A DNA stretch of 64,000 nt from an uncultured bacterium (GTDB lineage Bacteria; Bipolaricaulota; Bipolaricaulia; UBA7950; UBA9294): NCBI GenBank assembly GCA_903857865.1, contig CAIOGO010000020.1:43064-107063 (forward strand), in the 5' to 3' direction. The number at the start of each line of letters is the position of its first letter. The stretch's first letter is position 1. The position numbers were made by a program, and so were the translations under genes. This document shows, piece after piece, positions 1 through 64,000 of the stretch. The notes below the pieces were generated by a model. The model did not search any database. It was not told the origin of the DNA and saw only the letters and a list, made by a program, of their open reading frames with translations.

Positions 1-254
1 TCCTCCTGCACCAAGTGTTCGGCGGCGCGCAAGGACAGGCGGCGGACGTGAAGATCCAGACCGCGGAGCTGCTGCGCATGCGCGATCTACTTACCCGCAT
101 CCTCTCCGAACACACCGGGAAGTCGCCGAAGCAGATCACCAAGGACACGGACCGCGACTACTTCATGACCGCGGAACAGGCTGTGGACTACGGACTGATC
201 GATCGCATCGTTCTCCCACGGTCGCAGACGAATCCCGCTAGCACGGCAGCGTAG
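1..254 (+). CDS. clpP: ATP-dependent Clp protease proteolytic subunit, C-terminal fragment (5' end outside window)
   Basis: Frame of ORF 15..254; tail ...DYFMTAEQAVDYGLIDRIV resembles ClpP C-terminus; G/C-rich third codon positions. Confidence 0.75.
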   Translation, partial: LLHQVFGGAQGQAADVKIQTAELLRMRDLLTRILSEHTGKSPKQITKDTDRDYFMTAEQAVDYGLIDRIVLPRSQTNPASTAA

Positions 255-310
255 CCCCGCCCTCCAACGAGGGTTCGCTCGTCTGCGCTCGGATTCGATA
301 GACTGACGCC

Positions 311-1350
311 ATGCGCACCGGCGTGGCGGACCTTCCCCTGCACAACGGCCGCGCTCCGCGTTGGCTGTTCGCTCGGATGGCGAAGCTCGCCGGCGAGATG
401 GTCGAGCTGCTCGTCGTCGAGCAAGGGCCGAGCGGGTTGCTCGAGAAGCTGAGCGACCCCTACTGGTTCCAGGCGTTCGGCTGCGTCCTCGGCTTCGACT
501 GGCACTCCAGTGGACTGACCACAACCACGTGCGGCGCGATCAAGGAAGGCGCACGCCGGACGAGATCGTTTCCTGGTGCGAGAAGACAGGCGGCGACCCG
601 GTTCCCCTTGTCGCGGCGAGCCGAACGTCGGCCAAGGTCGACAGCGCCGCCGTGCAGGACGGCTATCAAATCTACCACCACGCCTTCTTCTTCGATCGCG
701 ACGGGGAGTGGGCCGTTGTCCAGCAAGGGATGAACGAAACGAACGGCATGGCTCGTCGCTACCACTGGGTCTCAAGCCGGCTCGACGACTTCGTCTGCGA
801 GCCGCACGCCGCCATCTGCTGCGACCGTCGCGCACCGACGCTGAACCTCGTGGCCCGCGACAGTGCATCCGCACGCACGACGGCGGCCGAACTCGCGAGA
901 GAGACCCCCGTCCGGCTTGTGTCCGAACTCATCCGGCTCAAGCACCTCGCGCTGCCGCGACGGCATGCCATTCTCATGGCCGACATCGCCCCCGACTGCC
1001 TCGGTGCCATCCTGACGAAGACGTATGAAGCGCAGGCGGCCGACTTCCGAGAGCTGCTGATGCTGCCGGGAGTCGGCGCGAAGACCCTGCGGGCGCTCTC
1101 ACTCGTCGCAGAACTCGTCTACGGCGCGGCGCCCAGCTTCGACGATCCGGCGCGGTTCGCATTCGCGCACGGTGGAAAGGACGGGATCCCGTATCCCGTC
1201 GACCGACCTCTCTACGACCAGACGATCGACCTCATGCAGCGCGCCGTCCGGCGCGCCAAGCTGGAGCCGAAGGAGGAGCTGCAGGCGCTCCGGCGCCTCG
1301 ACCGCTTCTTCCTTCCGGCCCCAACGGGAAGGCAGGAGCCGCCTCCGTGA
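311..1350 (+). pseudogene. DUF763-family protein interrupted by a frameshift near 545-560
   Basis: N-terminal part in frame of ORF 311..733 (HNGRAPRWLF...WFQAFGCVLGFDWHSSGLTTTTCGAIKEG); continuation in frame of ORF 361..1350 (TPDEIVSW...QDGYQIYHHAFFFDRDGEWAVVQQGMNE); the two frames must be joined to give a full-length family member. Confidence 0.55.
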
Positions 1351-1455
1351 AGCCAGTCGCCTTCGTGCGTGGAAACACCAGCGAAGCCAAGGCGAGCGAG
1401 CTGCGGACGACGCGAGAGGTGCGCTTCTCGACGAGAGCACTGGCTGCCGTCGTCG

Positions 1456-2838
1456 CTACTTGTGCACCCGGCGCAGGAACTCCTCGATCTCGGGCATGCC
1501 GCCCTGGAAGATGAGGTACCCGTCGTGCGGTTCGCGCTCGGTGATCTCGCCGGCGATCGGTGTCAACATCAGTTCGCGCACGCGTTCGAGGTCGCTCGTT
1601 TGGCCGAGGGCCCACGCAAGCTTGATGTAGGCGACCTCGGGGAGCATGTTCTCGGTGGGGATGATGCCCTTCGCCATCAGGTCGCGCCCGGTGTCGTAGA
1701 CGAACATGTGGACGTAGCCCCACAGGGTTTGCACGGTCATGTAGATGGCCACGCCAGCGGCCACGGCGCGCTCGATGGCGGGATAGACGGGTTTGTTGAT
1801 GTGCCCGAGCCCTGTCCCGGCGATGACGATGCCCTTGTACCCGTGCTCGACGAGCGAGTCGATGATGTCGGGATGCATGTTGGGGTAGTAGTAGGTCAGC
1901 GTCACCCGCTCTTCGAAGAAGGGCAGGATGTCGACGTGCCGGTCGGCGCGGCGGTGCGCGTAGTCCTGGCGCAGCGGCTTGACCCCGTCGCGCGTGACGG
2001 TGGCGAGCGGGATGTCGCCGACGGTGCGGAAGGTCGAGCGGTAGGACGAGTGCATCTTGCGGACGCGTGTCGCGCGGTGCAGCAGGCCGTACTCGTCTGA
2101 GGTCGGGCCGAACATGCACACCATGACCTCGGCGATGTCCGACGTCGCGGCCGTGGTCGTGGCGTGGATGAGATTCCGCGCCGCGTCCGACGACGGGCGG
2201 TCGGCCGACCGCTGCGAGCCGACCATGACGATCGGCACCGGCGAGTGCTGCACCATGAACGCAAGCGCGCTCGCGGTGTGGTGCATCGTGTCCGTCCCGT
2301 GGCCGATGACGATGCCGTCGATTCCGTTCTCGATCTCGCGGCCGATCGCCTTGGCGAGCTCGATGTACTGCGACGGCCCCATGTTCTCGGAGAAGACAGC
2401 GAACAGCTTCTCGGTCGAGAGGTTGCAGATGTCGGCCAGCTCCGGGACGGCGCCGTACAGCTCGCCGGGCGAGAACGCGGGGATCACCGCGCCGGTTCGA
2501 TAGTCGAGACGCGACGCGATCGTCCCTCCCGTGCCGAGGAGCTTGACGTTGGGCTTGTCTGGCGATGTCGGGAACTCCTTCTCTGGGATCTTGTAGTGCG
2601 CTTCGCGGCGGCCCAGTTCCTGGATCGCGCGGATCGTGCGCACGTCGATGCCGACGTTGTAGCCCGTGGCGAGCTTGAGGACGAGGTGGCGCGAGTCGTC
2701 GAATTCGGAGCGCGGGAGCACGATCCCGCGGAAGTGGCCGCGCGTCGACTCGACATCGACGTCGCTCCAGACCCCCACCTGGAATCGCGTTAGGACGTCG
2801 AGAGCCTCGCCCTTGTAGCCCTTGTGGGCGTCGCTCAT
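1456..2838 (-). CDS. gatD: Glu-tRNA(Gln) amidotransferase subunit D (asparaginase-domain, archaeal type)
   Basis: Asparaginase signatures LLGTGGTIAS and GIVIGHGTDTM; ATG at 2838 overlaps upstream gatE stop as ATGA; ORF track extends 7 codons further to GTG at 2859. Confidence 0.8.
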   Translation of the reverse strand: MSDAHKGYKGEALDVLTRFQVGVWSDVDVESTRGHFRGIVLPRSEFDDSRHLVLKLATGYNVGIDVRTIRAIQELGRREAHYKIPEKEFPTSPDKPNVKLLGTGGTIASRLDYRTGAVIPAFSPGELYGAVPELADICNLSTEKLFAVFSENMGPSQYIELAKAIGREIENGIDGIVIGHGTDTMHHTASALAFMVQHSPVPIVMVGSQRSADRPSSDAARNLIHATTTAATSDIAEVMVCMFGPTSDEYGLLHRATRVRKMHSSYRSTFRTVGDIPLATVTRDGVKPLRQDYAHRRADRHVDILPFFEERVTLTYYYPNMHPDIIDSLVEHGYKGIVIAGTGLGHINKPVYPAIERAVAAGVAIYMTVQTLWGYVHMFVYDTGRDLMAKGIIPTENMLPEVAYIKLAWALGQTSDLERVRELMLTPIAGEITEREPHDGYLIFQGGMPEIEEFLRRVHK

Positions 2839-4775
2839 CGTGTCGCCTCCTCGACCCACGCCGCGGTGTCGCGGAGCGGGACGTTGCCCATCGCGAGCGG
2901 GCGGATGCAGCCCATCAACGCGCGAACGCGCGCTTCCGGTTCAGGATGGCGAGCGACGAACGCCTTGGCGCAACGAGCGATCTGCGCGCGGATCTCCTTC
3001 GGCGTCGCCTTTCGGTAGCCGACGCGGCCGAGAAGGTCGTCGAACGTCGCGGCCGGCTCGAGAAGCGCAAGCGGCACGAGGAGTCGCAGGATCTCACGAG
3101 TAAGGTCGCGCTCTGCCGCCTCGACGATGACCCAGCGCACGCGCTCGACGTCGATCTCGCGGGCGCCCATGGCGTGCCGGACGTTGTGGCCGAGGAGCGT
3201 TGCCGCGAACGCGGAATCGACCTTGCGCTCGACGAGCCAGGCGAGGGTCGGCGATAGGTCGCGGCGGAGGATGTAGGCGTGCACGTCCTCGGGAGCGCTC
3301 CAGGCGCGGAGCGCCGCCATCCGGCGATCGACGGACTCCGGCAGGCGGGCGCGCGTTCGCTCGATCGCCTCTTCCTCGATCGGGATCGGCGCGGAGTCGG
3401 TGTCGGGGTACATGCGGTCCGGACCCGGCAGCACCCGCTCGAAGATCGTCGTCCCGTTGGGAAGCCCCTTGCGTGTCTCGTTGGGTACGCCTTGGAACGC
3501 GAGGCGGCACCGCTCGACGAGCGTGTCGACGGCGGTCGGGAGGTCAGCCGCCGGGCCCCAAACGAGGACGACTCCGTCATTCGACTTCGCGCCAACACGG
3601 ATCGCCAGCGTCCGCCACGCGGCGGGCGAGATGGCCGAGGCGGGTTGGTCGGGGTGGGCGAGATTCGGCACCGCGATGCAGGCCACAACCTTCAGTCGAT
3701 CGGAGAACTCGTCGGCGAACGTGCGCCCCGGGTTGGTGAAGAACGACAGGAGGCCGCCGAAGCGCGGCAGCCGAAAGATCACCGCGGACGCTGTTGACGG
3801 GACGATGCCGTCGACGAGATGGCGATCCGCATCGCCGAGGGGGACGTGCGTCGCCGTCCACGCGGTGGGGGCGCTCACGCGTCGCCGGAGCTCATCGCGG
3901 ATGAGCAGAAGAGCCTTCTGACGGAACGCCTCATTGTGCGTCAGCTCGGGGATCCAGCGGATGTGTTGCACACCCTTGATCTCGACTCGGGTCCCGCCCT
4001 CGACGCTGACGTTGACGTCCTCGCGCGCGGCGCCGATGCCCACGTTGACGTGCCGCGTGCTGCGCGCAAGGTAGCGAATGTAGTTCGCCGCTTCGGCCGC
4101 CTCGTCCGGGGTCAGAAGCTCGGGCTCCGTCACCGTCTCGATGAGCGGCATGCCGAGGCGATCGGTCGTGTAGGTTCGCTCGTGCCCCACGTCGCTCACC
4201 TCGCGGCACGAGTCCTCTTCGACGCTCAGCTGACGCACGCCGACGCGCTTGCCGGCGACGGGCAGATGGCCGTCGATGCCGATGATCGCCGTGCGCTGGA
4301 ATCCGGTGGGGATGCTGCCATCCAGGTACTGCTTCCGCGCGATGTGGAGCTCGCCGACGATGCTCGTGTTGAGGAGCAGGGCGACCTCGATCGCAATGTC
4401 GATGGCCTGTCGGTTGACGGCGAACGGCGGGGTATCGTCGATGTCGTACGTGCACGCCGTCTCGCCCTTGATGCGGTAGATGATATTCTTCTTGGTCTTG
4501 TACTCCATGAGCGCCGTGCCGTCGTACTCGCCCAGTTCGCTCAGCGTTGGGCGCATGTGGCGGACAAGTTGGGCGTCGTAGTCGTCGCCGTCCTGGTAGT
4601 GCCCGGCCGGGCAGCGGCAGAAGAGCTTCTTCGTCGTGCGGAGTTGCTGGTGCACCTCGAGCCCGCAGCGGAACCCGAGCGTGCGGTAGGTTTCCTGCGT
4701 CGCCTCGGCGCGGCGGACGTAGCCGAGGAGATTGTGGCTGTCCGGATTCTCGGAGATCGCGTCGTCCTTCTTCAT
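2835..4775 (-). CDS. gatE: Glu-tRNA(Gln) amidotransferase subunit E (GatB/E catalytic domain plus AspRS-like insertion domain)
   Basis: GLEVHQQL motif near N-terminus, long insertion domain, translationally coupled to gatD; start set at MKKDD (aa 36 of track ORF 2835..4880). Confidence 0.8.
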   Translation of the reverse strand: MKKDDAISENPDSHNLLGYVRRAEATQETYRTLGFRCGLEVHQQLRTTKKLFCRCPAGHYQDGDDYDAQLVRHMRPTLSELGEYDGTALMEYKTKKNIIYRIKGETACTYDIDDTPPFAVNRQAIDIAIEVALLLNTSIVGELHIARKQYLDGSIPTGFQRTAIIGIDGHLPVAGKRVGVRQLSVEEDSCREVSDVGHERTYTTDRLGMPLIETVTEPELLTPDEAAEAANYIRYLARSTRHVNVGIGAAREDVNVSVEGGTRVEIKGVQHIRWIPELTHNEAFRQKALLLIRDELRRRVSAPTAWTATHVPLGDADRHLVDGIVPSTASAVIFRLPRFGGLLSFFTNPGRTFADEFSDRLKVVACIAVPNLAHPDQPASAISPAAWRTLAIRVGAKSNDGVVLVWGPAADLPTAVDTLVERCRLAFQGVPNETRKGLPNGTTIFERVLPGPDRMYPDTDSAPIPIEEEAIERTRARLPESVDRRMAALRAWSAPEDVHAYILRRDLSPTLAWLVERKVDSAFAATLLGHNVRHAMGAREIDVERVRWVIVEAAERDLTREILRLLVPLALLEPAATFDDLLGRVGYRKATPKEIRAQIARCAKAFVARHPEPEARVRALMGCIRPLAMGNVPLRDTAAWVEEATR

Positions 4776-4874
4776 GATGGTCCGCGCAGGACGGACGCGA
4801 GTTCGTCTCGGCCGGTCGCGCGCCGGAGGAAAGGATAGATGCAGACAGCGTCCGCCGCAAGGTTCGCACAGTGC

Positions 4875-4902
4875 TTGCATTGGAAGTGCGGCTCGGTATA
4901 CT
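4875..4902 (+). promoter_or_regulatory. Sigma-70-like promoter (TTGCAT-16 nt-TATACT) for the plus-strand small-ORF/GNAT/ABC operon, divergent from gatE
   Basis: Hexamers TTGCAT (4875-4880) and TATACT (4897-4902) read directly in the sequence; same -10 hexamer recurs at two other operon heads in this window. Confidence 0.45.
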
Positions 4903-4995
4903 GGCGCTCACTCAATCCAGCGAATGAGCCGCCGCGTCACTCTCGATGCGGCGGGCGGCGAGAGCCCTGACGGGCCACGTGCAAGGAGGCGGTCC

Positions 4996-5079
4996 ATGAT
5001 TGTGGTCGGTAGTCGATCCCGATCCGCTGCCTCGTTGGCCGAGGCTCGCGGAGCCGCGCTCGCCGCACTCTCCTTCTAG
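4996..5079 (+). CDS. Candidate small ORF (27 aa, MIVVGSRSRSAASLAEARGAALAALSF) in the leader of the GNAT/ABC operon
   Basis: ATG preceded by AAGGAGG with 6-nt spacer; lies between the predicted promoter and the GNAT start; third-position G+C lower than neighbouring genes, so coding status uncertain. Confidence 0.3.
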   Translation: MIVVGSRSRSAASLAEARGAALAALSF

Positions 5080-5185
5080 GTTCCCGCGGCGAAACGCCGA
5101 CTGCGGAGCCCTTCGTCTGAGACACCCCTTTGGTGCGACAGCGGAATGCCGTCACCATCTGTCCGGCCCCCATGAGAAGGAAGTC

Positions 5186-6205
5186 ATGATGTCCCTGAGA
5201 TTGCCTGAAGGATACACCGATCGTCCGGCCCGGCTGTCCGATGCCGAACCGCTGACGCAGATGTTCAACGCCGACTCCCAACGCCTGTTCGGCGTGAACC
5301 AGCATGACGCCGAGAACCTCGCCACCGAATGGCAGACGCCCGGATTCGATCTGGGCCGCGACACCCGCGTCGTGCTCGCACCGTCGGGAAAGCCGGCGGG
5401 GTACGCCGAAGTCTGGGATACGGACGCGCCCCACGTCCGGCTCTGGAGCTGGGGCTGCGTCGACCCGCAGGAGCGCGGCCGCGGCGTCGGCTCCACGCTC
5501 GTCGCTTGGCAGGAGGGGCGCGGCCGCGCGGCGCTCGACGTGGCGCCGTCTGGATCTCGCGTCAGTCTGCGCCAGTCGGTGTCGAGCCTAGACGAGCCTG
5601 CGGGACGTCTCCTTGAGTTCAGCGGGTACGCGGCCATTCGCCACAACTTCCAGATGAAGATCGAACTGGACCGGGCCACGCCGGCGCCTGTGTGGCCAGG
5701 CGGGGTCACTGTTCGGACCTTCGACCCAGCTCGCGACCTTCTCCCGATGGTCGAAGCCATCCGGGCCGCATTCCGCGACCACTGGGGCTACGTGGAGTCG
5801 CCTCTCGAAAGCAGCCTTGCCGTCTGGCGCCACATCGTGACCGAAGAGAAGAGCTTCGATGCAAGCCTCTGGTTCCTCGCGGAGCACGACGGCGACATCG
5901 TCGCCGTGGCTTTGTGCTCGGCGATGGAGCCGGAGGACCCCGACCTTGGCTACGTGAACACGCTCGGCGTCGTCCGGCCGTGGCGCCGGCGAGGAATCGG
6001 ACTCGCGCTCCTCCATCACGCGTTCGCGGAACTTGGGCGCCGGGGCAAGAGGCGCGTCGCTCTCGGCGTCGATGGTGCGAGCCTTACCGGTGCCGTCCGC
6101 CTGTACGAGCGGGCAGGAATGCACGTCGAGCGGCGCCGCGTCCTCTACGAGAAGGAACTCCGCGCCGGGGTGGATCTGACGACGCAAAGCCTGGAGACGT
6201 CGTGA
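5186..6205 (+). CDS. Two-domain GNAT N-acetyltransferase (mycothiol-synthase-like architecture)
   Basis: Two acetyl-CoA-binding-like segments (QERGRGVGSTLV and RPWRRRGIGLALL); RBS GAAGGAAG before ATG at 5186 (track ORF starts at 5000). Confidence 0.8.
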   Translation: MMSLRLPEGYTDRPARLSDAEPLTQMFNADSQRLFGVNQHDAENLATEWQTPGFDLGRDTRVVLAPSGKPAGYAEVWDTDAPHVRLWSWGCVDPQERGRGVGSTLVAWQEGRGRAALDVAPSGSRVSLRQSVSSLDEPAGRLLEFSGYAAIRHNFQMKIELDRATPAPVWPGGVTVRTFDPARDLLPMVEAIRAAFRDHWGYVESPLESSLAVWRHIVTEEKSFDASLWFLAEHDGDIVAVALCSAMEPEDPDLGYVNTLGVVRPWRRRGIGLALLHHAFAELGRRGKRRVALGVDGASLTGAVRLYERAGMHVERRRVLYEKELRAGVDLTTQSLETS

Positions 6206-7986
6206 AACTGCCGCTTCGAGAAGGGCTGACCCTGCTTGGCCGCTACGTGCGGCCCCAAGCGCGCTGGGTCGTCGCGCTCGCCGCCCTCGTCCTGGCGACA
6301 ATCGGCCTTCGCTTGGCGAACCCGCAAATCCTGCGAGAGTTCATCGACACGGCGATGGCCGGGGGAGAGCGTGCGGTGCTGATCCGAGACGCCCTCCTCT
6401 TCTTCGGCATCGCGGTCGCGGCCCAGCTCTTGTCCGTGGCGGCTACCTACGTCGGCGAGACCGTCGCTTGGTCGGCGACCAACGCGTTGCGCCTCGATCT
6501 CCTTCGGCACGCCTTGGCTCTCGACGCGACCTTTCACAAGGATCACACGCCAGGGCAGCTCATCGAGCGCATCGACGGCGATGTCGCCACGCTGTCGAAC
6601 TTCTTCTCACGCTTCACGATTGACATCCTCGGCAACGCCATCCTGGTGGCCGGTATCATCGGGCTCTTGTTCCGCGAGGACTGGCGCATCGGCCTACCGA
6701 TCCTCGCATTCGCCGCCTTCACCGTATGGCTGCTCGGGCGCATCCGCAAGGTCGCCGTCCCGCACTGGACCGCCTACCGCAAGCTGGTCGCCGAGTTCTT
6801 CGGATTCCTCGGAGAACGCCTCGGCGGGACGGAGGACCTCCGGGCGAACGGTGCCGTCGGGTACACGTTGCGGCGCTTCTTCGCGTTCTGCCGCCGTCTC
6901 TTCCCGGCGTACCGCTGGTCCAGCGTCGCCGGGTACTCGATGTGGATAGCCAACGTCGCCCTGTTCACCGGCGGGTTCGCCATCGCCTTCGGCGTGGGCG
7001 CCACCCTGTGGAGAGCCTCGATCATCACGCTCGGCACCGTGTACCTGGTGTTCCACTACACGGAGCTTCTGCAGGGCCCCATCTCGCAGATGCGCGAGCA
7101 GATCACCGATCTCCAGCGCGCCGAGGCCGGGATCCGCCGAATCCGGACCCTGCTTGCCGCGTCGTCCGCGATCCGCGACGAGGGCAAGTCGGCGCTCCCC
7201 GACGGCCCGCTCTCGGTTGCGTTCGAGAGCGTCACGTTTGCCTATCAGCCGTCGCGCCGCGAAGACGGACCCGCCGAAAACGAGCCCGAGCCGACCGCCG
7301 CCCTGCGCGACGTCCGGCTCACCGTGCCCGCGGGCACGACGCTCGGACTCCTGGGGCGCACGGGAAGCGGCAAGACGACCCTTGCGCGCCTCGTCGCGCG
7401 TCTCTACGACTGCCAGCAGGGCGTCGTCGAGGTGGGCCGCATCCCCGTGGCCGACGTCCCGCTCGCCGACCTCCGCCGCCGCGTGCGGATGGTGTCTCAG
7501 GATGTGCAGATCTTCCGCGCCTCGGTGCGCGAGAACGTCCGCCTGTTCGACCCAACGGTGTCCGACGAGCGGATCCTCGCCGCGTTGGGCGAGCTCGGCC
7601 TGCGCGACTGGGCGCTGGCCCTGCCGCAGGGACTCGACACGGTCGTCGGAACGTCTGACGCCGGGCTGTCGGCCGGGCAGAGCCAACTCCTCGCCTTGGC
7701 GCGGGCTTTCCTCGCGGACCCCGGTGTGGTCATTCTCGACGAGGCCTCGTCGCGCCTCGATCCCGCGACGGAAGCCCTGCTCGAACGAGCGGTGGACCGA
7801 CTCCTCGCCGGGCGCACGGCGATTCTGATCGCACACCGCCTGTCGACAGTCCGCCGCGCCGATCGGATCGCCATCCTCGAGGACGGCCGGGTCATCGAAT
7901 CTGGCGAGCGCGAGGCGCTCGCCCGTGACCCACACTCCCGCCTCGCTCGGCTCCTGGAGACCGGAATGGAGGAGGTGCTCGCGTGA
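6202..7986 (+). CDS. ABC exporter, fused permease/ATP-binding protein (heterodimer partner 1)
   Basis: N-terminal TM segments; Walker [10 protein letters not shown], signature LSAGQSQLL, Walker [10 protein letters not shown]; GTG start overlaps GNAT stop as GTGA. Confidence 0.85.
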
Positions 7987-9761
7987 GCCCGCTCGCGGCC
8001 TTCGTCCGTCTGATCCGCTTCCGGCCCTGGCTCTACGCCGCGGACGCCGTGGCCTGGTCGGCCATCATGCTGACCGAGCTCGGCGCCGGCTACGTGGCCA
8101 AGCTCTTCTTTGACTCGATCACGGGCAACGCGGCGGCTGGCCTGACGCTCGCGTCAGTCGTCGCCCTTGTGGCCGGCGCGGGGCTCGCCCGCATCGTCTC
8201 GATCCTCGCGGGGGCCCTGATCGACATCCGACACCGATTCTCGATCCGCGTTCTTCTGCAGCGCAATTTGCTCGCCTCGGTGCTCGCTAAGCCCGGCGCC
8301 CGCGCCCTCCCCGGCGCCGTCGGGGAGGCGCTCAACACCGTGCGCGACGACGTCGAGGTCGTCGAGAACCTCCTCAGTTGGCTGATCGACCAGTTCTCGT
8401 TCGTGTCTTATTGCGCGGTTGCGCTGGCCATCCTGCTCAGCATCGATGCGCGCGTGACGCTGGTCGTCGTGCTTCCGCTCGTCCTGGTCCTCATCGGCGC
8501 CCGCGCCGTCTCCAAGCGAGTTCGCCGGTTCCGAGAGGCGAGCCGCGCCGCGACCGAGCGCGTCACCGGGGCGATTGGCGAGGCGATGGACGGCGTTCAG
8601 GCGATCCAGCTCGCCGGCGCGGAGGAGCACGTGGTCGCGCACATCGAGGGGCTGAACCGCGTGAGGCTGCGCGCCGCCGTTCGCGACCGCCTGTTGTCGC
8701 AGTCGTTCCACTCGTTCTTCTGGAACGCGGCAACGCTCTCGACCGGCCTGATCCTTCTGGCAGCCGCGGACGGTCTGCGGAGCGGAACGTTCACGGTCGG
8801 CGACTTCGCCCTCTTCGTCACCTACGTCGGCGTCCTCACCGAGGTGATTGCCGCGTTCGGCGACTTCCTCATCCACTTCCAGCAGGCGAAGGTGTCGCTC
8901 GAGCGTATGGCCGCGCTCATCGAGGGCACGCGCGCCGACGTCGTGGCGCACCACCCGATTCATCTGACGGGGCCGCTTCCCGACGCCGCCGATGCGACCG
9001 GCCCCCCTGAGCCCCTGGAACGCCTCACGGTCGAGGAAATGACCGTTCGCCCCGCCCCGGCCGGCGACTTCTCGCTCGATCGCGCCTCGTTTTCGATCGC
9101 GCGGGGTGAGTTCGTCGTGGTGACCGGCCGGATCGGCGCCGGGAAGTCCACCCTGGTACGCGGTTTGCTCGGCCTCCTCCCCATCGAAGGGGGGCGCATT
9201 CTGTGGAATGGACAGGTTGTCGTGGATCCGGGCTCGTTCTTCGTCCCGCCCCGCTGCGCCTACACGCCCCAGGTCCCTCGGCTGTTCAGCGAGAGCCTAC
9301 GCGACAACCTGCTCCTGGGGCAGGAGGTTGCCCAGGGCGATCTCGACGGCGCCGTCCGCCTCGCTGTGCTCGAGGACGACATCGCACGGTTTGAGAACGG
9401 CCTCGACACGATCGTTGGACCCCGCGGGGTCAAGCTTTCCGGCGGTCAGCGCCAACGCGCGGCGGCGGCGAGGATGTTCCTGCCGAATCCGGAGCTCATG
9501 GTGCTCGACGACGTGTCGAGCGCGCTCGACGTCGAGACCGAGCGGGCGCTGTGGCAACGCGCGACTGCCCTTTCCGGCCGGACGTGGCTTGTGGTGTCCC
9601 ACCGACGTCCAGTGCTGCGGCGCGCGGACCGCATCCTCGTCCTGAAGGATGGGCGGATCGACGCCGAAGGTACGCTCGACGAGCTCCTCGCCACGAGCGA
9701 CGAGATGCGTCGACTTTGGCACGGCGAGGCCGGCGGCGAGGCGGAAGCGGCGGGAGAGTGA
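7983..9761 (+). CDS. ABC exporter, fused permease/ATP-binding protein (heterodimer partner 2)
   Basis: TM domain then Walker [10 protein letters not shown], signature LSGGQRQR, Walker [10 protein letters not shown]; start overlaps upstream stop as GTGA. Confidence 0.85.
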
Positions 9762-9862
9762 CGCGCATCACGTTCATCTAGTCCCGAATTGACTTTCCGC
9801 GTTCCCGCGTGTAGCCTCGTCGCGGGGAAAGGGGAGGGGCCGCGCGCGGAGGTGCGCAAGCA

Positions 9863-10630
9863 ATGAACAACACGTTCGTGATGTGGCTCGTTGGCGCCGC
9901 CATCGCGGGCTTAGGCCTTCTCCTGCTCCTCGGAACGCCCGCCGGCGTCTCAACGGAGGCCGCGGGCTCTTCCGCACTCACAGCGAATGGCGCGTCTCCC
10001 GCATCGGAAACGACCTACTGGAAAGACGCAACGCCTGCATCGATCGCCACGGCCCCGACGGCCCTGCTCCTGGCGGCGCCTACAGCGTGCCCATCCTGCG
10101 GGACCGTATCCATGCACGCCAACACCGCTGCGACTCTTGCGGCCCCTGCGCCGTGCTCGTCGTGTGCGGTCACGTCTTCGCGGGCAACCGTCGTTGCATC
10201 GTTGCCGGTCGGCAGCTGCGCCGCTGCGGTTCCGCAAAGGGGGCTGGCCGGGGGATGTGGCCTGTCGATCGCTCCGTGCGCCGAGACCCCGTGCCGCGCG
10301 TTGACCGCCTCCTGCAACCTCGCTTGCGGACCCGAAGTCCCGTGCCGAGACCGCCCCGGGATCAACCGGAACGGCCCGATGTGCGTGGACGAGTGTTCGT
10401 TCGTGCAGCTCTACTCGACGGTCCCTCTGCCCGCCTGCAGCGCGATTCACTTCGCGTGGGCAGCCACTCGAGGTCAATTCCTCGACCCGGCGGCGCCCGA
10501 CCCGATCTACTATGCGCCCGGATCGGCGTTTCCCGGAGGAGAGGACGTCCTCGTCACGCTGACCGTAACGGATGCGCAGGGCAACGAGTACTCCGACCAG
10601 ATCAAACTGCACGTCAACAACTCGCGGTAG
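9863..10630 (+). CDS. Cysteine-rich (20 Cys) secreted or membrane-anchored protein with C-terminal beta-sandwich-like segment, unknown function
   Basis: Hydrophobic N-terminus MWLVGAAIAGLGLLLLLG; G/C-rich third positions unlike the Arg-rich overlapping frames; multiple CxxC/CxC spacings. Confidence 0.6.
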   Translation: MNNTFVMWLVGAAIAGLGLLLLLGTPAGVSTEAAGSSALTANGASPASETTYWKDATPASIATAPTALLLAAPTACPSCGTVSMHANTAATLAAPAPCSSCAVTSSRATVVASLPVGSCAAAVPQRGLAGGCGLSIAPCAETPCRALTASCNLACGPEVPCRDRPGINRNGPMCVDECSFVQLYSTVPLPACSAIHFAWAATRGQFLDPAAPDPIYYAPGSAFPGGEDVLVTLTVTDAQGNEYSDQIKLHVNNSR

Positions 10631-10662
10631 CCGAGCCGAAGCCGCCGGGAGATGGGGGACGC

Positions 10663-11265
10663 ATGACTCGCATTCGGGCGGCGCTTCTCGACATGGACGG
10701 CACGATCTTCGATTCGAAGATCGATTTGGGTGCCGTTCGCCGCGTCCTCGGCCTGCCGCGCGACGGACGTTCCTTCCTCGAACAGCTGTCCGACCTTCCT
10801 CGGGAGACACAGGACAAGGGCATGGCCATGCTCGTGGAAGCGGAAGCGCGTGGCGCTGCGGACGGCGTTCTTCTTCCCGGCGCGGAGGAGCTCATCGAGT
10901 CCCTACGAGCGCACGGCGTCCGCTGCGCGCTCGTCACGAACAACTCGCGTGCGAGCGCCGACACTGTGCTCCGGCGGCATCCGCTGCCGTTCGATCTCGT
11001 TCTCACCCGCGACGACGGCGCGGCGAAACCGAACCCCGGCATCTTCTCCGTGGCGCTCGCGCGCCTCGGCGCAACCGGGCGCGAGGCTCTTGCGATCGGG
11101 GACGCTCACCTCGACCTCCTCGCGGCGTATCGCGCCGGCGTCGCCGAGATCATCCTCGTGAGCCCACCGCCATGGGTTCTCGACTTCATTCCCGAGGACA
11201 TTCCCCATCGACGGGCGGCGGATCTGCGCGAGGCTCAGGGGATCGCCGAGTCCCTTCTTGGCTAG
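10663..11265 (+). CDS. HAD-superfamily hydrolase (phosphatase-like)
   Basis: Motif I LLDMDGTIF, motif II VTNNS, motif IV GDAHLD; start taken at MTRIR inside track ORF 9883..11265. Confidence 0.8.
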   Translation: MTRIRAALLDMDGTIFDSKIDLGAVRRVLGLPRDGRSFLEQLSDLPRETQDKGMAMLVEAEARGAADGVLLPGAEELIESLRAHGVRCALVTNNSRASADTVLRRHPLPFDLVLTRDDGAAKPNPGIFSVALARLGATGREALAIGDAHLDLLAAYRAGVAEIILVSPPPWVLDFIPEDIPHRRAADLREAQGIAESLLG

Positions 11266-11280
11266 CGTACCGCGAGCGAG

Positions 11281-12699
11281 CTACGGCGCGAGCCGCGACC
11301 AGAGGGTCCCCTGAGGCGTGTCCTTGAGTTCGACTCCCAACTCCGCGAGCTGGTCGCGAACGCGGTCGGACAAGTCGAATGCCTTGCGGGCGCGCAGTTC
11401 CCGCCGAAGTCCGACCAGGAGATCGAGAAGACCCGCCTCAATCGACGAGGACGATGCGCCCGCCGGCTGGAAGAGGCCGAGCGGCCACCCGAGTTCGCGC
11501 AGGAGCTCGACCGCATCGCGCAAGGCCAGGCGATCGATGCCTACGGCCTCGGCTCGGAAGCGATTTGTCTCGCTCACGAGGTCCTGGAGAACCGCCACGC
11601 CGTCGACTGTGTTGAAGTCGTCGTCCAGCGCTTCCACGAAGCGCTCGCGGAAGCGCGCGAGCGACTGCGAGAACGCCTGTCCGGCCGGCCCCATTTCGCC
11701 ATCGCTTTGACGCAGTTCCGCCTCGATGTCGTCGATCAGTCGGCGAACACGGGCCACCGCGGCTTGCGCGGCGCGCAACCCGTCCTCCGAGAAATCCAGC
11801 GGCTTCCGGTAGTGTCGGGAGAGGTAGAAGTATTCGACCGTCTCCGCGTCGTACGCCTCGAGGATTTGGTACGCGTAGCGGAAGTTGCCGAGCGACTTGT
11901 GCATCTCCTCACCGCCGAAGTGGAGCATTCCGTTGTGAAGCCAAAAGCGGAAGAAGGGCGCGTCGCTCGATGCCGTCGCCTGCGCGATCTCGTTCTCGTG
12001 GTGCGGGAACATGAGGTCGTTGCCGCCAGCGTGAATGTCGAGGTGTTCTCCAAGATGCGCTCGCGACATGACCACACACTCGGTGTGCCAGCCCGGCCGC
12101 CCCGGCCCCCACGGCGACGGCCACTCGGGCTCGCCGGGTCTAGCTGCCTTCCACAGGGTGAAGTCGAGCGGATCCTCCTTCGACTCGGATACCCTGACTC
12201 GCGACCCCGCCTCTTGGTCGGCGAGCCGCCGCCCGGACAGCGCGCCGTAGTCGGCGACGCTTGCGACGCGGAAGTACACGTCGCCATCTCGCTCGTAGGC
12301 GTGGCCCTTCTCGACGAGGCCGGCGATGAACTGCACCATCTCCTCGACGTAGTCCGTCGCGAGGGGACTCGCCGTGGGCCGGTCGACCCCGAGCGCTTCG
12401 AGAAGGTCGAAGTAGGCGCGCGTGTACGTCTCGGCGATCGTCGCAACCGTCTGGCTGGTCTCGATCGAGCGCTTGATCAGCCGATCGTCGATGTCGGTCA
12501 CATTCTGCACGTAGAGGACGCGCCATCCCTTGAAGCGCTCGAAGTAGCGACGCAGCGCGCTGAACACGAGGACGGGACGAACGTTTCCGATGTGCAGGTG
12601 GTCGTAGACGGTGGGGCCACAGACGTAGATCCCTACGGTCCGGCCGTGTTGCGGTGCAAAGGGATCGAGGCGCTTCGTGAGTGTGTTGTAGAGCTTCAT
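11281..12699 (-). CDS. cysS: Cysteine--tRNA ligase
   Basis: HIGN (HIGH) motif, class I synthetase KMSKS-like HKSLGN, typical length. Confidence 0.9.
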   Translation of the reverse strand: MKLYNTLTKRLDPFAPQHGRTVGIYVCGPTVYDHLHIGNVRPVLVFSALRRYFERFKGWRVLYVQNVTDIDDRLIKRSIETSQTVATIAETYTRAYFDLLEALGVDRPTASPLATDYVEEMVQFIAGLVEKGHAYERDGDVYFRVASVADYGALSGRRLADQEAGSRVRVSESKEDPLDFTLWKAARPGEPEWPSPWGPGRPGWHTECVVMSRAHLGEHLDIHAGGNDLMFPHHENEIAQATASSDAPFFRFWLHNGMLHFGGEEMHKSLGNFRYAYQILEAYDAETVEYFYLSRHYRKPLDFSEDGLRAAQAAVARVRRLIDDIEAELRQSDGEMGPAGQAFSQSLARFRERFVEALDDDFNTVDGVAVLQDLVSETNRFRAEAVGIDRLALRDAVELLRELGWPLGLFQPAGASSSSIEAGLLDLLVGLRRELRARKAFDLSDRVRDQLAELGVELKDTPQGTLWSRLAP

Positions 12700-12775
12700 G
12701 GTCCCACCTCCCAGGCGGCATTATAGGTTCGGAACCGGGGTTCCGCCACGGTTCGAGCGCGCCGCTGACCGACGT

Positions 12776-13846
12776 CTACCGTCGTTCGACTCGTACGACG
12801 TATCGCGAGAGGATCGGCAAAAGAGCCAGCCCGCCGATGAGGAATGTCCCGCAGATCACCCAGAACCGAAGCTCGCTCATGTCCATGACGCCCGTCGCGT
12901 AGCGCATGACGTCGGCCATATACCGCAAGGGCATGGCCATGCTCAGCGCGCGGAGGAACGAGGGCATGATCTCGATCGGGAAGTAGATGCCCGAGACGAA
13001 CATCATGAGCATGGACAAGACGTTGGCCAGATTGCTCGCGCTCGACGGTTGGCGAACGACGAGCGTGATCACCGTCCCGAGTCCCATCGTTCCCACCGTG
13101 GCGGCGACGAGGAACACTGTGTAGTGCAGCCAACTCACATGGAACCTCACGTGGAACAAGGCCATCGCCGTGACCAGCGTCGCGAGCGTGGAGAGGAAGA
13201 CCACGCCCAACCGTACGACGACGATGGCCGCGAGAAGGGCGACGGGGGACATCGGCGTGACGACCAGCCGTTCCAGGAGTCGGCGCTGCTTCATCGACGT
13301 GACGTGTCCGGCGACGGCGAACAGGCCCGCCGAGAGGATGGAGAACGCCAGGATGCCGGGAACGACGAGCGTGAACCAGTCAGCGCTTGCCTCTCCACCC
13401 TCCACCACCGGGACTACGTCGAGGAGCGGTCGGCGACCTTGGTTGGCGAGATCGAAGCGAGCGGCGATGCCTCGCGCGAGCTCCTCGAACGCGAAGTTCT
13501 CTTGCGTCCGGCGGACATCGTAGACGAACGTGAGCGTGGCTCCGTCCCACACGGCGCCGAAGTCGACGTCACGGGCATCGATCGCCTTCTCAAGATCGCC
13601 TGGCGCAGTGTACCGCTGGAGCTGCGCCACCCCGACCTCCGCGAGTACGCTCTCCAAGCGGCTCCCATCGACGTGCGCCGGAATGACGAGGCCGAGCTTG
13701 GATCCGCTCGCCGAGCCGATGCCGCCCATCAAGTAGCCAAAGATGACGATGAACAGGAGTGGGAAGAGGAACGTGAACGTGAGCGCCGCCTTGTCCCGCA
13801 GGAAGACACTCAGCTCGGACCGCACGAGGGCTCGGAAGGCGGTCAT
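12776..13846 (-). CDS. ABC-2 type transporter permease
   Basis: Multi-TM protein starting MTAFRALV; ATG overlaps upstream permease stop as ATGA; upstream 140 codons of track ORF 12776..14266 rejected. Confidence 0.75.
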   Translation of the reverse strand: MTAFRALVRSELSVFLRDKAALTFTFLFPLLFIVIFGYLMGGIGSASGSKLGLVIPAHVDGSRLESVLAEVGVAQLQRYTAPGDLEKAIDARDVDFGAVWDGATLTFVYDVRRTQENFAFEELARGIAARFDLANQGRRPLLDVVPVVEGGEASADWFTLVVPGILAFSILSAGLFAVAGHVTSMKQRRLLERLVVTPMSPVALLAAIVVVRLGVVFLSTLATLVTAMALFHVRFHVSWLHYTVFLVAATVGTMGLGTVITLVVRQPSSASNLANVLSMLMMFVSGIYFPIEIMPSFLRALSMAMPLRYMADVMRYATGVMDMSELRFWVICGTFLIGGLALLPILSRYVVRVERR

Positions 13847-15063
13847 CGTCCCACGTCCCACTTGAGTCGGAACGAAGCCACGATGGCGCAGCCGACGATC
13901 CACGCGCACGGGACGGCGAGCGACACGGCGACGGGGAACGACGCCGTGCTCACGTCGGCGCTGGCTCGAAGGCCATCTGCGAGGTACGTGACGGGATTCG
14001 CCATCATGATGACGCGAAGGGCTGGAGGAACCGAGCCCGTCGGGAAGAAGAGCCCGCCCAGGAACATCAGCGGCATGTTGACGATGTTGGCGATCGCCAT
14101 GCCCGCGTTCGGCGTGGGCGCCAGGGCGGCCACAAGGAACCCCAGAGCGAGGAACGTGACCACGCTCAGGACGAGGTAGAGCATCGGGAGGGGCTGGAAC
14201 AGGTTCACGTGCGCGCCGAACGCGAACCGGCCAAGGAGCCATACGCAAACGAACTGGAGGGCGCACAACCCGAGGTGGCCGAGCGAGAACCCAGCAAGGA
14301 ACCTTGGGGCGTCGAGCGGCGTAACCCAGTACGCGCGGAGGATCCGGCGCTCTCGGCCGAAGAGGATCGTCCCCGGAACGCTGAACAGCCCGGCGGTGAA
14401 GAAGCCCATGAGGACAACGCCGGGAACGAGGAAATCGACGTAGCCCACGGATCGGTTCTCCGACCCCACCTCTTGGCGCCCGACCAGGACGGCGCGGGCA
14501 GCGTCGAAGAGTCCGAGCTGCGTGAGAATCTGCTTGTCGACGCCAACGAGGACCTCCTCGATGATGCCCAGCGCCATGTCCGAGGACGTGCGGCCGCCGC
14601 TCGTGTGGACGATCACCCGCGCTGGCGCCCCCTCGACAACCGTCGAGCCGCGCGCCGCCGCGAGGAGCGTGTCGGAGAATCCGGCAGGGATCTCCACGAC
14701 GGCATCGCGCTTGCCGACCTTGAGAGCCTCGATCTCGCTCGCGAGGTACGCCGCGGCGTCCGTGTCCTCGCGAGCGGGCTCGTGCATCCGGAAGAGGGGC
14801 TCCTTGCCCAACGCTCCGGGCTGGCTCAGCTCGCGGAACGTGCCGGCCACGAGCGCACCGAAGTCGACGCGCCCCGCAGAGCCCTGGTCGAGGTTCACGA
14901 CCGCAATGTTGAACGTCAGGCTCGTCGTCTGGCCGACGTTCGTAAAGATGGCGGCTAGAAGCGCGAGCAGGAAGAGCGGGAAGACGAGGAACCAGAACAA
15001 GGTGATGCGCTCGCGCAACGCGATGGCAAGATGGGCACGCGCCAGGTAGACGATGCCTCTCAC
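13843..15063 (-). CDS. ABC-2 type transporter permease
   Basis: Multi-TM protein with large extracytoplasmic loop; abuts the ABC ATPase stop. Confidence 0.75.
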   Translation of the reverse strand: MRGIVYLARAHLAIALRERITLFWFLVFPLFLLALLAAIFTNVGQTTSLTFNIAVVNLDQGSAGRVDFGALVAGTFRELSQPGALGKEPLFRMHEPAREDTDAAAYLASEIEALKVGKRDAVVEIPAGFSDTLLAAARGSTVVEGAPARVIVHTSGGRTSSDMALGIIEEVLVGVDKQILTQLGLFDAARAVLVGRQEVGSENRSVGYVDFLVPGVVLMGFFTAGLFSVPGTILFGRERRILRAYWVTPLDAPRFLAGFSLGHLGLCALQFVCVWLLGRFAFGAHVNLFQPLPMLYLVLSVVTFLALGFLVAALAPTPNAGMAIANIVNMPLMFLGGLFFPTGSVPPALRVIMMANPVTYLADGLRASADVSTASFPVAVSLAVPCAWIVGCAIVASFRLKWDVGR

Positions 15064-15980
15064 GTCCGCAGCCTCCGCCCGGTCAAGGAGAGGAAGACAT
15101 CTTCAAGGTTCGGCTGGCGGACCGCCATTTCCGCGAGCGGCGTGCCGCTCGCCCGGGACCAGTCAAGCAGTCGCCCGAGCGTGGCGACGAGGTCGCTCGT
15201 CTTCACGGAGACAAGGCCCCCTTCTCCGCGAACGATTGTGCAGCACGGGGACAGCGTCTCCGGTAACGCGGAGTCCTCGGCCGCGACGAAGTCGACGATC
15301 GTCTCCTGACCGAGGCGCGCGGTCAGTTCGCGCGGCGAACCTTGGGCGATCACCTTCCCGTGATCCATGATGCACACCATCTGGGACAGCGTCTCCGCCT
15401 CCTCCATGTAGTGCGTCGTGAGGATGATCGTCTTTCCGGACGCTGTGAGGCCCGACACGATGGACCAGATGTTGCGCCGCGCCTGAGGATCGAGCCCCGT
15501 CGTCGGCTCGTCGAGGAAGACGAGCTCGGGATCGTTGATCAACGCCACGCCGATGGCCAGCCTCTGCTTCTGTCCGCCGGACAGCGTCTTGACGAACGCG
15601 TTGGCCTTCTCCTCGAGCGAGATCGCGCGCAGCATCTCGTCCGGCGAGCGCGGCGATCGAAAGAACGAAGCGAAGAGACGCAGCACCTCGCGCACCTTCA
15701 GGTACGGCTCGAAGTTGCCCTCCTGAAGCAGGACGCCGATTCGCTCCTTCGTCGCGCGATCGATGCGGCGCAGTTGCTGGCCGAAAATCTCAATCGATCC
15801 CGAGTCCGCTTCGCGGATCCCTTCGAGGATCTCGAGCGTCGTCGTCTTCCCCGCGCCGTTCGGGCCGAGCAGCGTGAACACCTCAGCCTTCGGCACCGAG
15901 AAGGAGACGTCGTCCACGGCGTGAACGTCTCCGTAGTGCTTGATGAGGTTCGACACCTTCATCAGGGCTGCTGGCTCCAT
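15060..15980 (-). CDS. ABC transporter ATP-binding protein (ABC-2 family)
   Basis: Walker A GPNGAGKTT, signature LSGGQKQR, Walker B LVFLDEPTTGLD; start placed at second Met after AGGTGA (15980; alternatives 15986 or 15962). Confidence 0.8.
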   Translation of the reverse strand: MEPAALMKVSNLIKHYGDVHAVDDVSFSVPKAEVFTLLGPNGAGKTTTLEILEGIREADSGSIEIFGQQLRRIDRATKERIGVLLQEGNFEPYLKVREVLRLFASFFRSPRSPDEMLRAISLEEKANAFVKTLSGGQKQRLAIGVALINDPELVFLDEPTTGLDPQARRNIWSIVSGLTASGKTIILTTHYMEEAETLSQMVCIMDHGKVIAQGSPRELTARLGQETIVDFVAAEDSALPETLSPCCTIVRGEGGLVSVKTSDLVATLGRLLDWSRASGTPLAEMAVRQPNLEDVFLSLTGRRLRT

Positions 15981-16216
15981 CTCCATCACCTCGTGGCGTG
16001 GAGTATACCTGGATAGAGGGGGACCAGCCCCAACCACCGGAGGAGTTGGTGCGGGGCGCTTCACCCTCGCACAGCCGAGATCGCAGCCATACGTCGCAGA
16101 CAAGCTGCGACGCTACACAGGCTGGAGCGGAATCGCCGGGGGGCGCTGCGCCACCGGCGCGCCCCCGGCCCACAACACCCCGCACTGCCGTGCCAACTTC
16201 CGTTCAGACGGCAAGG

Positions 16217-17116
16217 TTATGGCGCTGTCCTCACGAGGCGGAAGCCCAGGTTGCCGAGCTCGTAGTCGGGCCAGTAGTTCCCGCGATTCGCGACGCGGCA
16301 GCCGTTCGCGTAGACGTACCAGCTGCCGCCGCGTAGCACGCGGTCCGTCCCCGACGCCGGGCCACGCGGGTCGCTGCCGGACGAGGACGCGTAGGTCGAT
16401 TCGCCGTACCAGTCCCAGCACCACTCCCACACGTTCCCCGCCATGTCGTAGAGGCCGTACCCGTTCGGGGCGAAGCACCCCACAGGTGTCGTCCCGTCGT
16501 AATAGCCGTTGTAGTTCGCGCGGCTCTCGTCGATGTCGCTCCACGGGTACCGCCGTCCCGCGGCTTCGCCCCGCGCCGCCTTCTCCCACTCCGCCTCCGT
16601 CGGGAGCCGATAGCCGCTTGCGCTCCAGCTGCAGTTCGGGGTGCTCTCGCCCGTGCGGTACACGCTCCCACTCTCCGTGTAGCACGGCTCGAGCCCCTCC
16701 TTCTCGCTCCTCGCATTGGCCCACTTCACCGCCTCGTACCATGTGACGTTGTACACCGGATGATCCGTCGCCTTACCCTCCCCATCTGCAGGCCCGATGT
16801 CGTAGCCGTGAGCCGCCGCCCAGCTCGCGACCTCGTCCCACAACGCCTTCGTGATCTCGTAGCGGTCCATGGTGAACGCGCTTGCCGCCACCGTGTGCAC
16901 TGGGAGCTCGTCGGAGTACCCGTCGCCGAAGCTATCGCCCATCTGGAAACTGCCCGCCGGAATCAAGACCATCTCCACTGCCCTGTACTCCGGTTGATCC
17001 GCGGGCACTGACGCTTGCGCGGCGGGCAACCCATCTACGTTTGCCGCCACCGCGAGCGCCACGAGCACGCCACGCAAGATCCCTCTTCCCGCTTGGCTTT
17101 GTTCCATGATGAGCAT
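16217..17116 (-). CDS. Formylglycine-generating enzyme (FGE-sulfatase) family protein, secreted
   Basis: N-terminal signal-like segment; FGE-family stretches RGGSWY, GFRLV, YGLYDMAGNVWEW. Confidence 0.75.
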   Translation of the reverse strand: MLIMEQSQAGRGILRGVLVALAVAANVDGLPAAQASVPADQPEYRAVEMVLIPAGSFQMGDSFGDGYSDELPVHTVAASAFTMDRYEITKALWDEVASWAAAHGYDIGPADGEGKATDHPVYNVTWYEAVKWANARSEKEGLEPCYTESGSVYRTGESTPNCSWSASGYRLPTEAEWEKAARGEAAGRRYPWSDIDESRANYNGYYDGTTPVGCFAPNGYGLYDMAGNVWEWCWDWYGESTYASSSGSDPRGPASGTDRVLRGGSWYVYANGCRVANRGNYWPDYELGNLGFRLVRTAP

Positions 17117-17123
17117 CGGTCAA

Positions 17124-17978
17124 CTATAGCCGTCGCCGTGAAGGCTCGGCCTTGCCCGCACATAAGTCGGCGAATGAGGCCGCGATCCACGTTGGGTGCA
17201 CGCCGCCTCGAGCGATGTCGTCCAGCGAGTCGACGCCGGAGAGGACAAAGGCGGAGTCGACGCCGGCAGCCTGCGCGCCGGCGATGTCCGTGTCGAGGCG
17301 GTCGCCGATCATGAGAACCCGGCTTGCGGGAAGGCCGAGAAGATCAAGCGCGACCTCGAATGCAACTGGCGACGGTTTCCCGACAACGTGCTCCGCCGCG
17401 AAGCCCATCCCCCGCAACGCACCGACGATGGCGCCGGCGCCCGGCACGAGGCCGTCGGCCGTCGGGAACGTGGCGTCCTCATTCGTGGCGAGAATCTTCG
17501 CGCCGCCGACGAGCGCACGAAGAGCCTGAGAGAGCTTGGCGTAGGTCACGTCCCGATCCATGCCCGCGACGACCCACGTCGCGCCCTCGGGTCGGGCGGC
17601 GAGGCGATGGCCGGAAAGCAGCATTTCGTCTCGCACGCCGTCCTCTCCCAGAACCCATACGTCGACCGGGCCGTAGTGGCGAGCGAGGTATCGCGCGGCG
17701 AGGAACGCCGATCCGAGGATGTCGTCGGGAGAGACTGCGAAGCCTAGCCTCCCGAGATGCTCGGCCAGCTCGCCGCGCGATCGAGTGGAATTGTTGGTCA
17801 GGACCAGCGTCCGCCCGCGGGCTCGCAACGCCCCGAATCCCTCGACGGCTCCCGGCAGCGCGTCCCTGCCCCGCGTGAGAACTCCGTCCACATCGATGAG
17901 GAACGCACCGTAGCGCCCGAGAACGGCGTTGGGAACAGTGGCCACATCGGGTGACAACGACTCGCCCATGGGGGGCAT
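17124..17978 (-). CDS. HAD-IIA family hydrolase (NagD-like sugar phosphatase)
   Basis: LIDVDGVL motif I, LTNNS, GDRLDTD motif IV. Confidence 0.75.
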   Translation of the reverse strand: MPPMGESLSPDVATVPNAVLGRYGAFLIDVDGVLTRGRDALPGAVEGFGALRARGRTLVLTNNSTRSRGELAEHLGRLGFAVSPDDILGSAFLAARYLARHYGPVDVWVLGEDGVRDEMLLSGHRLAARPEGATWVVAGMDRDVTYAKLSQALRALVGGAKILATNEDATFPTADGLVPGAGAIVGALRGMGFAAEHVVGKPSPVAFEVALDLLGLPASRVLMIGDRLDTDIAGAQAAGVDSAFVLSGVDSLDDIARGGVHPTWIAASFADLCAGKAEPSRRRL

Positions 17979-17982
17979 CGGC

Positions 17983-18921
17983 CTACTCCTCCACGGAGAC
18001 GACGATCTCGTCGTAGTACACCTGGCACGCCTCCGTCAGGCTCTCGTCCCCGAGGAGGAGCCACGTCGTTGCCCCGCGGCTCGGGTCCGCGTCCATCGTT
18101 CCGGTCTGCCACACGGCCCCGTCGACAGAGAACTCGTACTGGCCTGCCGAGTAGGAGAACGCGTACGTGTGCCACTCATACACCGGAGGCGTGAAGGCCA
18201 CGGGATGGCCGACCTCCGTTCCCGCGGCCGACGGCTCTCGGATCACCGACCCGCCGTACGTGCTCGAGAAGACGTAGTACGGAAGCCCTACGGGCGGGAG
18301 ATCCATCCCGCTCCGCCCGGGCGCGATGACGAACGTGTGTTGGCCCTGCGTTTGGAGCGGCATCGCTCGGACGGAGAAGACGACCCGTTGGCCGATGCGA
18401 AGCGGCGGGAGATCCAGGCGCGTCGCGCGGCGATGGAGGGTCTCCGTCGCGCTGTTCACGTACAGCACGTGGCCTGGCCCGCCGCTGATGGACTCGATGC
18501 GGCTCTCGCCTTGGACGGCCCACGTCGGGTCGAGCGGCCACCGCCCGAGGGCCGCGTCGCCGTCCGAGAACTCCTCGAGGAAGAGTCGCGTGCCGCTGCG
18601 TGCATAGACTGTGAGATCCTTCTCGATCCGCTCTGTCCGTCCCTGCCCATCCTCGACGGTGAGCCGGACGGTGTAAGTGCCCGGCCGAGCGAACGTCGTG
18701 GTCAGTGTCCGTCCATGTTCGACGAGGCCGTTTACGTCCCAGCGGTAGTCGACGATGTCGCCGTCCGACGGGCTGCCGTCAAGGTCGACGCGGTCGCCGG
18801 CGTACACCACCACGGGGCGGACGTCGAAGTCCGCCACCGGCGGCCCCACGAGCAGCGCGCAGCCACCCAGAGCGAGCACGATGACCGCGACGGTGAGAAG
18901 GCTGGACGCAGCTCTCCTCAC
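17983..18921 (-). CDS. Lipoprotein with PKD-like domain
   Basis: Signal peptide with lipobox LALGGC; PKD-like segment GDRVDLDGSPSDGDIVDYRWDVNG...YTVRLTVEDGQG. Confidence 0.65.
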   Translation of the reverse strand: MRRAASSLLTVAVIVLALGGCALLVGPPVADFDVRPVVVYAGDRVDLDGSPSDGDIVDYRWDVNGLVEHGRTLTTTFARPGTYTVRLTVEDGQGRTERIEKDLTVYARSGTRLFLEEFSDGDAALGRWPLDPTWAVQGESRIESISGGPGHVLYVNSATETLHRRATRLDLPPLRIGQRVVFSVRAMPLQTQGQHTFVIAPGRSGMDLPPVGLPYYVFSSTYGGSVIREPSAAGTEVGHPVAFTPPVYEWHTYAFSYSAGQYEFSVDGAVWQTGTMDADPSRGATTWLLLGDESLTEACQVYYDEIVVSVEE

Positions 18922-20021
18922 GTCCCCACCTCCATCAACCGATCCTTAGGAAACGCCGTAATGACCTCGCAGCCGGTTTCCGTGACGACGACGTCGTCCT
19001 CGATCCGCACGCCCCCGAATCCCGGGATGTAGATCCCCGGCTCGACGGTCGTCACCATTCCGACGGCCAGAGTGTCTTTGCTCAGCGTGCTGAGGCTCGG
19101 ACGTTCGTGCACCTCGAGTCCAATCCCGTGGCCGAGCCCGTGGCCGAAGCGGTCTCCGTGCCCAGCGTCGGTGATCACCGGGCGCGCCACGGCGTCGACG
19201 GCCACTCCGGTGACACCCGCGCGGACGGCGCTGATCGCCTCCATGTTCGCGCGCAGCACGATCTCGTAGATTTCGCGGGCTTGTTTCGTCGCCGACCCCA
19301 CCGCCACGGTCCGCGTGATGTCCGAGCGGTATCCGTCGACGCACGCCCCGAAGTCGAACAACAGCAGGTCACCGCACCGTAGCGAACGGCGCCCGAGGGC
19401 CGGATTGTAGTGATTGAGCGCCGTGTTGTCGGCGCAGGAGACGTTGGTTTCAAACCCGACGCCGTCCGATCCGGCGGTCCTCATCAGCCATTCGAGACGC
19501 AGCGCGATGTCGGCCTCGTTCATCCCGACGCGAATCTCAGGCAAGAGGTCGCCGAACGCCGAATCCGCCAACGTGGCCGCTTTGCGCAGACTCTCGATCT
19601 CGCCCTCTGTCTTCACCGCCCGCAGATCGTTCGTCGGGTCCGCCACGTCGACAAGCGTGAACTGGCCGAGCTTCCGGAGAGCGTCGAACCAGCTGTACGT
19701 CGCGCGGCGCGCGGCGAAGACCACGGTCTCAAGACCGCGAGCGAGGATCTCCGCTGCGGCGTCCTTGGCCATCCAATCTCGGCATTCGTGGACGCGCAAT
19801 TCGCCCACCTCGCGCTTCGCTTGCTCGGTGTAGCGGGAGTCGGTGAGAAGGATGCCGTCGTCTCCCGAGAGCAGCAGGGTTCCTTCCCCCGTGAACCCCG
19901 TGAGATAGCGCAGGGTGGCGCGGTCGGAGTGCTCGTAGTTGTAGGCAATGAAGGCCTTCCCCGCCAAGCTCTCGATGAGAGCCCTTCGGCGGTTCGCGTA
20001 GACTGTCCGGTCGCTCGTCAC
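18918..20021 (-). CDS. Xaa-Pro aminopeptidase / M24B family metallopeptidase
   Basis: M24 metal-ligand region HGLGHGIGLEVHE and VEPGIY; GTG start 9 nt after AAGGAAGGGG; upstream 254 codons of track ORF 18918..20783 rejected. Confidence 0.8.
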   Translation of the reverse strand: MTSDRTVYANRRRALIESLAGKAFIAYNYEHSDRATLRYLTGFTGEGTLLLSGDDGILLTDSRYTEQAKREVGELRVHECRDWMAKDAAAEILARGLETVVFAARRATYSWFDALRKLGQFTLVDVADPTNDLRAVKTEGEIESLRKAATLADSAFGDLLPEIRVGMNEADIALRLEWLMRTAGSDGVGFETNVSCADNTALNHYNPALGRRSLRCGDLLLFDFGACVDGYRSDITRTVAVGSATKQAREIYEIVLRANMEAISAVRAGVTGVAVDAVARPVITDAGHGDRFGHGLGHGIGLEVHERPSLSTLSKDTLAVGMVTTVEPGIYIPGFGGVRIEDDVVVTETGCEVITAFPKDRLMEVGT

Positions 20022-20100
20022 GATGACCCCTTCCTTAAGGATTTCGCGATGTCTCGTGCATCGCTTCGCCGATCCTTTGAGACTACACGCGGAAAGCCAC

Positions 20101-20129
20101 TTGTCAATGAAAAAAGCGACCGCTATACT
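20101..20129 (+). promoter_or_regulatory. Promoter TTGTCA-17 nt-TATACT immediately upstream of pheS (leaderless or near-leaderless mRNA)
   Basis: -10 hexamer ends 9 nt before the pheS ATG at 20139; no Shine-Dalgarno in between. Confidence 0.45.
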
Positions 20130-20138
20130 CCCCGCCAA

Positions 20139-21146
20139 ATGAGCGACCTGACGGATCTCGGGAAGAGAATTGCAGACCTGAACGGGGAGATGGCGCGCGG
20201 GCTTGCTGAGGCGAGCGATGTCCAGACGCTGGAGCGCTTTCGCGTCGAGTATCTGGGGCGCAAGGGACGCATCGCGCAACTCTTCAGGGTGCTCGCGGAG
20301 GTTGCGCCCGACGACAAACGGGAAGCCGGCCGTCTGCTCAACGAGTTGAAGGACGGAGCGACGAGCGCGTTCGAGGAGCGCGCTGCGCGCTTGACGTCGA
20401 GCGAACTTCAAGAGCGGCTGTTGCGGGAGAGCGTCGACGTGACCTTGCCCGGAGTCTGTCGGCCGTTCGGCCACCTCCACCCTCTGACTCAGGTGCAGCG
20501 CGAGATCGAGTCGATCTTCATGCGAATGGGCTTCGACGTGGCGACCGGACCGGAGATCGAGACCGAGTACTACAACTTCGAGGCCCTCAACATCCCGGCT
20601 GACCACCCGGCGCGCGCCGACTGGGATACGTTCTACATCAGCGACACGACGCTCCTCCGCCCCCACACGTCGCCGGTGCAGATCCACGTCATGGAGTCGA
20701 CTCCGCCTCCCGTGCGGATCATTTGCCCGGGACGCTGCTATCGCCGGGATGCTCAGGATGCGACGCACTCGCCTGTCTTCCACCAGATCGAACTCCTGTG
20801 GGTCGAGGAGGGGTTGTCACTCGCCAACCTCAAATACGTCCTCGAGCTGTTCACGCGGGAGTTCTTCGGTGAGGGCTACTTGATGCGGTTCTCGGGCGAC
20901 TTCTTCCCCTTTACCGAGCCCTCCGTCCAAGTCCACATCAAAGCACCCGGCGCAGCCGGATGGATGGAGATCATGGGGGCGGGTATGGTCGATCCCGCAG
21001 TCCTCACCGCGGTGGGCTACGACCCGGAGTGTGTGAGCGGCTTCGCCTTCGGCCTCGGCATCGAACGCATGGCCATGCTGAAGTACGGGATCGACGACAT
21101 CCGGGCCTTCCTGACGAACGACCTCCGCTTCATTCGCCAGTTCTAG
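20139..21146 (+). CDS. pheS: Phenylalanine--tRNA ligase alpha subunit (bacterial type)
   Basis: N-terminus MSDLTDL...RVEYLGRKG, class II motifs FRPHTSPVQ and GFAFGLGIERMAMLKYGI; no pheT downstream in this window. Confidence 0.9.
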   Translation: MSDLTDLGKRIADLNGEMARGLAEASDVQTLERFRVEYLGRKGRIAQLFRVLAEVAPDDKREAGRLLNELKDGATSAFEERAARLTSSELQERLLRESVDVTLPGVCRPFGHLHPLTQVQREIESIFMRMGFDVATGPEIETEYYNFEALNIPADHPARADWDTFYISDTTLLRPHTSPVQIHVMESTPPPVRIICPGRCYRRDAQDATHSPVFHQIELLWVEEGLSLANLKYVLELFTREFFGEGYLMRFSGDFFPFTEPSVQVHIKAPGAAGWMEIMGAGMVDPAVLTAVGYDPECVSGFAFGLGIERMAMLKYGIDDIRAFLTNDLRFIRQF

Positions 21147-21185
21147 GGGGCGTCAGCCCCAGGCCGCGGCCTGCCGCGTTCCTCT

Positions 21186-22421
21186 TCAGTTCTTCACAAA
21201 GGCCAGAACTGCGTTCTGTCCGCCGAATCCGAACGAGTTGGAGAGCGCGACGCGGATCGGAAGCGCGGTCGGGACCGGCGTGTAGTCGAGATCGCAGTTG
21301 GGATCGGGGGTCTCGTAGTTCCTCGTGGCGGGGATGAATCCGTTCTCCATGGAGAGGAGCGTCGCGATCGCCTCGACGCCCCCCGCCGCCCCGAGCAGGT
21401 GCCCGATTTGGGACTTGGTCGAGCTGATCTTCGTCCGCGCCGCGGCCGCCCCAAACGCCCGCTTGATGGCCACGGTCTCAATCCGATCGTTCGGCTCGGT
21501 CGACGTCCCGTGCGCGTTGATGTAGTCAACGTCCGACGGGGAGACGTCGGCCTGCCGGAGCGCAAGCTCGATCGCGCGGCGCGCACCGTCGCCGTCCTCG
21601 GCGGGCGACGTGATGTGGAACGCGTCGGAGGTCATGCCGAACCCGGCAAGCTCGGCGTAGATCCTGGCGCCTCGGGCGACGGCCCGATCGTAGTCCTCCA
21701 GCACGACGAACCCCGCGCCTTCGCCCATCACGAACCCGTCGCGGTCCAGATCAAACGGACGGGACGCGCGCTCCGGCTCGTCGTTGCGCTTGGAGACCGC
21801 ACCGATGCGCGCGAAGCCGGCGAACGTGATCCGCAGCAGAACCGCCTCGGCTCCGCCCGCCAGCGCAGCATCCGCGATCCCGGACGATACGAGGTGCGCA
21901 GCCAATCCGATGGCGTGAGCGCCGCTCGCACAGGCAGAGACGATGCCGAAGCTTGCGCCCCGAAAGCCGTGCCGAATCGAGATCTCGCCCGCGAGGGCGT
22001 TCGGCATGAGGCTCGTCACGAAGAAGGGGCTGACGCGCCGCGGCCCACGGTCGAGCATCTCGCGGAAGTTGATCTCGAAGGTTTCCATCCCCCCGATCCC
22101 CGTTCCAGAGATCACGGCGATCCGGTCGGGATCGTAGTCGGCGGCAGCGAAGCGCGCGTCCTCGAGCGCCAAGGACGAGGCGGCGAGCGCGAACTGCGTG
22201 GAGCGGTCGATGCGGCGCGCGTGCTTCGCGTCGACGTAGACCAAGGGATCGAAGTCGCGCACCGGGGCTCCGATCTTCACATCGATGCCGTCGAGGTCAA
22301 CCAAGTCGTCGACACGACAGACGCCACTGCGGCCCGAGCGCAGGCCGTCCCAGAACGCGCTCTTCCCAATCCCGATCGGCGTGACCGGCCCGAGCCCGGT
22401 GACCGCCACGCGTCTAGTCAT
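21186..22421 (-). CDS. fabF: 3-oxoacyl-[ACP] synthase II
   Basis: KAS fold with active-site SACASGAHAIG, HGTST, GHLLGAAG, SFGFGGQNA. Confidence 0.9.
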   Translation of the reverse strand: MTRRVAVTGLGPVTPIGIGKSAFWDGLRSGRSGVCRVDDLVDLDGIDVKIGAPVRDFDPLVYVDAKHARRIDRSTQFALAASSLALEDARFAAADYDPDRIAVISGTGIGGMETFEINFREMLDRGPRRVSPFFVTSLMPNALAGEISIRHGFRGASFGIVSACASGAHAIGLAAHLVSSGIADAALAGGAEAVLLRITFAGFARIGAVSKRNDEPERASRPFDLDRDGFVMGEGAGFVVLEDYDRAVARGARIYAELAGFGMTSDAFHITSPAEDGDGARRAIELALRQADVSPSDVDYINAHGTSTEPNDRIETVAIKRAFGAAAARTKISSTKSQIGHLLGAAGGVEAIATLLSMENGFIPATRNYETPDPNCDLDYTPVPTALPIRVALSNSFGFGGQNAVLAFVKN

Positions 22422-22785
22422 GGCTTCCCGCCACCTTCTCGAGCAGCCTCAGACGGGCCCGCGCCGCCTCTCGCTCCGCGTCCGAGCCCACGGCGCCCGT
22501 AGCGCGGCGCCGAGCGGCCGCGAGATCGATCTCCTCGCGCGGCACGATCTCGGAGCCAAGAATGACGATCCGGTCGCCCTCTACCGCCAAGGTTCCCCCG
22601 AAACAGGCGAACTGCCTCTCCCCCGATGCCGTCTGGATTCGAACCGGACCCGCCGCGAGTTCAGCCAACAGCGGGGCATGATGCGGCAAGACCGCGAACT
22701 CCCCTCTCGGACTGCGCGCCGTCACCGAGGTGGTCTCCCCTTCGAAGAACGTCCGGTCCGGCGAGCGAAGCTGACAATGCAGCAT
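22414..22785 (-). CDS. atpC: F-type ATP synthase epsilon-subunit-like protein (orphan copy)
   Basis: Pattern GEFAVLPHHAPLLAEL...GPVRI...GGTLAV and Ala/Arg-rich C-terminal helix matches AtpC; start taken at MLHCQL; no other atp genes adjacent. Confidence 0.65.
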   Translation of the reverse strand: MLHCQLRSPDRTFFEGETTSVTARSPRGEFAVLPHHAPLLAELAAGPVRIQTASGERQFACFGGTLAVEGDRIVILGSEIVPREEIDLAAARRRATGAVGSDAEREAARARLRLLEKVAGSHD

Positions 22786-22798
22786 GGCACCCCCTTCG

Positions 22799-23485
22799 TC
22801 ACGCAGCGGACGTGGACTCGTCAAGTCCGGACAAGATGTCCGCCGTCCGACTCGCCCCGATGCGCGACGCGCCCGCCTGGATCATGGCAATGGCCGTCGC
22901 CGTGTCGCGGATCCCGCCGGCAGCTTTCACGCCCACCTTGGGACCCACGACGCGCCGCAACAGAGCCACATCGGCCGTCGTCGCTCCCGCAGATCCAAAT
23001 CCCGTCGAGGTCTTGACGTAGTCGGCTCCGGCCTGCACCGCCAGCTCTGCGCCCTTCCTCTTCTCATCATCGGTCAAGAAGCAGGTTTCGAGGATGACCT
23101 TGACCACCACTGGACGTCCGGCCCGCCGCGCCACGACGCAGACCGCAGCCACGTCCGCACGGACCGCCTCGAAGTCGCCCTCCTTCAGAGCCCCGACGGG
23201 AATCACCATGTCGATCTCATCGGCCCCACAGGTCACCGCTTGCTGTGCCTCGAACGCCTTCACTGCGGCCGTCGTCATCCCCTGAGGGAAGCCGACGACG
23301 ACGCACAGCTTGACAGGGCTCCCGACCAGCCGTTCGCGGGCAAGGCCGGCATGCCGGAGGTCGACGCACACGGCGGTCACACCCAGCTGTACGGCTTCCG
23401 CGCACAATCGCTCGACGCCGTCACACGTCGCCGTCGGGCCGAGGAGCGTGTGGTCGATGTACGATGCAAGTTCGGATCTCTTCAT
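22799..23485 (-). CDS. deoC: Deoxyribose-phosphate aldolase
   Basis: DeoC-like LASYIDHTLL, active-site region YVKTSTGF, GVKAAGGIR; RBS GGGGGAGGA before ATG at 23485. Confidence 0.85.
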   Translation of the reverse strand: MKRSELASYIDHTLLGPTATCDGVERLCAEAVQLGVTAVCVDLRHAGLARERLVGSPVKLCVVVGFPQGMTTAAVKAFEAQQAVTCGADEIDMVIPVGALKEGDFEAVRADVAAVCVVARRAGRPVVVKVILETCFLTDDEKRKGAELAVQAGADYVKTSTGFGSAGATTADVALLRRVVGPKVGVKAAGGIRDTATAIAMIQAGASRIGASRTADILSGLDESTSAA

Positions 23486-23507
23486 CAAGCCGTCCTCCCC
23501 CTTCCGC

Positions 23508-24368
23508 CTAGCCGTGGCCAAGCGCCGCCCCTCGATCCACTTTCTCGAGGAGTTGAAAGCTTCGCCCTCCCTCGTGGACAAGGCCCACGAGAAGATACCC
23601 GGTCCCGAGCAGCTGTTCGAACACCTCGCGAGTCCCGGCACGCCATCGCCTGGCTTCGGCTGGATTCTCGTCGCGAAGGAGGTCGACATCGACGGGGATC
23701 TCAACGAGCACCTTCGCGAAACCCGGCTCGAGCTTGACGTCGACGAGAAAACGATGGCCGGAGGAGGTCGCCGTCGTGCGGGTCGCGACAGCCATCTCGT
23801 GGAGCCTCACTCGTGCGTGAGACGCGGGTCGGCCCTCCTCGAGAAGGGCCAGCGTTCGCGGAGAACGCAGCCACCACTCCACATCCACGCGATCGGTGGC
23901 CAGGCCGCGATTCGCACTGTCGGATAACTCTCCGAAGACGTTGCGCTCGTAGGTCGTTCCAATGGCACCGGCTTTGTTCCAGAGGAGGTGAGACTCTTGG
24001 CTGCGGAGCGGATCGACCCACGCGCGGACGACGTCGATCCCCTCTTCCTGTGCGAACCGGCGTTCAGCCTCCCGCAGAGAAGAGCCGACTCCCCGGTTCC
24101 TCGCCTCGGGCGATACGCCGAAGACGTGCGAGAAGAGCGCTCCGAACCCCTCCCACGTCGACGAGAGATCCACAATGGCCCCAGCGAGTTCGCGCGTCGC
24201 TGTCCCGGACCTGACACCCAGGAGGAGTCCTCCGCTCTCCGCGACAGCCCGCAACGAGGGGACCGAAAGGACCGACGCGGAGGCACGATCTCCGAACAGG
24301 CGACGCTGTAGGCGCTCGCACGCCGCGAGGTCGTCTAGCGTCCGCAGGCGCTCAACGGCGATAGTCAT
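23508..24368 (-). CDS. Hypothetical protein (possible acyl-CoA N-acyltransferase fold)
   Basis: Coding-like codon bias; RNRGVGSSL resembles a GNAT CoA-binding loop; no firm family assignment. Confidence 0.5.
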   Translation of the reverse strand: MTIAVERLRTLDDLAACERLQRRLFGDRASASVLSVPSLRAVAESGGLLLGVRSGTATRELAGAIVDLSSTWEGFGALFSHVFGVSPEARNRGVGSSLREAERRFAQEEGIDVVRAWVDPLRSQESHLLWNKAGAIGTTYERNVFGELSDSANRGLATDRVDVEWWLRSPRTLALLEEGRPASHARVRLHEMAVATRTTATSSGHRFLVDVKLEPGFAKVLVEIPVDVDLLRDENPAEARRWRAGTREVFEQLLGTGYLLVGLVHEGGRSFQLLEKVDRGAALGHG

Positions 24369-27111
24369 CGGGTTGCTCGACGTGACGGCCTCGCTTGTCC
24401 GCGTATAGACGCCGGTCGGCCTCTTCGAGGATCGCTTCCAGAGAGCGTTTTTCTCGCGGCTGGCGGGTGTAGATCCCGATGCTCAGGCCGAGGGGGATCT
24501 CGCCGACGCCCGTCCGGCGAGGCAGATGCGTCATCTGCTCTCGTAGCCGAGAGGCAACGAGCGCGGCTTCGCTCTCCCCGGTTTCCGGCATGAAAATGAG
24601 GAACTCGTCGCCGCCGTAACGGATGACCCCATCAGATGCACGAACCTGGTCGAGGAGGACGCGCGACATCTCCTGGAGAACCTCGTCGCCCTTGAGGTGG
24701 CCGAAGCGGTTGTTCACGGCGCGGAAGTTGTCGACATCGATCATCATGACAGTGAACGGACGCGCGTAGCGATCGCTTCTCGAAAGCTCGGGAGCAATGA
24801 TCGAGTTGAAGTAGTGGCGATTGAACAGGCCGGTCAGCGGATCGCGGACCGCCTGTTCGCGCAGCGACTGCTGCGACGAGAGGTTGGCGAGCGCCGTGGC
24901 GAGATGGTTCGCAATCACCTCGAGGAGGACCCGATCCTCGTCGTCAAAGAAGCTCGGCTGAGGGCTCTCGATGTTGAGCACGCCGACAAGCTGGGCGGCG
25001 AACAGCAAGGGTACAGCGATCTCGGAACGCGTGCCCGGGAGGGCCTCGAAGTAGCGCGGATCCGAGCTGACGTCGTTGACCAGGGCGAATCGTCGGTTGC
25101 GTGCGACCCACGAGACGATGCCCTTTTCAGCCGGAAGCGTCCAGCCTGTCCCTACACCACGCTCGGGGTACGGGCCGCGCAAGCCGGCGACCGAGAGTCG
25201 ACCGTCCTTCCCGTGCAGAAAGACGGACGCGAGAGGGTAGTTGAACGGCTCAGCGAGGAAATCGAGCGCGCTCGCGACAATCTGATCGACGCTCGTTGCC
25301 TCAGAGACCCGCTGCCCCAGAGCGTAGATGCGCGAGAACGCCTCACGCCGTTCGAGCGCCGACAGGGCGATCGAGAGCTGGCTCGCAACGGAGGAGAGAA
25401 CCGCGAGATCCTGCTCGCCGAACGCGGCGAGGCGCTCGGACTCGACGTCAAGGACTCCGCGGACCCCCTTACGACCGCGGATGGGGATTGCGGCCACGGA
25501 TCGAATGGACGCGCGGGACCCGCGGTAGCGCGGGTCCGACGAGACGTCGTCGACCACGACGGGCTCAAGGTAGCGGACGACCCATCGCGTCAGCCCTTCA
25601 CCCTCCACCGGCCCTCGCGAGCCCCGCGCTGGCATCTCATCGCGGTGGAACGCCTTGCTGGCCGTGGCGCCCCCCAGGACAAGCGAGTCGCCCTCTCGCA
25701 GCCAGACGGCGGAGTAGTCGTAGCCCATGTCGTCGCAGACCCGGAGGGTAGCGGCATCGCACAGTTCCGTTGCCAACCGGATGTGTGCGATCTGGTCGCC
25801 AAAACGCGACAGGCCGTGGAGTCGCTCGTTCTGGACACGCAACTGGTTCAGCTTGTACACCCGCTCGACGGCGAGGGCCGCGAAGCTCGCCAGGTGCGCA
25901 ATCGGCTCGATCGACGCCAACGTGGGCGCGTTCTGGTCTATCGGATCGTCGACCGAGATGCAGCCGACGATGCCCGCCGTCCCGCGCAGAGGGATGAAGA
26001 GGAAGTCATCGACGTGCCATCCTTCCATCGACACCGTCCCGATGATCCCCAAGTTCTGCTCCCATGGGACTCGGTCGTGAGGTATGTAGTAGGCGGGACC
26101 CAGCCGGAACTCGTCCGAGAACGCCTTGCGCCGGTTGGCCGGCGAGAAGTGGCCTTGCTCGAGGAGCGTCCGCCGATCCTCTGGCGACAGCCCCGAGCAG
26201 AGCGTCTTGGCGACCTCGCCATCGATCGGAGAGGGAGCCAAGAGGTCGTAGAGGCTGAGTACGGCTCTACGGAAGCCGCTGTACTCCGTGATCGTGTCGA
26301 GCACGAGTTGGAGGATCCGATCGACATCTTGCTCGCCGAGAATGACCTCGCCGAGCTCGAGAACTACGCGGTGGAGACGGGCGAGCCGCACCTCCGTGGT
26401 CACATCCCGCGCTGTCCCCTCGACGCGTACGCCGCAGCTCGTTTCCATACGCTTCGAGACGATCTCCACGGCGCGCTCTTCTCCGTCCCTAGCGATGAAG
26501 TGGTACGCGCTGGCCTCGCTCGCCGTAGCGCCCTGGAACCTCTCGGAGAGCGCCTCGAGGAGCCTCCGCGCGTCCTGCGGAGCCACGAGATCCTTGACGC
26601 TCATCCCGAGGAGTTCGTCCGCCGAGTACTTCAACGCACTGACCACGTACTCATTGGCGTATGTGAGCCTCTCGCCCTCGACCTCGAACACGCCGATGGG
26701 AGCTTGGTCCATCAGCTGCCGAAACCGCTCGTAGTCCGCATTCCGGGTCCGGCGCTCGCAGGCGCACTGAACCGCAGCGCGCACCGACGACAGCAACGCA
26801 GCTTCGCCGACAGGGAACGGGATCCAGCTTGCGGCTCCGCACCCGTAGGGGGAAACCGCATCGGTCGCGGGGTCCGCCCCATCGATCAGCCCAAGCACAT
26901 CCGCTGCGCCTGACGACAAGCCGACGACATCCCCGAGAGAGTCCATGGCGCTCACGAGGCAGATGACAAGGTCGAACGTCCCAGCACCCTCTCGCCGCCC
27001 GCCCTCCGATGTCTCGACCCTGTACCCAGCTCTCGCCAGACTCCGGGCAAGATCGTTCACTCGTTCGGCATCCCGCCCGACAAGAAGCAGAGATCCTGTA
27101 CATGCCGTCAT
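24352..27111 (-). CDS. Multidomain signalling protein: receiver-like domain, PAS, GAF domains and GGDEF diguanylate cyclase
   Basis: C-terminal GGDEF (RYGGDEFLIF) preceded by GAF/PAS-like segments; N-terminal receiver-like fold with apparent substitutions at usual Asp positions. Confidence 0.8.
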   Translation of the reverse strand: MTACTGSLLLVGRDAERVNDLARSLARAGYRVETSEGGRREGAGTFDLVICLVSAMDSLGDVVGLSSGAADVLGLIDGADPATDAVSPYGCGAASWIPFPVGEAALLSSVRAAVQCACERRTRNADYERFRQLMDQAPIGVFEVEGERLTYANEYVVSALKYSADELLGMSVKDLVAPQDARRLLEALSERFQGATASEASAYHFIARDGEERAVEIVSKRMETSCGVRVEGTARDVTTEVRLARLHRVVLELGEVILGEQDVDRILQLVLDTITEYSGFRRAVLSLYDLLAPSPIDGEVAKTLCSGLSPEDRRTLLEQGHFSPANRRKAFSDEFRLGPAYYIPHDRVPWEQNLGIIGTVSMEGWHVDDFLFIPLRGTAGIVGCISVDDPIDQNAPTLASIEPIAHLASFAALAVERVYKLNQLRVQNERLHGLSRFGDQIAHIRLATELCDAATLRVCDDMGYDYSAVWLREGDSLVLGGATASKAFHRDEMPARGSRGPVEGEGLTRWVVRYLEPVVVDDVSSDPRYRGSRASIRSVAAIPIRGRKGVRGVLDVESERLAAFGEQDLAVLSSVASQLSIALSALERREAFSRIYALGQRVSEATSVDQIVASALDFLAEPFNYPLASVFLHGKDGRLSVAGLRGPYPERGVGTGWTLPAEKGIVSWVARNRRFALVNDVSSDPRYFEALPGTRSEIAVPLLFAAQLVGVLNIESPQPSFFDDEDRVLLEVIANHLATALANLSSQQSLREQAVRDPLTGLFNRHYFNSIIAPELSRSDRYARPFTVMMIDVDNFRAVNNRFGHLKGDEVLQEMSRVLLDQVRASDGVIRYGGDEFLIFMPETGESEAALVASRLREQMTHLPRRTGVGEIPLGLSIGIYTRQPREKRSLEAILEEADRRLYADKRGRHVEQPDDYRR

Positions 27112-27114
27112 CGT

Positions 27115-28017
27115 CTACGCCGCTCCTGTCAGTTCGCGTATCTCCGCATCGCTTCTCGTCCATCCATGGCGCACGGCGACCACGATCTGCAGGAACACGT
27201 GCCTCCGCAGGAGTCGCTCGATATCCCTTCGAGCCCTGGCTCCGATCGACCGGACGCGACTCGCGCCCCGGCCGATGAGGATGCCTTTCTGGGAATCCCG
27301 ATCGACGATGATCTCGGCCTGGATCTCCACCAGGCCATCCTCGCGCTCACGCAGCCACTTCACGTGGACAGCGAGTGAATAGGGGATCTCCTCGTATGTG
27401 ACTTCCATGACCTTCTCGCGAATGATCTCCTCGATCTGGAAGCTCTCCGTGCGATCACAGCGAGTCTCCGCCGGGTAAAGCGGAGGGGACTCCGGCAGAT
27501 GCGCGACAATCGTCGCCACGGCCTCGTCGAGGCCCTGCCCGGTCACTGCGGACATCGGGATGAGTTCGGTGACGACCTCCAACTCCGCGTACGCGAGCAA
27601 CGTCTCCTCGAGATCGCCGCCGCGAGCCCGGTCGATCTTGTTGACCAACACGAGAACGGGACGCTCGTCTCTCGTCAGCCGCGCAAGCGCGGCGCGATCG
27701 ACTTCGTGCACCGTGCGCCACGGCTCGACCATGTACACAACTACATCAACGTCTCGCATGCTGCGGGACGCCTCGCGCATCAGGTGACGACCCAGGCGGT
27801 TCCGCGGACGATGAAGCCCCGGCGTGTCCACGAAGACGATCTGGGACGCGTCGGTCGTCCGGACGCAACGGATGCTGTTGCGCGTCGACTGGGGCCTTGC
27901 GGACGTGATGAGGAGCTTCTCCCCCATCACGGCGTTGAGGAACGTCGATTTCCCCACGTTGGTCTGCCCCAGAACCCCGACGAAACCGCAACGGAACAAT
28001 CGCGCCTCGTTTCCCAT
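27115..28017 (-). CDS. era: GTPase Era
   Basis: G1 GQTNVGKST, G3 DTPG, G4 NKID, C-terminal KH domain. Confidence 0.9.
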   Translation of the reverse strand: MGNEARLFRCGFVGVLGQTNVGKSTFLNAVMGEKLLITSARPQSTRNSIRCVRTTDASQIVFVDTPGLHRPRNRLGRHLMREASRSMRDVDVVVYMVEPWRTVHEVDRAALARLTRDERPVLVLVNKIDRARGGDLEETLLAYAELEVVTELIPMSAVTGQGLDEAVATIVAHLPESPPLYPAETRCDRTESFQIEEIIREKVMEVTYEEIPYSLAVHVKWLREREDGLVEIQAEIIVDRDSQKGILIGRGASRVRSIGARARRDIERLLRRHVFLQIVVAVRHGWTRSDAEIRELTGAA

Positions 28018-28105
28018 ACCTTCGCCTCAAATAGACGACCCCGCCGCACATCCCCTCGTGCCTCCTGGGGTCGACGAACCTCAAGTATACGCGGCCAGGA
28101 CTGCA

Positions 28106-28134
28106 TTGTAAAGCGCACGCGCTCGGCCTATACT
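28106..28134 (+). promoter_or_regulatory. Promoter TTGTAA-17 nt-TATACT heading the amidohydrolase-ispE-cmk-plsC-rpsA operon, divergent from era
   Basis: Hexamers read directly; -10 ends 14 nt before the ATG at 28149 with no Shine-Dalgarno. Confidence 0.45.
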
Positions 28135-28148
28135 CACCGCCGATCCCG

Positions 28149-29318
28149 ATGATCACGCTCGTGACGAACATCCGCCAACTGGTGACCCCGCGTGGGACCG
28201 AGCCTGCCGCCGGAGCGGCGATGAGCGAAGTCCAGGTCCAGACGGGCGTGACCCTTGTGATTCGCGACGACCGAATCGTGGCCGTGGAGCCCACCGGAGC
28301 CACCCTCAAGGGAGATCACGTGATCGACGCGAGGGGAGGCGTCGTCGTCCCCGGCCTCGTCGACGCTTGTTTGACGGCGCAGTCGAGCGGTGTGCGCGGC
28401 GAGGTCGCGACTCATGTCCTTCCCGGAGCGTCGGAGTCCCAGGAGGAGCGAGACCTCAGGCAGCTGCGCGTCGGAATGGAGACTCTCCTACGGCACGGGA
28501 CGACGAGCTCGGAGATTCGGGCCGAGGCTCGCGATGGAGATGCCGCCCTCGAGAGGATTCTTGCCGGTATCCAACAGCTCGTCCGGTGCGTCCCGTTGCG
28601 GCTGTCGGCGGCGTTCCTCGGTGCGCCGCAAGTCGGCATGGGATCGGAGCGTTCGGACCGCATCACGAAGCTGATTGGCGAGACCATTCCCACGGTGAGT
28701 CGCCGCCACTTGGCGTCGACGTGCGTCCTCCTCTGCGGCGAGGGCGGGTTCGGCCGGAAGGAGGGACGAGCTGTGCTTCGCGCTGCGCGCGGCGCGGGCC
28801 TGACGCTCAAGATTCAGGCTGCGGGCGCCGACGCAGACGCCATCCTCTTGGCCTTCGAGCTCGAGGCGGCGTCCGTCGACCACTTGGCGAGCTCCGCCCC
28901 GGATGCGAAACAGCTCTCGTTGCTCAAGAAGGCAGGCACGATCCCCGTTCTCCTTCCCGCGGAGCCTGTCGCGCGGGAAGGCTCGTGGGGGACCGCAAGG
29001 CCGTTCGTCGACGCTGGACTCGCCGTCGCGCTCGGCTCGTCGGCCGATCTAGGCTCCGGAGGGGTCTTCTCGATGTGGACGGGGGTGGCGCTCGCGGTAC
29101 GAAAACTCGGCCTCTCCCTGGCCGAGGCCATCACCGCGGCCACGCTCAATGCGGCGGCCGCGATCGGATCGAGCCACCAGGTCGGCACTCTCGAGCCAGG
29201 CAAGTTCGCGGACCTCGTCATTCTGAACGTCGACGACTATCGCGCGATCCCCAGCTTCATCGTTGGCCTTCCTATTCGAGCCGTCATCGTCGGAGGAACG
29301 GAGCTATTCCTACCATGA
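28149..29318 (+). CDS. Amidohydrolase-superfamily protein (imidazolonepropionase-like) lacking the canonical HxH metal motif
   Basis: PGLVDACLTAQ where the family normally has the two-His motif after PGxVD; later conserved segments partly retained. Confidence 0.7.
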   Translation: MITLVTNIRQLVTPRGTEPAAGAAMSEVQVQTGVTLVIRDDRIVAVEPTGATLKGDHVIDARGGVVVPGLVDACLTAQSSGVRGEVATHVLPGASESQEERDLRQLRVGMETLLRHGTTSSEIRAEARDGDAALERILAGIQQLVRCVPLRLSAAFLGAPQVGMGSERSDRITKLIGETIPTVSRRHLASTCVLLCGEGGFGRKEGRAVLRAARGAGLTLKIQAAGADADAILLAFELEAASVDHLASSAPDAKQLSLLKKAGTIPVLLPAEPVAREGSWGTARPFVDAGLAVALGSSADLGSGGVFSMWTGVALAVRKLGLSLAEAITAATLNAAAAIGSSHQVGTLEPGKFADLVILNVDDYRAIPSFIVGLPIRAVIVGGTELFLP

Positions 29319-30157
29319 GGGCAACGTCGTTAGCCTTCGCCAAACTCAACCTCTTCCTCGCGGTGCACGGGCGGCGGGAGGACGGGTTTCATGAGATCGA
29401 ATCGATTGTCCAGACCATCGACCTCGCCGATCGAATCGAGGTTGACGTCCGCCCGGGCACAGGCATCGTCGTGGAGAACACACTCGCCGACATCCCAGGT
29501 CCGGATCTCGCAGAGCGCGCCGCGGCGACATGCCTGGCCGTGAAGGAGGTCTCGCTCCACGTGGAGATCCGAATCCAGAAGGGCATTCCAGCGGGTGCCG
29601 GACTCGGTGGAGGATCGTCCGATGCCGCCGCCGTGCTCCAGTCCCTCGACCGCCTCGTTCCGCCTCGCCTTGCCGACGAGGAGCTGAGGAAACTCGCAGC
29701 CGGGATCGGCTCGGACGTCCCCCTCTTTCTCGTCGGCGGCTGCGTCCGCATCACGGGGCGAGGGGAGATCGTCGAACGGCTCCCCGGCACGCGCCGCGAG
29801 CGATTCGTGGTCGTCGTCCCTCCGATGCGATGTCCAACAGCCGACGTCTACAGAGCGTGGGCGGCGCATCGCCCCCCGCGTCCGGGCACTGCATCCGCTC
29901 TTGGATCGAACGATCTCCTGGCTCCCGCTCTCGCCGTGCGCCCGCAACTTCGCCGCTACGAAGAGGCCGTCGCCCACAGCGGAGGGCTGTACTCCGGCAT
30001 GAGCGGAAGCGGGTCCTCCTTCTACGTCGCTTTCTCTGCCGAAGATCGAGCCGACACATGCGGGCGCGAATTGCGGGAGACACTGCCGGAGTGCGCCGTG
30101 TTCGTCTGCGGCCCGACGTGCGCCGGAGTGGTGGAGCTGGAACCGGAGGGCCCATGA
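29315..30157 (+). CDS. ispE: 4-diphosphocytidyl-2-C-methyl-D-erythritol kinase
   Basis: AKLNLFL N-terminus, GHMP kinase motif PAGAGLGGGSSDAAA; ATGA overlap with upstream stop. Confidence 0.85.
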   Translation: MRATSLAFAKLNLFLAVHGRREDGFHEIESIVQTIDLADRIEVDVRPGTGIVVENTLADIPGPDLAERAAATCLAVKEVSLHVEIRIQKGIPAGAGLGGGSSDAAAVLQSLDRLVPPRLADEELRKLAAGIGSDVPLFLVGGCVRITGRGEIVERLPGTRRERFVVVVPPMRCPTADVYRAWAAHRPPRPGTASALGSNDLLAPALAVRPQLRRYEEAVAHSGGLYSGMSGSGSSFYVAFSAEDRADTCGRELRETLPECAVFVCGPTCAGVVELEPEGP

Positions 30158-30780
30158 GGATCGCGATTGACGGTCCGGCGGCGTCGGGGAAGACATCGGT
30201 CGGGCGAACGCTGGCGCAGCAATTCGGCTGTCGGTTCATCGAAACCGGGAACATGTACCGCGCGGTGGCGCTCGCCATGGCGCGCGGGCTTCCTTTGGAC
30301 GCCATGACCATCGACATCACGGAGGACGAGCGACTTCTGCTCAACGGAGAGGATGTGACGGGCCTGCTCCATACACCCGAACTGGACCAGCGTTCGTCGG
30401 AGGTCGCGACGAGGCCCGACGTTCGCACCAGGCTCGTCGCCCTGCAACGAGAGATGGCCGGCCGCCGCGATGTGGTCATGGAGGGCCGCGACATCGGGAC
30501 CGTGGTCCTCCCCGACGCCGACGTCAAGATCTTCCTTCGCGCAAGCTCCGACATCCGCGCGAGGCGGCGAGCCGGCGAGCGCGGCGATCACGATCTCGCG
30601 GGGACCATAGAGCAGCTTCGCTCCCGTGACGAACGGGACTCGACCCGGGCCATCGCGCCCTTGAACCCCGCTTCGGACGCAACTATAATCGACACCGATC
30701 AAAAGACCCTCGCAGAGGTCATTTCCGCAGCAGCTGACCTGGTCAAGGAGCATCTGAACGAGCGTTGGCACGGCGTCTAG
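30154..30780 (+). CDS. cmk: Cytidylate kinase
   Basis: P-loop IAIDGPAASGKTSV, typical length; ATGA overlap with ispE stop. Confidence 0.9.
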   Translation: MRIAIDGPAASGKTSVGRTLAQQFGCRFIETGNMYRAVALAMARGLPLDAMTIDITEDERLLLNGEDVTGLLHTPELDQRSSEVATRPDVRTRLVALQREMAGRRDVVMEGRDIGTVVLPDADVKIFLRASSDIRARRRAGERGDHDLAGTIEQLRSRDERDSTRAIAPLNPASDATIIDTDQKTLAEVISAAADLVKEHLNERWHGV

Positions 30781-31394
30781 GAATTGCATTCAAGAACGGC
30801 CTCTACACCGTTTTCGTCGTTCTTGCTGGCGTTGCGCTGCGGATCCTCTTTCGTCTTCGGGTCGAGGGACGATCGAACGTCTCGCGCAGCGAAGGCTACA
30901 TCGTTGTAGCTCGCCATCGTAGCTACTGGGACATCCCGATGGTCACAGCGGCGCTCGGCGCGACGAACCGGGTTCACTTCATCGCCCGCAAGGGATTGAT
31001 GAAATCGAATCCGCTCGTTCAACCGTTGATCCGAGCGTACTCCACGGTCATCGACCGCGAGCACTTCGGGTTGGCGGACTTCCGCCAGGTGCTTGACGCT
31101 GTCGGGCGAAAGCGCTTGGTCTTCATCTTCCCCGAGGGGACCACCCGGCACCGAGTTGACGCAAAGGGCGGCGCGGTGTACTTTGCATCGGCAGCCGGAA
31201 AGAGAATCCTTCCGATCAACATCCGGGCGGTTGGACCGTACCCGCCGAAGTACCCGTTCCAGTTTCCACGGGTGACCGTGTCGATCGGGGCGCCGATCGC
31301 CGTCGCCGACCTGGAAGGTGAGGCAGACGTCCGACGGTCGGAGAAGCTGCGCGACATGAGCGAGCGGCTCATGAAGAAGGTCGACTCCGTGTAG
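30765..31394 (+). CDS. plsC: 1-acyl-sn-glycerol-3-phosphate acyltransferase
   Basis: Acyltransferase motifs HRSYWD and FPEGTT; apparent TTG start overlapping cmk end, start uncertain. Confidence 0.75.
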   Translation: MARRLGIAFKNGLYTVFVVLAGVALRILFRLRVEGRSNVSRSEGYIVVARHRSYWDIPMVTAALGATNRVHFIARKGLMKSNPLVQPLIRAYSTVIDREHFGLADFRQVLDAVGRKRLVFIFPEGTTRHRVDAKGGAVYFASAAGKRILPINIRAVGPYPPKYPFQFPRVTVSIGAPIAVADLEGEADVRRSEKLRDMSERLMKKVDSV

Positions 31395-31414
31395 CTTGAT
31401 CTCTAGGGGTCAGT

Positions 31415-33259
31415 GTGGAAGCGATCCGGCAGGCGAAAGCCTGGCCGGGCGGCGCAGTGTGGATCTGGCAGTGGAGAATGGAACAGAAAATCAAGATGGA
31501 GGACGCTTTCTCTGAAAGCGATGTGAAGATGTACAGTCGCGGAGACACGATCTCCGGGACTGTCGTCCAAGTAGGCGACAGCGAGATCCTTGTCGACATC
31601 GGCTACAAGTCGGAAGGAATCCTGCCGGTGTCGGAGCTGTCCCCCTTCCGAGCGGGCGGGAAGATCGATGCGGGCGAGCAGATCGAGGTGCTCGTCACGT
31701 ACATCGATGAGGAGAAGGGGACCGTCTACGCGTCCGAGAAGCAGGCCGAATACGAGAAGCGCATCGACGGCCTCGAGGCCGCGTACCAAGAGGGCCACGT
31801 TATCGAGGGCGAGATTACAGGCGAGGTCAAGGGGGCCGGGTACCACGTAAATCTCGATGGCATCCGCGCCTTTCTGCCAGGCTCGCACCTCGGCAGCGAC
31901 CTGCCGAGCAGCATTGAGGAGCTGCGCGGGAAGAGAATTGCGTTCCGGATTCTCGAGCTCTCTCGCCGTGACAAGAACCTGGTCGTCTCGCACAAGGAGT
32001 ACATCAAGGACCGCGAGCGCACGAAGCGCAAGGCGCTCTTCGACTCGCTCCAGCCGGATCAGGAGATCGAGGGCGTCGTCCGCAGCGTCGTCGACTTCGG
32101 TCTGTTCGTCGATATCGGTGGTTTCGAAGGGCTCGTCCATCGATCGGAGATTGCGTGGAAGGACCTCCCCGTCCCTCCGTCCGAGTATAGAGTCGGCACG
32201 CACACCAAGGTGAAGGTCATCGACTTCGATCGTGAGAAGGGCAAGGTCTCCCTCTCGATTAAGCGTCTGCGCCCGAATCCGTGGAGCGGCATCTCGGAGC
32301 GCTACGCGACGGGCTCGCAGGTCGAAGGGAAGGTCGTCAGCGTCACCGACTTCGGCGCGTTCGTCGAGCTCGAACAAGACATCGAAGGGCTCGTCCACAT
32401 CTCAGAACTTTCGTGGGGACACCCGGAGAATCCGAAGGACGTCGTCAAAGAGGGCGACATGGTGCCCGTCATCATCCTCAGCTGTGATGAGGAGGCGCGC
32501 CGCATCAGCCTGTCGTTGCGGCGAACGCAGCGCGACCCGTGGGAGAGCGTCGAGACGAAGTACGCTCGCGGCCAGGTTGTCGCGGGAACCGTCACGAAGA
32601 TCACGGACTTTGGGGCGTTCGTGAAGCTCGAAGAGGGTGTCGAGGGACTGGTCCACGTCTCGGAGATCGACTGGGGGCATGTTAACCACCCGCGCGACGT
32701 CCTGAAGGAAGGCGAGAGCGTCCAAGTCAAGATCCTCAGCGCGGACCCGCGCGAGCGTCGCATCTCGCTCAGCATCCGCGAGCTCAAGGATAACCCGTGG
32801 CGGCGATTCATCGACAAGTTCTCGATCGATGATGTTGTGGACGGCGAGATCACCGAGATCAAAGAGTTCGGCGCCTTCATGAAGATCACCGACGAAGTCG
32901 ACGGGCTGATTCACGTCTCCGAGATCTCGAACGAGCGCATCGCCACCCCCGCCGACGTCCTCGCCGTGGGTCAGAAGATCCAAGCGAAGATCATCGGCAT
33001 CAACGAGGAGAAGCACCAGGTTCGCCTCAGCATGCGCAACCTGTTCGGCCCACCGGAGGTTCCCGCTGTCCCGACCGACGACGAAGACCGGGACCGCGCC
33101 GGACGAGGCAAGCGACGCCGCGCGACGCCCGCAGGAAAGGAACGGCCGGCGCGAGCGAGAGAGAAGGTTGATCGACGCTTCCTCGACGAGGGCGGCCACG
33201 AGTCGCTCAGCATGCGCGATCTCTTGGGCAAGACTGGGTTTGACGACGAGGCTCAATAG
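31415..33259 (+). CDS. rpsA: 30S ribosomal protein S1
   Basis: Six tandem S1 domains (repeated G.V..ItdfGaFV..e.gveGLvH.SEi); start could be GTG 31415, ATG 31478 or ATG 31496. Confidence 0.9.
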   Translation: MEAIRQAKAWPGGAVWIWQWRMEQKIKMEDAFSESDVKMYSRGDTISGTVVQVGDSEILVDIGYKSEGILPVSELSPFRAGGKIDAGEQIEVLVTYIDEEKGTVYASEKQAEYEKRIDGLEAAYQEGHVIEGEITGEVKGAGYHVNLDGIRAFLPGSHLGSDLPSSIEELRGKRIAFRILELSRRDKNLVVSHKEYIKDRERTKRKALFDSLQPDQEIEGVVRSVVDFGLFVDIGGFEGLVHRSEIAWKDLPVPPSEYRVGTHTKVKVIDFDREKGKVSLSIKRLRPNPWSGISERYATGSQVEGKVVSVTDFGAFVELEQDIEGLVHISELSWGHPENPKDVVKEGDMVPVIILSCDEEARRISLSLRRTQRDPWESVETKYARGQVVAGTVTKITDFGAFVKLEEGVEGLVHVSEIDWGHVNHPRDVLKEGESVQVKILSADPRERRISLSIRELKDNPWRRFIDKFSIDDVVDGEITEIKEFGAFMKITDEVDGLIHVSEISNERIATPADVLAVGQKIQAKIIGINEEKHQVRLSMRNLFGPPEVPAVPTDDEDRDRAGRGKRRRATPAGKERPARAREKVDRRFLDEGGHESLSMRDLLGKTGFDDEAQ

Positions 33260-33295
33260 GAAGACGAGAGCAGGTTGCAAGGAGGCTTGTAGAAG

Positions 33296-33607
33296 ATGAA
33301 CAAGGGCGAATTCATCGATCGGCTGGCGGAGAAGTCGAACCTTACGAAAAAGGAAGCGCGGAAGCTGCTTGACAACGTGCTTGATCTGGTTCAGGACTCC
33401 CTCCTGACTGGCGACGAAGTCAAGCTGGTGGGGTTCGGGAAGTTCGCCGTGCGCGCACGCAAGGCGAGCAGCCGCATCAATCCGCAGACCAAGCGGCCGA
33501 TTCAGGTGGAAGCGAAGGTCGTCCCGCTGTTCAAGCCGGGGAAGGAGCTGAAGCGCCGAATCGAGAAGGCGCTCAAGGCGGCGCCGAAGGGCGTCACAAG
33601 AAAGTAG
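33296..33607 (+). CDS. hup: HU family DNA-binding protein with Lys-rich C-terminal tail
   Basis: MNKGEFIDRLAEKSNLTKKEA...GFGKF...R.A.SRINPQT; RBS AAGGAGG before ATG. Confidence 0.9.
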   Translation: MNKGEFIDRLAEKSNLTKKEARKLLDNVLDLVQDSLLTGDEVKLVGFGKFAVRARKASSRINPQTKRPIQVEAKVVPLFKPGKELKRRIEKALKAAPKGVTRK

Positions 33608-33713
33608 CTTTCCTCGTTGGTCGGATTCTCATGGGGTGCCGGGCCGTGCGCCTGGCATCCCATTCTTCTCGCCGATCCGCGACGCGCCGCACCCGGGCCT
33701 ATGGAAGGGGTGC

Positions 33714-34346
33714 TTACGCGTTCGATTCTACCGAGAGAACGCGCAGACGCTCGGCCTCGACGATCGCGCTGAGCTCCCGAACGGCGTTCTCGATCGTGTC
33801 GTTGATCACGAGGTAGTCGAAGATCGGCAGGGCCTCGATCTCGCGCGACGCCACCCGAAGGCGCTCGGCGATCGCCGCCTCGCTTTCCGACCCGCGGGCG
33901 CGCAGTCGCTCGCCCAGCTGATCGAGGGAGGGTGGGGCGAAGAAGACGAACACGAGAACGGTCCCCGGCACCCCAACGCGGCGGAGCTCGCAGGCACCTT
34001 GGGTGTCGATGTTCAGGACGATATCGAACCCCTTGGCCGCAAGCCGCGTGATCTCGCATTCCGACGTGCCGTACTGGTCGCCGAGGTAGATCACGTGCTC
34101 GATGAACGCGCCCGCGGCGACCATTCGGTCGAAGTCGACGGTAGAGACGAAGTGGTAGTCGACCCCGTCTTCTTCGCCGGGGCGCGGCGGCCGCGTCGTG
34201 TGCGATACGGAGTAGACGAGGTCCGGGGTGTCGGTGAGAAGACGGTCGATCGCCGTGTTCTTCCCGGCTCCGGAAGGCCCGGAGACGACAAGCGCGAGAC
34301 CACTCCCCGTCCCTCTGCGGCGGGCGGCGAGCCCGCTACTCGACAT
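33714..34346 (-). CDS. gmk: Guanylate kinase
   Basis: P-loop GPSGAGK, TTRPPRPGEEDGVDYHF. Confidence 0.9.
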   Translation of the reverse strand: MSSSGLAARRRGTGSGLALVVSGPSGAGKNTAIDRLLTDTPDLVYSVSHTTRPPRPGEEDGVDYHFVSTVDFDRMVAAGAFIEHVIYLGDQYGTSECEITRLAAKGFDIVLNIDTQGACELRRVGVPGTVLVFVFFAPPSLDQLGERLRARGSESEAAIAERLRVASREIEALPIFDYLVINDTIENAVRELSAIVEAERLRVLSVESNA

Positions 34347-35199
34347 TCTGCACCTGCTCTTTCAGCTGTTCGATCGCAACCTTCATGTCGACCGTGAGGC
34401 CCGCAACCTCCCCATCTCGCACCTTCGAGCCGAGCGTGTTCACCTCGCGCAAGAGTTCCTGGGCGAGGAAGTCGAGCTCCTTGCCGACGGGGCCGCCACG
34501 CGAGAGGAGCTGGCGGACCCGAGCGACGTGGCCGCGCAGTCGGACGAGCTCCTCCTGGACGTCAAATCGATCCACGCACAGCACAATCTCCGACTCGATG
34601 CGGTCGGGGTCGACACGCAGACCCAGCTCGTCGATGCGCGCGTGGAGCTTGTCGCGCAGATCGTCCTGGATTCCCGGGAGACGGGCCTCGGCTTGCGTGC
34701 CTCGCGCCTCAAGCACATCGAGCAGGCGAGCGATCTCTTCCCCGAGCAAGTGCCCCTCTCGGCTGCGCGTCGCATCTAGGGCTCGGATGGCTTCTCCCAG
34801 AGCCGCCTCGACGGCGGGCCAGAGAGCCTCCTCGGCCTCTTGCGGCGCCTGCAGTCCGCCGGCGCGAATGAGGTCAGCCAACGTGAGGGGCTCGCGAAGC
34901 CCAAACTCCGCGCGCGCGCCTTCGAGCGCCCGCACGACGCGACGTGCCGCGTCGCGATCGAAGCCCAAGGCCGCCCCCGTCCCTACCTCTTCGCTGATCG
35001 TGAGCCAGACGCCGACGTCTCCACGGTGAAGCGCCGCGCGCACCTTCTCCTCAATCTGGGACTGCAGCCAGGGGCGGTCGGACAGCGACCGAAGGCGGAT
35101 CGAAAGGTAGCGGTGATTCACGGAGCGAAGCGTCGCCTCGACGCGCCAGCCGCCCACCGCCGCGGCTCCGCGGCCAAACCCCGTCATGCTGCGAATCAT
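34336..35199 (-). CDS. yicC: YicC family stress-induced protein
   Basis: N-terminus MIRSMTGFGRG, NHRYL; RBS AAGGAGAA before ATG at 35199; track ORF extended to 35355. Confidence 0.85.
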   Translation of the reverse strand: MIRSMTGFGRGAAAVGGWRVEATLRSVNHRYLSIRLRSLSDRPWLQSQIEEKVRAALHRGDVGVWLTISEEVGTGAALGFDRDAARRVVRALEGARAEFGLREPLTLADLIRAGGLQAPQEAEEALWPAVEAALGEAIRALDATRSREGHLLGEEIARLLDVLEARGTQAEARLPGIQDDLRDKLHARIDELGLRVDPDRIESEIVLCVDRFDVQEELVRLRGHVARVRQLLSRGGPVGKELDFLAQELLREVNTLGSKVRDGEVAGLTVDMKVAIEQLKEQVQNVE

Positions 35200-36026
35200 G
35201 AGTTCTCCTTGGCGAACAGGACCGCCGCGTACCCGACGACCGCCGACCGGTCGCCGGTGATGTCGCCCGATGTCGCGTAGTCGACGAGCGACGACCTCCC
35301 CAAGCCGAGAGTCCGGGCGAGCAGGAGAAGGACAGTGATCGCCCCCGCGCCACAAATGGAGAGCCCGCGCTCGATCGTGTGCCGATAGAAGCCCTGAGCG
35401 TCTCCAGCCAGGATAAGGTCGAGCGCCGATCGGTCGAGGGCACGTGCCGCCGCGTCCGGCTCGTAGTGCGTGAAATCACTGGACGCCACAACCCATACCC
35501 GGTCAGAGCCGAGCGCCTCCCCGAGCCGCCTCGCTCCTTCGTTCAGCGCTGACCACGGTGCGAGCTGGACGCACACCGGCACGACGGGTGTCGGCTCCGG
35601 GAAAAGGACCTGCAGGAAGGGCAGGACGACCTCCATGGAGTGCTCGCGGCGGAAGGCGTCGGGGCTGCGCGACACCCCGAGCGACACCAGACGCTCGATC
35701 GTCCCATCGTCCAGGGGAACGTCCCCGAGCGGGGTCCGCCACGCTGCGTCGCCGGGCACCACGAGTGCGTCGCCCAGCCGACTGTGGCTCGCTCCCAGGA
35801 TAATGACCGCTTCGGGCCGCCCGAACGCGGTAGCGGCGCGCAACCCGGCGCCCGCGACCCGTCCCGAGTACTCATAGCCGGCGTGCGGCACGATGAGCCC
35901 GACAGAGGATGGAGCGCGTGCAGGCGTCGGTTCCCCCAGAAGTCCCTCCACGAGCGCACGTAGGCGCGCTCGCTCCCCGGGGTAGAACGACCCCGCGACC
36001 ACCGGCTGCCGCACACCACTTCCCAT
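35196..36026 (-). CDS. MEMO1-family protein (AmmeMemoRadiSam system protein B-like)
   Basis: VVAGSFYPG, IVPHAGYEYSG, SSDFTHY; ATGA overlap with yicC; track ORF continues to 36449 across a tRNA and is truncated here. Confidence 0.75.
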   Translation of the reverse strand: MGSGVRQPVVAGSFYPGERARLRALVEGLLGEPTPARAPSSVGLIVPHAGYEYSGRVAGAGLRAATAFGRPEAVIILGASHSRLGDALVVPGDAAWRTPLGDVPLDDGTIERLVSLGVSRSPDAFRREHSMEVVLPFLQVLFPEPTPVVPVCVQLAPWSALNEGARRLGEALGSDRVWVVASSDFTHYEPDAAARALDRSALDLILAGDAQGFYRHTIERGLSICGAGAITVLLLLARTLGLGRSSLVDYATSGDITGDRSAVVGYAAVLFAKENS

Positions 36027-36110
36027 GCCGCCATTGTACCCACGCTCGTCCGCCCAGCCCAAGCGGGTCTTGACGAGAGCGCGCACCCTCGCGTACCATG
36101 CCGTCTCGTC

Positions 36111-36181
36111 TGGGAGATCGTTCAATGGCAGGACAGCAGGCTCTGGCCCTGTTAATGGGGGTTCGAATCCTCCTCTCCCAA
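36111..36181 (+). tRNA. tRNA-Gln (anticodon CUG)
   Basis: Manual fold: 7-bp acceptor TGGGAGA/TCTCCCA, D-arm GTTC-AATGGCA-GGAC, anticodon arm GCAGG-CTCTGGC-CCTGT with CTG centred after U33, T-arm GGGGG-TTCGAAT-CCTCC; no encoded CCA. Confidence 0.85.
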
Positions 36182-36226
36182 AAGGGAACCCTGAGGAGAT
36201 CCTCCTTCTCAGGGTTCCCTTTTGGG
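36182..36226 (+). terminator. Intrinsic-terminator-like hairpin directly after tRNA-Gln
   Basis: Perfect 15-bp inverted repeat AAAGGGAACCCTGAG / CTCAGGGTTCCCTTT with 12-nt loop followed by TTTTGGG. Confidence 0.5.
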
Positions 36227-36434
36227 TGCGGCGGTGAGAAGTCCCACCCCGAGGAAGGAGTTCGCGTCGGCGAACTCCCCAGTGACTGGAGAACCGAAGA
36301 GCCACTCCAGTCGCCATCCTCCTCTCCCGGTTCTGGGCGGTGAGAACCCCCAAGAGAAAGAAGGAGTTTGCGGCCACAGACTCCCGAGCAACTGGAGAGC
36401 CGAAGAACCGCTCCCGTTGCCATCCTCCTCTCCC
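36224..36434 (+). repeat. Two tandem ~105-nt units, each ending in a copy of the tRNA-Gln 3' end (ATCCTCCTCTCCC)
   Basis: ATCCTCCTCTCCC at 36167-36179 (in tRNA), 36316-36328 and 36422-36434; units also share GCGGTGAGAA, GAAGGAGTT.GCG and ACTGGAGA.CCGAAGA.CC blocks. Confidence 0.6.
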
Positions 36435-36660
36435 AACAGGTACGTGCAACGTCTGTTCCTGTCCGCGTTGACGTGCTCGCTGTTCTGATTGGCATATCTC
36501 AGACCTTCGGAGTCACTTCGCGGATTCGATCTCCTGTCCTTTCCTGCAGAAGAGTGCTGCTCGTGGATTCTGCGCCCAGCCCACTCCATCATTGGCAGGA
36601 GGACTGACTCACTGGATCGCCGGGCAAGCGCGCACACCGGGAATGCGAGGAGGGGACCCC

Positions 36661-37119
36661 ATGAAGTGCTTGACAATCAACCCCGAAGCCATCGACATCG
36701 ATGCCCTGGTAGAACGTGGAACATCACTCCACGGCCATTGCGGCCCATTCCTCGTGCTCGGCATCCGTATGGGTCTGCAGGCGCTCACTTTGCTTCATCA
36801 TCCAGGCTACTTCGGCCTCCGTGCCGAATCCGAGGCCGGTTCAACGCCACCACTCTCATGCCTCAATGACGGCATACAGGTCGGCTCTGGGTGCACGATG
36901 GGCAAAGGGAATCTCAGCATCGTCGGCAACAGCCGACCCCGCGTTCGCTTTGTTGCTGACGACGGCGCAAGTATCAGTATCGAGATCCGAGCCGATGTTC
37001 TTCGCGCTGTGCAACGTGGGGAGATTGACGAGCTCGGGACGCTATTGCGTCGCCGTCCCGCTGATGAGTTGTTCGCGTGGACAAGTCCGACCTCACCCAG
37101 TACAGCGTCATCATCGTGA
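36661..37119 (+). CDS. FmdE/FwdE-family protein
   Basis: HGHCGPFLVLGIRMG matches the FwdE-family HGHxCP...G.RM core; RBS GAGGAGGGG before ATG at 36661. Confidence 0.65.
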   Translation: MKCLTINPEAIDIDALVERGTSLHGHCGPFLVLGIRMGLQALTLLHHPGYFGLRAESEAGSTPPLSCLNDGIQVGSGCTMGKGNLSIVGNSRPRVRFVADDGASISIEIRADVLRAVQRGEIDELGTLLRRRPADELFAWTSPTSPSTASSS

Positions 37120-37381
37120 CTCGCATCCTGGAACCCGAGCGGGAGCCAGAGTCCTAAGATCGTCCTCCACTCCCAACTGGCAGCTACACGTTCGTACTCT
37201 TGCGTAGGTGCATGCATTTTCCCGGTCCGTGAGGCGCCACCTCGAATGCTCCGCTCGCCAATTGTGTTGCGGAAGTCAGTTTGTTCCTGGTCTAGCAGTG
37301 ACTGTTACACCCCGGTCATGAGGCGGGGTCCACTTCGAGGATTATGAACGTATGTGTATAATGCTCTCCTGCGGGGCGATC

Positions 37382-37843
37382 ATGGCGAGACCACAGTGTT
37401 GTCGAAGAATCGCAGCGATGCCTATTGCAGAAGCGTTTGGGCCGGTTCCCGCTTCGGCTTGCGCGCCTGATCAAGTCGTCATCACCCTCGACGAGTTCGA
37501 GGCGGTGCGCCTCGCCGATCTCGAGGAGCTCTACCAGGAACGCGCCGCCGAGAGGATGGGCGTTTCACGGCCCACGTTCAGCCGGATCATCGAGTCTGCA
37601 CACCGGAGGATTGCCGAGGCCCTGGTCAGTGGCAAGAGTCTGAGGATTGAGGGCGGTTCCGTTCGTGTACACCCGACGGGGCCATCTCGCTGCCGGCAGT
37701 GTGGACGGGAGTCGGCCGGTACGTATGAGTGCCCGCATTGCCGTGGAGACTGCAGCGTGAAGACCACGCATAAGACAGGGTCTGCTGCCTCGCAAACGAA
37801 CAAACGCAGACGCAGCCGGACCGAATCTGACCGCATTACGTAG
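37382..37843 (+). CDS. DUF134 (UPF0251) predicted DNA-binding protein with C-terminal Cys cluster
   Basis: ITLDEFEAVRLADLEELYQERAAERMGVSRPTFSRIIESAHRRIAEALVSG typical of DUF134; C-terminal CRQCG...CPHC; start among three Met candidates. Confidence 0.65.
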   Translation: MARPQCCRRIAAMPIAEAFGPVPASACAPDQVVITLDEFEAVRLADLEELYQERAAERMGVSRPTFSRIIESAHRRIAEALVSGKSLRIEGGSVRVHPTGPSRCRQCGRESAGTYECPHCRGDCSVKTTHKTGSAASQTNKRRRSRTESDRIT

Positions 37844-37881
37844 GCTGGGTACCTGGAGCACCCGGCAAAGGAGACGAGAAG

Positions 37882-38268
37882 ATGAACCTCTGCATTCCAG
37901 TGACCGAGGGCAAACGGCTTCAAAGCCCAGTGAGTGGGCACTTCGGGTCGGCGCCGTTCTTCGCGATCGTCGACCGAGACACAGGAGCCTGTCGCATTGT
38001 CCCGAATAGAGACGCCCAGCACAGCCATGGCGCATGCCAGCCACTCGCGAGTCTCGCCGGCGAAGGGGTAGACGCTGTCGTTGTTGGCGGCATAGGTGCG
38101 GGCGCGCTGAGCAAGCTGCAAGCAGCAGGCGTCAGCGTCTTCCTGTCAGAGGAGCCGACGGTCGAGGCCGTCCTAGCGGCTCTCAAGGCCGGAACACTGC
38201 AGCTGGCAACGCCCGCCACTTCCTGTGCGCACCGCCAGCACGGGCACTGTCCTGAGGAAGCCGCGTGA
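37882..38268 (+). CDS. NifB/NifX-like (dinitrogenase FeMo-cofactor-binding fold) family protein
   Basis: Small protein with GHFGSAPFFAIVD...VDAVVVGGIGAGA pattern typical of the family; RBS AAAGGAGA before ATG. Confidence 0.65.
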   Translation: MNLCIPVTEGKRLQSPVSGHFGSAPFFAIVDRDTGACRIVPNRDAQHSHGACQPLASLAGEGVDAVVVGGIGAGALSKLQAAGVSVFLSEEPTVEAVLAALKAGTLQLATPATSCAHRQHGHCPEEAA

Positions 38269-38321
38269 TGGAGTCGGGAGGAACGCCCGAGGGTAGATTC
38301 ATCGGGTGGTAGCCTTCGCCT

Positions 38322-38786
38322 GTGCAGCCACCCTGGAGGACAGCGTTGGACACGATCATCCTGTATGCGATAGCTGTCGCCTTGCTAGCGGTTTCTGCGG
38401 CCAGGGATCGCGAGAAAGCGAAACGAGCCATCCTGAAGGGCGCGAAGGCCTTCGAGAGCATACTGCCGCAGCTTGTGACGGTTCTGCTTGCCGTTGCTGC
38501 CGTCCTCGCGGTCTTCAACCCGGAGATAGTCTCGCGGGTGATCGGCGAACGATCGGGGTTCTTCGGCATCCTTGCTGCTTCCGTCGTCGGGGGGATTGCC
38601 CTCATCCCCGGGTTCGGTGCCTTCCCCGCTGCGGCGGAACTCCTGAGGAGCGGCGCGGGGACGATGCAGATCGCGGCTTTCGTGTCGTCCTTGATGATGG
38701 TTGGCGTTGTGACCCTGCCCATGGAGATCAGGTACTTCGGTCGGCGTGCGGCTATCGCGCGGAACTTGCTCGCTTGCGATTCATGA
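38322..38786 (+). CDS. Small integral membrane protein (permease-like), unknown function
   Basis: Three to four predicted TM stretches; start uncertain. Confidence 0.5.
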   Translation: MQPPWRTALDTIILYAIAVALLAVSAARDREKAKRAILKGAKAFESILPQLVTVLLAVAAVLAVFNPEIVSRVIGERSGFFGILAASVVGGIALIPGFGAFPAAAELLRSGAGTMQIAAFVSSLMMVGVVTLPMEIRYFGRRAAIARNLLACDS

Positions 38787-38937
38787 ATCAGCATCCTCGA
38801 CCCCTCCGCAGCGAATACCCCGCTAGGGTAATCCTCTGCCAGACTTCGGGTCCTTGAGGTTGGTCGGACATCTGATCTAGTCGCACCCGATACACTGAGG
38901 CGGTCGGATTCTGCTATCCTCCCCTCAAGGAGGGAGC

Positions 38938-39555
38938 GTGAAGAGGGCGGCGCTGCTCGCGGTCGAGTTGATTCTTTGTTCGATTCCGCTTCTTGCTGGC
39001 CTTCCCAGCCTTCCTGTTCATGCTGACTCGTCAGACGTAGTCAATCCACTTGTCGCAGGTTCTGCCTATCGGGGTGCACCTGAGGTCCGATACGCTGCGA
39101 TCACGGCTGAGAAGGCGCAGGACCTCGCCACGATTGTCGGCAACATCGCTCCAGTTTCTCAGGAGACAAGAGTGCGCAGGAATATCGCCCATGCATCATT
39201 CTGCCTTCCTCAGAATGTGCTTGGGACTCTCTACTACGGGTTGCTCCAGCTCACTGGGAATGTTGTGGGCACTGCAGATATGAACGAGATGAAGATCATC
39301 GTGACCAGAACCCCCTTCGGCGTTTCATTGGGGAGGTACATCTTCGTCAGCACGTCCCTGCAGACTGAGAACACTGTAAGGCATGAGTATGGCCATACTA
39401 TGCAGGGCTACAAGCATGGCCCCTTCTACCTCCCGTTTGAGGGTTTGGTATCCCTTGTTCAGGCGGCCATCTCGCTGATCTCGCCCTCTTTCGCGAATCG
39501 CTACTTCGACAGGTGGCCTGAGAACGAGGCGAATGAACTCAGCGGGGTCAAATGA
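38938..39555 (+). CDS. Secreted hypothetical protein (signal peptide, possible HxxxH metal site)
   Basis: N-terminal signal-like LAVELILCSIPLLAGLPSLPVHA; visibly lower G+C than core genes; RBS AAGGAGGGAG before GTG. Confidence 0.5.
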   Translation: MKRAALLAVELILCSIPLLAGLPSLPVHADSSDVVNPLVAGSAYRGAPEVRYAAITAEKAQDLATIVGNIAPVSQETRVRRNIAHASFCLPQNVLGTLYYGLLQLTGNVVGTADMNEMKIIVTRTPFGVSLGRYIFVSTSLQTENTVRHEYGHTMQGYKHGPFYLPFEGLVSLVQAAISLISPSFANRYFDRWPENEANELSGVK

Positions 39556-39848
39556 GAGGCTGGCCTGTCCTCCAACCTCCGGTTCAACTCCAGCCTAGTA
39601 CCTCCCGTGGTAACTTCAGGCTCCACGCTGTCACCCGGTAGTCAGGATGAAGATTCCGGTTACGCCCATGCAGGCTCCTCGGCAGCGGCGCTTCTTCTCC
39701 CCAGGGGCGTTTCATGGTCCGCGGCCAGTCCCTCAAGCTCTTCGGCTTCTCTGCAGACGGTGCAGCGCTTCTCCGATGGCCTCGACTGCCACCGTAGCCT
39801 CCCTCCTCCGGAACGCAAGCCAAGGTGAGAATACCCTCGCTCTGCGGC

Positions 39849-40958
39849 TCAGCCTTCGGGGGATAGGTCCGTTCTAGGGTCGGTCTTCGCGAGGGCGGCC
39901 TCGAGTTCGCCGAGGAGCTCGGCGATGAGGTCCTTGACCGAGACGATCTTGTCGATCCGGTGGGCGTTCTGCCCACAGAAGACGAGGCCGTGGTCCACGT
40001 CTCCCCGACAGGCGTTCAGAAGGGCCTGGGCGATGCAGAACTTGGCCTCCGCGACCTTGCAGGCGGTCAGGCAATGGTACGGGCAATGGACCTGCGGAGG
40101 GTCCGCCTTCTCGAGGTCTACTAGAAACTTGTTCCGGATGGCGCGCCCAGGGAGACCGACGGGGCTCTTGATGATGACAATGTCCTCTTCCCTGGCGTCG
40201 AGATAGGTCTGCTTAAAGGCTTTGGCGGCATCACACTCCCAGGTGCAGACGAATCTCGTGGCCATCTGGACTCCGGATGCGCCAAGCCGCAGCATGCGGG
40301 CGATGTCGTGCCCGTCGTAGATGCCCCCAGCGGCGATGACCGGGATCGCCTTACCGTGGCGCTCTTCGTAAGGCTTCACGGTCTCTAGCACCTGGGGCAC
40401 GAGGGTCTCGAGTGCGAAGTCCTCCACATGCTGGAGTTCATCGCGGGAGAATCCGAGGTGTCCTCCTGCGAGGGGGCCCTCGAGGATGAAAGCGTCGGCG
40501 GTCCTCTCGTAGCGCTTCGCCCAAGCGCGAAGGATCAGGTCTGCGGCGCGAGCTGAGCTGACGATGGGAACGAGGTTCACCGAGGGGTCCGGGACCATCT
40601 CGGGCAGCCGCATCGGAAGACCTGCGCCAAAGACAATCATCTTGATGCCTTCTTCGACGGCCGTCTCCACAAGAACCTCGACGTTCCTGACTGCGCCCAT
40701 GAAGTTGACCGCGAGGATCCCCTGGGTCATGGATCGTGCCTTGCGGATCTCCGCCCGCAAGGCCTCGCAGGAGACGCGCTCGTAGTCCCGCGCGCCCCGC
40801 TCGAGATCGCCGAGCCCGATGCTGGAGATCGTGCCGATGCCGCCTTCCTCAGCCACTGCCGCAGCGAGGGACGCCATCGAGATCCTGACCCCCATCCCCC
40901 CTTGGACGATGGGGATATCGGCAATGAGGTCTCCGATACGAAGCTTTGGGATGCTCAT
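39849..40958 (-). CDS. Enoyl-[ACP] reductase FabK-like / nitronate monooxygenase family flavoprotein
   Basis: IVQGGMG N-terminal motif, AAGGI.DG FMN-binding region; RBS AAGGAAGAGAGG before ATG at 40958; ATGA overlap with upstream KAS gene. Confidence 0.8.
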   Translation of the reverse strand: MSIPKLRIGDLIADIPIVQGGMGVRISMASLAAAVAEEGGIGTISSIGLGDLERGARDYERVSCEALRAEIRKARSMTQGILAVNFMGAVRNVEVLVETAVEEGIKMIVFGAGLPMRLPEMVPDPSVNLVPIVSSARAADLILRAWAKRYERTADAFILEGPLAGGHLGFSRDELQHVEDFALETLVPQVLETVKPYEERHGKAIPVIAAGGIYDGHDIARMLRLGASGVQMATRFVCTWECDAAKAFKQTYLDAREEDIVIIKSPVGLPGRAIRNKFLVDLEKADPPQVHCPYHCLTACKVAEAKFCIAQALLNACRGDVDHGLVFCGQNAHRIDKIVSVKDLIAELLGELEAALAKTDPRTDLSPEG

Positions 40959-42262
40959 AGGCACCTCTCTTCCTTGAATCGCCTGACGACGAGGCAGGCG
41001 TTCCCGCCGCCGAAGCCGAACGACTGGGTCATCGCGACGTCGGGCTCGGTGAGCTCGGCTCCTTGGGTCACGTAGTCCAGGGGGCAATCCGGATCCGCTC
41101 GCTCATAGTTGATCGTCGAAGGGATCCAGCCGGTGGAGATACTCAGCACGGTGGCCGCGAACTCGACCGCCCCGGCCGCGGCGAGCAGGTGGCCGATCAT
41201 CGACTTGATCGAGCTGATCTTGAGTTTCGTGGCGTGGACTCCGAAGAGCCTCATCACCGCCGCGCTTTCGATCTTGTCGTTCAACACGGTGGACGTACCG
41301 TGGGCATTGATGTAGTCGACGTCCGTGGGGGCAACGCCGGCGTCGCGCAGCGCTCCCTGCATCGCGCGGAGCATGCCGTCGCCGTCGGGCTCCGGCGCGG
41401 TGATGTGGAACGCATCGGCCGTGTTGCCGTAACCCGTCAACTCAGCGTAGATCGGCGCCTGACGTCCGAGCGCGTGGTCGAGCCTCTCCAACACGACCAC
41501 ACCGGCTCCCTCGCCCATGACGAACCCATCGCGGTCCTTGTCGAACGGGCGGCTGGCGTGTTCGACATCGTCATTTCTGGTGGACATTGACCGTGTCCCG
41601 CAAAAACTGCCAAAAGGCAGCGGGCTCACACTGGCCTCCGCCCCTCCGGCCAGCATGATGTCGGCGTCGCCCCTTTCGAGGATGCGGTACGCATCGCCGA
41701 TGGCGTTCGCCCCGGTGGAGCAAGCAACGGACGGCGCGGACAGAGGGCCCTTCAGGCCATGGGTGATGGACACCATGCACGCAGCGGTGTTGATGAGGAC
41801 TTTGGTGACGACGAAGGGGCCCAGAGCGCGCGGGCCCTTCGCCAAGAGCTGGGCGTGTTCGGTCTCGATGGTCTGCGTGCCGCCGATGCCCGAGCCGATG
41901 ATCACACCTGCCCGGCACCTGTCGTAGTCCGCCCCCTGCAGGCGGGCATCCCGCATGGCCAGGTCCGCGGCCACAAGGGCGAACTGCGTGAACCGGTCCA
42001 CGCGTCGGGCAACCTTCTCGTCAAGCCAGTCTTCGGCACGGAAGTCCTTCACCTCTCCAGCCATCTGCGATCGATAGGCGGCCGGATCGAACAGGGTCAC
42101 GCGTGAAATGCCGTTTTGTCCGGCGAGCAGCTTCTCCCAGAAGGCCTCACGCCCTATGCCGATGGGGGTTGCGACGCCGATGCCGGTCACGACCACCCGA
42201 TGTCGCTGCAGGACGCGAGCCTCCCCACGGCCGCTCACCGATCCCAACCCCCCGACCCGCAA
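40955..42262 (-). CDS. 3-oxoacyl-[ACP] synthase II paralog
   Basis: KAS motifs VACSTGANAIG, HGTST, GHLLAAAG, SFGFGGGNA; true start probably an internal GTG a few codons in. Confidence 0.85.
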   Translation of the reverse strand: MRVGGLGSVSGRGEARVLQRHRVVVTGIGVATPIGIGREAFWEKLLAGQNGISRVTLFDPAAYRSQMAGEVKDFRAEDWLDEKVARRVDRFTQFALVAADLAMRDARLQGADYDRCRAGVIIGSGIGGTQTIETEHAQLLAKGPRALGPFVVTKVLINTAACMVSITHGLKGPLSAPSVACSTGANAIGDAYRILERGDADIMLAGGAEASVSPLPFGSFCGTRSMSTRNDDVEHASRPFDKDRDGFVMGEGAGVVVLERLDHALGRQAPIYAELTGYGNTADAFHITAPEPDGDGMLRAMQGALRDAGVAPTDVDYINAHGTSTVLNDKIESAAVMRLFGVHATKLKISSIKSMIGHLLAAAGAVEFAATVLSISTGWIPSTINYERADPDCPLDYVTQGAELTEPDVAMTQSFGFGGGNACLVVRRFKEERCL

Positions 42263-42533
42263 TCTGACAGCAGCGGGTATGAAGACCGTCGGCTGGCGGT
42301 GTGTGCGTCAAGTGGCGGCAACGCCGGCGACCCTTGCTCTCTACCCACCATCGCTCTAGCCTCCTTGCCGTGTGTTCAGCGTAACCGGCAGAGTCACGCC
42401 AGGGCAACCTCGCCGATCACATGGCGGTTCTTGGAGTTTCCTCGATATAGGAGCACCTGCAAGGCATGGGACAAGGGGGGACGCGCGGATCGGAAAGGAA
42501 GCTCACGGAGTGCTACGGCAAAGGCCGCCGAGC

Positions 42534-43313
42534 TCACCCGAGCAGCAGTCTGTCGTCGGCCACCTCTCGCTGCGCGAAGAACTCGACGAGCTGAGGAACG
42601 CTCGCCGTTCTCTTCTCCTCTCCGGCAAGCTCGTAGAGGACCTCTCCCCTGTGCATCATGACGAGGCGATTCCCTACCTCGAGCGCCTGCGCCATGTTGT
42701 GGGTGACCATGAGCACGGTCAGACCCAGTCGCTCAACGAAGTCACAAGTCAACTGAGTGATCAGCGCGGCATTCCGCGGATCGAGCGCCGCCGTGTGTTC
42801 GTCGAGGAGGAGAACCTCGGGGCGGGCCAGCGTCGCCATCAGTACCGCGAGGGCTTGGCGCTCGCCGCCGGAGAGCAAGGACACCCGGCAATCCAAACGC
42901 TGTTCAAGTCCGATGCCAAGAGCCTCGAGACGGCGGTGGATCTCGTGGCGCAACCTGCGGGAGAGCGCCGGCCGCAGCGTCCGAGTCCCTCTCGACGCTG
43001 CGAGAGCAAGATTCTCCGCGACGGACATGGAGGGCGCCGTTCCTGCAAGCGGGTTCTGGACGATCCAGCTCACTCGCCGTGCCCGTCGATAGGCCGGCGC
43101 AGCGCTCACGTCATCCTCGCCAAGAACGATGCGCCCCGACGTGAGGGGGACGACGCCCGCGATCAGGTTCAGAAGGGTGCTCTTGCCGGCGCCGTTCGAG
43201 CCGATGATCGTGAGGAAGTCCCCGCGGGCCAGGAAGAGGCTCACCTCGCGTACAGCGACCACCGTGTCGGGACCAGAGCGGTACGTCTTGGAGACCTGTT
43301 CGATCCTCAGCAT
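42534..43313 (-). CDS. ABC transporter ATP-binding protein (uptake system)
   Basis: Walker A GSNGAGKST, signature LSGGERQ, Walker B LLLDEHTAALD. Confidence 0.85.
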   Translation of the reverse strand: MLRIEQVSKTYRSGPDTVVAVREVSLFLARGDFLTIIGSNGAGKSTLLNLIAGVVPLTSGRIVLGEDDVSAAPAYRRARRVSWIVQNPLAGTAPSMSVAENLALAASRGTRTLRPALSRRLRHEIHRRLEALGIGLEQRLDCRVSLLSGGERQALAVLMATLARPEVLLLDEHTAALDPRNAALITQLTCDFVERLGLTVLMVTHNMAQALEVGNRLVMMHRGEVLYELAGEEKRTASVPQLVEFFAQREVADDRLLLG

Positions 43314-44203
43314 GAGCTCACCTTCCGCAGCCGCCGCTCGCGGACGGCCGGGATAACGAGCGCCAGAATGACGAGAAGGGCTGTGATCAGCTTGAGATCG
43401 CTCGCCTGAAACCCCACGGCGTAGCCGTAGCGCAGTGCGATCACTACGGCCATCCGGTAGACGAGTGACCCAACCAGGACGCTGGCCGTCATCCAGCCCA
43501 CTCGCCGCGACCGGATGAGGGATCCGCCGAGGATGACGGCCGCGAGTCCCGTCACGATCGTCCCAATCCCCATCCCGATATCGGCGAATCCCCCGTACTG
43601 CGCGACGAGCGCCCCGGAGAGGGCGACAAGGCCGTTCGACAAGGCAAGGCCAAGCATCTTCATCGCGCGCGGATCGACGGCGTGGGCACTGACCATGGCC
43701 TCGTTGTCTCCGGCCGCTCGCAAGGCGAATCCGACCTCGGTCTTGAGGAAGAAGTCAAGGCCAAGCTTCACGGCCAGGGTGAGCAACGCGACGAACGCGA
43801 GGATGGCCAAGGGTCCGAGAGGCGACCAAGAGCCATCGACGACCTGCATCGCCGTCGAAGCGCGAAGCAGAGACAGGTTGGGACGCCCCATGATTCGCAG
43901 GTTGATCGAGTAGAGCATGATCATGGTGAGAACGCCGGCGAGCAGGCTGCTGATCCCAAGGCGGGTGTTGAGGAACCCCGTGACCATCCCCGCTGCCGCT
44001 CCGGCAAGGAATGCTGCGGCCAGCGCGAGGAAAGGATCACCGCCGTTCAAAATGAGGAGTGAGGCGATGGCCGCCCCGGTCACGAAGCTCCCGTCGACGG
44101 TCAGGTCGGGGAACTGCAGGACCCGATACGTCAGGAAGACGCCGAGAGCGGCGATCCCGTACGCCAGGCCTTGCTCAATCGCGTGCATCAGGAGTTCTGC
44201 CAT
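43307..44203 (-). CDS. ABC transporter permease
   Basis: Multi-TM protein tightly linked to ATPase and binding protein. Confidence 0.8.
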   Translation of the reverse strand: MAELLMHAIEQGLAYGIAALGVFLTYRVLQFPDLTVDGSFVTGAAIASLLILNGGDPFLALAAAFLAGAAAGMVTGFLNTRLGISSLLAGVLTMIMLYSINLRIMGRPNLSLLRASTAMQVVDGSWSPLGPLAILAFVALLTLAVKLGLDFFLKTEVGFALRAAGDNEAMVSAHAVDPRAMKMLGLALSNGLVALSGALVAQYGGFADIGMGIGTIVTGLAAVILGGSLIRSRRVGWMTASVLVGSLVYRMAVVIALRYGYAVGFQASDLKLITALLVILALVIPAVRERRLRKVSSC

Positions 44204-44221
44204 CGCCTCTCCTCTCTCTTG

Positions 44222-45226
44222 TTACAGGCTCTTCCGTTCCCACGAGGCGCCGCCGTAGAGAATGGCCGACGCTTGTTCGATGACCGCTGCGGGGAAGACG
44301 AGACCGATTCGCGCCGCTTGATCGAGGTTGAGGTGGACTTCCGCTCGCGGCTGGTAGGTCACGGGGATGGTGTCCGGGCGCACGCCCGAGAGAACCCGTA
44401 GCACGATGTCTCCTACCACGAGCCCGTGCTGGTAGTAGTCGAAGCCGGCCGCGAGGGTCGCGTGGGCCAGGCTCGTCGGATCGGCCACAAGGAACGGAAC
44501 TCCCGCTGCCTCCGACGCCGCCAGGACGGAGTCAATGGCCGAGACGACCGTGTTGTCGGTCGTAACGTAGAAGGCATCGACTCGTCCGACCAGCGATTGC
44601 GCGGCCATCTGGACGTTGGCCGACGAGTCGGCCGCCGCCGTCAGGATGGTGACTCCGACGCTCGCCGCCGCCGCCTGGGCCATAGCCGTCAGGATGGCCG
44701 AATTGGCCTCGCCCGGGTTGTAGACCATGCCCACTCTCGTGATCCCCGGACTTACGTCGCGGAGAAGCTGGAGGTGAGCAGCCACGGGGATCATGTCCGA
44801 GACTCCCGTGACGTTCTGGTTCGTGCTGGGATCGGTTGCGCTCGGCACAAGACCGGCGCCGACCGGATCCGTCACGGCAGCATAGATCACGGGCGTACTG
44901 GTCCCGCGGAAGACCTGAACCGCCGCTTGCGCCGTCGGCGTTGCGATCGCTACCACGAGAGCCACACCTCGGGCCTGGTAGTCTTGCGCGATGGCCACGG
45001 CAGTTCCCGGGTCCCCTTGGGCGCTAGCGAGGAGATACTCCACATCAACGCCACGTTCGTAGCCAGCCGCTGTCAGCGCGTCGATGACGCCCTGTTCGAC
45101 GGCATCGAGCGCTGGATGCTCGACGATTTTGCAGATCCCTATCTTGATCGGCGCGGCCGACAGACCGAGCCCCATCGCGCAACACACCAGACCAACAACA
45201 AGCAGGGCCGAAAGACCTCTTTTCAC
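44222..45226 (-). CDS. ABC transporter substrate-binding lipoprotein
   Basis: Signal peptide with lipobox-like LVCCAMG; periplasmic binding fold; RBS AAGGAG before GTG at 45226. Confidence 0.8.
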   Translation of the reverse strand: MKRGLSALLVVGLVCCAMGLGLSAAPIKIGICKIVEHPALDAVEQGVIDALTAAGYERGVDVEYLLASAQGDPGTAVAIAQDYQARGVALVVAIATPTAQAAVQVFRGTSTPVIYAAVTDPVGAGLVPSATDPSTNQNVTGVSDMIPVAAHLQLLRDVSPGITRVGMVYNPGEANSAILTAMAQAAAASVGVTILTAAADSSANVQMAAQSLVGRVDAFYVTTDNTVVSAIDSVLAASEAAGVPFLVADPTSLAHATLAAGFDYYQHGLVVGDIVLRVLSGVRPDTIPVTYQPRAEVHLNLDQAARIGLVFPAAVIEQASAILYGGASWERKSL

Positions 45227-45366
45227 GTCTACTCCTTTGCGTGTATTCTTTCGGCGGGCCCCAATGAGCCCGCCAGGGCCGTTGGTGTTTCACCCACGCC
45301 GCCCGCAGGAATTCCGCAAGAGTGCCCTGCGGGCGGTACTCCTACCTTCCTGTTCGCCCACCTCCT

Positions 45367-45405
45367 CCAAAAAGGAGGCGACTGCGGGCAGTGCCCGCAG
45401 TCGCC
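45367..45405 (-). terminator. Intrinsic-terminator-like hairpin inside the leader of the ABC uptake operon (attenuator or end of a small RNA)
   Basis: Inverted repeat GGCGACTGCGGGCA / TGCCCGCAGTCGCC followed on the minus strand by CCTTTTTGG, about 150 nt upstream of the binding-protein start. Confidence 0.5.
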
Positions 45406-45544
45406 TCTCCGGTCTCTCCTCAGCCCCGCGCGCCCGCGGCTAGTTGGCTGGGGAGAAACCGGACGTAAACCAATACCAGCAGAAGTACGATGCGCTGACG
45501 ATCCTTCTCGCGGCCATCGACCCTGTTGGAGACATGTTGTATCG

Positions 45545-45573
45545 ACTATATGCTGCATAGCGATCCGTGTCAA
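45545..45573 (-). promoter_or_regulatory. Promoter-like TTGACA-17 nt-TATAGT on the minus strand
   Basis: Near-consensus hexamers read on the reverse complement, about 310 nt upstream of the binding-protein start and about 150 nt upstream of the terminator hairpin. Confidence 0.4.
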
Positions 45574-46081
45574 TGGGTTTGCCTTCGCGTTGGCACGGGG
45601 CAACTGATCTCGCAGGCATCTTCCCGGAAGCCGGTCCACGGTCAGGATCAGGATCGGCATGAATGGACTCTGACCCCTCAGGACGATCCGGTAGAGTGCT
45701 AGAATCGCGCTCAGCGAGTCTCGAAGCTACGCAGCAACGGACAGGGAGTGGCCTCCCTCCGATCTCTCTCTACGACCGGCCAGAAAAGAGGTTCGAGACT
45801 CGTCCGCTGCGACGCGCGTCGCGGGAAGGTCTTGGGGACAGTCCGATGTACGGCTCGCCGACTGTCAGAATCTCCAGAGCGTCCCCTATCCAGCCCAAAG
45901 ACCCCAATGAGAAGGGTGCCGTTCTTCTCGGGACCCCGACGGCACACCGTCCCATGTCATTCCCGCGGCCCCACTCCATCCGTGCAGCACATCCTATCGC
46001 TGCGACCGCAGGAGATTCTCGTGCGACAGGCTCGTTGCGGTACGCGTCGGCTGTCCGGTATCCTCCGGGCGGAGGCAACCG

Positions 46082-46327
46082 ATGGCCCTATCGAAAGCTC
46101 AGGAGAAGGCGTTCGAGAAGTGGTTGGCCTCGCGTGGCGTTCGCCCGAAATGCGCGGCGTGCGGGACGGAGTCCGGATGGATGGTGCACAACGAGATCCT
46201 CTCGGCGATGGTGCTCGATCTCGACCACAAGAAGATCTCGCCATCCACCGCGGGGTTCTTCGTCCTCGTGTGCAAGCACTGCAAGCACGTGATGTTCTTC
46301 GCGGCAGCTCCCATCCTTCAGGGCTAA
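46082..46327 (+). CDS. Small CxxC...CxxC zinc-ribbon-like protein, unknown function
   Basis: 81 aa with CAACG and CKHCKH pairs; GGAGG 6 nt before ATG. Confidence 0.5.
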   Translation: MALSKAQEKAFEKWLASRGVRPKCAACGTESGWMVHNEILSAMVLDLDHKKISPSTAGFFVLVCKHCKHVMFFAAAPILQG

Positions 46328-46423
46328 GGAGTCTGGAACGCGGCGGGCGAGTGACGGACGGCCTCGATGATGGCGTGGACTTGAGTGTCAGTCTCAGCAG
46401 CGGGCAATAGGGAGGAAGCCGCC

Positions 46424-47020
46424 ATGGTCAATCAGGTTGGAGTCTTGGGAATCGTCGGAAGTCCCCGCGAGGGTGGGAATACGGACACTCTCGTGACAGA
46501 AGTGCTGCGCGGCGCAGAGGAAGCCGGTGCTCGCTCGCGCAAGCTCTTCGTCGGGCGGTACAAGATCGCGGCCTGCACGGGGTGCGGCGGGTGCGTCAAG
46601 ACCGGTCGCTGCATCAGCCGCGACGGCATGGACGAGCTCGTCCCACTCATGGAGACGCACCAGGTCTGGGTTCTCGCCACGCCCGTCTATTGGTGGGGCG
46701 CGACCGCGCAGATGAAGGTGTTCATCGACCGCTGGTTCGCCCCGTGGGTGAACCCGAAGACGCGCGAGGTGTTCCGCAACCGAGTCGCCGTCGTGGTGGC
46801 TCCCCTCGGTGACGCCAACGCGGCCGTCGCACGGCACACGACGGGCATGTTCGAGGACATCTTCGCGTTCCTCGGAATCCCGATCGCCGCGACGGTCATC
46901 GCCCCCGAGGTCGGGGGATCGGGCATCGAGGCGGGAGCCGACGTCTTGAAGCGTCCGGAGATCATGAAGGCAGCGCACGACGCCGGCCGAACGGCAGCCG
47001 AGATGGCACGCTCGAAGTAG
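46424..47020 (+). CDS. Iron-sulfur flavoprotein / NADPH-dependent FMN reductase family
   Basis: Flavodoxin-like N-terminus VLGIVGSPREGGNT and compact Cys cluster CTGCGGCVKTGRC; RBS GGGAGGAAG before ATG at 46424. Confidence 0.75.
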   Translation: MVNQVGVLGIVGSPREGGNTDTLVTEVLRGAEEAGARSRKLFVGRYKIAACTGCGGCVKTGRCISRDGMDELVPLMETHQVWVLATPVYWWGATAQMKVFIDRWFAPWVNPKTREVFRNRVAVVVAPLGDANAAVARHTTGMFEDIFAFLGIPIAATVIAPEVGGSGIEAGADVLKRPEIMKAAHDAGRTAAEMARSK

Positions 47021-47032
47021 GGCGCTGCGCCT

Positions 47033-48889
47033 CTACGTCACGTACCCGGCCTTGCGGTAGAGGGCAAGGCCCCGGCGCACGTCGTCGACAGGGACGAGGG
47101 TCCCGGCGTCGAGGGACAGGACAAGCGCAATGTCAAGTGGAGTCTGTGTCCCGTCGCAATGGTTGAGCAATCCCTCGGCCAGCGCGCGGTGGTTCGCCCC
47201 GAGACGGTCCTTGAAGAAGACGCGCTCCTCGTCCGTGAATCGGTCGGTGATCGAGTACACGAGCGGCCCGTCGATGCGGCGAGTGGGCCTCTCCTCCTCG
47301 CCTTTCAGCACAGAGACACGGCTTCCCGACGATGCGGGGCCGAGGGCGCCCCGCGTTCGCCGCAGGACGTCGACCAGCGCCCCGCGCCGCCGTCCGTCGA
47401 TCGAGGCCAGCGTGTTCGCCCGGGCCAACTCAACAGCCAGCGCCAGGTCGAGGAGGCGCGCCCCGAGCGCCGGCTCGAGGTCGCGCGCCAGGTCCGCCGC
47501 CCGCGTGAGTTCGCGGACGCTGTACGCGAGAAGCCAGCCTGCCACGCGCTCGGCCTCGTCGCCCTCCGGGCACGCGAGTGCCGCCACGACCCCCGCCAGA
47601 ATTGCCACCTGCTTCAGCCGCGTCGTATCGAGGTTGCCGACGGTGTCGAAGTCGGTGTGCCAATAGGGGTCATCGTGACCGAGCATCACCGCAGGGATTC
47701 GGTGCGGGCTCGCGGCGAACACAAGGTGATCGCTTCCGCCGCTCGGTCGGTCGAACGACCCGTGGAGCGGGCGCGCCGATCCGCGCGGCGACTCGGTCAC
47801 GCGAGACGCTGCGATCCTCGCCAGGACGGGCTCGAACAAGGCGTTGACGTAGTGAGGCGTGTGGTTCGCTGCTCGGAAGACGCGCAACGGCTCCCCGATC
47901 CTCTCCGGCGACGGGCCGACCATGTCCAAGTTGAGTGCGACCTCGACGTTGCGGAGTTCCTCGGCGTGCGCGGCCGCCCACGGCAGCGTGCCGTAGAACT
48001 CGGGCATCCACAGGAAGCGGAACCCCGTGCGAGAGTCGAACGCGTCACGACACGTTTGCAGAGTGCGCGCCAGTTCCACGAGGACCGCGCTCCCCGAGGC
48101 GTTGTCGTTCGCCGACCCGCGCGGGTGGCAGAGATGCGCCGTCAGCAGAACCTCCCGCGGCCGCGGGCCTCGGCCGCCGATCTCGGCCTCGATGACGCGC
48201 AACGCCCCGTCGCCGAACTCCGCGCCCACCTCGCCGCGGAGCGTTGCCGGCCCGGCGGCGAGTTCCTTCACCAGCCGATCGGCCGCCCGACGTGAGATAG
48301 AGAACGCAGGAACAAGATGCGGAATCTCGTCCGCCGTGGGGAAGATGCTCTGGTATTGAACCAAGTCGTGCGAGACCGCGGCCCTCTCTTGATCGGGGTA
48401 GACGACGACGCCGACCGCTCCGCGCGCCGCCGCTCGCGGGACGACGTCGCTTGCCCGTGCGCAGGCGAGCACCACCTTTCCGGCGAGGTCAGCCGTGTCG
48501 TAATCCGCATCCCCCGTCGGTGCCCCCAGGTGAACCAGCTCGCCCTCGAACGTACCCCCCGGGGAGTGCACGACGACGCCCTGGGCGACCTCCGCGAAGT
48601 CGATGAGCTTCCGCTGCGCCGGCGCCGTCTCGACCAGCGTTCCCGCTCGCACCGACCACGCCGGCGGCGACACCCACTCGTAGGTCTTCGTTCGCCCATC
48701 GGCCGGGTAGTCGTGTACCGTCGCGGCTACGCCCGCCTCGGCGAGCCTTCGACAGACCACATCGGCCGCCTCGACGTAGCCCGGCGAGCCGGGAATGCGA
48801 TGGAAGCGCGCGATCTCGGCCGCCGTCTCCAGGATGCGGACTCCCGAGACTGCCTCGGCCAACTCGCGAATTGCGTCCTCACTCCGCAT
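47033..48889 (-). CDS. M28-peptidase-like / DUF4910-type protein
   Basis: N-terminal ELARFHRIPGSPGY-type motif and central aminopeptidase-like fold; long coding-biased ORF. Confidence 0.7.
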   Translation of the reverse strand: MRSEDAIRELAEAVSGVRILETAAEIARFHRIPGSPGYVEAADVVCRRLAEAGVAATVHDYPADGRTKTYEWVSPPAWSVRAGTLVETAPAQRKLIDFAEVAQGVVVHSPGGTFEGELVHLGAPTGDADYDTADLAGKVVLACARASDVVPRAAARGAVGVVVYPDQERAAVSHDLVQYQSIFPTADEIPHLVPAFSISRRAADRLVKELAAGPATLRGEVGAEFGDGALRVIEAEIGGRGPRPREVLLTAHLCHPRGSANDNASGSAVLVELARTLQTCRDAFDSRTGFRFLWMPEFYGTLPWAAAHAEELRNVEVALNLDMVGPSPERIGEPLRVFRAANHTPHYVNALFEPVLARIAASRVTESPRGSARPLHGSFDRPSGGSDHLVFAASPHRIPAVMLGHDDPYWHTDFDTVGNLDTTRLKQVAILAGVVAALACPEGDEAERVAGWLLAYSVRELTRAADLARDLEPALGARLLDLALAVELARANTLASIDGRRRGALVDVLRRTRGALGPASSGSRVSVLKGEEERPTRRIDGPLVYSITDRFTDEERVFFKDRLGANHRALAEGLLNHCDGTQTPLDIALVLSLDAGTLVPVDDVRRGLALYRKAGYVT

Positions 48890-48907
48890 CTCACCCTCCT
48901 GCCGTGC

Positions 48908-49690
48908 CTACGCGCCTCGCCCCCCGGTTGCCCACGACGCGGGATCCTGTCGATAGTAGCGGACGAGAAGGCTGTAGACCTTCGGGTAGACCGCCTGCAA
49001 TCGCCGCGGATCCTGGAAGAACGTCTCGGTCGCCACGGCGAAGAACTCCGACGGGTCCTCCGCGCCGTACGGGTCGATGGCGGTCGCTCGCCCGGCATCC
49101 GCCTGCCGCCCCAGCTTCTCGTACGCCTCCATCATGACCGGAGACCACTCCGACCGCAGGACGGGGTCGGCGATGGGTGGCTGGCCGTTCATCTCGCCGT
49201 TCTCCGCGTCGAGTTGGTGGGCGAACTCGTGCAGGACTACATTCAGGTCGCCCTCCGGGTCGTCGCGATCCTCGACGATGTCCCTCCAGGAGAGAACGAG
49301 GCTTCCGAGGGCCCACGACTCGCCGGCCCGCTCTTCATCCTCTTCCCACACGAGACCGTTCTCGTCCTGGTCCTCTAGGCGCGCCACGTACTCGGCCGGA
49401 TACACGATGATCGAGGACAGGGTCATGAAGTAGTCCGTCTCCCGGTGGAGGAGCAGGATGCACGCCTGCGCGGCGATCGCCAACCGGACTTCGTCCGTAA
49501 CGATGAACCCGGCGGTGCCTTCGAACCGTTTCTCGGCGAGCAACACCTGGATGTGACCGTGGAGCTCGTCGCGGTCGGCCTGCGGGAGCCGACGGTAGAG
49601 CGGAACGTCGCGCTCAAGAACGATCTCCCACTCGTCGGGGAACGGCCGTTGTCTTAGCTTCGCCCGCCTCTTCGCTTTGAGTCCGAACAC
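48908..49690 (-). CDS. MtfA-like zinc metallopeptidase (M90 family)
   Basis: HEFAHQLD zinc-binding motif in a ~260 aa protein. Confidence 0.75.
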   Translation of the reverse strand: MFGLKAKRRAKLRQRPFPDEWEIVLERDVPLYRRLPQADRDELHGHIQVLLAEKRFEGTAGFIVTDEVRLAIAAQACILLLHRETDYFMTLSSIIVYPAEYVARLEDQDENGLVWEEDEERAGESWALGSLVLSWRDIVEDRDDPEGDLNVVLHEFAHQLDAENGEMNGQPPIADPVLRSEWSPVMMEAYEKLGRQADAGRATAIDPYGAEDPSEFFAVATETFFQDPRRLQAVYPKVYSLLVRYYRQDPASWATGGRGA

Positions 49691-49862
49691 TCCCCTCTCC
49701 TCCCGCGCTAGAGATGTTACATGCTATCCGCCCTACGTCTGGGAGTCCGCCCTCCCGGGACGCAGGCGCGGACGCGGAGCGCTGCAGAGAGGTTCCTATC
49801 GAAAGCTTGACGCCGTCCTGTCCACTCCGATGTGAGCGGCAGGTGCAATGCGCCGGCTGGCG

Positions 49863-50537
49863 CTAGCGCACTCGCGCTTGGACGGCCGCGAGCAGCCGGC
49901 TCCGGCGCTCTGCGTACGGCTCCTCGACCGGAGCCATCCGCGCCCCTGGAGACCACAGGGTCTTCGCGTAAGTGAGCTCGTCTTGAGCGGTCGGGAGGCC
50001 AATCTCGGAGAGGACGAGCAGCGTGTAGTAGGACGGAAACCGCTTCCAGCGACCGTTCCCACCCCGATGATTCGACAGGGTCCTGAGGCGCCACGTGATC
50101 TCGGGCGTTGCCTCGTCGCCAAAGACCGCGGCGAGGAACCGAACGTAGCCGATGAAGCTTGCGGCGCATTCTCCGATCGTACAGTCCTGCAATGCGTAGC
50201 AGGTTTCGCTCAAGCGCGCGGCCGACTTCGCCACCGCGTCGGCGATCGCGGGCTCCTCAGGCGCTAGGACGTGCAGGATGCGCCCAGCTTCTTGAGACAT
50301 CACGTGGACGGTCGCGAGCTTCGTCTTCAGGTACTCGCCGGTCGGGAGCCGCCGCTCGGCGTAGTCCTCGTCGGTAGGCTGGAAGAGCCCGGAGTTGCGG
50401 CCGGCCTGGATCTGACGTTCGAGCAGCCATTTCGCAAGCAGGCTTCCGTCAAACCTCTTCTCGCCGAATGAGAAAGCGCCGTTTGCGTCGCTCACGGCGT
50501 CGACCAAACCCCGCCATCGTGACATCTCACCTCGCAC
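49863..50537 (-). CDS. Hypothetical protein
   Basis: Coding-like codon bias; no family recognised. Confidence 0.5.
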   Translation of the reverse strand: MRGEMSRWRGLVDAVSDANGAFSFGEKRFDGSLLAKWLLERQIQAGRNSGLFQPTDEDYAERRLPTGEYLKTKLATVHVMSQEAGRILHVLAPEEPAIADAVAKSAARLSETCYALQDCTIGECAASFIGYVRFLAAVFGDEATPEITWRLRTLSNHRGGNGRWKRFPSYYTLLVLSEIGLPTAQDELTYAKTLWSPGARMAPVEEPYAERRSRLLAAVQARVR

Positions 50538-50634
50538 CCTTACCGGCCGACACCCAGCATGGACTCCGATCGTCTCGCAACCGTTTCTCTCCGGCCGGAC
50601 CTCGTATACTCAGCCCCGACCAGCGTGAAGCGAG

Positions 50635-53517
50635 GTGACGGTGCCCGAGGTCCGCGTCTACCTGTTCGGATACCCGCGTGTGGAGAGCCGAGGCAATCCC
50701 GTGTCCATTCCGCGGCGCAAGGCCCTTGCCCTGCTCGCGTACCTCAGCGTCACGCAGTCTCACCACAGCCGCGACGTGCTCGCTTCCCTGTTGTGGCCGG
50801 AAGAAGAGAGCGCCAAGTCGTACGCGTTCCTGCGGAATGCACTCTGGGTGCTGCATCAGACTCCCGTTGAACCTTGGGTCCTCGCGACACGGCACATGGT
50901 CGGCCTACGTGCCGACGAGGGTCTGTGGGTCGACGTCGCGGAGTTCCGACGTCTCTTGCAGACGTGCCGGCGCCACGCGCACCCCGACTTGGCGCTCAGC
51001 GCTCCGGACGTGGAGGCGCTACGCAGCGCCGTGGATCTCGCCCGCGATGGTTTCCTCGCGGGATTCACCGCCGACGACAGCCGCACATTCGAGGAGTGGC
51101 AGTTCAGCGAGTCCGGCGTCCTCATGCAAGAGCAGGCGCTCGCCCTGGAGAAGCTGAGCGACCACTACGAGGCGGCAGGCGACGTGGATGCGGCCTTGCT
51201 CTACGCACAGCGCCGGCTCGCCGCACAGGCGCTCGACGAGGTTGCCTACCGCAGAGTAATGCGCCTCCTCGCGAGGAGGGGAGATCGAGCCGCGGCTCTC
51301 CGCGCGTTCGAAGACTGCGTTCGGGTACTCGATGTGGAGCTCTCCCTCTCTCCCTCGGAGGAGACGCGCGCGTTGGCGGAGGCCATCCGCTCGCGCCCTT
51401 TCACGGCCGCCGCGCCGAGGACGGCCCCGCGCCGCAGCTTTCCTTCGTACCGCCTGCCTCTGGTGGGTCGCGAGAATGACGTCGCTCGCATCCTCTCCCT
51501 CCTGGACCAAGACGAGTGCCGACTCCTCACGCTCACCGGGACGGGAGGCTCCGGCAAGACGCGCCTCGCCGTGGAGATCGCCGAGCAGGCCACCGACTTC
51601 ACGGACGGAGCTGTGTTCGTCTCGCTCGTCGACATCGAGTCGCCCGCGCTGGTGCCGGCAGCGATCCTCGAAGCCCTCACGGAGACGGTCGAACCCACCG
51701 AGCCCACGGCCTCCGGCGGAGCACCCGGGCGGGCCCTCGAACTCGCCGACCACCTGTCGGACCGCGATCTCCTCGTTGTGTTGGACAACGCCGAGCATCT
51801 GGCGCGTGACGTGAGCTGGCTGGCGGACCTCGTGAACAACACGGAGCGTCCGTGCTTCCTCGTTACGTCTCGGCAAGAGTTGGGCGTGCCGGGGGAGTGG
51901 GTCCACCCCGTCGAGGGTCTGGAGTGTCCCGGCGCCGAGTCGAAGTCCCCTCCGGTGGAGTTCCCCGCAGTGCAGCTCTTTCTACAGGCCGCGCGGCGCG
52001 CCGACGCGCGCTTCACCCCATCTCCCGTAGACCTCACGGCCGTCGCGTCGATCTCCCGGCTTCTTCAAGGGAACCCCCTCGGGATAGAGCTCGCCGCTTC
52101 CTGGGCGAGGGCCATGCCGTGTGCCGACATTGCGACCGAGATCACGAGAAGCGTGGACTTCCTCAAGACCGAGCGGAAGCTCGCTCCGAGGCGCCATCGC
52201 AGCTTGCGCGCTGCGTTCCAGGGATCCTGGGACTTGCTCGATCGCGCCGGGAGGGGCGCGTTCCGCGCGCTGTCCGTGTTCCGTGGCGGCTTCACCGCCG
52301 ACAGCGCGCTTCACGTCTGCGGAGCCACCCTGCCAGTCCTGGCCGCGCTGGTGAGCAAGTCGTTGATCGAGCGAACCCCCGCCGGGCGGTATGAGATGCT
52401 CGAAGTCGTGCGCGAGTACGCCAACGAACGGTTGCGCGCGCTCCCGGAAGAGACCGCCGACATCCAGGACAAGCACGCCGACTACTTCCTTGCCCTTCTC
52501 GCGAGTCAGGAGAGTCGACTCAAGCGCTCCGGGCAGGGGGAGGCCCTCATCCTCCTCGCGACCGACGAGGCGAACTTGTACGCCGCGTGGCGACGAGCCG
52601 CCAGTCAAGGCGCGACGGAGGAATTGGCGCGCGGCGCGATGGGACTCTTCCTCTTCTGCGACATGACGACGCGTTTCGCCCAAGGTGCCAGTCTCTTCCG
52701 ATTGGCCGCCGATGCCGCCGCAGGCGCTCCCCGGAAAGAAGGACGGGCGCGGCTCGCGACCTTCCGTGGCCTCGAGGCCTGGTTCACCGCGTTCGCCGAC
52801 CCCGCCGAGGCGGCCGAACGATTCCAGGAGAGCATAGATGTCGCAGCCAAGCTTGATCTCAACAGCGACCTGGCCTTCGTTCGCGTCCTCATTGCGTTCG
52901 CAGGGAATCGGCGTGCCCCGTCCACGCCGCGGGCGAACGTCGAGGATGCGCTTCGCTTCTTCGAGGAGCGCGAACTCGCCTGGGAGACTGCCACGGCCTG
53001 CGATGCGCTGGCCCTGATTCAGGTGACGCCTGCTGCGGCTCTTGCCTTGGTCGAGCGGAGCATCGCGATGCGCGAGACCCTCGGCGACCTTTGGGGCGTT
53101 GCGCTGGGACGCTTCTCGAGAGCTGTCATACTCGCAGAGATGGGTGAATTCGAGCAGGCTCGCGCGGAACTTCAGCTCAGCGCCGAGCTCCGTGAGAACC
53201 TCGAACTTGACCCGCACGGCCTCTGCGGCTGCTATCTCGAGATGGGCGCGGTCGAAAGCAAGCTCGGCCACCTCGAGGAGAGCGCACAGGACTTCGAGAA
53301 GGCGCTCGAAATCGCTGCACGCATCCGCAGCCCATTCGTCGAGGGCAAGGCTCACGAGGGACTTGCCCGGCTCGAGTTCGAGCGCGGCCGTTCGAGCAGT
53401 GCGCGCCAGCATGTTGACCGCGCGGTCGAGTGCTACGAGGCGGCACACCGCGTGGACGACGCGCTCCGAGTGCGTCAACTCATTTCCGAGACGCCGCGTC
53501 GGCGAAAGACAGGTTGA
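50635..53517 (+). CDS. AfsR/SARP-like regulator: BTAD winged-helix domain, NB-ARC-type ATPase, TPR repeats
   Basis: N-terminal RKALALLAYL...LLWPE, Walker A GTGGSGKTRLA, Walker B LLVVLDNAEH, C-terminal helical repeats. Confidence 0.8.
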   Translation: MTVPEVRVYLFGYPRVESRGNPVSIPRRKALALLAYLSVTQSHHSRDVLASLLWPEEESAKSYAFLRNALWVLHQTPVEPWVLATRHMVGLRADEGLWVDVAEFRRLLQTCRRHAHPDLALSAPDVEALRSAVDLARDGFLAGFTADDSRTFEEWQFSESGVLMQEQALALEKLSDHYEAAGDVDAALLYAQRRLAAQALDEVAYRRVMRLLARRGDRAAALRAFEDCVRVLDVELSLSPSEETRALAEAIRSRPFTAAAPRTAPRRSFPSYRLPLVGRENDVARILSLLDQDECRLLTLTGTGGSGKTRLAVEIAEQATDFTDGAVFVSLVDIESPALVPAAILEALTETVEPTEPTASGGAPGRALELADHLSDRDLLVVLDNAEHLARDVSWLADLVNNTERPCFLVTSRQELGVPGEWVHPVEGLECPGAESKSPPVEFPAVQLFLQAARRADARFTPSPVDLTAVASISRLLQGNPLGIELAASWARAMPCADIATEITRSVDFLKTERKLAPRRHRSLRAAFQGSWDLLDRAGRGAFRALSVFRGGFTADSALHVCGATLPVLAALVSKSLIERTPAGRYEMLEVVREYANERLRALPEETADIQDKHADYFLALLASQESRLKRSGQGEALILLATDEANLYAAWRRAASQGATEELARGAMGLFLFCDMTTRFAQGASLFRLAADAAAGAPRKEGRARLATFRGLEAWFTAFADPAEAAERFQESIDVAAKLDLNSDLAFVRVLIAFAGNRRAPSTPRANVEDALRFFEERELAWETATACDALALIQVTPAAALALVERSIAMRETLGDLWGVALGRFSRAVILAEMGEFEQARAELQLSAELRENLELDPHGLCGCYLEMGAVESKLGHLEESAQDFEKALEIAARIRSPFVEGKAHEGLARLEFERGRSSSARQHVDRAVECYEAAHRVDDALRVRQLISETPRRRKTG

Positions 53518-53571
53518 AACGCCGCTCGTCGATCGCGTACGGTTTTGACTCTACACTGAGGGAGGCAACGC

Positions 53572-54771
53572 ATGAATGTCGTCATCCTGGGTGCCGGACG
53601 AGTCGGGAGCGCCATGGCGATCGATCTGGCAAAGGACAAGCGCTTCCACGTCCTCGTCGCCGACCGAGACGAACGCAGCCTCGAGGCTCTTCGCACCGGC
53701 TATGGGATTCCCGGCGAGCGAATCGACGTCTCGCTCGAAAGCTCCGTTCGCCGTGTCGTCGCGAAGGCGGATTTCGTCATCAGTGCCGTGCCCGGGTTCC
53801 TCGGATTCCGAACGCTGGAGGCCATCCTCGAAAGCGGCAAGAACGTCGTCGACATCGCCTTCTTTCCCGAGGATCCGTTCGCACTCGACGAGCTTGCGCG
53901 CGCGAAGAAGGTCACGGCACTCGTCGACTGCGGCGTCGCCCCCGGCATGAGCAACCTCCTCGTCGGTCACATCGCCGCGGGGCTCCAACGCACGGATCGT
54001 GTGCGAATCTACGTTGGCGGACTCCCGTCCGTCAGGCAGTGGCCGTACGAGTACAAGGCCGGCTTCTCGCCGATCGACGTCATCGAGGAATACACGCGCC
54101 CAGCGCGCTTCGTCCGCGGCGGCAAGGTCGAGGTGTGCCCGGCGCTGTCTGAGCTCGAGCTCATCGACTTCCCCGATCTCGGCACGCTCGAGGCGTTCGT
54201 CACCGACGGCCTGCGGACCCTCGCGCACACGATCGACGCGCCGGACATGATTGAGAAGACGATGCGCTACCCGGGCCACGCCGAGCGGATGCACATGCTC
54301 CGCGAGACGGGTTTCTTCTCCGAGACTCCTATCGACATCGACGGCGTGAGCGTGCGCCCGATCGACGTTGCCACGAGGCTCCTCTTCCCGATGTGGCAGA
54401 TGGGAGAAGGCGACGAGGACATCACGATCATGCGCATCGTCGTCGAGGGACTAGGTCCCAAGGGACTAGGTCCCAACGGACCAGGTCCCGACGGCCTCGG
54501 GCTGAAGGGAGGCGTGCGAACGACGTACGACCTCGTCGATCGGTACGACCGCGCAACCGGAACCACGGCCATGGCACGAACCACCGGCTACACGGCGACC
54601 ACGGCCGTTCGGATGCTGGCCGCCGGGCTGTTCAGCGAGCCGGGCGTCATCCCGCCGGAGCGGCTCGGACGGGACGCCGCGTGCACGGAGTTCATTCTGT
54701 CTGGACTCCGCGAGCGAGGCATCGTGTATCGCAAGTCGGTGGAGCCGCTGGAAGTCGCCGCGTCCGCGTAG
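53572..54771 (+). CDS. Saccharopine dehydrogenase family oxidoreductase
   Basis: Rossmann N-terminus VVILGAGRVG, family-like core, low-complexity Gly/Pro insertion; RBS GAGGGAGG. Confidence 0.8.
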   Translation: MNVVILGAGRVGSAMAIDLAKDKRFHVLVADRDERSLEALRTGYGIPGERIDVSLESSVRRVVAKADFVISAVPGFLGFRTLEAILESGKNVVDIAFFPEDPFALDELARAKKVTALVDCGVAPGMSNLLVGHIAAGLQRTDRVRIYVGGLPSVRQWPYEYKAGFSPIDVIEEYTRPARFVRGGKVEVCPALSELELIDFPDLGTLEAFVTDGLRTLAHTIDAPDMIEKTMRYPGHAERMHMLRETGFFSETPIDIDGVSVRPIDVATRLLFPMWQMGEGDEDITIMRIVVEGLGPKGLGPNGPGPDGLGLKGGVRTTYDLVDRYDRATGTTAMARTTGYTATTAVRMLAAGLFSEPGVIPPERLGRDAACTEFILSGLRERGIVYRKSVEPLEVAASA

Positions 54772-54814
54772 GCTCTCGCACCGGCCTGAGCCAAGGAGAC
54801 CCGCGGAGCAACCC

Positions 54815-56014
54815 TTGCCGTCTCCAGCCGCTCCAGCGATGATCTCCGGCATGCCAACCTCGAGTCCCAAGCGACAATGGACCCGCACGGGACTTCTCTT
54901 CGTCGGGCACGCGGTGAACGATGGGTTCGGCGGCTTCCTTGCCCCTCTCCTGCCCATCCTGATCTCTCGTCTCGATCTCTCGCTCGCCCTTGCAGGCCTG
55001 TTGGGCACCATCCGCATCGTGACCAACTCGGCGCTCCAGCCGAGTCTCGGCCACTTGATCGACCGCAAGCAACGCCCGAGCCTGGTGGTCGTCGGCCCTC
55101 TCCTCACCGTCGCTGCGATGTGTCTCGTCGGCCGCGCAGGGAGCTACGGTTGGCTCGTCGTTCTCCTGCTTGTCGCGGGGATTGGGACGTCCTTGTTCCA
55201 TCCGGCCGCCGCATCCCTCGTCACGGCTGGGAAGCCGGCGCGCGCCGGGTTCATGATGGCTTTCTTCTCGTCTGGAGGGACACTCGGAGCCGCCCTCGCA
55301 CCTCTCGTCATCGTTGCGTTCGCCACGGCCTTCTCGCTCGAGCGCACCCCGTGGCTCATCCTTCCCGGCTTCGCCCTCATCGCAGCCTTCGCCATTCCGC
55401 TGCGTCGCTACGTCGCCCCGCGCTCCGGACACACGCCGTGCCAGGAGACCCCAGCAGCTCTCCCGCGCCGGTTCTTCGTCCTCTGGGGCGCCATCGTCCT
55501 CGCTTCGATGACCACAACGGCGTTCTCGAGCTTCCTCGCCGTCCTCGTGGCCGAGCGAGGCGGCAGCGCGTGGGTCGGCGGCGCGGCGATCAGCGCATTC
55601 CTAATTGCCGGCGCGGTGATCGAGTTCCTCGCGGGCAACCTGTCCGATCGGTACGGCCGCAAGGGCATCATGCTCGGCTCACTCGCACTGGCGACGCCGT
55701 TCCTGCTCGCGTTTCTCCGCGGCTCCTCCACTCTCCTCCTGCCGTTTGCGGCGCTCGCCGGCGCGTTCACTCTCGCCTCCACTCCCGTCGGAATCGTCGC
55801 CGCGCACGAGTGCGTCCCTGGGCGGACGGGACTCGTGTCGGGGCTGGTGATGGGACTGGCCTGGGGTGTGGGCGGCGTCGCGCTTACACCCATCGGCTGG
55901 CTCGCCGATCGCTACGGCCTCGTTTCCGTGATGAGCTTCGTCGCTTTCCTCCCCCTCGCGGCGTCGATCCTTCTCCTCTTCTACCGAGAACCCGCACGAC
56001 AGGCTTCCGGATGA
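54815..56014 (+). CDS. MFS transporter
   Basis: Twelve predicted TM segments, DRYGRKG loop motif. Confidence 0.8.
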   Translation: MPSPAAPAMISGMPTSSPKRQWTRTGLLFVGHAVNDGFGGFLAPLLPILISRLDLSLALAGLLGTIRIVTNSALQPSLGHLIDRKQRPSLVVVGPLLTVAAMCLVGRAGSYGWLVVLLLVAGIGTSLFHPAAASLVTAGKPARAGFMMAFFSSGGTLGAALAPLVIVAFATAFSLERTPWLILPGFALIAAFAIPLRRYVAPRSGHTPCQETPAALPRRFFVLWGAIVLASMTTTAFSSFLAVLVAERGGSAWVGGAAISAFLIAGAVIEFLAGNLSDRYGRKGIMLGSLALATPFLLAFLRGSSTLLLPFAALAGAFTLASTPVGIVAAHECVPGRTGLVSGLVMGLAWGVGGVALTPIGWLADRYGLVSVMSFVAFLPLAASILLLFYREPARQASG

Positions 56015-56125
56015 TGGCGTCCTAGCCGCGGCGCGCCGCGGCGCGCCCGGTCCAGACTCGACTGCCCCTCGCGCGCGCCCCGGGCCCCCCCTGCGTTCGG
56101 AAGCGAGCATGGTGTAGAGTGAGCC

Positions 56126-56524
56126 ATGCTTCCTCGGTTCCGCAAGAGACTCTCGACGTGGGTCCTGTCGGCCAGAGTGAAGACCCACGCGTTGTTCCTA
56201 GCCGCGCGCGATCCGCGTGTGCCGCGTGCCGCCAAGGTTCTCGCAGCTCTCGTGGCCGCGTACGCGCTTAGTCCGATCGACCTCATCCCCGATTTCATCC
56301 CCGTACTCGGGCTCCTCGACGACTTCATCCTGGTGCCCCTCGGGTGCGCGTTGGTCGTTCGCCTCATCCCCGGCCCGGTCTGGCAGGAGTGCCTCGCAAC
56401 GGCGCGGAGGAACCTCGATGCGCGTCTACCGAGGAGTCGGGCAGCCGCCGCGGTCATCGTCATCGCATGGGTCGTCGCCGCAGGGCTCCTCGGACTCCTC
56501 ACCTTCCGCAGCCTCCGCCGCTAG
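56126..56524 (+). CDS. DUF1232 (YkvA-like) membrane protein
   Basis: [19 protein letters not shown] is the hallmark of DUF1232. Confidence 0.6.
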
Positions 56525-57231
56525 CCTTCCTGCGGGACAGGCGGCGAGTCTGTCTCCACCGCAAGACGCCGTTCGACGGCGACAAGGCGCGTGAGGTAGA
56601 CGGCGAGGATGAGAGCGAAGTGGCACATGATGGACGGCAACGCGCCGCTCGTCGTCGGCACGAACCACGTCGTCACCAGCGACGGCACGATGAACGCCAC
56701 CGATCCCGTGCGGAGATGGGAGAAGAGCTGCCGCGCGTTCGAGTCCGACGCAGCCTTCGCACCGTACGCCGAGAACCCGACCATGCCCAAGAGTCCGATC
56801 CAGTAGAAGCCGGAGTAGACCATGGATCGCGGTATCGTGTGCGAGTACCGGGCGAACACGGTCGAGCAGACGGATGCGGACACGAATCCCGGGTCGGCGG
56901 CAATCCACAGGACGATGCCGAGCGCCGCCGCGAACATCGCGTACGCTGCCCCGGAAACGACCCTCGACCGAGGTGTGAACAGCCTGGCCGCTAGGAGGAT
57001 GCCGGCTGGCGGCAGCCACGTCACGACGATGAACGCAAGTCGCGGAAGGAATCCGTACACGGGATTGGCAGAGCAGATCAGCACCTCAGTGATCTGGTAG
57101 CCGGCGAGCAGGAGGAGGATTGCACCCGTGATGCGCACGATGTCCTTCCGCCCCGGCCCCGACAACGCCCACACCGCCACGGCGACCTCGAACAGCGCGG
57201 TCGCCACCCCCAGTATCGGCGAGTACTGCAT
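56521..57231 (-). CDS. Integral membrane protein, unknown function
   Basis: Six or more hydrophobic segments; start at MQYSPILG preceded by AAGGAGGG (track ORF extends to 57276). Confidence 0.6.
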
Positions 57232-57742
57232 GATCCCTCCTTGCGTTCTGGCCGCAGAGTATACGATCCGCTTCACGCAATGCCACGCCAGCCGCCGGGT
57301 GCTGAGCGCCCCGCACCCGGCGCCCCACGTCTCCTGACCTGAGCGCTCAGCTTGTGCGAGCGAGCCGGAATGCGCGTGACTTGGCAGACGATGAACTGCG
57401 AGAAGGCCCTTCGCGACGGGATCAACGTGGCAACGCGGCAGCTGCCGACGAAGGGCGAAGACGAGACGATCAGAGACGCCGTGTCTCGGGGCGGGTTCTG
57501 TTCTCTGGGTTCAAGTCACAGACCCCAAGCCCGCGACTTCACGTTGAGGGGTGGAGAGACCGCCTGTCAAGAGGCTGCCGGGGGATGGGCTTCTTCGTCT
57601 CCGATCTCACGACGGCACATGGCCGGACCGTGTAAGGAAACGTCAAAAGTCAAGACCCAACAGCCCCGCGAAGCGCGTCCGCTGTACTGCGAGGTAGCCT
57701 GCTCGCTCCCTACCCGCGAACAAAGGACCAAGTCCCGGCCCC

Positions 57743-58585
57743 TTACGTCTTGGGATAGTCGCTCACGTGCCGGACGACGAGCTCGCGCGGGGAGTCCGCG
57801 GCTCGCTGCACCAGGAGCCGCACCTCCTCCCCGAGCGCATGCTTACGGATCGCGGCCTGCATCTCGGGTAGGGTGCGGACTTCTTGACCATCGACAGCGA
57901 GGAGCCGTTCTCCGCCGCGCACGCCGGCGCGCGCCAGCTCACTCTCCGGCTTGGGAACTTGGAGGACCAAGCCGGGCAATGACGTTTCCGCGGCGGCCGC
58001 CTCCCGCCAAGCAGCTACCAGGGTCTGCGTTCCCAACGCAACACACCCACAGGCACCGAGCCCGCACATGGGGCAGATGCACGAGCAATGAAGAGCGACC
58101 TGGGCCAGCTCCCAGGCCACAACGGTGGGCAGGAGGCGATTGATCGTCAGGGCCGCGTCGGCATAGGCCTTCAAGTGCTTGGGCGCGATCTCTCGAAGTG
58201 GCGGCTCATACAACCGTAGCGCCATCTCGTACAGCATCGCGTAGCTTATCGCGCCGTGGTTGAATGCAACGGAGATTTGACGCAGAGCACTCGACACCGT
58301 GGAGGGCGAACTGAACGCGAAGCTGGCGGTGGGTGTGCCGCCGCCCGGCTCGGAGCCGAGGCTCTTGATGTAGGCCGCGAGTCGGTCTCGCTGCGACTGG
58401 ACCATTGGCACGAAGCGCTCGACGGTTACCATGGCGTCGGGGTATCCGCGGGCCGCTTGTTGCTCACGCTCCAGCCTTACCTCGAGTTCGGTCTCGAAGG
58501 CGATGACCTCCGTTACCGCACGGCGCAATGCCTGTCGCCTCAGATCTACCGCCATGTCGAATCCTCCCTTCGTCCGTCTGTCCAA
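57743..58585 (-). CDS. Hypothetical protein with Cys cluster and C-terminal PDZ-like domain
   Basis: CSCICPMCGLGACGC cluster; C-terminal GLVLQVP...ARAGVRGGERLLAVDGQEV resembles PDZ; start may be the second Met at 58555. Confidence 0.55.
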   Translation of the reverse strand: MDRRTKGGFDMAVDLRRQALRRAVTEVIAFETELEVRLEREQQAARGYPDAMVTVERFVPMVQSQRDRLAAYIKSLGSEPGGGTPTASFAFSSPSTVSSALRQISVAFNHGAISYAMLYEMALRLYEPPLREIAPKHLKAYADAALTINRLLPTVVAWELAQVALHCSCICPMCGLGACGCVALGTQTLVAAWREAAAAETSLPGLVLQVPKPESELARAGVRGGERLLAVDGQEVRTLPEMQAAIRKHALGEEVRLLVQRAADSPRELVVRHVSDYPKT

Positions 58586-59201
58586 CGATGATTAGTGTGC
58601 AGGTTCGCTACATAGCGCACCGACGTCCGCCAGCCTACAAGGGCCTTCCCGCCCTTCTTCTCCTCCTGTTGTGGCGCTGCGCAGTGAAACGCAGAGCCTG
58701 GCGCGAGCCTACAGCCATGCGTTCGTTGGCAGCAAGCGCGTGGCTGCGGAAGGGGAAGCCTCTGAACTCCCCCAGATGAACTGGCCCGCGGGGCCAAAGG
58801 ACTCACCGCGGATGCATCGCTCCCAGACACGCCCAACCGACCGGAACAGGGCTTCGCACGGTGGCCAAACGGGATGCGTGATCGCAAGACCTGCCCCCGG
58901 CGCCCCATGACCCTGCGCCCCGCTACTCAAAGCATCGCGCGAACTTGGATGCGACAGTCTGCTCGCCCTGACCGACTCCGAGAAAGGCGAGGAACGCGCA
59001 TCGTGGTTTGGGATGGATGGGACCGTCCGCTTCACGCCCCTGTGACGTTGGCTGCTTGAGACTTCTGCGACGCCCGAGGAGATCAACATGAAGGCGCCCT
59101 CGCGGAGGAAGCGCTAGCCAACGGAGCCACCCCATCATGACCACCGCGATCCGCTAGAAGCTCGTGCTGGATTGCAAGACCGAACCCCGACGCCGGCGAA
59201 T

Positions 59202-59361
59202 GTCGCACACAAGGTGCGACGCTACATCGAACCTTGCGGCGACGCGCGATCCGTGGTCCGAGATCCCTGTAGCGTCGGAGCTTGCCTCCGACGGTCGCCC
59301 CTGCGGTCTTCGGGGGAGGGCCAGCGGCCCGTCGCACACAGGGTGCGACGCTACAACGTTT
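59202..59361. repeat. Two direct copies of a ~31-nt element containing a GTCGCAC/GTGCGAC hairpin, plus an inverted partial copy between them
   Basis: GTCGCACACAAGGTGCGACGCTACATCGAAC at 59202-59232 and GTCGCACACAGGGTGCGACGCTACAACGTTT at 59331-59361; inverted TGTAGCGTCGG near 59269. Confidence 0.6.
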
Positions 59362-59416
59362 CACAACCACCGCGCGTGACGTCGACGTGGTCCCGCCAAC
59401 GGACCGCGAACTCGGC

Positions 59417-59722
59417 TCACGCACTCAGGTATCGCTTGAGGTCGCGGTAGAAGTTCTCGTGCCCGCCGAGTGCAAGAAGGGTGACCGTCTTCGCTGGCGC
59501 ATCGGGCCAATACGCGAGAAGGTAGATCTGATCCGCAAGCCTGAACTTGTGAACGAACACGCCACGCAGGTCGCCCACCTTCTCCTCGCCAAGCGAGGGA
59601 TCCTGGCAGATGGCGCGGACCTGCTGGTCCACTTCGGCTCGTAGGACGGACGGAAGTCTCTTCTTGATGCGATCGAAATGGTGGACGGAGACGGGGGTAT
59701 AGGGCACGAGCGCTAGCCCCAC
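59417..59722 (-). CDS. Type II toxin, RelE/ParE superfamily
   Basis: ~100 aa basic protein overlapping an upstream RHH gene; start codon uncertain. Confidence 0.7.
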   Translation of the reverse strand: MGLALVPYTPVSVHHFDRIKKRLPSVLRAEVDQQVRAICQDPSLGEEKVGDLRGVFVHKFRLADQIYLLAYWPDAPAKTVTLLALGGHENFYRDLKRYLSA

Positions 59723-59952
59723 TCGTACGGCACGACGTCGCCATCCTTCATCTGTTCGAGAGCCTCGAGGATGTCTGCTCGGAATTGCGGATGAAGTTCG
59801 CTGTATTGGCGGACGTAGTTCTCAATCGCGAGTTGGATGACGTTGCTCGTCGTGCGGCGCTCCGCCTTCGCGATCTCTTCAATCTGCTCGCGTAGCTCCT
59901 GCGACACCTTGGCGGATACTGTCGATGTGGGCATAACGGCCCACTCTAGCAT
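59713..59952 (-). CDS. Ribbon-helix-helix (CopG/Arc family) antitoxin
   Basis: TVSAKVSQELREQIEEIAKAERRTTSNVIQLAIENYV is a typical RHH fold; directly upstream of the toxin. Confidence 0.7.
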   Translation of the reverse strand: MLEWAVMPTSTVSAKVSQELREQIEEIAKAERRTTSNVIQLAIENYVRQYSELHPQFRADILEALEQMKDGDVVPYEWG

Positions 59953-60023
59953 GGATCGTCTACTTCGTCCACTTTGTCATCCGATGTGCTGCAGTGCAAA
60001 ACCGAGCCCCGGCATCGCCGCTC

Positions 60024-60209
60024 TTAGGGGTGGGGCACGGCTAGCGACCGACAGATCTTCTTGGCCAGGATGTCGGGGATCTCGTTGTCGCGGGGAACGG
60101 CCTCCACGTAGCCGGTCCGCGGGTTCTCCCACAGCGAATGGGATGCCCCCTCGCGCTTGAAGATACAGCCGTGGCGTCGCAAATGCTGAAGCAGAGCCTG
60201 ACGCTTCAT
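60024..60209 (-). CDS. hicA: HicA-family toxin
   Basis: 61 aa, LLQHLRRHGC...REGASHSLWENP typical of HicA; 4-nt overlap with upstream HicB-like gene. Confidence 0.8.
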   Translation of the reverse strand: MKRQALLQHLRRHGCIFKREGASHSLWENPRTGYVEAVPRDNEIPDILAKKICRSLAVPHP

Positions 60210-60421
60210 CCGATCTTTACGACATCTCGAACGGCGTCCTTCGGCACTCCCCGCAGGCCCTCCTCGCGACGATCCTCAAGGATCAACTCAATCGCGGAGG
60301 CGAGACTCTGCAGACATTCCTCCCTGCTTCGGCCCTGGCCGTTGGCGCCAGGGATCTCCGGGCAGTAGCCAATGTACCACTCGCCATCCTGTTCAATGAC
60401 CGCAGTGAACTCGTTCCGCAT
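60206..60421 (-). CDS. hicB: HicB-family antitoxin
   Basis: 71 aa, FTAVIEQDGEWYIGYCPEIPGANGQGRSREEC pattern of HicB. Confidence 0.75.
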   Translation of the reverse strand: MRNEFTAVIEQDGEWYIGYCPEIPGANGQGRSREECLQSLASAIELILEDRREEGLRGVPKDAVRDVVKIG

Positions 60422-60722
60422 CGCTACCCCTCCGCCATGGCAGCGTATGGCAAGGCGATCCCGCAGTCAATCATCGGCCGCGATGCACCGCGCACAGGGA
60501 ACGGCAAGAGGCAGGGCGCGGCCCCGCTGCCCGAGGCGAGTACTTGCGCGTTCACCGCGGAGCACGCAGAGAAGCGGGTGATATTGCAGTGCAAGACCAG
60601 ACCCCGTCGCCTCACTCCCGCCACGAACGGAAGAGGAGTTCCGCAGGAACTCCCCAGCTGCCCGGCCACGCAGAGCAGCCCTTGACCAGGCGATACAGCA
60701 TCTGATCCTATCGAGCTCTTCT

Positions 60723-61094
60723 CTACGGCTTGCGGCGCTCCAGATTGACGAGAACGCGGCCGTTCTCTTGCTTGACTGCGTAGGTCTCAAGATCGTGCGT
60801 CCGGACGCCGGCCATCAGCGCGCCCGCCTTGAGGACCCTCGGGATTGGGATCCTCGGATCGCTCACCCGCTTCCCCGTCGCGAGCTCGAACCTCGCCTTG
60901 TGCAGCGGGCAGACGACACAGCCATTCTCGATCTTCCCCTCGTGGAGCGGCCCGTTCATGTGGGGGCAGCGATCGCCGAAGGCGTAGATGCCTTGCCCAA
61001 CCTTGGCGAGGGCGATCTCGCGGTCGCCCACGTCAACCTTCATCATTCCCCCGTCGGGGATCTCCCCCACCGCGGCGATGTCCTTCCATTCCAT
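60723..61094 (-). CDS. Rieske [2Fe-2S] domain protein (ferredoxin-like)
   Basis: CPHMNGPL ... CPLHKARF = Rieske CxH...CxxH ligand pairs; start taken at MEWKDI. Confidence 0.7.
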   Translation of the reverse strand: MEWKDIAAVGEIPDGGMMKVDVGDREIALAKVGQGIYAFGDRCPHMNGPLHEGKIENGCVVCPLHKARFELATGKRVSDPRIPIPRVLKAGALMAGVRTHDLETYAVKQENGRVLVNLERRKP

Positions 61095-61271
61095 GGTGAG
61101 CCTCCTTCTTTGCCGCGCACACTCTGTCACTTCAGGAGGATTGAGCCAATTCGGTCGCCCACCGCACTCTCAGAAGAGCATCAATGCGAGATTGCGGGCC
61201 TGACTCAGCGCCCTAGTCTGCCAGCTTCCGACCCCGCCGGTCGACCCCGTCGCCCTCGAAAGTCAGCCGCG

Positions 61272-61691
61272 CTAGAAGACCCCGCGGAGGAAGGCAGCGG
61301 CTTCGTCAGAGATGCCGACGATCTTGTCGGTTGCTTGGCGGTAGAACTTGAAGTTGAGCTCAGTCTCCGGGCGACCGTCGTCCCAGTCGGAGAAGGGTTT
61401 GAGCTCGCTTCGTCCAAGGCGGCGCTTCGCGAGCGCGGTGCGCCGGACGGTGATGGTGACGCGCGGCGTCTGCCGGGCGAGCCCGGACTTCAGCGGAGTT
61501 GGTTCGGCCGAGGTGACGATCCCGCTCGCGATCAGGCCCGAGCCGCCCTCGTTCTCGCTCGCGAAGATGAAGATCGTGTCGCCCGCAGCGACCTTCTTGC
61601 CGCCGTACATCGTCTTCTGGTTCGCGAACGCGAACGTCTCTGCCCCAGGGTCACGGACCTCGGCCTTGATCGCGTACGCTCTCTCCCCCAT
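61272..61691 (-). CDS. Hypothetical protein (139 aa), unknown function
   Basis: Coding-like codon bias; no recognisable family. Confidence 0.5.
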   Translation of the reverse strand: MGERAYAIKAEVRDPGAETFAFANQKTMYGGKKVAAGDTIFIFASENEGGSGLIASGIVTSAEPTPLKSGLARQTPRVTITVRRTALAKRRLGRSELKPFSDWDDGRPETELNFKFYRQATDKIVGISDEAAAFLRGVF

Positions 61692-61757
61692 TACCCTCCG
61701 AGGAACCTGTGACCACTTGTGCTCGAGTGTCCCCGATAGATGGGGACTTGAAGCGCC

Positions 61758-62243
61758 CTAGCTCACCTTCTGCGCCAGGTCCCGCGCGAAGGCTTCGGCT
61801 CGCTTGAGATCCTCGACGTTCGGCCGCTTCTTGTTGAGGCCGCCGAAGTACCGGAGGAACATGTTGGTGTTGAAGCCGGGGCAGCCGAACTCACTGACGA
61901 TCGCGTAGCCCCTGGCCTCGAGCTTCGCGCGGAGAGCCGCGTGGTTGCTGCGGATGAAGCCCTCCGTGACGATGAACGCTGGGGCGCCGCAGGTCGAGAA
62001 GATGAACGCCTTCTTGGCGTCGACCGAGGGCAGCTTGTCGGCAAGATCGAGAATCGGCTTGTAGTGCTTGCCGCTGTCGATTCCCGAGCCGAAGCCGACG
62101 AGGTCGTACCCGGCAAGCTCCGCCGGACTCACTTCGCGTGGCGCCACGATCCTTGCACCGAGAACCTCTGCGAGGACCTTGGCCACGGCTTCCGTATTCT
62201 TGTGATGGTACGAGTGCAGCACCAAGAGACTCTTGATCGACAT
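61758..62243 (-). CDS. Flavodoxin-like fold protein
   Basis: N-terminus SLLVLHSYHHKNTEAVAKVLAE typical of flavodoxin-like reductases. Confidence 0.7.
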   Translation of the reverse strand: MSIKSLLVLHSYHHKNTEAVAKVLAEVLGARIVAPREVSPAELAGYDLVGFGSGIDSGKHYKPILDLADKLPSVDAKKAFIFSTCGAPAFIVTEGFIRSNHAALRAKLEARGYAIVSEFGCPGFNTNMFLRYFGGLNKKRPNVEDLKRAEAFARDLAQKVS

Positions 62244-62392
62244 GCGCTTCCCTCCGTCTACGGGGCTTCTGTTCAGAGAGTGATTCTACTCCCGGCGTAG
62301 TCCTTCCCTGCTCACGTGCGCTCGACAATCCCTTCCGCGGGATGTCGGTGCGTTGTTGCACCCGGGACCTCGTCCCCGCACATGATGCAGGC

Positions 62393-62698
62393 TCATCCCG
62401 AGCGGACGTAGACCACCACTTCTTTCTCGAGCCGACTCCCCAGGCGATCCCGCTCGACTTGCAGGTCGTAGTGGACCTGCAAGTTCGACCAGAACGTCTC
62501 CGTCATGCCGAAATAGCGGGCCAGCCGCAGGGCTGTGTCCGGGCTGATCGCCCGCTTGCCATGCACGATCTCGTTGACACGGCGCGGAGCGACCCCGATG
62601 TCCTTCGACAGCCGATACTGGCTAATGCCAAGCGGCTCAAGGAACTCCTCCATCAGGATCTCGCCGGGATGTACTGGCGCCATCTTCTGTGCGGCCAT
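62393..62698 (-). CDS. higA: HigA-family antitoxin (XRE-type HTH)
   Basis: VHPGEIL...LGISQYRLSKDIGVAPRRVNEIVHGKRAISPDTALRLARYFG; RBS GAGGAGG before ATG at 62698, 10 nt after higB stop. Confidence 0.8.
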   Translation of the reverse strand: MAAQKMAPVHPGEILMEEFLEPLGISQYRLSKDIGVAPRRVNEIVHGKRAISPDTALRLARYFGMTETFWSNLQVHYDLQVERDRLGSRLEKEVVVYVRSG

Positions 62699-62708
62699 GG
62701 AAACCTCC

Positions 62709-62990
62709 TCAGTGGTAGTCGACCATCTCCACACCGTACGCATCGCCGCGCTTCCACTCGAAGCACAGCCGCCACTGATCATTGATTCGAATGCTGTACT
62801 GACCCTCCCGGCGGCCCGAGAGCTTCTCCAGCCGGTTTCCCGGTGGAACACGCAGGTCCTGTAACGAGCCCGCCGCATGAAGGATGGCGAGCTTCTTCCA
62901 CGCGGCTCGTCGGAGATCTGGCGAGAAGTCCGGCACCCGGTCGCGTGCGAAGACCAGCCTGGTACGCGAGTCAGCGAAGGTCCGGATCAT
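62709..62990 (-). CDS. higB: HigB-like toxin (RelE/ParE superfamily)
   Basis: 93 aa toxin-first arrangement typical of higBA. Confidence 0.8.
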   Translation of the reverse strand: MIRTFADSRTRLVFARDRVPDFSPDLRRAAWKKLAILHAAGSLQDLRVPPGNRLEKLSGRREGQYSIRINDQWRLCFEWKRGDAYGVEMVDYH

Positions 62991-62998
62991 CGTTTCGT

Positions 62999-63027
62999 AT
63001 AATAACGCTGTGCGATAATACCGTCAA
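62999..63027 (-). promoter_or_regulatory. Promoter TTGACG-17 nt-TATTAT immediately upstream of higB (leaderless mRNA)
   Basis: Read on reverse complement; -10 ends 8 nt before the higB ATG. Confidence 0.45.
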
Positions 63028-63221
63028 GGGACACTATGGCAAAGGCGCTGCCCAGAGTGAGAACTCGCCCGCCGGGCAATCCGTGGTAGGCCCCGACGCC
63101 AGAGCGCTATCCCCTCGCCAGCAGGGATCCTGATGCGATAGGCTCAATCCCGCTACCTGTACTGGGCCTATGCGAGGAGTCAAGACCTCACCCCGCCGCC
63201 GTGATCCCAACACCGATCGCC

Positions 63222-63282
63222 CGAGATGAGTATTGTGTCCCCGGAACTCGGATCGAGATGAGTATTGTGTCCCCGGAACTCG
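63222..63282. repeat. Tandem direct repeat, two ~30-nt units
   Basis: CGAGATGAGTATTGTGTCCCCGGAACTCG occurs twice back to back. Confidence 0.7.
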
Positions 63283-63387
63283 CCGCATGCCATCTACAAG
63301 ACCGGCGGACCGTTCTGCCCTCCCGCTCTGAAGGAGGCTTGACATTCGATACAGCATCTAACCCCGTCGCCCGACGCGCAGGCTGAC

Positions 63388-63879
63388 TCACCCACAGCGC
63401 AGGCGACAGAGGCTGGCGATCAGCAACAGCGTCCAGATCAGCAGCAGCGCGCCCTCCAGGACGTAGTACCAGCTCTTCTGCACGCCTTCATGTGAGAACA
63501 CCCCGGTGTGGTTCGTCATCACCGGCCCGCAGTGGTTGCGGATGTTCCCCTCCAGTTTCTTGCACCGGTCCAGCTTCTGACTCTGGTACGATCGGAAGAC
63601 GTGAGTGAACCTGAGGCTCGCCAAGTTCACGACAAGCCCCAGCGTTGCGATCCCCGCAACGAAGCTCAACCGCAGCCAATGTCCGCGTCCGCCGAAGAGC
63701 GCACTCCCGACCGCTGCAAGAAGAATCGCATTCGCCGCAGTGAAAATGCTGATGACCTGCCACAGAAGGGAGTTGTAGTGCTGCGCCGAGTCCTGCGCCG
63801 CTTTGTACTCCTGGAGCGCGACCTCCAATCTCTTCTCCTCTGGCACGATGATGGTATCAGGGTTCTCGTGACTACACAT
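63388..63879 (-). CDS. Membrane protein, unknown function
   Basis: Two long hydrophobic segments; RBS AAAGGAGAA before ATG; visibly lower G+C. Confidence 0.55.
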   Translation of the reverse strand: MCSHENPDTIIVPEEKRLEVALQEYKAAQDSAQHYNSLLWQVISIFTAANAILLAAVGSALFGGRGHWLRLSFVAGIATLGLVVNLASLRFTHVFRSYQSQKLDRCKKLEGNIRNHCGPVMTNHTGVFSHEGVQKSWYYVLEGALLLIWTLLLIASLCRLRCG

Positions 63880-64000
63880 CTCGTTCTCCTTTTCTCGCTC
63901 CTGGCGTCTGGGCCAGGTCGTCTTGGATGGCCTGCAGCTCTTCGAGCGCGGCTTGGAGGTCTTCGATGATCTCGGCGGCGAGGACGTCGGGGCGTGATGT
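63872..64000 (-). CDS. 3' end of an unidentified gene (coiled-coil-like tail) entering from beyond the window
   Basis: Open frame to the window edge reading ...LAAEIIEDLQAALEELQAIQDDLAQTPG with G/C-rich third positions; not in ORF track because it lacks an in-window start. Confidence 0.35.
   Translation of the reverse strand, partial: TSRPDVLAAEIIEDLQAALEELQAIQDDLAQTPGARKGERDV

What the first reader, a model, noticed from the sequence alone, without database searches (positions are those of the whole stretch)
1456..4775. Archaeal-type GatDE amidotransferase in a bacterial gene context
An asparaginase-domain protein (GatD-like) is translationally coupled (ATGA) to a GatB/E-like protein with a long insertion domain (GatE-like). 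GatDE is by established knowledge the archaeal route to Gln-tRNA(Gln), yet this window also has clearly bacterial genes (clpP, era, multi-domain rpsA, bacterial-type pheS, hup) and a tRNA-Gln(CUG). This suggests horizontal acquisition or an unusual lineage.
Basis: partly seen in the sequence, partly recalled or inferred. Interest (0 to 1): 0.6.

Follow-up and report, generated by a model that had tools for sequence, protein, structure and literature searches.

The report
GatDE tRNA amidotransferase in a bacterium
A bacterium of the candidate phylum Bipolaricaulota carries the two-gene GatDE enzyme, which reviews call archaea-only, and the same operon turns up in many other bacterial phyla, so the archaea-only rule looks outdated.

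Summary
gatE (4775..2835, minus strand, 646 aa) and gatD (2838..1456, minus strand, 460 aa) overlap by ATGA. Both pass NCBI's GatE and GatD equivalog models, and their closest solved structures are archaeal GatDE. The host is a bacterium of Candidatus Bipolaricaulota. The operon is not contamination or a recent import. Its composition is typical of the window, the same arrangement occurs in independent assemblies, and GatE homologues are found across the phylum, often on the same contig as ribosomal protein S1. The main extension is breadth: full-length gatE-gatD pairs occur in at least 80 other bacterial species genomes, including two cultured isolates. They form a bacterial clade about 30% identical to archaeal GatE and cleanly separated from it. 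No paper found in the library searched describes this. The window's tRNA-Gln has the bacterial U1-A72 first pair, not the archaeal A1-U72 that GatDE is reported to read, and the GatE loop beside that pair differs between the clades. The most likely function is amidation of Glu-tRNA(Gln) to Gln-tRNA(Gln). Whether GatCAB or GlnRS coexist with it could not be tested. Origin is unresolved; the nearest archaeal relatives are Asgard sequences.

The parts
2835..4775 (-). gatE: the tRNA-dependent kinase/amidotransferase subunit (646 aa). It has a cradle (GatB_N) domain, an AspRS-like insertion domain, a helical domain and a divergent YqeY-like tail.
   Evidence: TIGR00134 394.2 bits (cut-off 319.55); NF003107 449.2 bits (cut-off 456). 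Best PDB matches are 2d6f_C (4.9e-94) and 1zq1_C. The Mg-site residues H15/E157/E184 (M. thermautotrophicus numbering, PMC2330236) align with H, E, E. The model's best Foldseek hits are GatE chains.
1456..2838 (-). gatD: the glutaminase subunit (460 aa), made of a GatD_N domain and a type I asparaginase fold.
   Evidence: TIGR02153 509.9 bits (cut-off 324). Best PDB matches are 1zq1_A (5.4e-122) and 2d6f_A. The motifs GTGGTIAS, HGTDT, RVRKMHSS and QRS.DRPSSDA are invariant or nearly invariant in 64 aligned GatD sequences.
2835..2838 (-). ATGA overlap of the gatE stop and the gatD start (translational coupling).
   Evidence: Read directly from the sequence. The same 4-nt overlap is seen in the called genes of L001 and L002.
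2846..2850 (-). GGAGG Shine-Dalgarno-like sequence for gatD, 7 nt upstream of its ATG and inside the end of gatE.
   Evidence: Read directly from the sequence. That it acts as a ribosome-binding site is inferred.
36111..36181 (+). tRNA-Gln(CUG), the presumed substrate class. It has U1-A72, A73, a 7-nt D-loop and a 4-nt variable loop.
   Evidence: ARAGORN and Rfam RF00005, 57.1 bits. Acceptor arms UGGGAGA/UCUCCCA read from the sequence. It lies 31 kb from the operon, so the link is functional inference only.

Best explanation
The two genes encode a heterodimeric (probably alpha2-beta2) tRNA-dependent amidotransferase, GatDE, that is native to a Bipolaricaulota bacterium. A non-discriminating GluRS would first load Glu onto tRNA-Gln. 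GatE then phosphorylates the gamma-carboxyl of Glu-tRNA(Gln) using ATP and Mg. GatD hydrolyses Gln or Asn, and the ammonia passes to GatE, which forms Gln-tRNA(Gln).

Shown here: family membership of both subunits, conserved catalytic residues, the coupled operon, the bacterial host, conservation across the phylum, and membership of a large bacterial GatDE clade that spans many phyla.

Inferred: the substrate and the reaction, and that this clade has adapted to the bacterial U1-A72 first base pair of tRNA-Gln through changes in the GatE loop next to that pair.
For: - Family membership: both subunits score above the TIGRFAM GatD and GatE equivalog cut-offs and far below the GatB cut-offs. The best solved structures by sequence and by fold are archaeal GatDE.
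- Catalytic residues: the GatE Mg-site residues and the GatD Thr/Lys/Asp motifs are conserved.
- Operon: ATGA coupling with a GGAGG upstream of the gatD start.
- Native to the genome: G+C is 0.662 (gatD) and 0.680 (gatE), against 0.662 +/- 0.019 for 31 other genes. Codon-usage distance falls inside the window's range, and gatD has the highest GC3, 0.93.
- Independent assemblies: the identical operon sits between GNAT/ABC/CysRS genes on one side and DUF763/ClpP/trigger factor on the other in three assemblies.
- Phylum-wide: all 120 listed GatE homologues are 59-95% identical, and every one that carries an organism name is Bipolaricaulota. The window's S1 protein is also Bipolaricaulota, and at least 15 contig lengths are shared between the S1 and GatE hit lists.
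- Breadth: 82 contig stretches (80 distinct loci by the scan's own count) from bacterial species genomes carry full-length GatE at 48-62% identity. They include Bacteroidales, Ignavibacteria, Zixibacteria, Aminicenantes, Cloacimonadota, Calditrichota, Omnitrophota, Clostridia/Eubacteriales and Desulfobacteraceae, and the cultured strains Perlabentimonas gracilis and Clostridiales oral taxon 876 F0540. gatD lies immediately downstream in 73 of them; in the other 9 none was found, most often because the contig ends within 0.7 kb of gatE.
- Separate clade: the bacteria|archaea split has 60/60 bootstrap support.
Against: - No biochemical data exist for any bacterial GatDE.
- No GluRS gene is in the window, and whether the genome also has GatCAB, GlnRS or AsnRS could not be examined.
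- The only tRNA-Gln seen has U1-A72, whereas archaeal GatDE is reported to recognise A1-U72 (PMC2330236, PMC9499178). A direct transfer of the archaeal recognition mode is therefore not guaranteed.
- Pfam does not detect the YqeY-like tail (PF02637) or the GAD insertion in the window protein itself.
- NF003107 scores 449.2, just under its cut-off of 456.
- The structure model is poor in the cradle domain (mean pLDDT 67.8).
Confidence: 0.8

Rival explanations
1. The operon is a recent horizontal import from an archaeon into this genome, or an archaeal fragment mis-assembled into a bacterial contig.
For: The family's characterised members are all archaeal (PMC2811023, PMC2330236). DUF763, a family shared with archaea, lies next to gatD.
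Against: - Composition and codon usage are typical of the window.
- The same junctions on both sides occur in three independent assemblies.
- The closest archaeal GatE found is only about 37% identical (P0167). In contrast, 120 listed homologues are 59-95% identical, and all of those that carry an organism name are Bipolaricaulota.
- GatE and ribosomal protein S1 share contigs in many relatives.
Confidence: 0.03
2. The bacterial GatDE clade does not do the same job as archaeal GatDE. It might act on both Glu-tRNA(Gln) and Asp-tRNA(Asn) in place of GatCAB. It might be a redundant or condition-specific second amidotransferase alongside GatCAB or GlnRS. Or it might amidate some other acyl substrate.
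For: - The clade is only about 30% identical to archaeal GatE.
- The positively charged loop beside the 1-72 pair is changed: archaeal VKRGLGTIRQD, bacterial VRTGIGAGRED, window VNVGIGAARED. The tail motif also differs.
- The tRNA-Gln has U1-A72, the same first pair that bacterial GatCAB reads on both tRNA-Gln and tRNA-Asn (PMC2330236).
- Many host groups, such as Bacteroidales, are from general knowledge expected to have GlnRS and GatCAB. This was not checked here.
Against: - All catalytic motifs of both subunits are kept.
- The AspRS-like insertion that is modelled to clash with AspRS is retained (PMC2330236).
- No conserved neighbour gene suggests a different pathway.
Confidence: 0.15
3. 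On origin: bacterial GatDE is a vertical relic from the last common ancestor (Sheppard and Soll proposed that LUCA had both enzymes, cited in PMC9499178), not the result of an archaea-to-bacteria transfer.
For: - The bacterial clade is monophyletic and deep, with about 35 clusters at 50% identity and within-clade identity down to 31%.
- On 190 core columns rooted with GatB fragments, it is sister to 85 of 88 archaeal representatives.
Against: - With three full-length GatB outgroups and 445 columns, archaea are monophyletic in only 1 of 70 bootstrap trees. Bacteria nest beside Asgard sequences: Heimdallarchaeota P0167 and Hodarchaeales P0253.
- The distribution across bacterial phyla is patchy, and phyla interleave in the tree (Eubacteriales with Aminicenantes, an Ignavibacteriaceae sequence inside Bacteroidales). 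This fits transfer between bacteria.
- These are distance trees with a simple correction, so long-branch artefacts are possible.
Confidence: 0.15

Closest known systems
Archaeal GatDE (Methanothermobacter thermautotrophicus 2D6F, Pyrococcus abyssi 1ZQ1)
   Same: - Two subunits with the same domain content: GatD_N plus an asparaginase fold, and a GatB/E cradle plus AspRS-like insertion, helical domain and tail.
- The same catalytic residues.
- Best sequence and fold matches.
- Both pass the GatD and GatE equivalog models.
   Different: - The host is a bacterium.
- GatE is about 30-37% and GatD about 48-49% identical to archaeal proteins.
- The loop beside the tRNA 1-72 pair has lost the archaeal K-R pair.
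- The cognate tRNA-Gln has U1-A72 instead of A1-U72.
- The tail is too divergent for Pfam PF02637.
Bacterial GatCAB (GatB subunit, e.g. S. aureus 3IP4, Aquifex 3H0L)
   Same: The cradle domain is homologous (E 6e-21 to 3h0l_B). The reaction chemistry is the same. GatCAB reads U1-A72 and the D-loop size of bacterial tRNA-Gln (PMC2811023).
   Different: - GatB has no AspRS-like insertion.
- GatB pairs with the amidase GatA and with GatC, not with an asparaginase-type subunit.
- The window protein scores far below the GatB cut-offs (at most 128.5 bits against cut-offs of 314.8 and above).
- GatB reads the first pair with a 3-10 turn that GatE lacks (PMC2811023).
GatDE of Asgard archaea (Heimdallarchaeota P0167, Hodarchaeales P0253)
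   Same: - P0167 is the highest-scoring archaeal representative (367 bits).
- This group is the sister of the bacterial clade in the GatB-rooted tree.
- The Hodarchaeales contig has gatE-gatD in the same order with the same ATGA overlap.
   Different: - Identity is still only about 37% (GatE) and 45% (GatD).
- Support is moderate: members of this group were in the sister clade in 16-21 of the 32 informative bootstrap trees (P0177 in 10).
- The Hodarchaeales contig carries no archaeal marker genes in the 12 kb seen.

Membership tests
GatE (Glu-tRNA(Gln) amidotransferase subunit E) | Scores above the curated cut-off of the equivalog models. | tested here: met
   TIGR00134 scores 394.2 against 319.55. 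NF003107 scores 449.2 against 456, just under.
GatE (Glu-tRNA(Gln) amidotransferase subunit E) | Cradle domain with the Mg-binding His/Glu/Glu (H15, E157, E184 in M. thermautotrophicus). | tested here: met
   The alignment to 2d6f_C shows H in GLEVHQQ, E in SVEED and E in PLIET at those positions. Residue roles are from PMC2330236.
GatE (Glu-tRNA(Gln) amidotransferase subunit E) | AspRS-like insertion domain, which GatB lacks. | tested here: met
   The GatB_N match is split over residues 37-472. The alignment to 2d6f_C and 1zq1_C is continuous through the insertion. The modelled region from about residue 280 to 430 is largely confident (pLDDT about 67-95). AspRS fold hits are weak (E 0.06). 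PF02938 is on record for the 73%-identical homologues P0009 and P0012.
GatE (Glu-tRNA(Gln) amidotransferase subunit E) | C-terminal YqeY-like tail domain. | tested here: inconclusive
   PF02637 is not detected in the window protein. However, NF003107 aligns to residue 606, the MG...G motif aligns with the archaeal tail, and residues 470-646 are modelled as confident helices.
GatE (Glu-tRNA(Gln) amidotransferase subunit E) | Works with a GatD partner. | tested here: met
   gatD overlaps gatE by 4 nt in the window. It is immediately downstream in 73 of 82 related bacterial contig stretches. That the two proteins form a complex is inferred.
GatDE as described in the literature | Found exclusively in archaea ('archaeal signature protein'). 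| tested here: not met
   The host is Bipolaricaulota, with bacterial neighbours such as trigger factor, ClpP, Era, S1 and HU. At least 80 other bacterial genomes carry the operon.
GatDE as described in the literature | The substrate tRNA-Gln has A1-U72, which the enzyme recognises. | tested here: not met
   The only tRNA-Gln in the window has U1-A72. What the enzyme itself recognises is not testable with these tools.
GatDE as described in the literature | Converts Glu-tRNA(Gln) to Gln-tRNA(Gln) in an organism that lacks GlnRS. | not testable with these tools
   Only 64 kb plus about 20 kb of flanks of this genome could be seen. No glnS, gltX or gatCAB is there.
GatD (Glu-tRNA(Gln) amidotransferase subunit D) | Equivalog score above cut-off, the GatD_N domain, and the asparaginase Thr nucleophile with its Thr-Lys-Asp triad. 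| tested here: met
   TIGR02153 scores 509.9 against 324 and NF003217 scores 508.5 against 310. PF18195 is found. The motifs are conserved.
GatB (subunit of GatCAB) | Scores above the GatB equivalog cut-offs and has no insertion domain. | tested here: not met
   The best GatB model scores 128.5 against 338, and an insertion is present.

The most novel reading that the evidence does not exclude
GatDE is not an archaeal signature enzyme. A large bacterial branch, present in Bipolaricaulota, the FCB-group phyla, Cloacimonadota, Aminicenantes, Clostridia and others, has been retuned to the bacterial U1-A72 tRNA-Gln. It serves as a second, so far unstudied bacterial route to Gln-tRNA(Gln). In Bipolaricaulota it may be the only one, having displaced GatCAB for glutamine. 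The branch would stem from an ancient exchange with Asgard-like archaea.
Probability: 0.4. Interest if true: 0.75.

Novelty: new variant of a known kind. Interest (0 to 1): 0.62.

Why it matters
Reviews up to 2022 (PMC9499178; also PMC2811023, PMC2330236, PMC3467082) state that GatDE occurs only in archaea. They build co-evolution arguments on that premise: that GatDE and the A1-U72 tRNA-Gln locked each other in, that this explains why archaea never acquired GlnRS, and that it bears on what LUCA had.

A broad bacterial GatDE clade working beside U1-A72 tRNA-Gln gives a natural experiment on those ideas. It shows which enzyme residues change when the first base pair flips. It also lets one ask whether bacteria, like archaea, split the Gln and Asn jobs between two amidotransferases. 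Sheppard et al. (PMC2330236) left that question open.

It also matters for annotation-based metabolic reconstructions, and for using GatDE as an archaeal marker when screening MAGs for contamination.

Tried and rejected
1. Contamination or a chimeric contig. Rejected on composition, repeated assembly and co-contig evidence.
2. A conserved gene neighbourhood or a nearby tRNA that might hint at another function. Clustering ORFs from 80 loci gave no family beyond gatE and gatD in more than 8 loci. No tRNA-Gln or tRNA-Glu lies near any of the 46 loci scanned.
3. A search for gatB or gatA in the window and in 1.4 Mb of GatDE-bearing flanks, using the GatE cradle and then real Enterococcus GatA and GatB. 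It found only cross-hits to gatE. This is uninformative because so little of each genome is held.
4. Plasmid carriage as a transfer vehicle. No bacterial-type GatDE was found in 72,556 plasmid records; only one haloarchaeal replicon and ordinary gatB genes matched.
5. Promoter and terminator scans around the operon found nothing.
6. Literature searches for any report of bacterial GatDE found none. The library lacks most subscription journals, so absence there is not proof.
7. Rooting with 190 columns of GatB fragments was unresolved. Rooting with full-length GatB gave the Asgard-sister result, but by neighbour joining only.
8. The structure model from a shallow alignment (61 sequences, at least 58% identity) was poor in the cradle domain. 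I used it only for the domain inventory.
9. The Hodarchaeales GatD is nearly equidistant from bacterial GatD (44-46%) and from the archaeal PDB GatDs (40-44%). It neither confirms nor refutes the Asgard link.
10. The antisense ORF 2057-2503 (+), with GC3 of 0.95, is a shadow of the gatD reading frame and not a gene.
Full report
**1. What is in the sequence**

Two ORFs lie head to tail on the minus strand. gatE runs 4775..2835 (646 aa). gatD runs 2838..1456 (460 aa). The gatE stop and the gatD start share the four bases ATGA, and a GGAGG sits 7 nt upstream of the gatD ATG.

Pfam finds GatD_N, Asparaginase and Asparaginase_C in the small subunit. In the large subunit it finds a GatB/GatE catalytic domain whose match is stretched over residues 37-472, which means it contains a long insertion.

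NCBI's curated models give these scores:
- GatD: TIGR02153 509.9 bits (cut-off 324) and NF003217 508.5 bits (cut-off 310).
- GatE: TIGR00134 394.2 bits (cut-off 319.55) and NF003107 449.2 bits (cut-off 456, just missed).
- GatB: all models at most 128.5 bits against cut-offs of 314.8 and above.

The closest solved structures by sequence are the archaeal GatDE complexes 2D6F and 1ZQ1 (GatE 4.9e-94; GatD 5.4e-122). GatB and ordinary asparaginases are far behind.

**2. Is the enzyme intact?**

Mutagenesis of the M. thermautotrophicus enzyme showed that three Mg-binding residues of GatE are essential: H15, E157 and E184 (PMC2330236). They align with H, E and E in the window protein.

In GatD, the nucleophile motif GTGGTIAS, the HGTDT motif and the RVRKMHSS lysine motif are invariant or nearly so in 64 aligned GatD sequences.

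An AlphaFold2 model built from 61 close homologues is weak in the cradle domain (mean pLDDT 67.8). It is largely confident for the insertion domain (about residues 280-430) and confident for the helical C-terminal region (470-646). Its best Foldseek matches in the PDB are the GatE chains (E about 1e-24), then GatB, then weak AspRS hits that fit an AspRS-like insertion.

Pfam does not see the YqeY-like tail in this protein. Even so, NF003107 aligns to residue 606, and the MG...G tail motif lines up with the archaeal one.

**3. Whose genome is this?**

The listed homologues of the window GatE are 59-95% identical. Every one that carries an organism name is Candidatus Bipolaricaulota, Bipolaricaulia or Bipolaricaulis. 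The window's ribosomal protein S1 gives the same answer independently.

At least 15 'longest contig' lengths recur in both hit lists (for example 885,827, 680,698 and 81,857 bp). So gatE and rpsA sit on the same contig in many relatives.

The exact GatE protein occurs on a 190,696-bp ENA contig and on two JGI contigs with the same neighbours. On one side are a GNAT acetyltransferase, two ABC exporters and CysRS. On the other are DUF763, ClpP, trigger factor, an M50 peptidase and an NFACT protein.

The rest of the window holds Era, S1, HU, guanylate kinase, YicC, two FabF-like synthases and a GGDEF/GAF/PAS protein.

G+C of gatD and gatE is 0.662 and 0.680, against 0.662 +/- 0.019 for 31 other genes. 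Their codon-usage distances lie inside the window's range, and gatD has the highest GC3, 0.93. Contamination and recent import are therefore rejected.

**4. The wider picture: the main result**

The best 80 loci are all in bacterial records. They include Bacteroidales, Lentimicrobium, Tenuifilaceae, Rikenellaceae, Ignavibacteria, Zixibacteria/GN15, Aminicenantes, Cloacimonadota, Calditrichota, Omnitrophota, Clostridia/Eubacteriales and Desulfobacteraceae. Two are cultured strains: Perlabentimonas gracilis and Clostridiales oral taxon 876 F0540. GatE in these loci is full length and 48-62% identical to the window's.

gatD lies immediately downstream of gatE in 73 of the 82 contig stretches; in the other 9 no gatD was found, most often because the contig ends within 0.7 kb of gatE. 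It is 68-85% identical to the window's GatD. No other gene family and no tRNA gene is conserved nearby.

An exhaustive search of 1.84 billion cluster representatives shows two tiers of scores. About 40 representatives score at least 400 bits (43-69% identity). All others score 388 bits or less, and the full-length sequences among them are 30-43% identical.

Of the 33 upper-tier sequences in the tree, five could be checked, and all five are bacterial:
- Two carry names: Deltaproteobacteria and candidate division CSSED10-310.
- Three sit in bacterial contexts: sigma-54 activators, an RND/OEP efflux system, HPr kinase, and a T9SS sorting domain.

All eight lower-tier clusters that carry an organism name are archaeal: Heimdallarchaeota, Hodarchaeales, Thor- and Odinarchaeota, Methanofastidiosa, Thermoprotei, Ignisphaera and one labelled only 'archaeon'. 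Two of them sit among archaeal marker genes.

In neighbour-joining trees over 626 columns, the split between bacteria and archaea has 60/60 bootstrap support. Median GatE identity is 56% within the close bacterial tier, 41% between the two bacterial tiers, and 30-32% between bacteria and archaea.

**5. tRNA recognition**

Archaeal GatDE is reported to read the A1-U72 pair and the small D-loop of archaeal tRNA-Gln. Bacterial GatCAB reads U1-A72 with a 3-10 turn that GatE lacks; GatE has a conserved, positively charged loop there instead (PMC2330236, PMC2811023, PMC9499178).

The window's tRNA-Gln(CUG) has acceptor arms UGGGAGA/UCUCCCA, so its first pair is U1-A72. It also has A73, a 7-nt D-loop and a 4-nt variable loop.

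In the alignment, the loop in question reads as follows:
- Archaea: RSTGKVKRGLGTIRQD
- Close bacterial tier: RSTGKVRTGIGAGRED
- Second bacterial tier: RSTGKVRRGIGAARQD
- This window: RSTRHVNVGIGAARED

The change fits a retuned reading of the first pair, but that is inference only.

**6. Origin**

With GatB fragments and 190 shared columns, the root is unresolved: bacteria are monophyletic in 79/100 trees and archaea in 13/100.

I then took three full-length GatB sequences from records in the plasmid collection and used 445 columns. Bacteria are monophyletic in 64/70 bootstrap trees and archaea in only 1/70. In the point tree the bacterial clade is sister to six archaeal representatives, which include Heimdallarchaeota P0167 and Hodarchaeales P0253. 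In the 32 bootstrap trees where the sister group was small, five of these six appear in it 16-21 times and the sixth, P0177, 10 times.

The Hodarchaeales contig also has gatE-gatD with an ATGA overlap. However, it shows no archaeal markers in the 12 kb held, and its GatD is almost equidistant from bacterial and archaeal GatD.

I read this as a hint of an old archaea-to-bacteria transfer followed by spread among bacteria, since phyla interleave in the tree. It is not a result, because these are simple distance trees.

**7. What remains unknown**

Only about 84 kb of this genome could be seen: the window plus about 10 kb of annotated flank on each side. It holds no gltX, glnS, asnS or gatCAB.

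I therefore cannot say whether GatDE is the sole route to Gln-tRNA(Gln) here, whether it shares the work with GatCAB as in many archaea, or whether it is redundant.

**8. Known or new?**

Database pipelines already label these bacterial proteins GatE and GatD (names). Eight full-text searches found no paper that reports or discusses GatDE in bacteria. Papers from 2008 to 2022 state that it is exclusive to archaea. The library omits most subscription journals, so prior mention elsewhere cannot be excluded.

I rate it a new variant of a known kind: the same enzyme family and almost certainly the same chemistry, in the 'wrong' domain, with a different tRNA first pair and a changed recognition loop.

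**9. Verdict**

This is a real GatDE in a real bacterium, but it is a phylum-wide and multi-phylum feature, not a local oddity.
- Interest is 0.62. The finding contradicts a standing textbook statement and opens direct tests of enzyme-tRNA co-evolution. The mechanism itself is conventional, and the key genome-inventory question is still open.

Noticed in passing
window 36200-40000: Directly downstream of tRNA-Gln(CUG), G+C drops to about 0.60 (window mean about 0.66) for about 4 kb. The stretch holds only small ORFs with no Pfam hit and one weak PHROG hit (sigma-factor-like, 37352-37843). It may be a small island inserted at the tRNA gene.
   Followed up: partly
window 361-1350 (+): A DUF763 protein lies convergent to gatD, and the pairing is kept in all three assemblies. 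The match starts at profile position 95 of 319, so the protein looks N-terminally short (273 aa as called elsewhere). DUF763 is not among the gene families found near gatED in more than 8 of the 80 loci from other bacteria.
   Followed up: partly
window 58600-64000 and about 10 kb beyond (L095): A defence-type island: a ParE-like toxin with an RHH antitoxin, a HigB-like toxin with an HTH_3 antitoxin, then, beyond the window, an MmeI-type restriction-modification enzyme, a nucleotidyltransferase and an HD-CE protein.
   Followed up: no
L003-L082 versus the window: Across bacterial phyla GatD is much more conserved than GatE (median pairwise identity 76% against 56%). The same two genes therefore evolve at very different rates.
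   Followed up: partly
L092 (Hodarchaeales MAG contig JBSWQN010000046.1) 8001-11254: An Asgard-labelled contig (G+C 0.36) has gatE-gatD in the bacterial order with the same ATGA overlap. Its neighbours (ABC/FtsX, RDD, PadR) are not archaeal markers, so the label could not be verified.
   Followed up: partly
L085 3576-5513: One second-tier bacterial GatE (P0133, on a contig carrying a T9SS sorting domain) has no gatD next to it and still has a Pfam-detectable GatB_Yqey tail, unlike the window protein.
   Followed up: no
window 2057-2503 (+): A 148-aa ORF antisense to gatD has GC3 of 0.95. It is a frame shadow of the very GC3-rich gatD and misled a GC3-based gene picker.
   Followed up: yes
window 21186-22421 (-) and 40955-42262 (-): There are two separate FabF-type beta-ketoacyl synthase genes in one 64-kb window. 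The second lies next to an NMO-family (FabK-like) enzyme at 39849-41087.
   Followed up: no
No ORF with a PheRS domain was found among the ORFs scanned against Pfam.
   Followed up: partly

Follow-up and report, generated by a model that had tools for sequence, protein, structure and literature searches.

A conserved Candidatus Bipolaricaulota gene for a protein with a single hydrophobic helix, a cysteine core and a divergent PKD domain, probably of the cell envelope

The window analysed here is a stretch of 64,000 nucleotides from an uncultured bacterium (GCA_903857865.1, CAIOGO010000020.1:43064-107063), and the gene under study lies near its beginning, on the plus strand. The genes before it run in the order gatE (minus strand), a GNAT acetyltransferase and two half-transporters of the ABC_membrane plus ABC_tran type, while on its 3' side follow a HAD-IA hydrolase, a convergent cysS and an ABC-2 transporter. 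The features of the gene and of its nearest downstream neighbour are collected in Table 1.

Table 1. Coordinates of the features at the locus, counted from the first letter of the window.
Feature	Position	Strand	Details and basis
Complete coding sequence	9863..10630	+	ATG..TAG, 255 aa plus TAG; Bipolaricaulota family protein
GGAGG, putative Shine-Dalgarno-like site	9848..9852	+	10 nt 5' of the ATG; read from the sequence
Single hydrophobic helix, predicted transmembrane or signal anchor	9875..9931	+	residues 5-23; Kyte-Doolittle, AlphaFold2
Low-complexity Ala/Ser/Thr/Pro-rich linker	9941..10243	+	residues 27-127; CxxC 76/79 and 98/101, C119; composition
Conserved cysteine core	10244..10378	+	residues 128-172; 37-member alignment
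Divergent K319L-like PKD domain (predicted immunoglobulin-like beta-sandwich)	10379..10618	+	residues ~173-252, with C174, C178 and C192
HAD-IA family hydrolase gene	10663..11265	+	32 nt downstream, same strand; TIGR01549 and TIGR01509 above cut-offs

Several other genes of the region deserve a short description. The GatE gene (2835-4772, minus strand) scores 394 bits against TIGR00134 gatE_arch (cut-off 319.55), and in related loci GatE is adjoined by GatD with its PF18195 GatD_N domain (L001 1608-4924, L007 1-2680); GatD and GatE are the archaeal-type Glu-tRNA(Gln) amidotransferase pair, present here in genomes labelled Bipolaricaulota. In one clade (L004 / L031 7660-9820) the gatD-like gene encodes a shorter product (389 aa, GatD_N not on record) and the adjoining 262-aa product is without a Pfam match and has just 39% identity to GatE; this pair may be a decayed or rearranged gatDE. 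Further along the window, a signal-peptide protein (16217-17116, minus strand), whose resemblance to formylglycine-generating-enzyme/GldK-type domains stays under the family cut-offs, is encoded with the ABC-2 transporter gene on one side and a HAD-IIA phosphatase gene on the other. The N-terminus of a second PKD-type protein (17983-18921, minus strand, 312 aa) looks like that of a lipoprotein (MRRAASSLLTVAVIVLALGGC), and the protein contains a canonical PKD motif; it has no NCBIfam match, and its counterpart in L001 matches PF00801 and PF18911.

The first-pass annotation of this DNA had placed a 255-residue protein at positions 9863-10630, and the corresponding ATG..TAG reading frame was found. 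The G+C content at codon positions 1, 2 and 3 of this frame is 0.61, 0.62 and 0.78, respectively; the value at position 3 is high, like that of the neighbouring genes (0.83-0.87), while the value at position 2 is unusually high compared with 0.43-0.47 in the same neighbours, because the composition of the protein is rich in Ala, Pro, Thr, Ser, Gly and Cys. The frame had been chosen earlier on codon bias, which the excess at position 3 bears out, and the homologues settle the matter. A 460-aa Arg-rich ORF (9883..11265, plus strand) lies across the gene; this is the HAD frame, which stays open 5' of the true HAD start at 10663, and it makes an annotation trap in a high-G+C genome. The N-terminus MNNTF..W is kept among the homologues, and the start codon is fixed by this conservation. 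A consensus scan of 9600-11400 gave neither a sigma-70-like promoter nor an intrinsic terminator, and as TTGACT-17-TAGCCT, seen by eye upstream, does not pass that scan, no promoter is claimed. An Rfam scan of 9500-11400 (E up to 1) returned no match, and a repeat search around the gene gave just two short, chance-like matches.

In a search of 5.8 billion proteins, 26 homologues were obtained, mostly full-length and from 95% down to 39% identical, none of which carries a Pfam domain or any name beyond "hypothetical protein"; the exact window protein is present under that same label in NCBI, JGI, ENA and Logan assemblies. When genomes were scanned (one genome per species), the gene was present in 27 of them, most labelled Candidatus Bipolaricaulota or Bipolaricaulis and the others labelled uncultured Thermotogae, Thermotogota, Atribacteria, Krumholzibacteriota, or simply bacterium. 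The family alignment (L-INS-i) comprises 37 non-identical full-length members. Across it, the N-terminus is conserved as MNNTFxxW..GA, and a C-terminal block is highly conserved as RPxINRNxPxCVDECSFxQL...F.W.A.rG.FLDP....P.YyAP.t.f.GGEDV.itLtVtD..G..YsDqi.LHV. The first-pass annotation had considered that a lack of homologues with conserved cysteines would point to a spurious frame; 11 cysteine positions are conserved in these 37 members. The cysteines stay invariant in full-length homologues that are as little as 39% identical, which puts the feature beyond chance; judged by this conservation, the ORF is a genuine protein-coding gene kept in Candidatus Bipolaricaulota.

The C-terminal domain could be assigned by profile and fold comparison. 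An exhaustive phmmer search against 1.84 billion representatives returned 107 proteins, many of the longer of which are matched only by residues ~165-253 of the window protein, often in 2-12 tandem stretches. The matches to tandem PKD repeats reach E values down to 1e-63, and Pfam scores PF22352, PKD_4, Big_9 and PKD at the same coordinates (phmmer and Pfam, respectively: 155-255 and 171-253 in P0059; 131-215 and 132-208 in P0061; 608-690 and 607-688 in P0066). With hhalign, the family C-terminus aligned to 18 repeats that pass the PF22352 cut-off (probability 99.4%, E 2.1e-21, 77 columns). AlphaFold2 models residues ~173-252 as a seven-strand beta-sandwich (pLDDT 81-98), and Foldseek on this confident model returned Sde0182 (3.7e-5) and the PKD domain of AAVR (KIAA0319L; 4.3e-4), as well as the KIAA1837 PKD and the PKD domains of ColH and ColG. 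The C-terminal domain of Sde0182 is Pfam PF21027, which co-matches the same PKD-repeat proteins. The beta-sandwich-like tail suspected in the first-pass annotation (VLVTLTVTDAQGNEYSDQIKLHV) lies at residues 229-251, where the model has beta strands.

The same ~80 residues align profile-to-profile with verified members of the K319L-like PKD (PF22352), PKD_4 (PF18911) and Big_9 (PF17963) families, share with the K319L-like group the signature W...G.F......Y.AP....GE.V.ltLtVtD..G..ysD.i.lhV, and are predicted to adopt the same seven-strand immunoglobulin-like sandwich, of which KIAA0319L/AAVR and Clostridium histolyticum ColG and ColH are solved examples. Unlike these tandem arrays, the window protein has a single copy, which holds three conserved cysteines, forms one chain with an N-terminal helix and a conserved cysteine core, and is too divergent for the Pfam HMM threshold. 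Indeed, the window protein does not reach the PF22352 gathering score and has neither a Pfam family nor an NCBIfam match at E values up to 10; Pfam and NCBIfam scans of 23 family members gave nothing significant, with one weak Big_9 match (E 0.17) in Pfam, and a PDB sequence profile search gave chance-level esterase matches only (E about 0.7). As neither library gives a match, the PKD assignment rests on the profile-profile and fold evidence, and by these sequence and model comparisons the domain is a divergent PKD subtype that escapes current Pfam models. In the paper collection searched, no article combines Bipolaricaulota with the PKD domain.

A shared plan was recognised in relatives from metagenomes (P0037, P0039, P0057, P0063, P0067, P0071, P0075 and P0080), which have the same kind of N-terminal helix free of Lys and Arg (M..n.W..G..vvG), Pro/Cys-rich linkers (e.g., CPPVPPCPP and PICPPVVV repeats) and, at the end, the same divergent subtype (..EGG.iqL.G.v.dP.C...F.W.A.KG.F.Dp..L.P.Y.AP....GGE...ItLt..D), which Pfam also misses, for example in P0037, P0067 and P0075. 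These relatives differ in having one to five extra canonical PKD domains and in their gene neighbourhoods, and, judged by sequence architecture, the plan is reduced in the window protein to its minimal form with one domain. Other proteins matched by phmmer join PKD repeats with VWA and RTX domains. The neighbourhoods of the wider relatives are mutually unrelated and give no functional clue, with the exception of a single NikR neighbour: the two-PKD protein P0067 (L041) is encoded divergently from a NikR-type regulator gene (RHH_1 plus NikR_C; genes 202-618 on the minus and 802-1848 on the plus strand), which, on a single 2.2-kb contig, is only a hint of a link to metal.

Between the helix and the PKD domain lie the linker and the cysteine core. 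The middle of the protein had been described as rich in Ala, Thr and Pro, in agreement with the composition of residues 27-127 (A27 S14 T13 P9). In the first, full-length AlphaFold2 run, pLDDT was <50 over residues 27-175 and the linker was predicted to be disordered; its length and sequence vary among homologues, with one CxxC kept in 34-35 of the 37. The cysteine-rich character that had been reported is real, although the protein has 14 cysteines (residues 76, 79, 98, 101, 119, 132, 139, 144, 151, 155, 161, 174, 178 and 192) and not 20, and the "many" CxxC-like spacings come down to two CxxC (76/79, 98/101) and two CxxxC (151/155, 174/178). Neither CxxC has a His after it, which excludes the haem-binding motif CxxCH.

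The pattern of the core is LxGGCGxPxxPCxxxPC...CxxxCx(3-5)C..RPxINRN. C132, C139, C144, C151 and C161, like C174, C178 and C192 of the next domain, are found in 36-37 of the 37 members and C155 in 34. An insertion hot spot lies between C144 and C151; insertions there extend in some members to about 90 residues with further CPxC and CGHxxCGH motifs, and some members have a duplicated LVGGCG[YR]PsxPCgxxxC unit. Even with an alignment of 49 sequences, in a second and deeper AlphaFold2 run, the pLDDT of the core was 52-64. The linker and core resemble antibody-hinge-like Pro/Cys linkers and the Pro/Thr-rich linkers of bacterial extracellular enzymes in being rich in Ala, Thr, Pro and Ser with repeated Pro-Cys, and likewise in being predicted as disordered between an anchor and a globular domain; the likeness is an analogy of composition only. 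A cysteine-rich RiPP precursor (SCIFF, ranthipeptide) was considered and rejected, as the protein has 255 residues with a folded domain and its neighbours (the ABC pair, HAD, cysS and the ABC-2 transporter) include no maturase.

It seems doubtful that such a stalk is held by disulfides alone. The number of cysteines is even in 25 and odd in 12 of the 37 members, and as these sequences are partly redundant the parity is too weak to serve as a disulfide signature; moreover, the number of positions conserved in the family (11) is odd. Mixed parity together with this odd number does not support a purely disulfide-bonded stalk, and for this reason an alternative reading stays, although we consider it unlikely: an extracytoplasmic metal-binding or redox protein, in which the conserved cysteines and the Cys/His-rich insertions would chelate a metal (Ni, Zn, Cu or an Fe-S cluster being the candidates) or shuttle electrons, with the PKD domain as scaffold only. 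The conserved spacings CxxC, Cx6Cx4C, CxxxC and CxxxC are in line with it, as are insertions such as CGHPACGHATCG, which place His beside Cys, and the NikR-type nickel regulator next to one distant relative; besides, the organisms are anaerobes, as is generally known (PMC6092417), and exposed thiols can remain reduced in habitats of this kind. However, among the 23 scanned members only sub-threshold matches to DZR (0.046) and a rubredoxin-like family (0.067) appeared, each in one member, the NikR neighbour comes from that one short contig, other relatives have neighbours of unrelated kinds, the core has just 6 cysteines per 45 residues, far under the density of metallothionein, and the Pro-Cys-rich linkers of relatives (PICPPVVV repeats, P0060) resemble hinges and not metal sites. 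The wording of the first-pass annotation, a metal-binding or disulfide-rich extracellular protein, is still a fair description of the predicted protein. A bolder version, to which we give a small chance, is that the 11-cysteine core and its dedicated PKD subtype make up an undescribed extracytoplasmic metal/redox module, anchored by an unusual charge-free N-terminal helix, conserved in Bipolaricaulota and functionally coupled to the always-adjacent HAD phosphatase; if true, the module might tether the cytoplasmic membrane to the poorly understood outer sheath of these bacteria or act as a sensor between the two.

The position of these domains relative to the membrane depends on the N-terminal helix. 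A hydrophobic N-terminus had been noted before, and the best 19-residue Kyte-Doolittle window of the protein does begin at residue 5 (mean 2.5), with no other window >1.6. This hydrophobic segment, and no other, recurs throughout the 37 family members, with an average Kyte-Doolittle mean of 2.45, and the AlphaFold2 model has a helix at residues 3-22 (pLDDT 82-89). In none of the 37 is the helix preceded by Lys or Arg; over the next 15 residues, the members together count 5 K/R against 71 D/E. Neither flank is positively charged, so the positive-inside rule leaves the orientation undecided. The lack of Lys and Arg before the helix (consensus MNNTFxxW in the family) is unusual for Sec-targeted proteins and is shared by the wider multi-PKD relatives; two other exported proteins nearby in the window have Arg-rich N-termini. 

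Several standard signals do not suit the sequence. A cleavable Sec (type I) signal peptide, with a positively charged n-region, an h-region of about 7-15 residues and small residues at -3 and -1, does not fit 37 members without K/R before the hydrophobic run, nor a run of >=19 residues with no clear AxA site after it; a bacterial lipoprotein (lipobox L-x-x-C) does not fit a first cysteine at residue 76, and the G/F cleavage motif of a type IV pilin signal is missing. An anti-sigma factor was rejected, with no sigma gene nearby and the helix at the extreme N-terminus. We infer from the sequence that the helix is an uncleaved signal anchor.

PKD domains are almost always extracytoplasmic, and together with Ala/Thr/Pro-rich linkers they are hallmarks of extracytoplasmic proteins. 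In the opposite topology the N-terminus would face outward, and the cysteine region and PKD domain would be cytoplasmic, as in a zinc-ribbon-like or regulatory protein tethered to the membrane. The missing positive charge before the helix, by contrast with the two Arg-rich exported proteins, would suit this arrangement, and CxxC pairs are typical of cytoplasmic zinc ribbons. Nevertheless, the acidic C-terminal flank (71 D/E to 5 K/R) does not favour cytoplasmic retention, the PKD domain and the linker composition speak by general knowledge for the outside, and multi-PKD relatives also bear RTX and VWA domains, which are typical of secreted proteins, so that we hold the inverted orientation to be very improbable and keep to the uncleaved signal anchor.

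Gene order was compared by tblastn in fetched loci. In every locus with downstream sequence, the HAD gene and then the convergent cysS lie behind the family gene, and this universal adjacency, in terms of gene order, suggests an operon; the family gene may be co-transcribed with the HAD-IA hydrolase. A functional link to HAD is not implied, because gene order is conserved lineage-wide across the region. The upstream side is less constant. The GNAT gene and the ABC pair (~5189-9761, plus strand) form a cassette that roughly half of the Bipolaricaulota loci have between gatE and the gene for the PKD protein, and that the others lack (comparison loci L004, L019, L020, L022, L028, L030, L032 and L035), and L007 has extra GNAT copies. 

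The first-pass annotation had proposed that the protein might be the substrate of the upstream ABC exporter and had suggested co-occurrence with the ABC pair as a check. The cassette is directly upstream in 13 related loci, about half, whereas at least 10 related loci for which 2-10 kb of upstream sequence is available lack the ABC pair, and there gatE or other genes take its place. The half-transporters (592-593 aa) find their best NCBIfam models among MsbA, multidrug and type I secretion types, far below every cut-off, and neither contains a C39 peptidase domain. A role as cargo or accessory subunit of this heterodimeric exporter would agree with the gap of 101 nt that separates the gene from the second ABC gene, on one strand and free of terminator-like sites, and with the same arrangement in the 13 loci; as with a type I secretion or bacteriocin substrate, an ABC_membrane plus ABC_tran pair adjoins the gene in this genome. 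In contrast to such systems, neither a double-glycine leader nor RTX repeats nor a C-terminal secretion signal is present in the protein, which has a membrane helix of its own, the transporter is without a peptidase, no membrane-fusion or outer-membrane partner was seen, and the loci without the ABC pair still keep the gene, the HAD gene and cysS. With an adjacency that is not conserved and generic transporters without a peptidase, the substrate idea is unsupported and highly improbable, being largely refuted by the synteny; in our reading, no functional tie connects the family gene with the ABC exporter upstream of it. 

The last alternative, a spurious high-G+C ORF without a protein product, could appeal to the G+C at codon position 2, to the long overlapping ORFs in other frames and to the empty Pfam and NCBIfam results, yet that G+C is accounted for by the Ala/Pro/Thr/Ser/Cys/Gly-rich composition, and conservation at the protein level over 27 genomes (identity down to 34-39%), including the start, the helix, the cysteines and the PKD domain, together with the confidently predicted fold of the C-terminal domain, refutes it and leaves it a negligible chance.

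To hypothesize about the role, the helix would act as an uncleaved signal anchor with the N-terminus inside and the C-terminus outside, so that the PKD domain would be held beyond the cytoplasmic membrane on a stalk. A spacer of about 100 residues, predicted to be disordered, separates the helix from the cysteine core, and the Pro-Cys-rich stalk could be stiffened or cross-linked by disulfides within or between chains, as in the antibody hinge, or, alternatively, could hold metal ions. Some envelope component, either a protein or a polysaccharide, might then be bound by the PKD domain, which is the role of such domains in collagenases, chitinases, S-layer proteins and AAVR. For the anchor, the outside location, the binding role and the cross-linked or metal-loaded stalk, the argument draws on what is generally known of PKD domains and Pro/Thr-rich linkers, and on the acidity of the flank on the C-terminal side. 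Confidence differs between the parts of this proposal: the anatomy alone (a real gene, a single helix, a cysteine core and a PKD domain) we hold with high confidence, the whole statement (a single-pass envelope protein with a PKD binding domain outside on a stalk, untied to the ABC exporter) we favour moderately, and the outside-facing binding role taken by itself has roughly an even chance. On this reading, the family protein is a cell-surface protein of an ordinary kind, although one without a name.

Several consequences follow for annotation. For a protein that is "hypothetical" in all the carrier genomes examined, the label can now read putative membrane-anchored PKD envelope protein with a conserved core of cysteines, the inviting but mistaken link to an ABC exporter is removed, and a divergent PKD subtype is shown, by sequence and model comparison, to escape current Pfam models; the current understanding of PKD proteins is unchanged. 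As for the organisms, Bipolaricaulota are a phylum without a cultured representative, and the genome analysis of Candidatus Bipolaricaulis left undecided whether the envelope has one membrane or is of a simple two-membrane type, and annotated no adhesins (PMC6092417). To this phylum (Acetothermia/OP1), the family described here adds one of few candidate surface proteins.

Follow-up and report, generated by a model that had tools for sequence, protein, structure and literature searches.

The epsilon subunits of bacterial ATP synthases (AtpC) are usually proteins of 130-140 residues, and those of Caldalkalibacillus thermarum TA2.A1 (2QE7/5HKK), Bacillus PS3 (2E5Y) and E. coli (1AQT) consist of a beta-sandwich and a compact helical hairpin in the 'down' position. 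The mycobacterial epsilon (M. smegmatis and M. tuberculosis, 121 aa; 7JG5, 8J0S, 5YIO) has a reduced C-terminal hairpin, and its gene is the last of the atp operon. The genes for one ATP synthase may also be distributed over more than one locus, as in cyanobacteria and chloroplasts, where an atpB-atpE pair lies away from the main operon, and in Aquifex aeolicus, where there are several loci. We describe here an atpC-like gene that lies between deoC and fabF in the window, by which we mean the whole 64-kb stretch of DNA that was analysed, and we compare it with its counterparts in related genomes. No specific account of an orphan atpC came to light in a search of the literature.

The protein predicted from the window resembles the bacterial AtpC proteins in its beta-sandwich, its predicted compact hairpin and its GE...GHAPLL core motif, but it has only 123 residues, helix 1 and the loop being shorter, and its gene does not follow atpD. 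It is similar in length to the mycobacterial subunits, has a predicted hairpin that is likewise reduced and matches them in Foldseek at 30-35% identity and TM 0.77-0.84, whereas the genes differ in their placement, at the end of the atp operon in the one case and between deoC and fabF in the other. The likeness to the split atp arrangements is that subunits whose genes lie at separate loci make up one enzyme; the difference is that those arrangements keep epsilon beside beta (atpD), whereas the epsilon of the window is detached alone and is probably coupled in translation to an unrelated gene. The epsilon subunits of the N-type F1Fo ATPases (TIGR03166) show weak homology to the window protein, as they would to any epsilon, but the protein scores 24.8 bits where the cutoff is 100.1, the 64-kb window contains no cluster of N-ATPase genes, and the protein is not a member of that group.

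The Gene String and the Epsilon Reading Frame

The features of the window that are considered in this report are the following:

21186 to 22421, minus strand: fabF (beta-ketoacyl-ACP synthase II), 411 aa; TIGR03150 at 550 bits against 494, PF00109 and PF02801
22414 to 22421, minus strand: epsilon/fabF overlap of 8 nt, ATGACTAG, holding the fabF start codon and the epsilon stop codon
22422 to 22440, minus strand: Shine-Dalgarno-like element for fabF, GAGAAGGTGGCGGGAAGCC, within the last epsilon codons, where it encodes EKVAGS
22414 to 22785, minus strand: atpC-like gene for the epsilon subunit of an F1 ATP synthase, 123 aa; recognized by Pfam, NCBIfam, PDB profile, AlphaFold and Foldseek
22786 to 22798, minus strand: deoC-atpC spacer of 13 nt with a Shine-Dalgarno-like AAGGGGG, from direct reading of the sequence
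22799 to 23485, minus strand: deoC (deoxyribose-phosphate aldolase), 228 aa; TIGR00126 at 248 bits against a cutoff of 117
23508 to 24368, minus strand: conserved 286-aa protein of no family, with a weak GNAT match; part of the conserved gene string
24352 to 27111, minus strand: PAS-GAF-GAF-GGDEF protein, 919 aa, by Pfam; head of the same-strand string

The same-strand string thus runs from the gene for the GGDEF protein, whose 3' end overlaps the next gene by 17 nt, through the gene for the 286-aa protein, deoC and atpC to fabF. The 228-aa call for deoC is also found on contigs that carry an identical epsilon. A second fabF is present elsewhere in the window, where it adjoins a fabK-like gene.

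The initial annotation of this DNA had remarked that no atp genes are adjacent to the epsilon gene, and this was borne out over all 64 kb by searches of three kinds: six-frame translation revealed no Walker motif of F1 alpha or beta or of the V-type A subunit, tblastn gave no match to atpA, atpB, atpD, atpE, atpF, atpG or atpH, and no ATPase family appeared among the ~47 ORFs of the window that were scanned with Pfam. The same methods (motif, tblastn, Pfam) found no atp genes near epsilon in the other fabF-linked loci that were fetched.

The epsilon reading frame extends from an ATG at 22785 to a TAG stop at 22414-22416. A longer ORF of 136 aa, beginning with a TTG at 22824, was considered as the gene and was rejected because it overlaps deoC, because the aligned homologs all begin MLHCQLRS and because of the position of the ribosome-binding site. 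Close homologs of the 123-aa protein were retrieved from protein databases in more than 50 clusters, and the identical protein occurs on 11 metagenome contigs, with lengths up to 0.2-1 Mb. Among the matches listed, all of the named homologs are 'Candidatus Bipolaricaulota' or 'Acetothermia', and the window contig is from the Bipolaricaulota (Acetothermia). Members of the family are annotated as ATP synthase epsilon by both NCBI, under the name 'F0F1 ATP synthase subunit epsilon', and JGI. The ORF at 22414-22785 is a real, conserved epsilon gene that is far from a chance reading frame.

Family Membership and Predicted Fold

The N-terminal domain family PF02823 (ATP-synt_DE_N) matches residues 2-77 of the 123-aa protein at E=8.2e-19 and 67.8 bits, where the cutoff is 27 and the model has 80 positions; this match, together with the epsilon fold and its TM of 0.80-0.84, substantiates the AtpC pattern seen in the initial annotation. 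Twenty NCBIfam models for epsilon also match. The score for the general epsilon equivalog, TIGR01216, is 65.0 bits, ~2 bits below the cutoff of 67.25; of three orthologs in the same gene context, those of loci L034 and L026 pass (78.8 and 72.1 bits) and that of L102 stays below (60.1 bits). The Pfam scan gave no match of the window protein to the C-terminal domain, PF00401.

The AlphaFold model of the window protein, with a mean pLDDT of 94.2 and a pTM of 0.85, predicts a full epsilon fold, comprising a ten-strand beta-sandwich (residues 2-82, strands with pLDDT >95) and two C-terminal helices (88-97 and 102-119) that are packed as in compact epsilon. Foldseek searches with this model matched solely epsilon/delta subunits, and the TM values of 0.80-0.84 were obtained with the epsilon subunits of Acinetobacter, Caldalkalibacillus thermarum, Bacillus PS3 and E. 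coli. A profile built from a 22-member alignment of the family retrieved 43 distinct sequences from the PDB, all of them epsilon subunits of bacteria or chloroplasts or delta subunits of mitochondria (best E=3e-22); the alignment covers positions 5-115 of 122 and so includes the helical tail.

In the 22-member alignment, G28, F30 and H36-A41 are invariant and E29 is at least 90% conserved, forming the core GE(F)..(G/H)HAPLLA of epsilon subunits. When the window protein is aligned with the epsilons of type II and UBA9294, with an operon-encoded one of actinobacterial type and with that of E. coli, G28, E29, H36, A37, P38 and L39 are invariant, and E29 and H36 align with E31 and H38 of the E. 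coli subunit. E31 and H38 are the classic cross-link and contact positions of E. coli epsilon with the c-ring and gamma. The stretch of the window protein that resembles (I/L)DxxRA, the motif of the ATP-binding epsilons, reads IDLAAARRRA and does not keep their spacing.

These results bear on the possibility that the gene encodes an independent, epsilon-like paralog that no longer serves an ATP synthase and works by itself instead, perhaps as a sensor that binds ATP or in partnership with FabF or some other protein, the ATP synthase itself having its own epsilon or being absent. The score just below the TIGR01216 cutoff and the lack of a PF00401 match in the window protein might be taken in favor of such a role, for which there is also a precedent among the structural matches, in the form of an epsilon with a partner outside the ATPase (9a4b, the AbrB-AtpE model). 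Against it stand the invariance of the rotor-contact residues and the fact that orthologs of the window protein do reach the equivalog cutoff. The distribution of the gene among relatives is taken up below.

A second possibility is that the gene is a decaying and functionless relic of a lost ATP synthase, an idea that draws on the loss of the F-type ATPase from some members of the phylum. The dN/dS of the window epsilon against five orthologs lies between 0.22 and 0.44, values that are rough because dS is near saturation; by the same measure fabF gives 0.08-0.20 and deoC 0.14-0.23, so the selection on epsilon is purifying but weaker. Each copy of the gene has an intact reading frame, with dN/dS below 1, invariant motifs and a very confidently predicted fold, and the one locus described below in which the gene is missing shows a clean deletion and not decay. 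We rejected the pseudogene idea on the dN/dS range and the mean pLDDT given above and consider a relic very improbable indeed.

The Gene Junctions

The statement in the initial annotation that the gene follows deoC by 13 nt and overlaps fabF by 8 nt was confirmed at both ends by direct reading of the sequence. The deoC stop codon occupies 22799-22801, and the AAGGGGG element of the spacer stands 5-6 nt before the epsilon ATG. A G-rich, Shine-Dalgarno-like element likewise precedes the epsilon ATG by 5-8 nt in the 10 loci with a correctly called start, and is not seen before the called start in L016 and L019, which have truncated epsilon start calls. A scan of the deoC-atpC-fabF string for promoters and terminators found nothing above shuffled sequences and no terminator inside the string. 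The 13-nt spacer and the lack of a terminator in that scan suggest that epsilon is co-transcribed with its neighbours.

At the other end of the gene, the fabF start ATG (22421-22419) and the epsilon stop codon are joined in an ATGnnTAG overlap, which was found at all 12 of the junctions that were read, over a GC range of 47-67%. In 11 of these 12, an AAGGAG, GGGAAG or GAGGG sequence lies 4-10 nt before the fabF ATG, within the 3' end of the epsilon gene; the junction without such an element is that of L034 (GC 46.9%). To judge from its sequence, the overlap is a putative translational-coupling junction, at which the translation of fabF would be tied to that of epsilon.

Such constancy raises the question of whether epsilon, as the sole subunit of its kind, might have acquired an added role, in that the coupling to fabF would tie the supply of epsilon, and hence the assembly or regulation of the ATP synthase, to membrane lipid synthesis. 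In addition to the uniformity of the overlap and of the internal Shine-Dalgarno-like elements over the whole GC range, this idea could call on the survival of the epsilon-fabF junction through the replacement of deoC in L034 and the insertion of recO in L026. Conserved gene overlaps are common, however, and can exist between genes whose products are functionally unrelated; given the second fabF of the window, beside its fabK-like gene, lipid synthesis may also depend mainly on a gene other than the epsilon-linked fabF. An added role of this kind is in our estimation improbable.

Conservation of the Locus in the Bipolaricaulota

The position of the gene is a property of the phylum. In all of ~30 distinct Bipolaricaulota loci, with GC contents of 47-67% and epsilon identities down to ~42%, epsilon lies directly upstream of fabF, and the usual order, kept down to 42-46% identity, is that of the window, with a gene for a GGDEF protein, the 286-aa protein, deoC, epsilon and fabF, followed by a convergent pheS downstream. 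The gene for the 286-aa protein is present in every Bipolaricaulota locus that reaches far enough upstream, except in L014, L034 and L016 (in which there is one of 321 aa). The most stable part of the arrangement is the junction between epsilon and fabF, which is kept in L026, where recO is inserted after deoC, as well as in L034, where deoC is replaced. Locus L026 belongs to the GTDB representative UBA9294, which thus carries a fabF-linked epsilon. Look-ups that started from FabF gave the same result (L102 and L104, and the metagenome locus L107, all with epsilon); the metagenome scan, which was made with the FabF of Bipolaricaulis, returned mostly unrelated FabFs, L107 being the sole relevant locus.

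A wider genome scan covered one genome per GTDB species with a single peptide pattern, followed by tblastn of the loci. Among the matches listed, 12 of 12 Bipolaricaulota-type loci had epsilon directly upstream of fabF, and in other phyla epsilon came right after atpD in 57 of 68 loci. The remainder of the latter comprises five loci in which the atpD position would fall beyond the end of the fetched sequence and six (L031, L043, L046, L047, L057 and L062) that gave no atpD match at E<=1e-5. Neither the protein search nor this pattern-based scan yielded, among the matches listed, an atpD-linked epsilon with a Bipolaricaulota name, or a second epsilon in any Bipolaricaulota sequence.

In a neighbour-joining tree of 87 epsilons, the fabF-linked proteins form one bipartition, with a low bootstrap value (22/100). 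The nearest operon-encoded relative with a checked context, P0056, is 40% identical to the window protein and closes a full atpIBEFHAGDC operon. The neighbours of that operon appear to resemble those of actinobacterial atp operons.

An Epsilon-less Locus and the ATPases of the Relatives

Searching the FabF proteins of the Bipolaricaulota with that of the window led to one locus without epsilon, L101, which was reached through P0167, a FabF from a MAG named 'Candidatus Bipolaricaulis sp.'. The gene order there is Era, GGDEF protein, 303-aa protein, deoC, fabF and pheS, and the 124-nt spacer between deoC and fabF holds no epsilon and no gene remnant. Hao et al. reported that no conventional ATP synthase is encoded in the closed genome of Ca. 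Bipolaricaulis anaerobius (PMC6092417); the supplementary tables of the same report (PMC6092417) give the deoC of its strain Ran1 as BARAN1_v2_0436 and list neither fabF nor the adjoining locus tags. The epsilon and FabF matches that were listed lay on contigs of up to 1 Mb, none of them the closed Ran1 genome. The loss of epsilon from L101 matches this ATP-synthase-less type genome, the link between the two being the genus name and not a shared assembly.

Published inventories of the ATPase genes of other Bipolaricaulota supply the complementary cases. In Table S5 of the Lost City study (PMC9469722), MAG-1207, of the order UBA7950, has the F-type subunits a, b, c, alpha, beta, delta and gamma, epsilon being the sole undetected one of the eight; MAG-1260, of the family UBA9294, has a, c, alpha, delta and gamma, with epsilon not called; and MAG-1503, of the Bipolaricaulaceae (genus UBA3574), has a, c, alpha, beta, delta, epsilon and gamma. 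All three are without an A-type ATPase (PMC9469722). The GC content of the window, at 65.6%, may be compared with that of MAG-1503, at 65.7%. The explanation that the KO entries reading 'epsilon: no' in MAGs of the order UBA7950 result from sequence divergence was rejected, since orthologs of that order pass TIGR01216 (72-79 bits). These calls may instead reflect incomplete bins, and they fit a gene that lies off the operon contigs of such bins.

Colman et al. reported an F-type ATP synthase in the 'type II' MAGs from Oman and V-type ATPases in those of 'type I' (PMC9586279). The type II MAG NSHQ14.2015.Bin1 is the source of L034 (GC 46.9%) and carries the epsilon-fabF pair, so that the gene and an F-type ATPase coexist there. 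In Ca. Acetothermum autotrophicum, two V-ATPases and no F1Fo have been described (PMC3267732). Epsilon is thus present where an F-type ATPase has been reported and absent from a genus reported to be without one, which is the pattern expected for a sole atpC that has been relocated.

The proposal of an independent paralog can now be weighed in full. Its further support comes from the coupling to fabF, which would extend throughout the phylum, and from reports that parts of the phylum have V-type ATPases only, or none. It is opposed by the lack of a second epsilon in any Bipolaricaulota sequence among the matches listed, by the coexistence of gene and enzyme in the type II MAG, by the absence of the gene from the single genus in the sample with a type genome devoid of ATP synthase, and by MAG-1207, in which epsilon alone among the F-type subunits was not detected. 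In view of these observations we regard an independent paralog as unlikely. A related and quite unlikely case is that selection also maintains the fabF-linked epsilon in the Bipolaricaulota with V/A-type ATPases only (Ca. Acetothermum autotrophicum and type I). If that were true, the protein would work without F1Fo and an ATP synthase subunit would have taken on a new function; it might, for instance, be a small protein that responds to ATP and is produced in a fixed ratio with a ketoacyl-ACP synthase.

A Probable Relocation of the atpC Gene

We conclude that the fabF-linked gene is probably the only epsilon gene of its genome, relocated and belonging to a split set of atp genes, and not an extra paralog. 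The initial annotation had suggested that a stand-alone paralog might regulate or moonlight, a suggestion that is not supported by the relatives, since every epsilon recovered from the Bipolaricaulota is linked to fabF and none follows atpD. It had also named the finding that would speak against its own suggestion, namely that this is the only atpC of the genome and that the atp genes are simply split, and it is there that the evidence points. That evidence is strong but indirect, because it comes from the loci of relatives and from published tables. For the genome of the window, we infer an atp operon that lacks atpC and no second epsilon gene.

The sequence of events that we envisage is that atpC left its place after atpD in the ancestor of the Bipolaricaulota and settled permanently between deoC and fabF, the other F1Fo genes being located elsewhere in the genome. 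Epsilon would now be made from a deoC-atpC-fabF transcript, and the translation of fabF would be coupled to the termination of epsilon through the ATGnnTAG overlap and, in almost every lineage that was read, the internal ribosome-binding site. The protein would then join the ATP synthase in the ordinary way. Its fold and contact residues suggest that the beta-sandwich would dock on gamma and the c-ring and couple rotation, and that the short two-helix hairpin at the C-terminus would modulate ATPase activity, as the usual regulatory element of the subunit.

A relocated atpC is a curiosity of gene order that leaves knowledge of the ATP synthase itself unchanged, and the overlap with fabF, found throughout the phylum, is an example of a gene junction that has stayed frozen from a time earlier than the split of the phylum into its orders. 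For the annotation of Bipolaricaulota genomes, it means that epsilon is to be sought beside fabF and not in the atp operon; otherwise, the F-type ATP synthases of these bacteria look incomplete, as in the KO entries without epsilon, or a lone epsilon seems exotic. The presence or absence of epsilon at this fixed locus may, in addition, mark the lineages of the phylum that still have an F-type ATP synthase.

Gene order around the epsilon gene

The neighbourhood of the epsilon gene (the atpC-like gene between deoC and fabF) varies among the homologous loci that we compared, and the features that define this variation are as follows.

Window 23508-24368 (-): 286-aa protein with no family assigned and only borderline GNAT matches
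L026 (GTDB representative UBA9294 genome) 9219-9956: 245-aa gene inserted in the gap between deoC and epsilon, recO-like as read by eye
L034 (Oman type II MAG) 8965-9753: unrelated 262-aa gene in place of deoC
L101 (Ca. Bipolaricaulis sp., GCA_028713255.1, JAQTOR010000024.1) 4436-6485: locus lacking epsilon

The gene for the 286-aa protein shares 17 nt with the end of the PAS-GAF-GAF-GGDEF gene. Almost every Bipolaricaulota locus has it in this position, flanked by the GGDEF gene and deoC; L014 and L034 lack it. Despite the upstream changes in L026 and L034, both of these loci retain the junction between epsilon and fabF. The gene order in L101 is that of the window minus the epsilon gene; its fabF encodes 417 aa and has its own start, and no epsilon remnant was found in the 124-nt gap between deoC and fabF.

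Several of the relatives carry an insertion of seven genes resembling a Mrp/Mnh-type cation/proton antiporter cluster (MNHE, MrpF, PhaG, MbhD, MnhB, Oxidored_q2 and Proton_antipo_M), which occupies 14883-19358 of L013, is also present in L014, L016, L101 and L102, and lies downstream of the PKD-domain gene; the window has no such cluster at the matching place. Among the matches listed, seven loci of the Bipolaricaulota type (L021, L023, L027-L030 and L032) come from public MAGs titled "uncultured Thermotogae bacterium", an apparent artefact of the taxonomy label under which they were submitted.

Partners and paralogs

A fold search with the epsilon model returned, among its matches, 9a4b_B, from an integrative model of the AbrB-AtpE (epsilon) complex. 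It offers a precedent for the binding of a non-ATPase partner by an epsilon subunit, and bears only on the alternative in which the epsilon of the window is an independent paralog working outside the ATP synthase.

The window encodes two KAS II paralogs, the fabF that adjoins epsilon and a second fabF that is 53% identical to it. The second fabF is located next to a FabK-like gene, which it overlaps by ORF coordinates.

Window 40955-42262 (-): second fabF (TIGR03150, 565 bits)
Window 39849-41087 (-): nitronate-monooxygenase / FabK-like gene (TIGR03151, 173 bits, under its cutoff)

Other genes of the window

Window 1456-2859 (-) and 2835-4880 (-): neighbouring genes for GatD (TIGR02153, 510 bits vs a cutoff of 324) and GatE (TIGR00134, 394 bits vs a cutoff of 320)
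Window 36111-36181: tRNA-Gln(CTG) gene
Window 50635-53517 (+): 960-aa BTAD-AAA/NB-ARC-TPR (STAND-type) regulator

GatD and GatE belong to the archaeal-type Glu-tRNA(Gln) amidotransferase, which to our knowledge is considered specific to the archaea, and the occurrence of GatDE on a bacterial contig is therefore unusual.

Follow-up and report, generated by a model that had tools for sequence, protein, structure and literature searches.

Identification of a HutI-like protein at the head of the ispE operon

Why should an operon of essential genes begin with a protein of a metalloenzyme family that has none of the family's metal ligands? This question is raised by a gene in a 64-kb stretch of DNA (the window) from an uncultured Bipolaricaulota bacterium. 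Located at positions 28149 to 29318 on the forward strand, the gene starts with ATG and encodes a 389-amino-acid protein that has the fold of HutI and in which all four metal ligands are substituted. An initial sequence-only reading had described an amidohydrolase-fold protein with a missing HxH motif at the head of an ispE-cmk-plsC-rpsA operon and had proposed that it was either a non-catalytic paralog or an enzyme with a different chemistry.

The window protein scored above the gathering cutoffs of Pfam Amidohydro_1 (PF01979; 67.3 bits, cutoff 25) and Amidohydro_3 (PF07969; 59.6 bits, cutoff 29.7), which, together with its barrel fold, places it in the amidohydrolase superfamily. The best NCBIfam model was that for hutI (TIGR01224), but the score of 165.1 bits fell below the equivalog cutoff of 298.15; two active relatives encoded at the same locus, P0051 and P0081, reached 435 and 426 bits on this model. 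Relatives of the window protein carry the JGI label “imidazolonepropionase” despite failing the curated model. Among solved structures, Bacillus subtilis HutI (2bb0) was the best match (E = 2e−33). AlphaFold2 predicted a (β/α)8 barrel and a β-sandwich domain (pLDDT 91.8, pTM 0.92), with pLDDT below 50 at residues 82 to 93. The best Foldseek match of this model was again 2bb0 (TM-score 0.88, 27% identity), and the top 50 matches comprised HutI and other amidohydrolase-fold proteins. The fold assignment made at the outset is thus borne out by the Pfam matches, the alignment to 2bb0, and the AlphaFold2 and Foldseek results.

Upstream, a 131-bp intergenic region (28018 to 28148) containing promoter-like hexamers on both strands (forward, 28106 to 28134; reverse, 28112 to 28084) separates the gene from the divergent era, which encodes the GTPase Era (27115 to 28017, reverse strand; NCBIfam Era equivalog 317 bits, cutoff 237). 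The transcript of the hutI-derived gene is predicted to start near 28141 and to have a short leader. Downstream, the gene shares a 4-nt ATGA overlap (29315 to 29318, forward strand) with ispE, in which the ATG start (29315 to 29317) and the TGA stop (29316 to 29318) indicate translational coupling. Co-oriented genes then extend along the forward strand from 29315 to 33607: ispE (29315 to 30157; NCBIfam 173 bits, cutoff 139), cmk (30154 to 30780; 190 bits, cutoff 136), a plsC-like acyltransferase gene (30765 to 31394; below the NCBIfam cutoff), rpsA (about 31415 to 33259; 665 bits, cutoff 524), and an HU/IHF-family gene (33296 to 33607). Coordinates and NCBIfam matches therefore agree with the operon position and the overlap described in the sequence-only reading. 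Scanning the window for tRNAs and Rfam families returned a single match, tRNA-Gln at 36111 to 36181, and none near the hutI-derived gene.

Loss of the metal ligands and of the substrate pocket

We aligned 113 sequences, among them 70 canonical HutI proteins and the 36 members of the ligand-less clade to which the window protein belongs (Tier A). Assemblies GCA_040961015.1 (P0011) and GCA_026390345.1 (P0031) are further carriers of the dead form, and GCA_040960625.1 carries the active one. Where barrel strand 1 ends, C74-L75-T76 (28368 to 28376, forward strand; DNA tgt ttg acg) stands in place of H-x-H, with C74 and T76 aligned to H80 and H82 of 2bb0; the peptide around the replaced motif, translated from the open reading frame at 28149 to 29318, reads VVVPGLVDACLTAQ. 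H-x-H was found in 70/70 canonical HutI proteins and in 0/36 clade members, in which the first position is occupied by Cys (28/36) or Phe (8/36). H-x-H is therefore missing throughout the clade, and its absence, although correctly noticed, understated the loss, because the other two ligands and the pocket residues are also gone.

On strand 5, Q223-A224-A225-G226 (28815 to 28826, forward strand) replaces H249-A-D251-E252, which holds the strand 5 ligand and the acidic residues, so that H249 is exchanged for Q223 and D251/E252 for A225/G226. Gln at the H249 position and Gly at the E252 position were each present in 34/36 clade members, and His249 was present in 70/70 HutI proteins. The strand 8 ligand has been lost with the replacement of D324-F-N326 by S298-A299-D300 (29040 to 29048, forward strand): the D324 position, Asp in all 70 HutI proteins, is Ala, Ser, or Gly in 35 of the 36 clade members, and Asp occupies the N326 position in 29 of them.

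The pocket has changed to a similar extent. P160 (28626 to 28628, forward strand) replaces HutI His185 at the end of strand 3, a position held by Pro in all 36 clade members and by His in 68 of the 70 HutI proteins, and the tyrosine of the SGYG motif (Tyr152) is absent. The variable loop after strand 1 (approximately residues 78 to 97; 28380 to 28439, forward strand), which replaces the GGI/GGGI-containing loop of HutI, is shortened: about 20 residues are missing, leaving a gap opposite 2bb0 residues ∼96 to 120, and clade members have a median of 8 loop residues, compared with 27 to 32 in aligned HutI, where the loop is conserved. All of the pocket residues that are 97 to 100% conserved in HutI (His185, Glu252, Tyr152, the Tyr102 loop, and Asn326) have been lost from the window protein; we take these residues to have a substrate-binding role, with reference to structure 2g3f.

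Of the six histidines in the window protein, only H245 (28881 to 28883, forward strand), the strand 6 equivalent of HutI His272, coincides with a conserved HutI position, at which 34/36 clade members have His. H245 is the sole active-site histidine kept and, in the alignment, all that remains of the His/Asp metal center of the superfamily. We also considered that the ligands might be present but shifted, as the sequence-only reading had cautioned, and rejected this: all four positions are substituted, and none of the six histidines takes a ligand's place. According to the alignment and the model, the replacement residues are on the active-site side of the barrel, where strands 1, 5, 6, and 8 reach their C-terminal ends. 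In the subclade that carries C-x-T, a new site built from C74, H245, and D300 is conceivable in principle. The ligand replacements extend clade-wide through 36 members and are thus the product of neither chance nor sequencing error.

A positional ortholog of hutI that has lost its hutH neighbor

Bona fide hutI genes of related Bipolaricaulota (P0051, P0081, and P0067, at loci L087, L088, and L100, respectively) occupy the identical slot, with the same flanks and the same 4-nt overlap with ispE. The proteins that they encode are ∼40% identical to the window protein and, unlike it, keep every catalytic residue; TIGR01224 was passed by the two that were tested. At all three loci, hutH (TIGR01225, 615 bits, cutoff 539) lies immediately upstream of and divergent from hutI, between era and hutI, at the position of the 131-bp intergenic region of the window. 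A 4-nt ATGA or GTGA overlap with ispE was found in 8/9 related loci, the active-hutI loci included, and the order era, hutI(-like)-ispE-cmk-plsC-rpsA-hup, gmk-yicC-memo is identical wherever a locus extends far enough to reveal it. By synteny, the window gene is a positional ortholog of hutI. The suggestion of a non-catalytic paralog thus stands in its first part, probably and as far as the residues can tell, and falls in its second.

At the locus, hutH was missing in every Tier A and Tier B case examined, as well as in L098, and a tblastn search covering the 64-kb window and the full set of Tier A and Tier B loci for a hutH remnant or a second hutI yielded nothing below E = 0.5. Association with other hut genes (hutH) was accordingly found neither at the locus nor within the window. 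Tier B is a grade of positional orthologs that keep all four ligands and lack HutI-specific residues; it is represented by P0038, P0039, P0062, and 15 more, and the locus was looked up in the three named. Like the window protein, Tier B proteins are encoded at the same locus (in those three) with hutH deleted, lack H185, E252, and N326, and have a shortened loop; unlike the window protein, they keep the metal site, with H,H,H,D present in 18/18 diverged representatives. From these residues, Tier B proteins are probably metallohydrolases with a new substrate. In a neighbor-joining tree, Tier A was nested within the hutH-less, ligand-keeping Tier B, and the two together were sister to Bipolaricaulota HutI.

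Because active hutI has the same arrangement and overlap, linkage to the ispE operon predates the loss of catalysis, and the essential neighbors consequently say nothing about a new function. Guilt by association with ispE, cmk, plsC, and rpsA was rejected as functional evidence for the same reason.

Selection, predicted fold, and alternative explanations

Could the open reading frame be kept for reasons in cis only, in that it contains the promoter and the 5′ end of the operon, is coupled through ATGA to essential genes, and has to stay open and translated on that account, while its protein has no function of its own? We consider this unlikely, although it is the best of the competing accounts and several observations agree with it. 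The 4-nt overlap with ispE recurs across active, metal-keeping, and dead versions of the gene, and the coupling therefore predates the decay. Divergence relative to neighboring genes was 1.40 to 1.51 in Tier A, 1.32 to 1.38 in Tier B (the same as in the window's clade), and 0.67 to 0.70 in active HutI; the hutI-derived gene thus evolves about twice as fast as active hutI once hutH is gone, and P0051, P0081, and P0067 have about half the relative rate of the window's gene. The patterns of metal-site erosion differ between lineages (C-T-Q-S, F-W-Q-A, F-I-H-G, V-V-S-G, and others), which is what a loss of constraint at these positions would produce. A residue signature common to the hutH-less lineages was likewise not found, a comparison of Tier A, Tier B, and the other eroded clade giving only weak candidates (W310, G296, and L70); the absence of a family-wide new signature also makes a single new function common to these lineages less likely.

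However, constraint on the frame alone predicts a dN/dS near 1, whereas the observed values were 0.14 to 0.26 (at dS 0.09 to 0.37), equal to those of ispE (0.17 to 0.31); the value for era was about 0.10. Constraint acts on each third of the gene (omega 0.12 to 0.38) and is strongest in the middle one, not at the 3′ end. Protein length stays at 372 to 391 amino acids down to about 43 to 50% identity, with clade indels falling mainly in the variable loop that follows strand 1, and the predicted fold is fully intact. Furthermore, E135, R203, T311, G340, and R377 are invariant in the clade (alignment A3) and not conserved in HutI, R9 is nearly invariant, and R124, P160, R171, and Q223 are conserved replacements; of these, the new invariant charged residues E135, R203, and R377 speak against a functionless protein.

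Less probable still is that the protein remains an enzyme of different chemistry, using a Cys74/His245/Asp300 triad, an alternative metal site, or metal-independent catalysis. This idea draws on C74, present in 28/28 members of the C-x-T subclade, on the clade-wide frequency of H245 and D300, and on the location of the replacement residues on the active-site face, and it gains some plausibility from the sister Tier B, whose retained ligands suggest an active hydrolase. Metal-independent catalysis is known for a few members of the amidohydrolase superfamily, but the enzymes known to work in this way, for example, LigI, still keep the His/Asp constellation. A further objection comes from a subclade of eight sequences with Phe and Trp at positions 74 and 76 (F-x-W), in which position 300 is mostly Ala, Asn, or Ser. 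It occupies the same locus as the remainder of the clade and shares its invariant E135, P160, R171, R203, and R377, as well as the nearly invariant Q223. Since these proteins lack C74, a Cys-based mechanism cannot be the conserved function of the clade. The loss of every highly conserved HutI pocket residue also speaks against continued catalysis. The different chemistry first suggested for this protein is therefore unsupported, its sole candidate new residues, C74 and D300, being missing from the F-x-W subclade.

That the gene is a decaying pseudogene or an artifact of assembly or gene calling, as the lost catalytic residues and the JGI labels on relatives that fail the curated model might suggest, is extremely improbable, given 36 clade sequences with uninterrupted frames (42 to 94% identical to the window protein and drawn from numerous independent metagenomes), a dN/dS of about 0.2 with all gene thirds constrained, and a confident structure model. 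Decay was rejected on these grounds: a full-length protein with a predicted fold, on which purifying selection is no weaker than on ispE, is not the product of a decaying pseudogene.

A proposed route from HutI to a pseudoenzyme

The explanation that we favor, and regard as probable, is that the window protein is a non-catalytic pseudoenzyme, a hutI ortholog left after deletion of hutH that lost its ligands stepwise and is still under selection. In this scheme, the adjacent hutH would first have been deleted in the Candidatus Bipolaricaulota lineage; HutI-specific residues would then have been lost with the metal site kept, the state represented by Tier B; and all four metal ligands would finally have been lost in the window's clade. 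Catalytic metal binding and the hydrolysis of imidazolone propionate would have disappeared as a result. As the product of the first cistron in the ispE-cmk-plsC-rpsA operon, the protein may act without catalysis, either by binding a ligand in the remodeled pocket or in a structural or regulatory role.

Its residues suggest that catalysis is absent from the window protein, and the designation as a pseudoenzyme follows from this presumed inability to bind the catalytic metal or to hydrolyze imidazolone propionate. Two features of a pseudoenzyme were found together here, with 4/4 metal ligands lost clade-wide in a protein that has a confident predicted fold and is under purifying selection. From the retained selection, the fold, and the new invariant residues, we infer that a selected non-catalytic function exists, a non-catalytic mode of action being the most likely. 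Part of the constraint could reflect the cost of misfolding in a protein whose cistron comes first and has to be translated.

A more far-reaching proposal, which we put forward only tentatively, is that of repurposing: a Tier B metallohydrolase with a new substrate may have given rise to a metal-free ligand-binding or scaffolding protein in Tier A, with a regulatory or structural role. Tier A would then constitute a new HutI-derived pseudoenzyme family and one case of a wider, repeated loss of ligands in metagenomic HutI-like proteins. The residues singled out by this proposal are R124, P160, Q223, and H245 in the remodeled pocket and, elsewhere, the new charged residues E135, R203, and R377.

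Comparison with known systems

The locus offers a clean, datable natural example of the conversion of an enzyme into a pseudoenzyme, with active, intermediate, and dead states at the same chromosomal position and with the putative trigger of decay, deletion of the partner gene hutH, visible in related genomes. Counting the JGI-labeled gene as evidence of histidine degradation in Bipolaricaulota reconstructions would be wrong. The literature searched, outside which the HutI structure papers fell, held no mention of an inactive imidazolonepropionase and nothing on histidine catabolism in Bipolaricaulota, and a combined search for “pseudoenzyme” and “amidohydrolase superfamily” found one general enzyme-bioinformatics review only.

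HutI (EC 3.5.2.7; structures 2bb0/2g3f from B. subtilis and 2gok/2puz from Agrobacterium tumefaciens) is the best match of the window protein in both sequence and structure. HutI and the window's clade have 51 conserved positions in common and the same two-domain architecture; the window protein differs in lacking the metal ligands, H185, D251/E252, the SGYG tyrosine, and the conserved strand 1 loop.

Dead amidohydrolase homologs are a known kind of protein, to which the HutI-derived case adds a new member; if the new non-catalytic role is true, a HutI-derived family joins the short list of such proteins. The dihydropyrimidinase-like CRMP/DPYSL proteins have an amidohydrolase fold without metal ligands and are retained for protein binding; unlike the window protein, they are eukaryotic, derive from another parent enzyme, and have been characterized functionally. 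PyrC′ of the Pseudomonas aspartate transcarbamoylase (ATCase) holoenzyme and the pseudo-dihydroorotase (pseudo-DHOase) of fungal URA2/CAD are dead amidohydrolase-fold homologs kept for an assembly or scaffold role (PMC4581275). As pseudoenzymes, they are of the same evolutionary kind as the window protein, but they belong to the DHOase family and have a known partner in ATCase. Moreover, the DHOase-like cases are recruited paralogs or fused domains, whereas the window protein is an ortholog left behind by the loss of its pathway.

Loss of the metal ligands in a HutI-like protein

The ORF at positions 28149 to 29318 (+) encodes a 389-aa HutI-like protein, whose peptide includes VVVPGLVDACLTAQ. 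The protein scored above the gathering scores of Pfam Amidohydro_1 and Amidohydro_3, and its top NCBIfam model was the hutI equivalog TIGR01224, at 165 bits versus a cutoff of 298. The best solved structure by sequence was the Bacillus subtilis imidazolonepropionase (2bb0; E = 2e-33). Using a 113-sequence alignment as input, we obtained a confident AlphaFold2 model (mean pLDDT, 91.8; pTM, 0.92), in which residues 82 to 93 were the sole disordered stretch. HutI structures were its top Foldseek matches, with TM-scores of 0.88 (2bb0/2g3f) and 0.83 (2gok, from Agrobacterium tumefaciens), and other amidohydrolases trailed at 0.66 to 0.75.

It is established for the superfamily that the mononuclear metal ligands are HxH on strand 1, a His on strand 5 and an Asp on strand 8, and that a strand 6 His assists (Seibert and Raushel 2005, cited in PMC1431709). 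The four ligand positions were 100% conserved in 70 aligned HutI sequences, in agreement with this assignment. Compared with 2bb0, the window protein carries C74 for H80, T76 for H82, Q223 for H249 and S298 for D324, together with P160 for H185 and A225/G226 for D251/E252. An Asp occupies the N326 position, two residues past S298, the SGYG tyrosine is absent, and the GGGI-containing loop that follows strand 1 has a deletion of about 20 residues. H272, present as H245, is the sole survivor of the compared 2bb0 active-site set. The AlphaFold2 model places these positions, H245 included, where strands 70-78, 151-158, 219-225 and 242-244 terminate on their C-terminal side or directly beyond, and in the segment at about 294 to 300; this is the active-site face of amidohydrolases. 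A sequence-only reading had described an amidohydrolase fold without HxH, and the C74-L75-T76 codons at 28368 to 28376 (+; tgt-ttg-acg) confirm this loss. Among the six histidines of the protein, H245 alone stands at a conserved HutI site and none replaces a lost ligand; therefore, the ligands are gone and not shifted, a shift being the one outcome which that reading had named against itself.

Three states of the gene among relatives

We sorted the 120 best database relatives into three tiers; most of those with a name were Candidatus Bipolaricaulota MAGs. Tier C, canonical HutI, comprised 49 sequences (rank 42 to 97; named ones Bipolaricaulota) and a further 21 at greater distance; none had lost a catalytic residue, and TIGR01224 was passed by the Tier C proteins P0051 (435 bits) and P0081 (426 bits). 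Tier B, with seven members in the first search and 18 representatives at 50% identity after an exhaustive search, retained the metal ligands H, H, H and D in 18/18 representatives, lacked H185, D251/E252 and N326, and had a shortened loop; the three members tested scored 202 to 252 bits (TIGR01224 cutoff, 298). Tier A comprised 36 sequences, including the window protein. At the first ligand position, 28 sequences had C and 8 had F; the second was occupied by T, W or another residue. H185 was replaced by P (36/36), H249 by Q (34/36), E252 by G (34/36) and D324 by A, S or G (35/36), and H272 was retained in 34/36. The median loop length was 8 residues, and four tested members scored 157 to 185 bits against the same cutoff.

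In neighbor-joining trees, Tier A was nested within a Tier B grade, and A plus B was sister to the Bipolaricaulota HutI clade. Judging from its residues, Tier B is probably an active amidohydrolase with a non-HutI substrate, and in the three loci examined its gene comes first in the ispE operon. The Tier B positional orthologs include L085:10001-11161 (P0038), L089:7978-9156 (P0062) and L101:5001-6170 (P0039); none of the HutI-specific pocket residues remains in Tier B, and hutH is missing from the three loci examined.

The operon and the order of events

As the sequence-only reading had stated, the gene heads an operon with an ATGA overlap, the ispE ATG (29315 to 29317, +) lying over the TGA stop (29316 to 29318). 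Downstream, profile matches identified ispE (173 bits; cutoff, 139), cmk (190 bits; cutoff, 136) and rpsA (665 bits; cutoff, 524), along with a PlsC-type acyltransferase scoring below its cutoff and an HU/IHF-family gene. Overlaps of 4 nt (ispE/cmk) and 16 nt (cmk/plsC) thus make a chain of overlapping cistrons. The divergent upstream neighbor is era, and both strands of the 131-bp spacer have promoter-like hexamers, arranged as overlapping divergent pairs (28084 to 28134), namely TTGTAA-17-TATACT (28106 to 28134, +) and TTTACA-17-TATACT (28112 to 28084, −), all of them consensus matches only. The plus-strand −10 match ends 14 nt before the HutI-like ATG, which no obvious Shine-Dalgarno sequence precedes; the spacer sequence suggests a very short mRNA leader or a leaderless mRNA.

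The mechanical rpsA ORF starts at a GTG (31415) and spans 614 aa, with orthologs of 572 to 624 aa as called. Ortholog alignments begin about 20 to 35 residues into it (region 31415 to 31500), and translation probably begins at an ATG further downstream (MEQKIKMED...). Directly downstream of era, a 919-aa PAS/GAF/GAF/GGDEF diguanylate cyclase-type protein is encoded at 24352 to 27111 (−), a position kept in all related loci by Pfam matches on orthologs. The sole tRNA or Rfam match within the 64-kb window was tRNA-Gln(CTG) (36111 to 36181, +).

We compared loci of Tier A (L081, L083, L096 and the close relatives L090 to L094), Tier B (L085/L086, L089 and L101) and Tier C (L087, L088 and L100). 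Wherever contigs were long enough to show it, neighborhoods were collinear across tiers, in the order GGDEF/GAF protein and era (−), hutI(-like), ispE, cmk, plsC, rpsA and hup (+), then gmk, yicC and memo (−). The 4-nt ATGA/GTGA overlap with ispE was present in eight of nine loci, including 3/3 of Tier C. The window gene is therefore a hutI ortholog, sharing its era/ispE slot and ispE overlap with Tier C hutI, and not the paralog proposed earlier; no second hutI was found in the 64-kb window.

The one structural difference was hutH. A minus-strand gene of about 500 aa lies between era and hutI in 3/3 Tier C loci, and in L087 it passes the hutH equivalog (615 bits; cutoff, 539) and has the ASG motif. 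All Tier A and B loci examined lacked the gene, and tblastn with HutH detected no remnant in these loci or across the 64-kb window. As further small differences in gene content, Tier C loci have an extra acpS (PF01648) between hup and gmk (L087:15429-15803, L088:15349-15720 and L100:10448-10816) and L087 has recO between deoC and atpC; Tier A and B loci lack that acpS and recO. A more basal Bipolaricaulia HutI (P0089, L097) is encoded in a conventional hutH-hutI cluster, adjoined by an arginase-fold gene (possibly hutG) and not beside ispE.

From these comparisons we infer a starting state in which era and ispE flanked a divergent hutH/hutI pair and hutI headed the ispE operon. Deletion of hutH would have followed, then loss of the HutI-specific residues (the Tier B state) and finally of the metal site (the Tier A state). 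Because the operon link is older than the decay, it is uninformative on function.

Selection on the ligand-less protein

In five close metagenome relatives (88 to 96% identity; Nei-Gojobori), dN/dS of the HutI-like gene was 0.14 to 0.26 at dS of 0.09 to 0.37, and on the same contigs it was 0.17 to 0.31 for ispE and about 0.10 for era. Each third of the gene was constrained (omega, 0.12 to 0.38), most strongly the middle third and not the ispE-adjacent 3′ end. At the protein level, identity runs parallel to that of ispE (70% versus 68% to L081; 50% versus 55% to L083). With the average divergence of era, ispE, cmk and plsC as the reference, relative divergence of hutI(-like) was 0.67 to 0.70 within Tier C (three pairs), 1.32 to 1.38 within Tier B (three pairs) and 1.39 to 1.51 within Tier A (five pairs). 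Evolution of the gene thus accelerated about two-fold upon loss of HutI function; there was no further speed-up at metal-site loss, and the gene is far from neutral. Tier A lengths were 372 to 391 aa, with most indels in the variable loop that follows strand 1. Constraints gained in Tier A relative to HutI are the invariant E135, R203, T311, G340 and R377 and the nearly invariant R9, along with the conserved replacements K to R124, H to P160, Y to R171 and H to Q223.

The best-supported interpretation, in line with the non-catalytic option of the sequence-only reading, is a pseudoenzyme. The window protein would be a relic HutI ortholog, metal-free and non-hydrolytic, and selection for something other than catalysis would explain why it persists in folded form. 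A frame held open merely to drive ispE translation would account for the gene not being deleted, but it leaves the dN/dS of about 0.2, the conserved length and the new invariant charged residues unexplained. A different chemistry, the other option raised earlier, would rest on C74/H245/D300. Yet the F-x-W subclade, which has F74 and W76 and whose residue 300 is mostly A, N or S, has the same locus and the clade-wide invariants E135, P160, R171, R203 and R377, so a Cys-based mechanism cannot be the clade-wide selected function. One F-x-W protein, P0035, comes from an NCBI 'Thermotogota bacterium' MAG and has its closest relatives in Bipolaricaulota; the label probably stems from an artefact of binning or taxonomy and not from transfer.

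Wider ligand loss and known parallels

When 1.84 billion representatives were searched exhaustively with a profile made from the dead clade, 671 had E ≤ 1e-30; this choice of query skews the best 150 toward ligand-loss sequences. Ligand loss recurred among HutI-like proteins. A second eroded set, short (about 375 aa) and related to Tier B, showed F-I-H-G, V-V-S-G, C-K-F-G, N-N-H-S, H-H-S-E and other patterns (P0139 [L098:3128-4264], P0129, P0133, P0137, P0144, P0155, P0162 and P0183); P0139 shares the divergent era/hutI-like arrangement. These patterns suggest repeated loss of the metal site among hutH-less lineages, and a residue signature common to all such lineages was sought and not found. 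A separate, apparently large clade of 400- to 440-aa proteins has D324 changed to G or N with variable further losses (for example H-Q-Q-G, Q-Q-R-G and C-Q-Q-G). It comprises P0205 (L099:267-2926) and about 30 representatives from the exhaustive search, such as P0140, P0145, P0185, P0195, P0207, P0208, P0219, P0228 and P0256, and may be an undescribed HutI-like family. P0205 lies directly upstream of a formimidoyltransferase-cyclodeaminase gene and overlaps its start, which places it in a histidine/formimino context despite the lack of a canonical metal site.

JGI labels the HutI-like relatives imidazolonepropionase, so for annotation the practical consequence is that this name sits on apparently dead proteins. 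No report of an inactive HutI was found in our literature search. Dead amidohydrolase-fold proteins are already known, CRMPs among them, and to these the present case would add an inactive HutI whose evolutionary trail is unusually clear. Two further dead homologues with this fold are an inactive DHOase subunit in the ATCase of Pseudomonas and a pseudo-DHOase domain in CAD-like proteins of fungi (PMC4581275).
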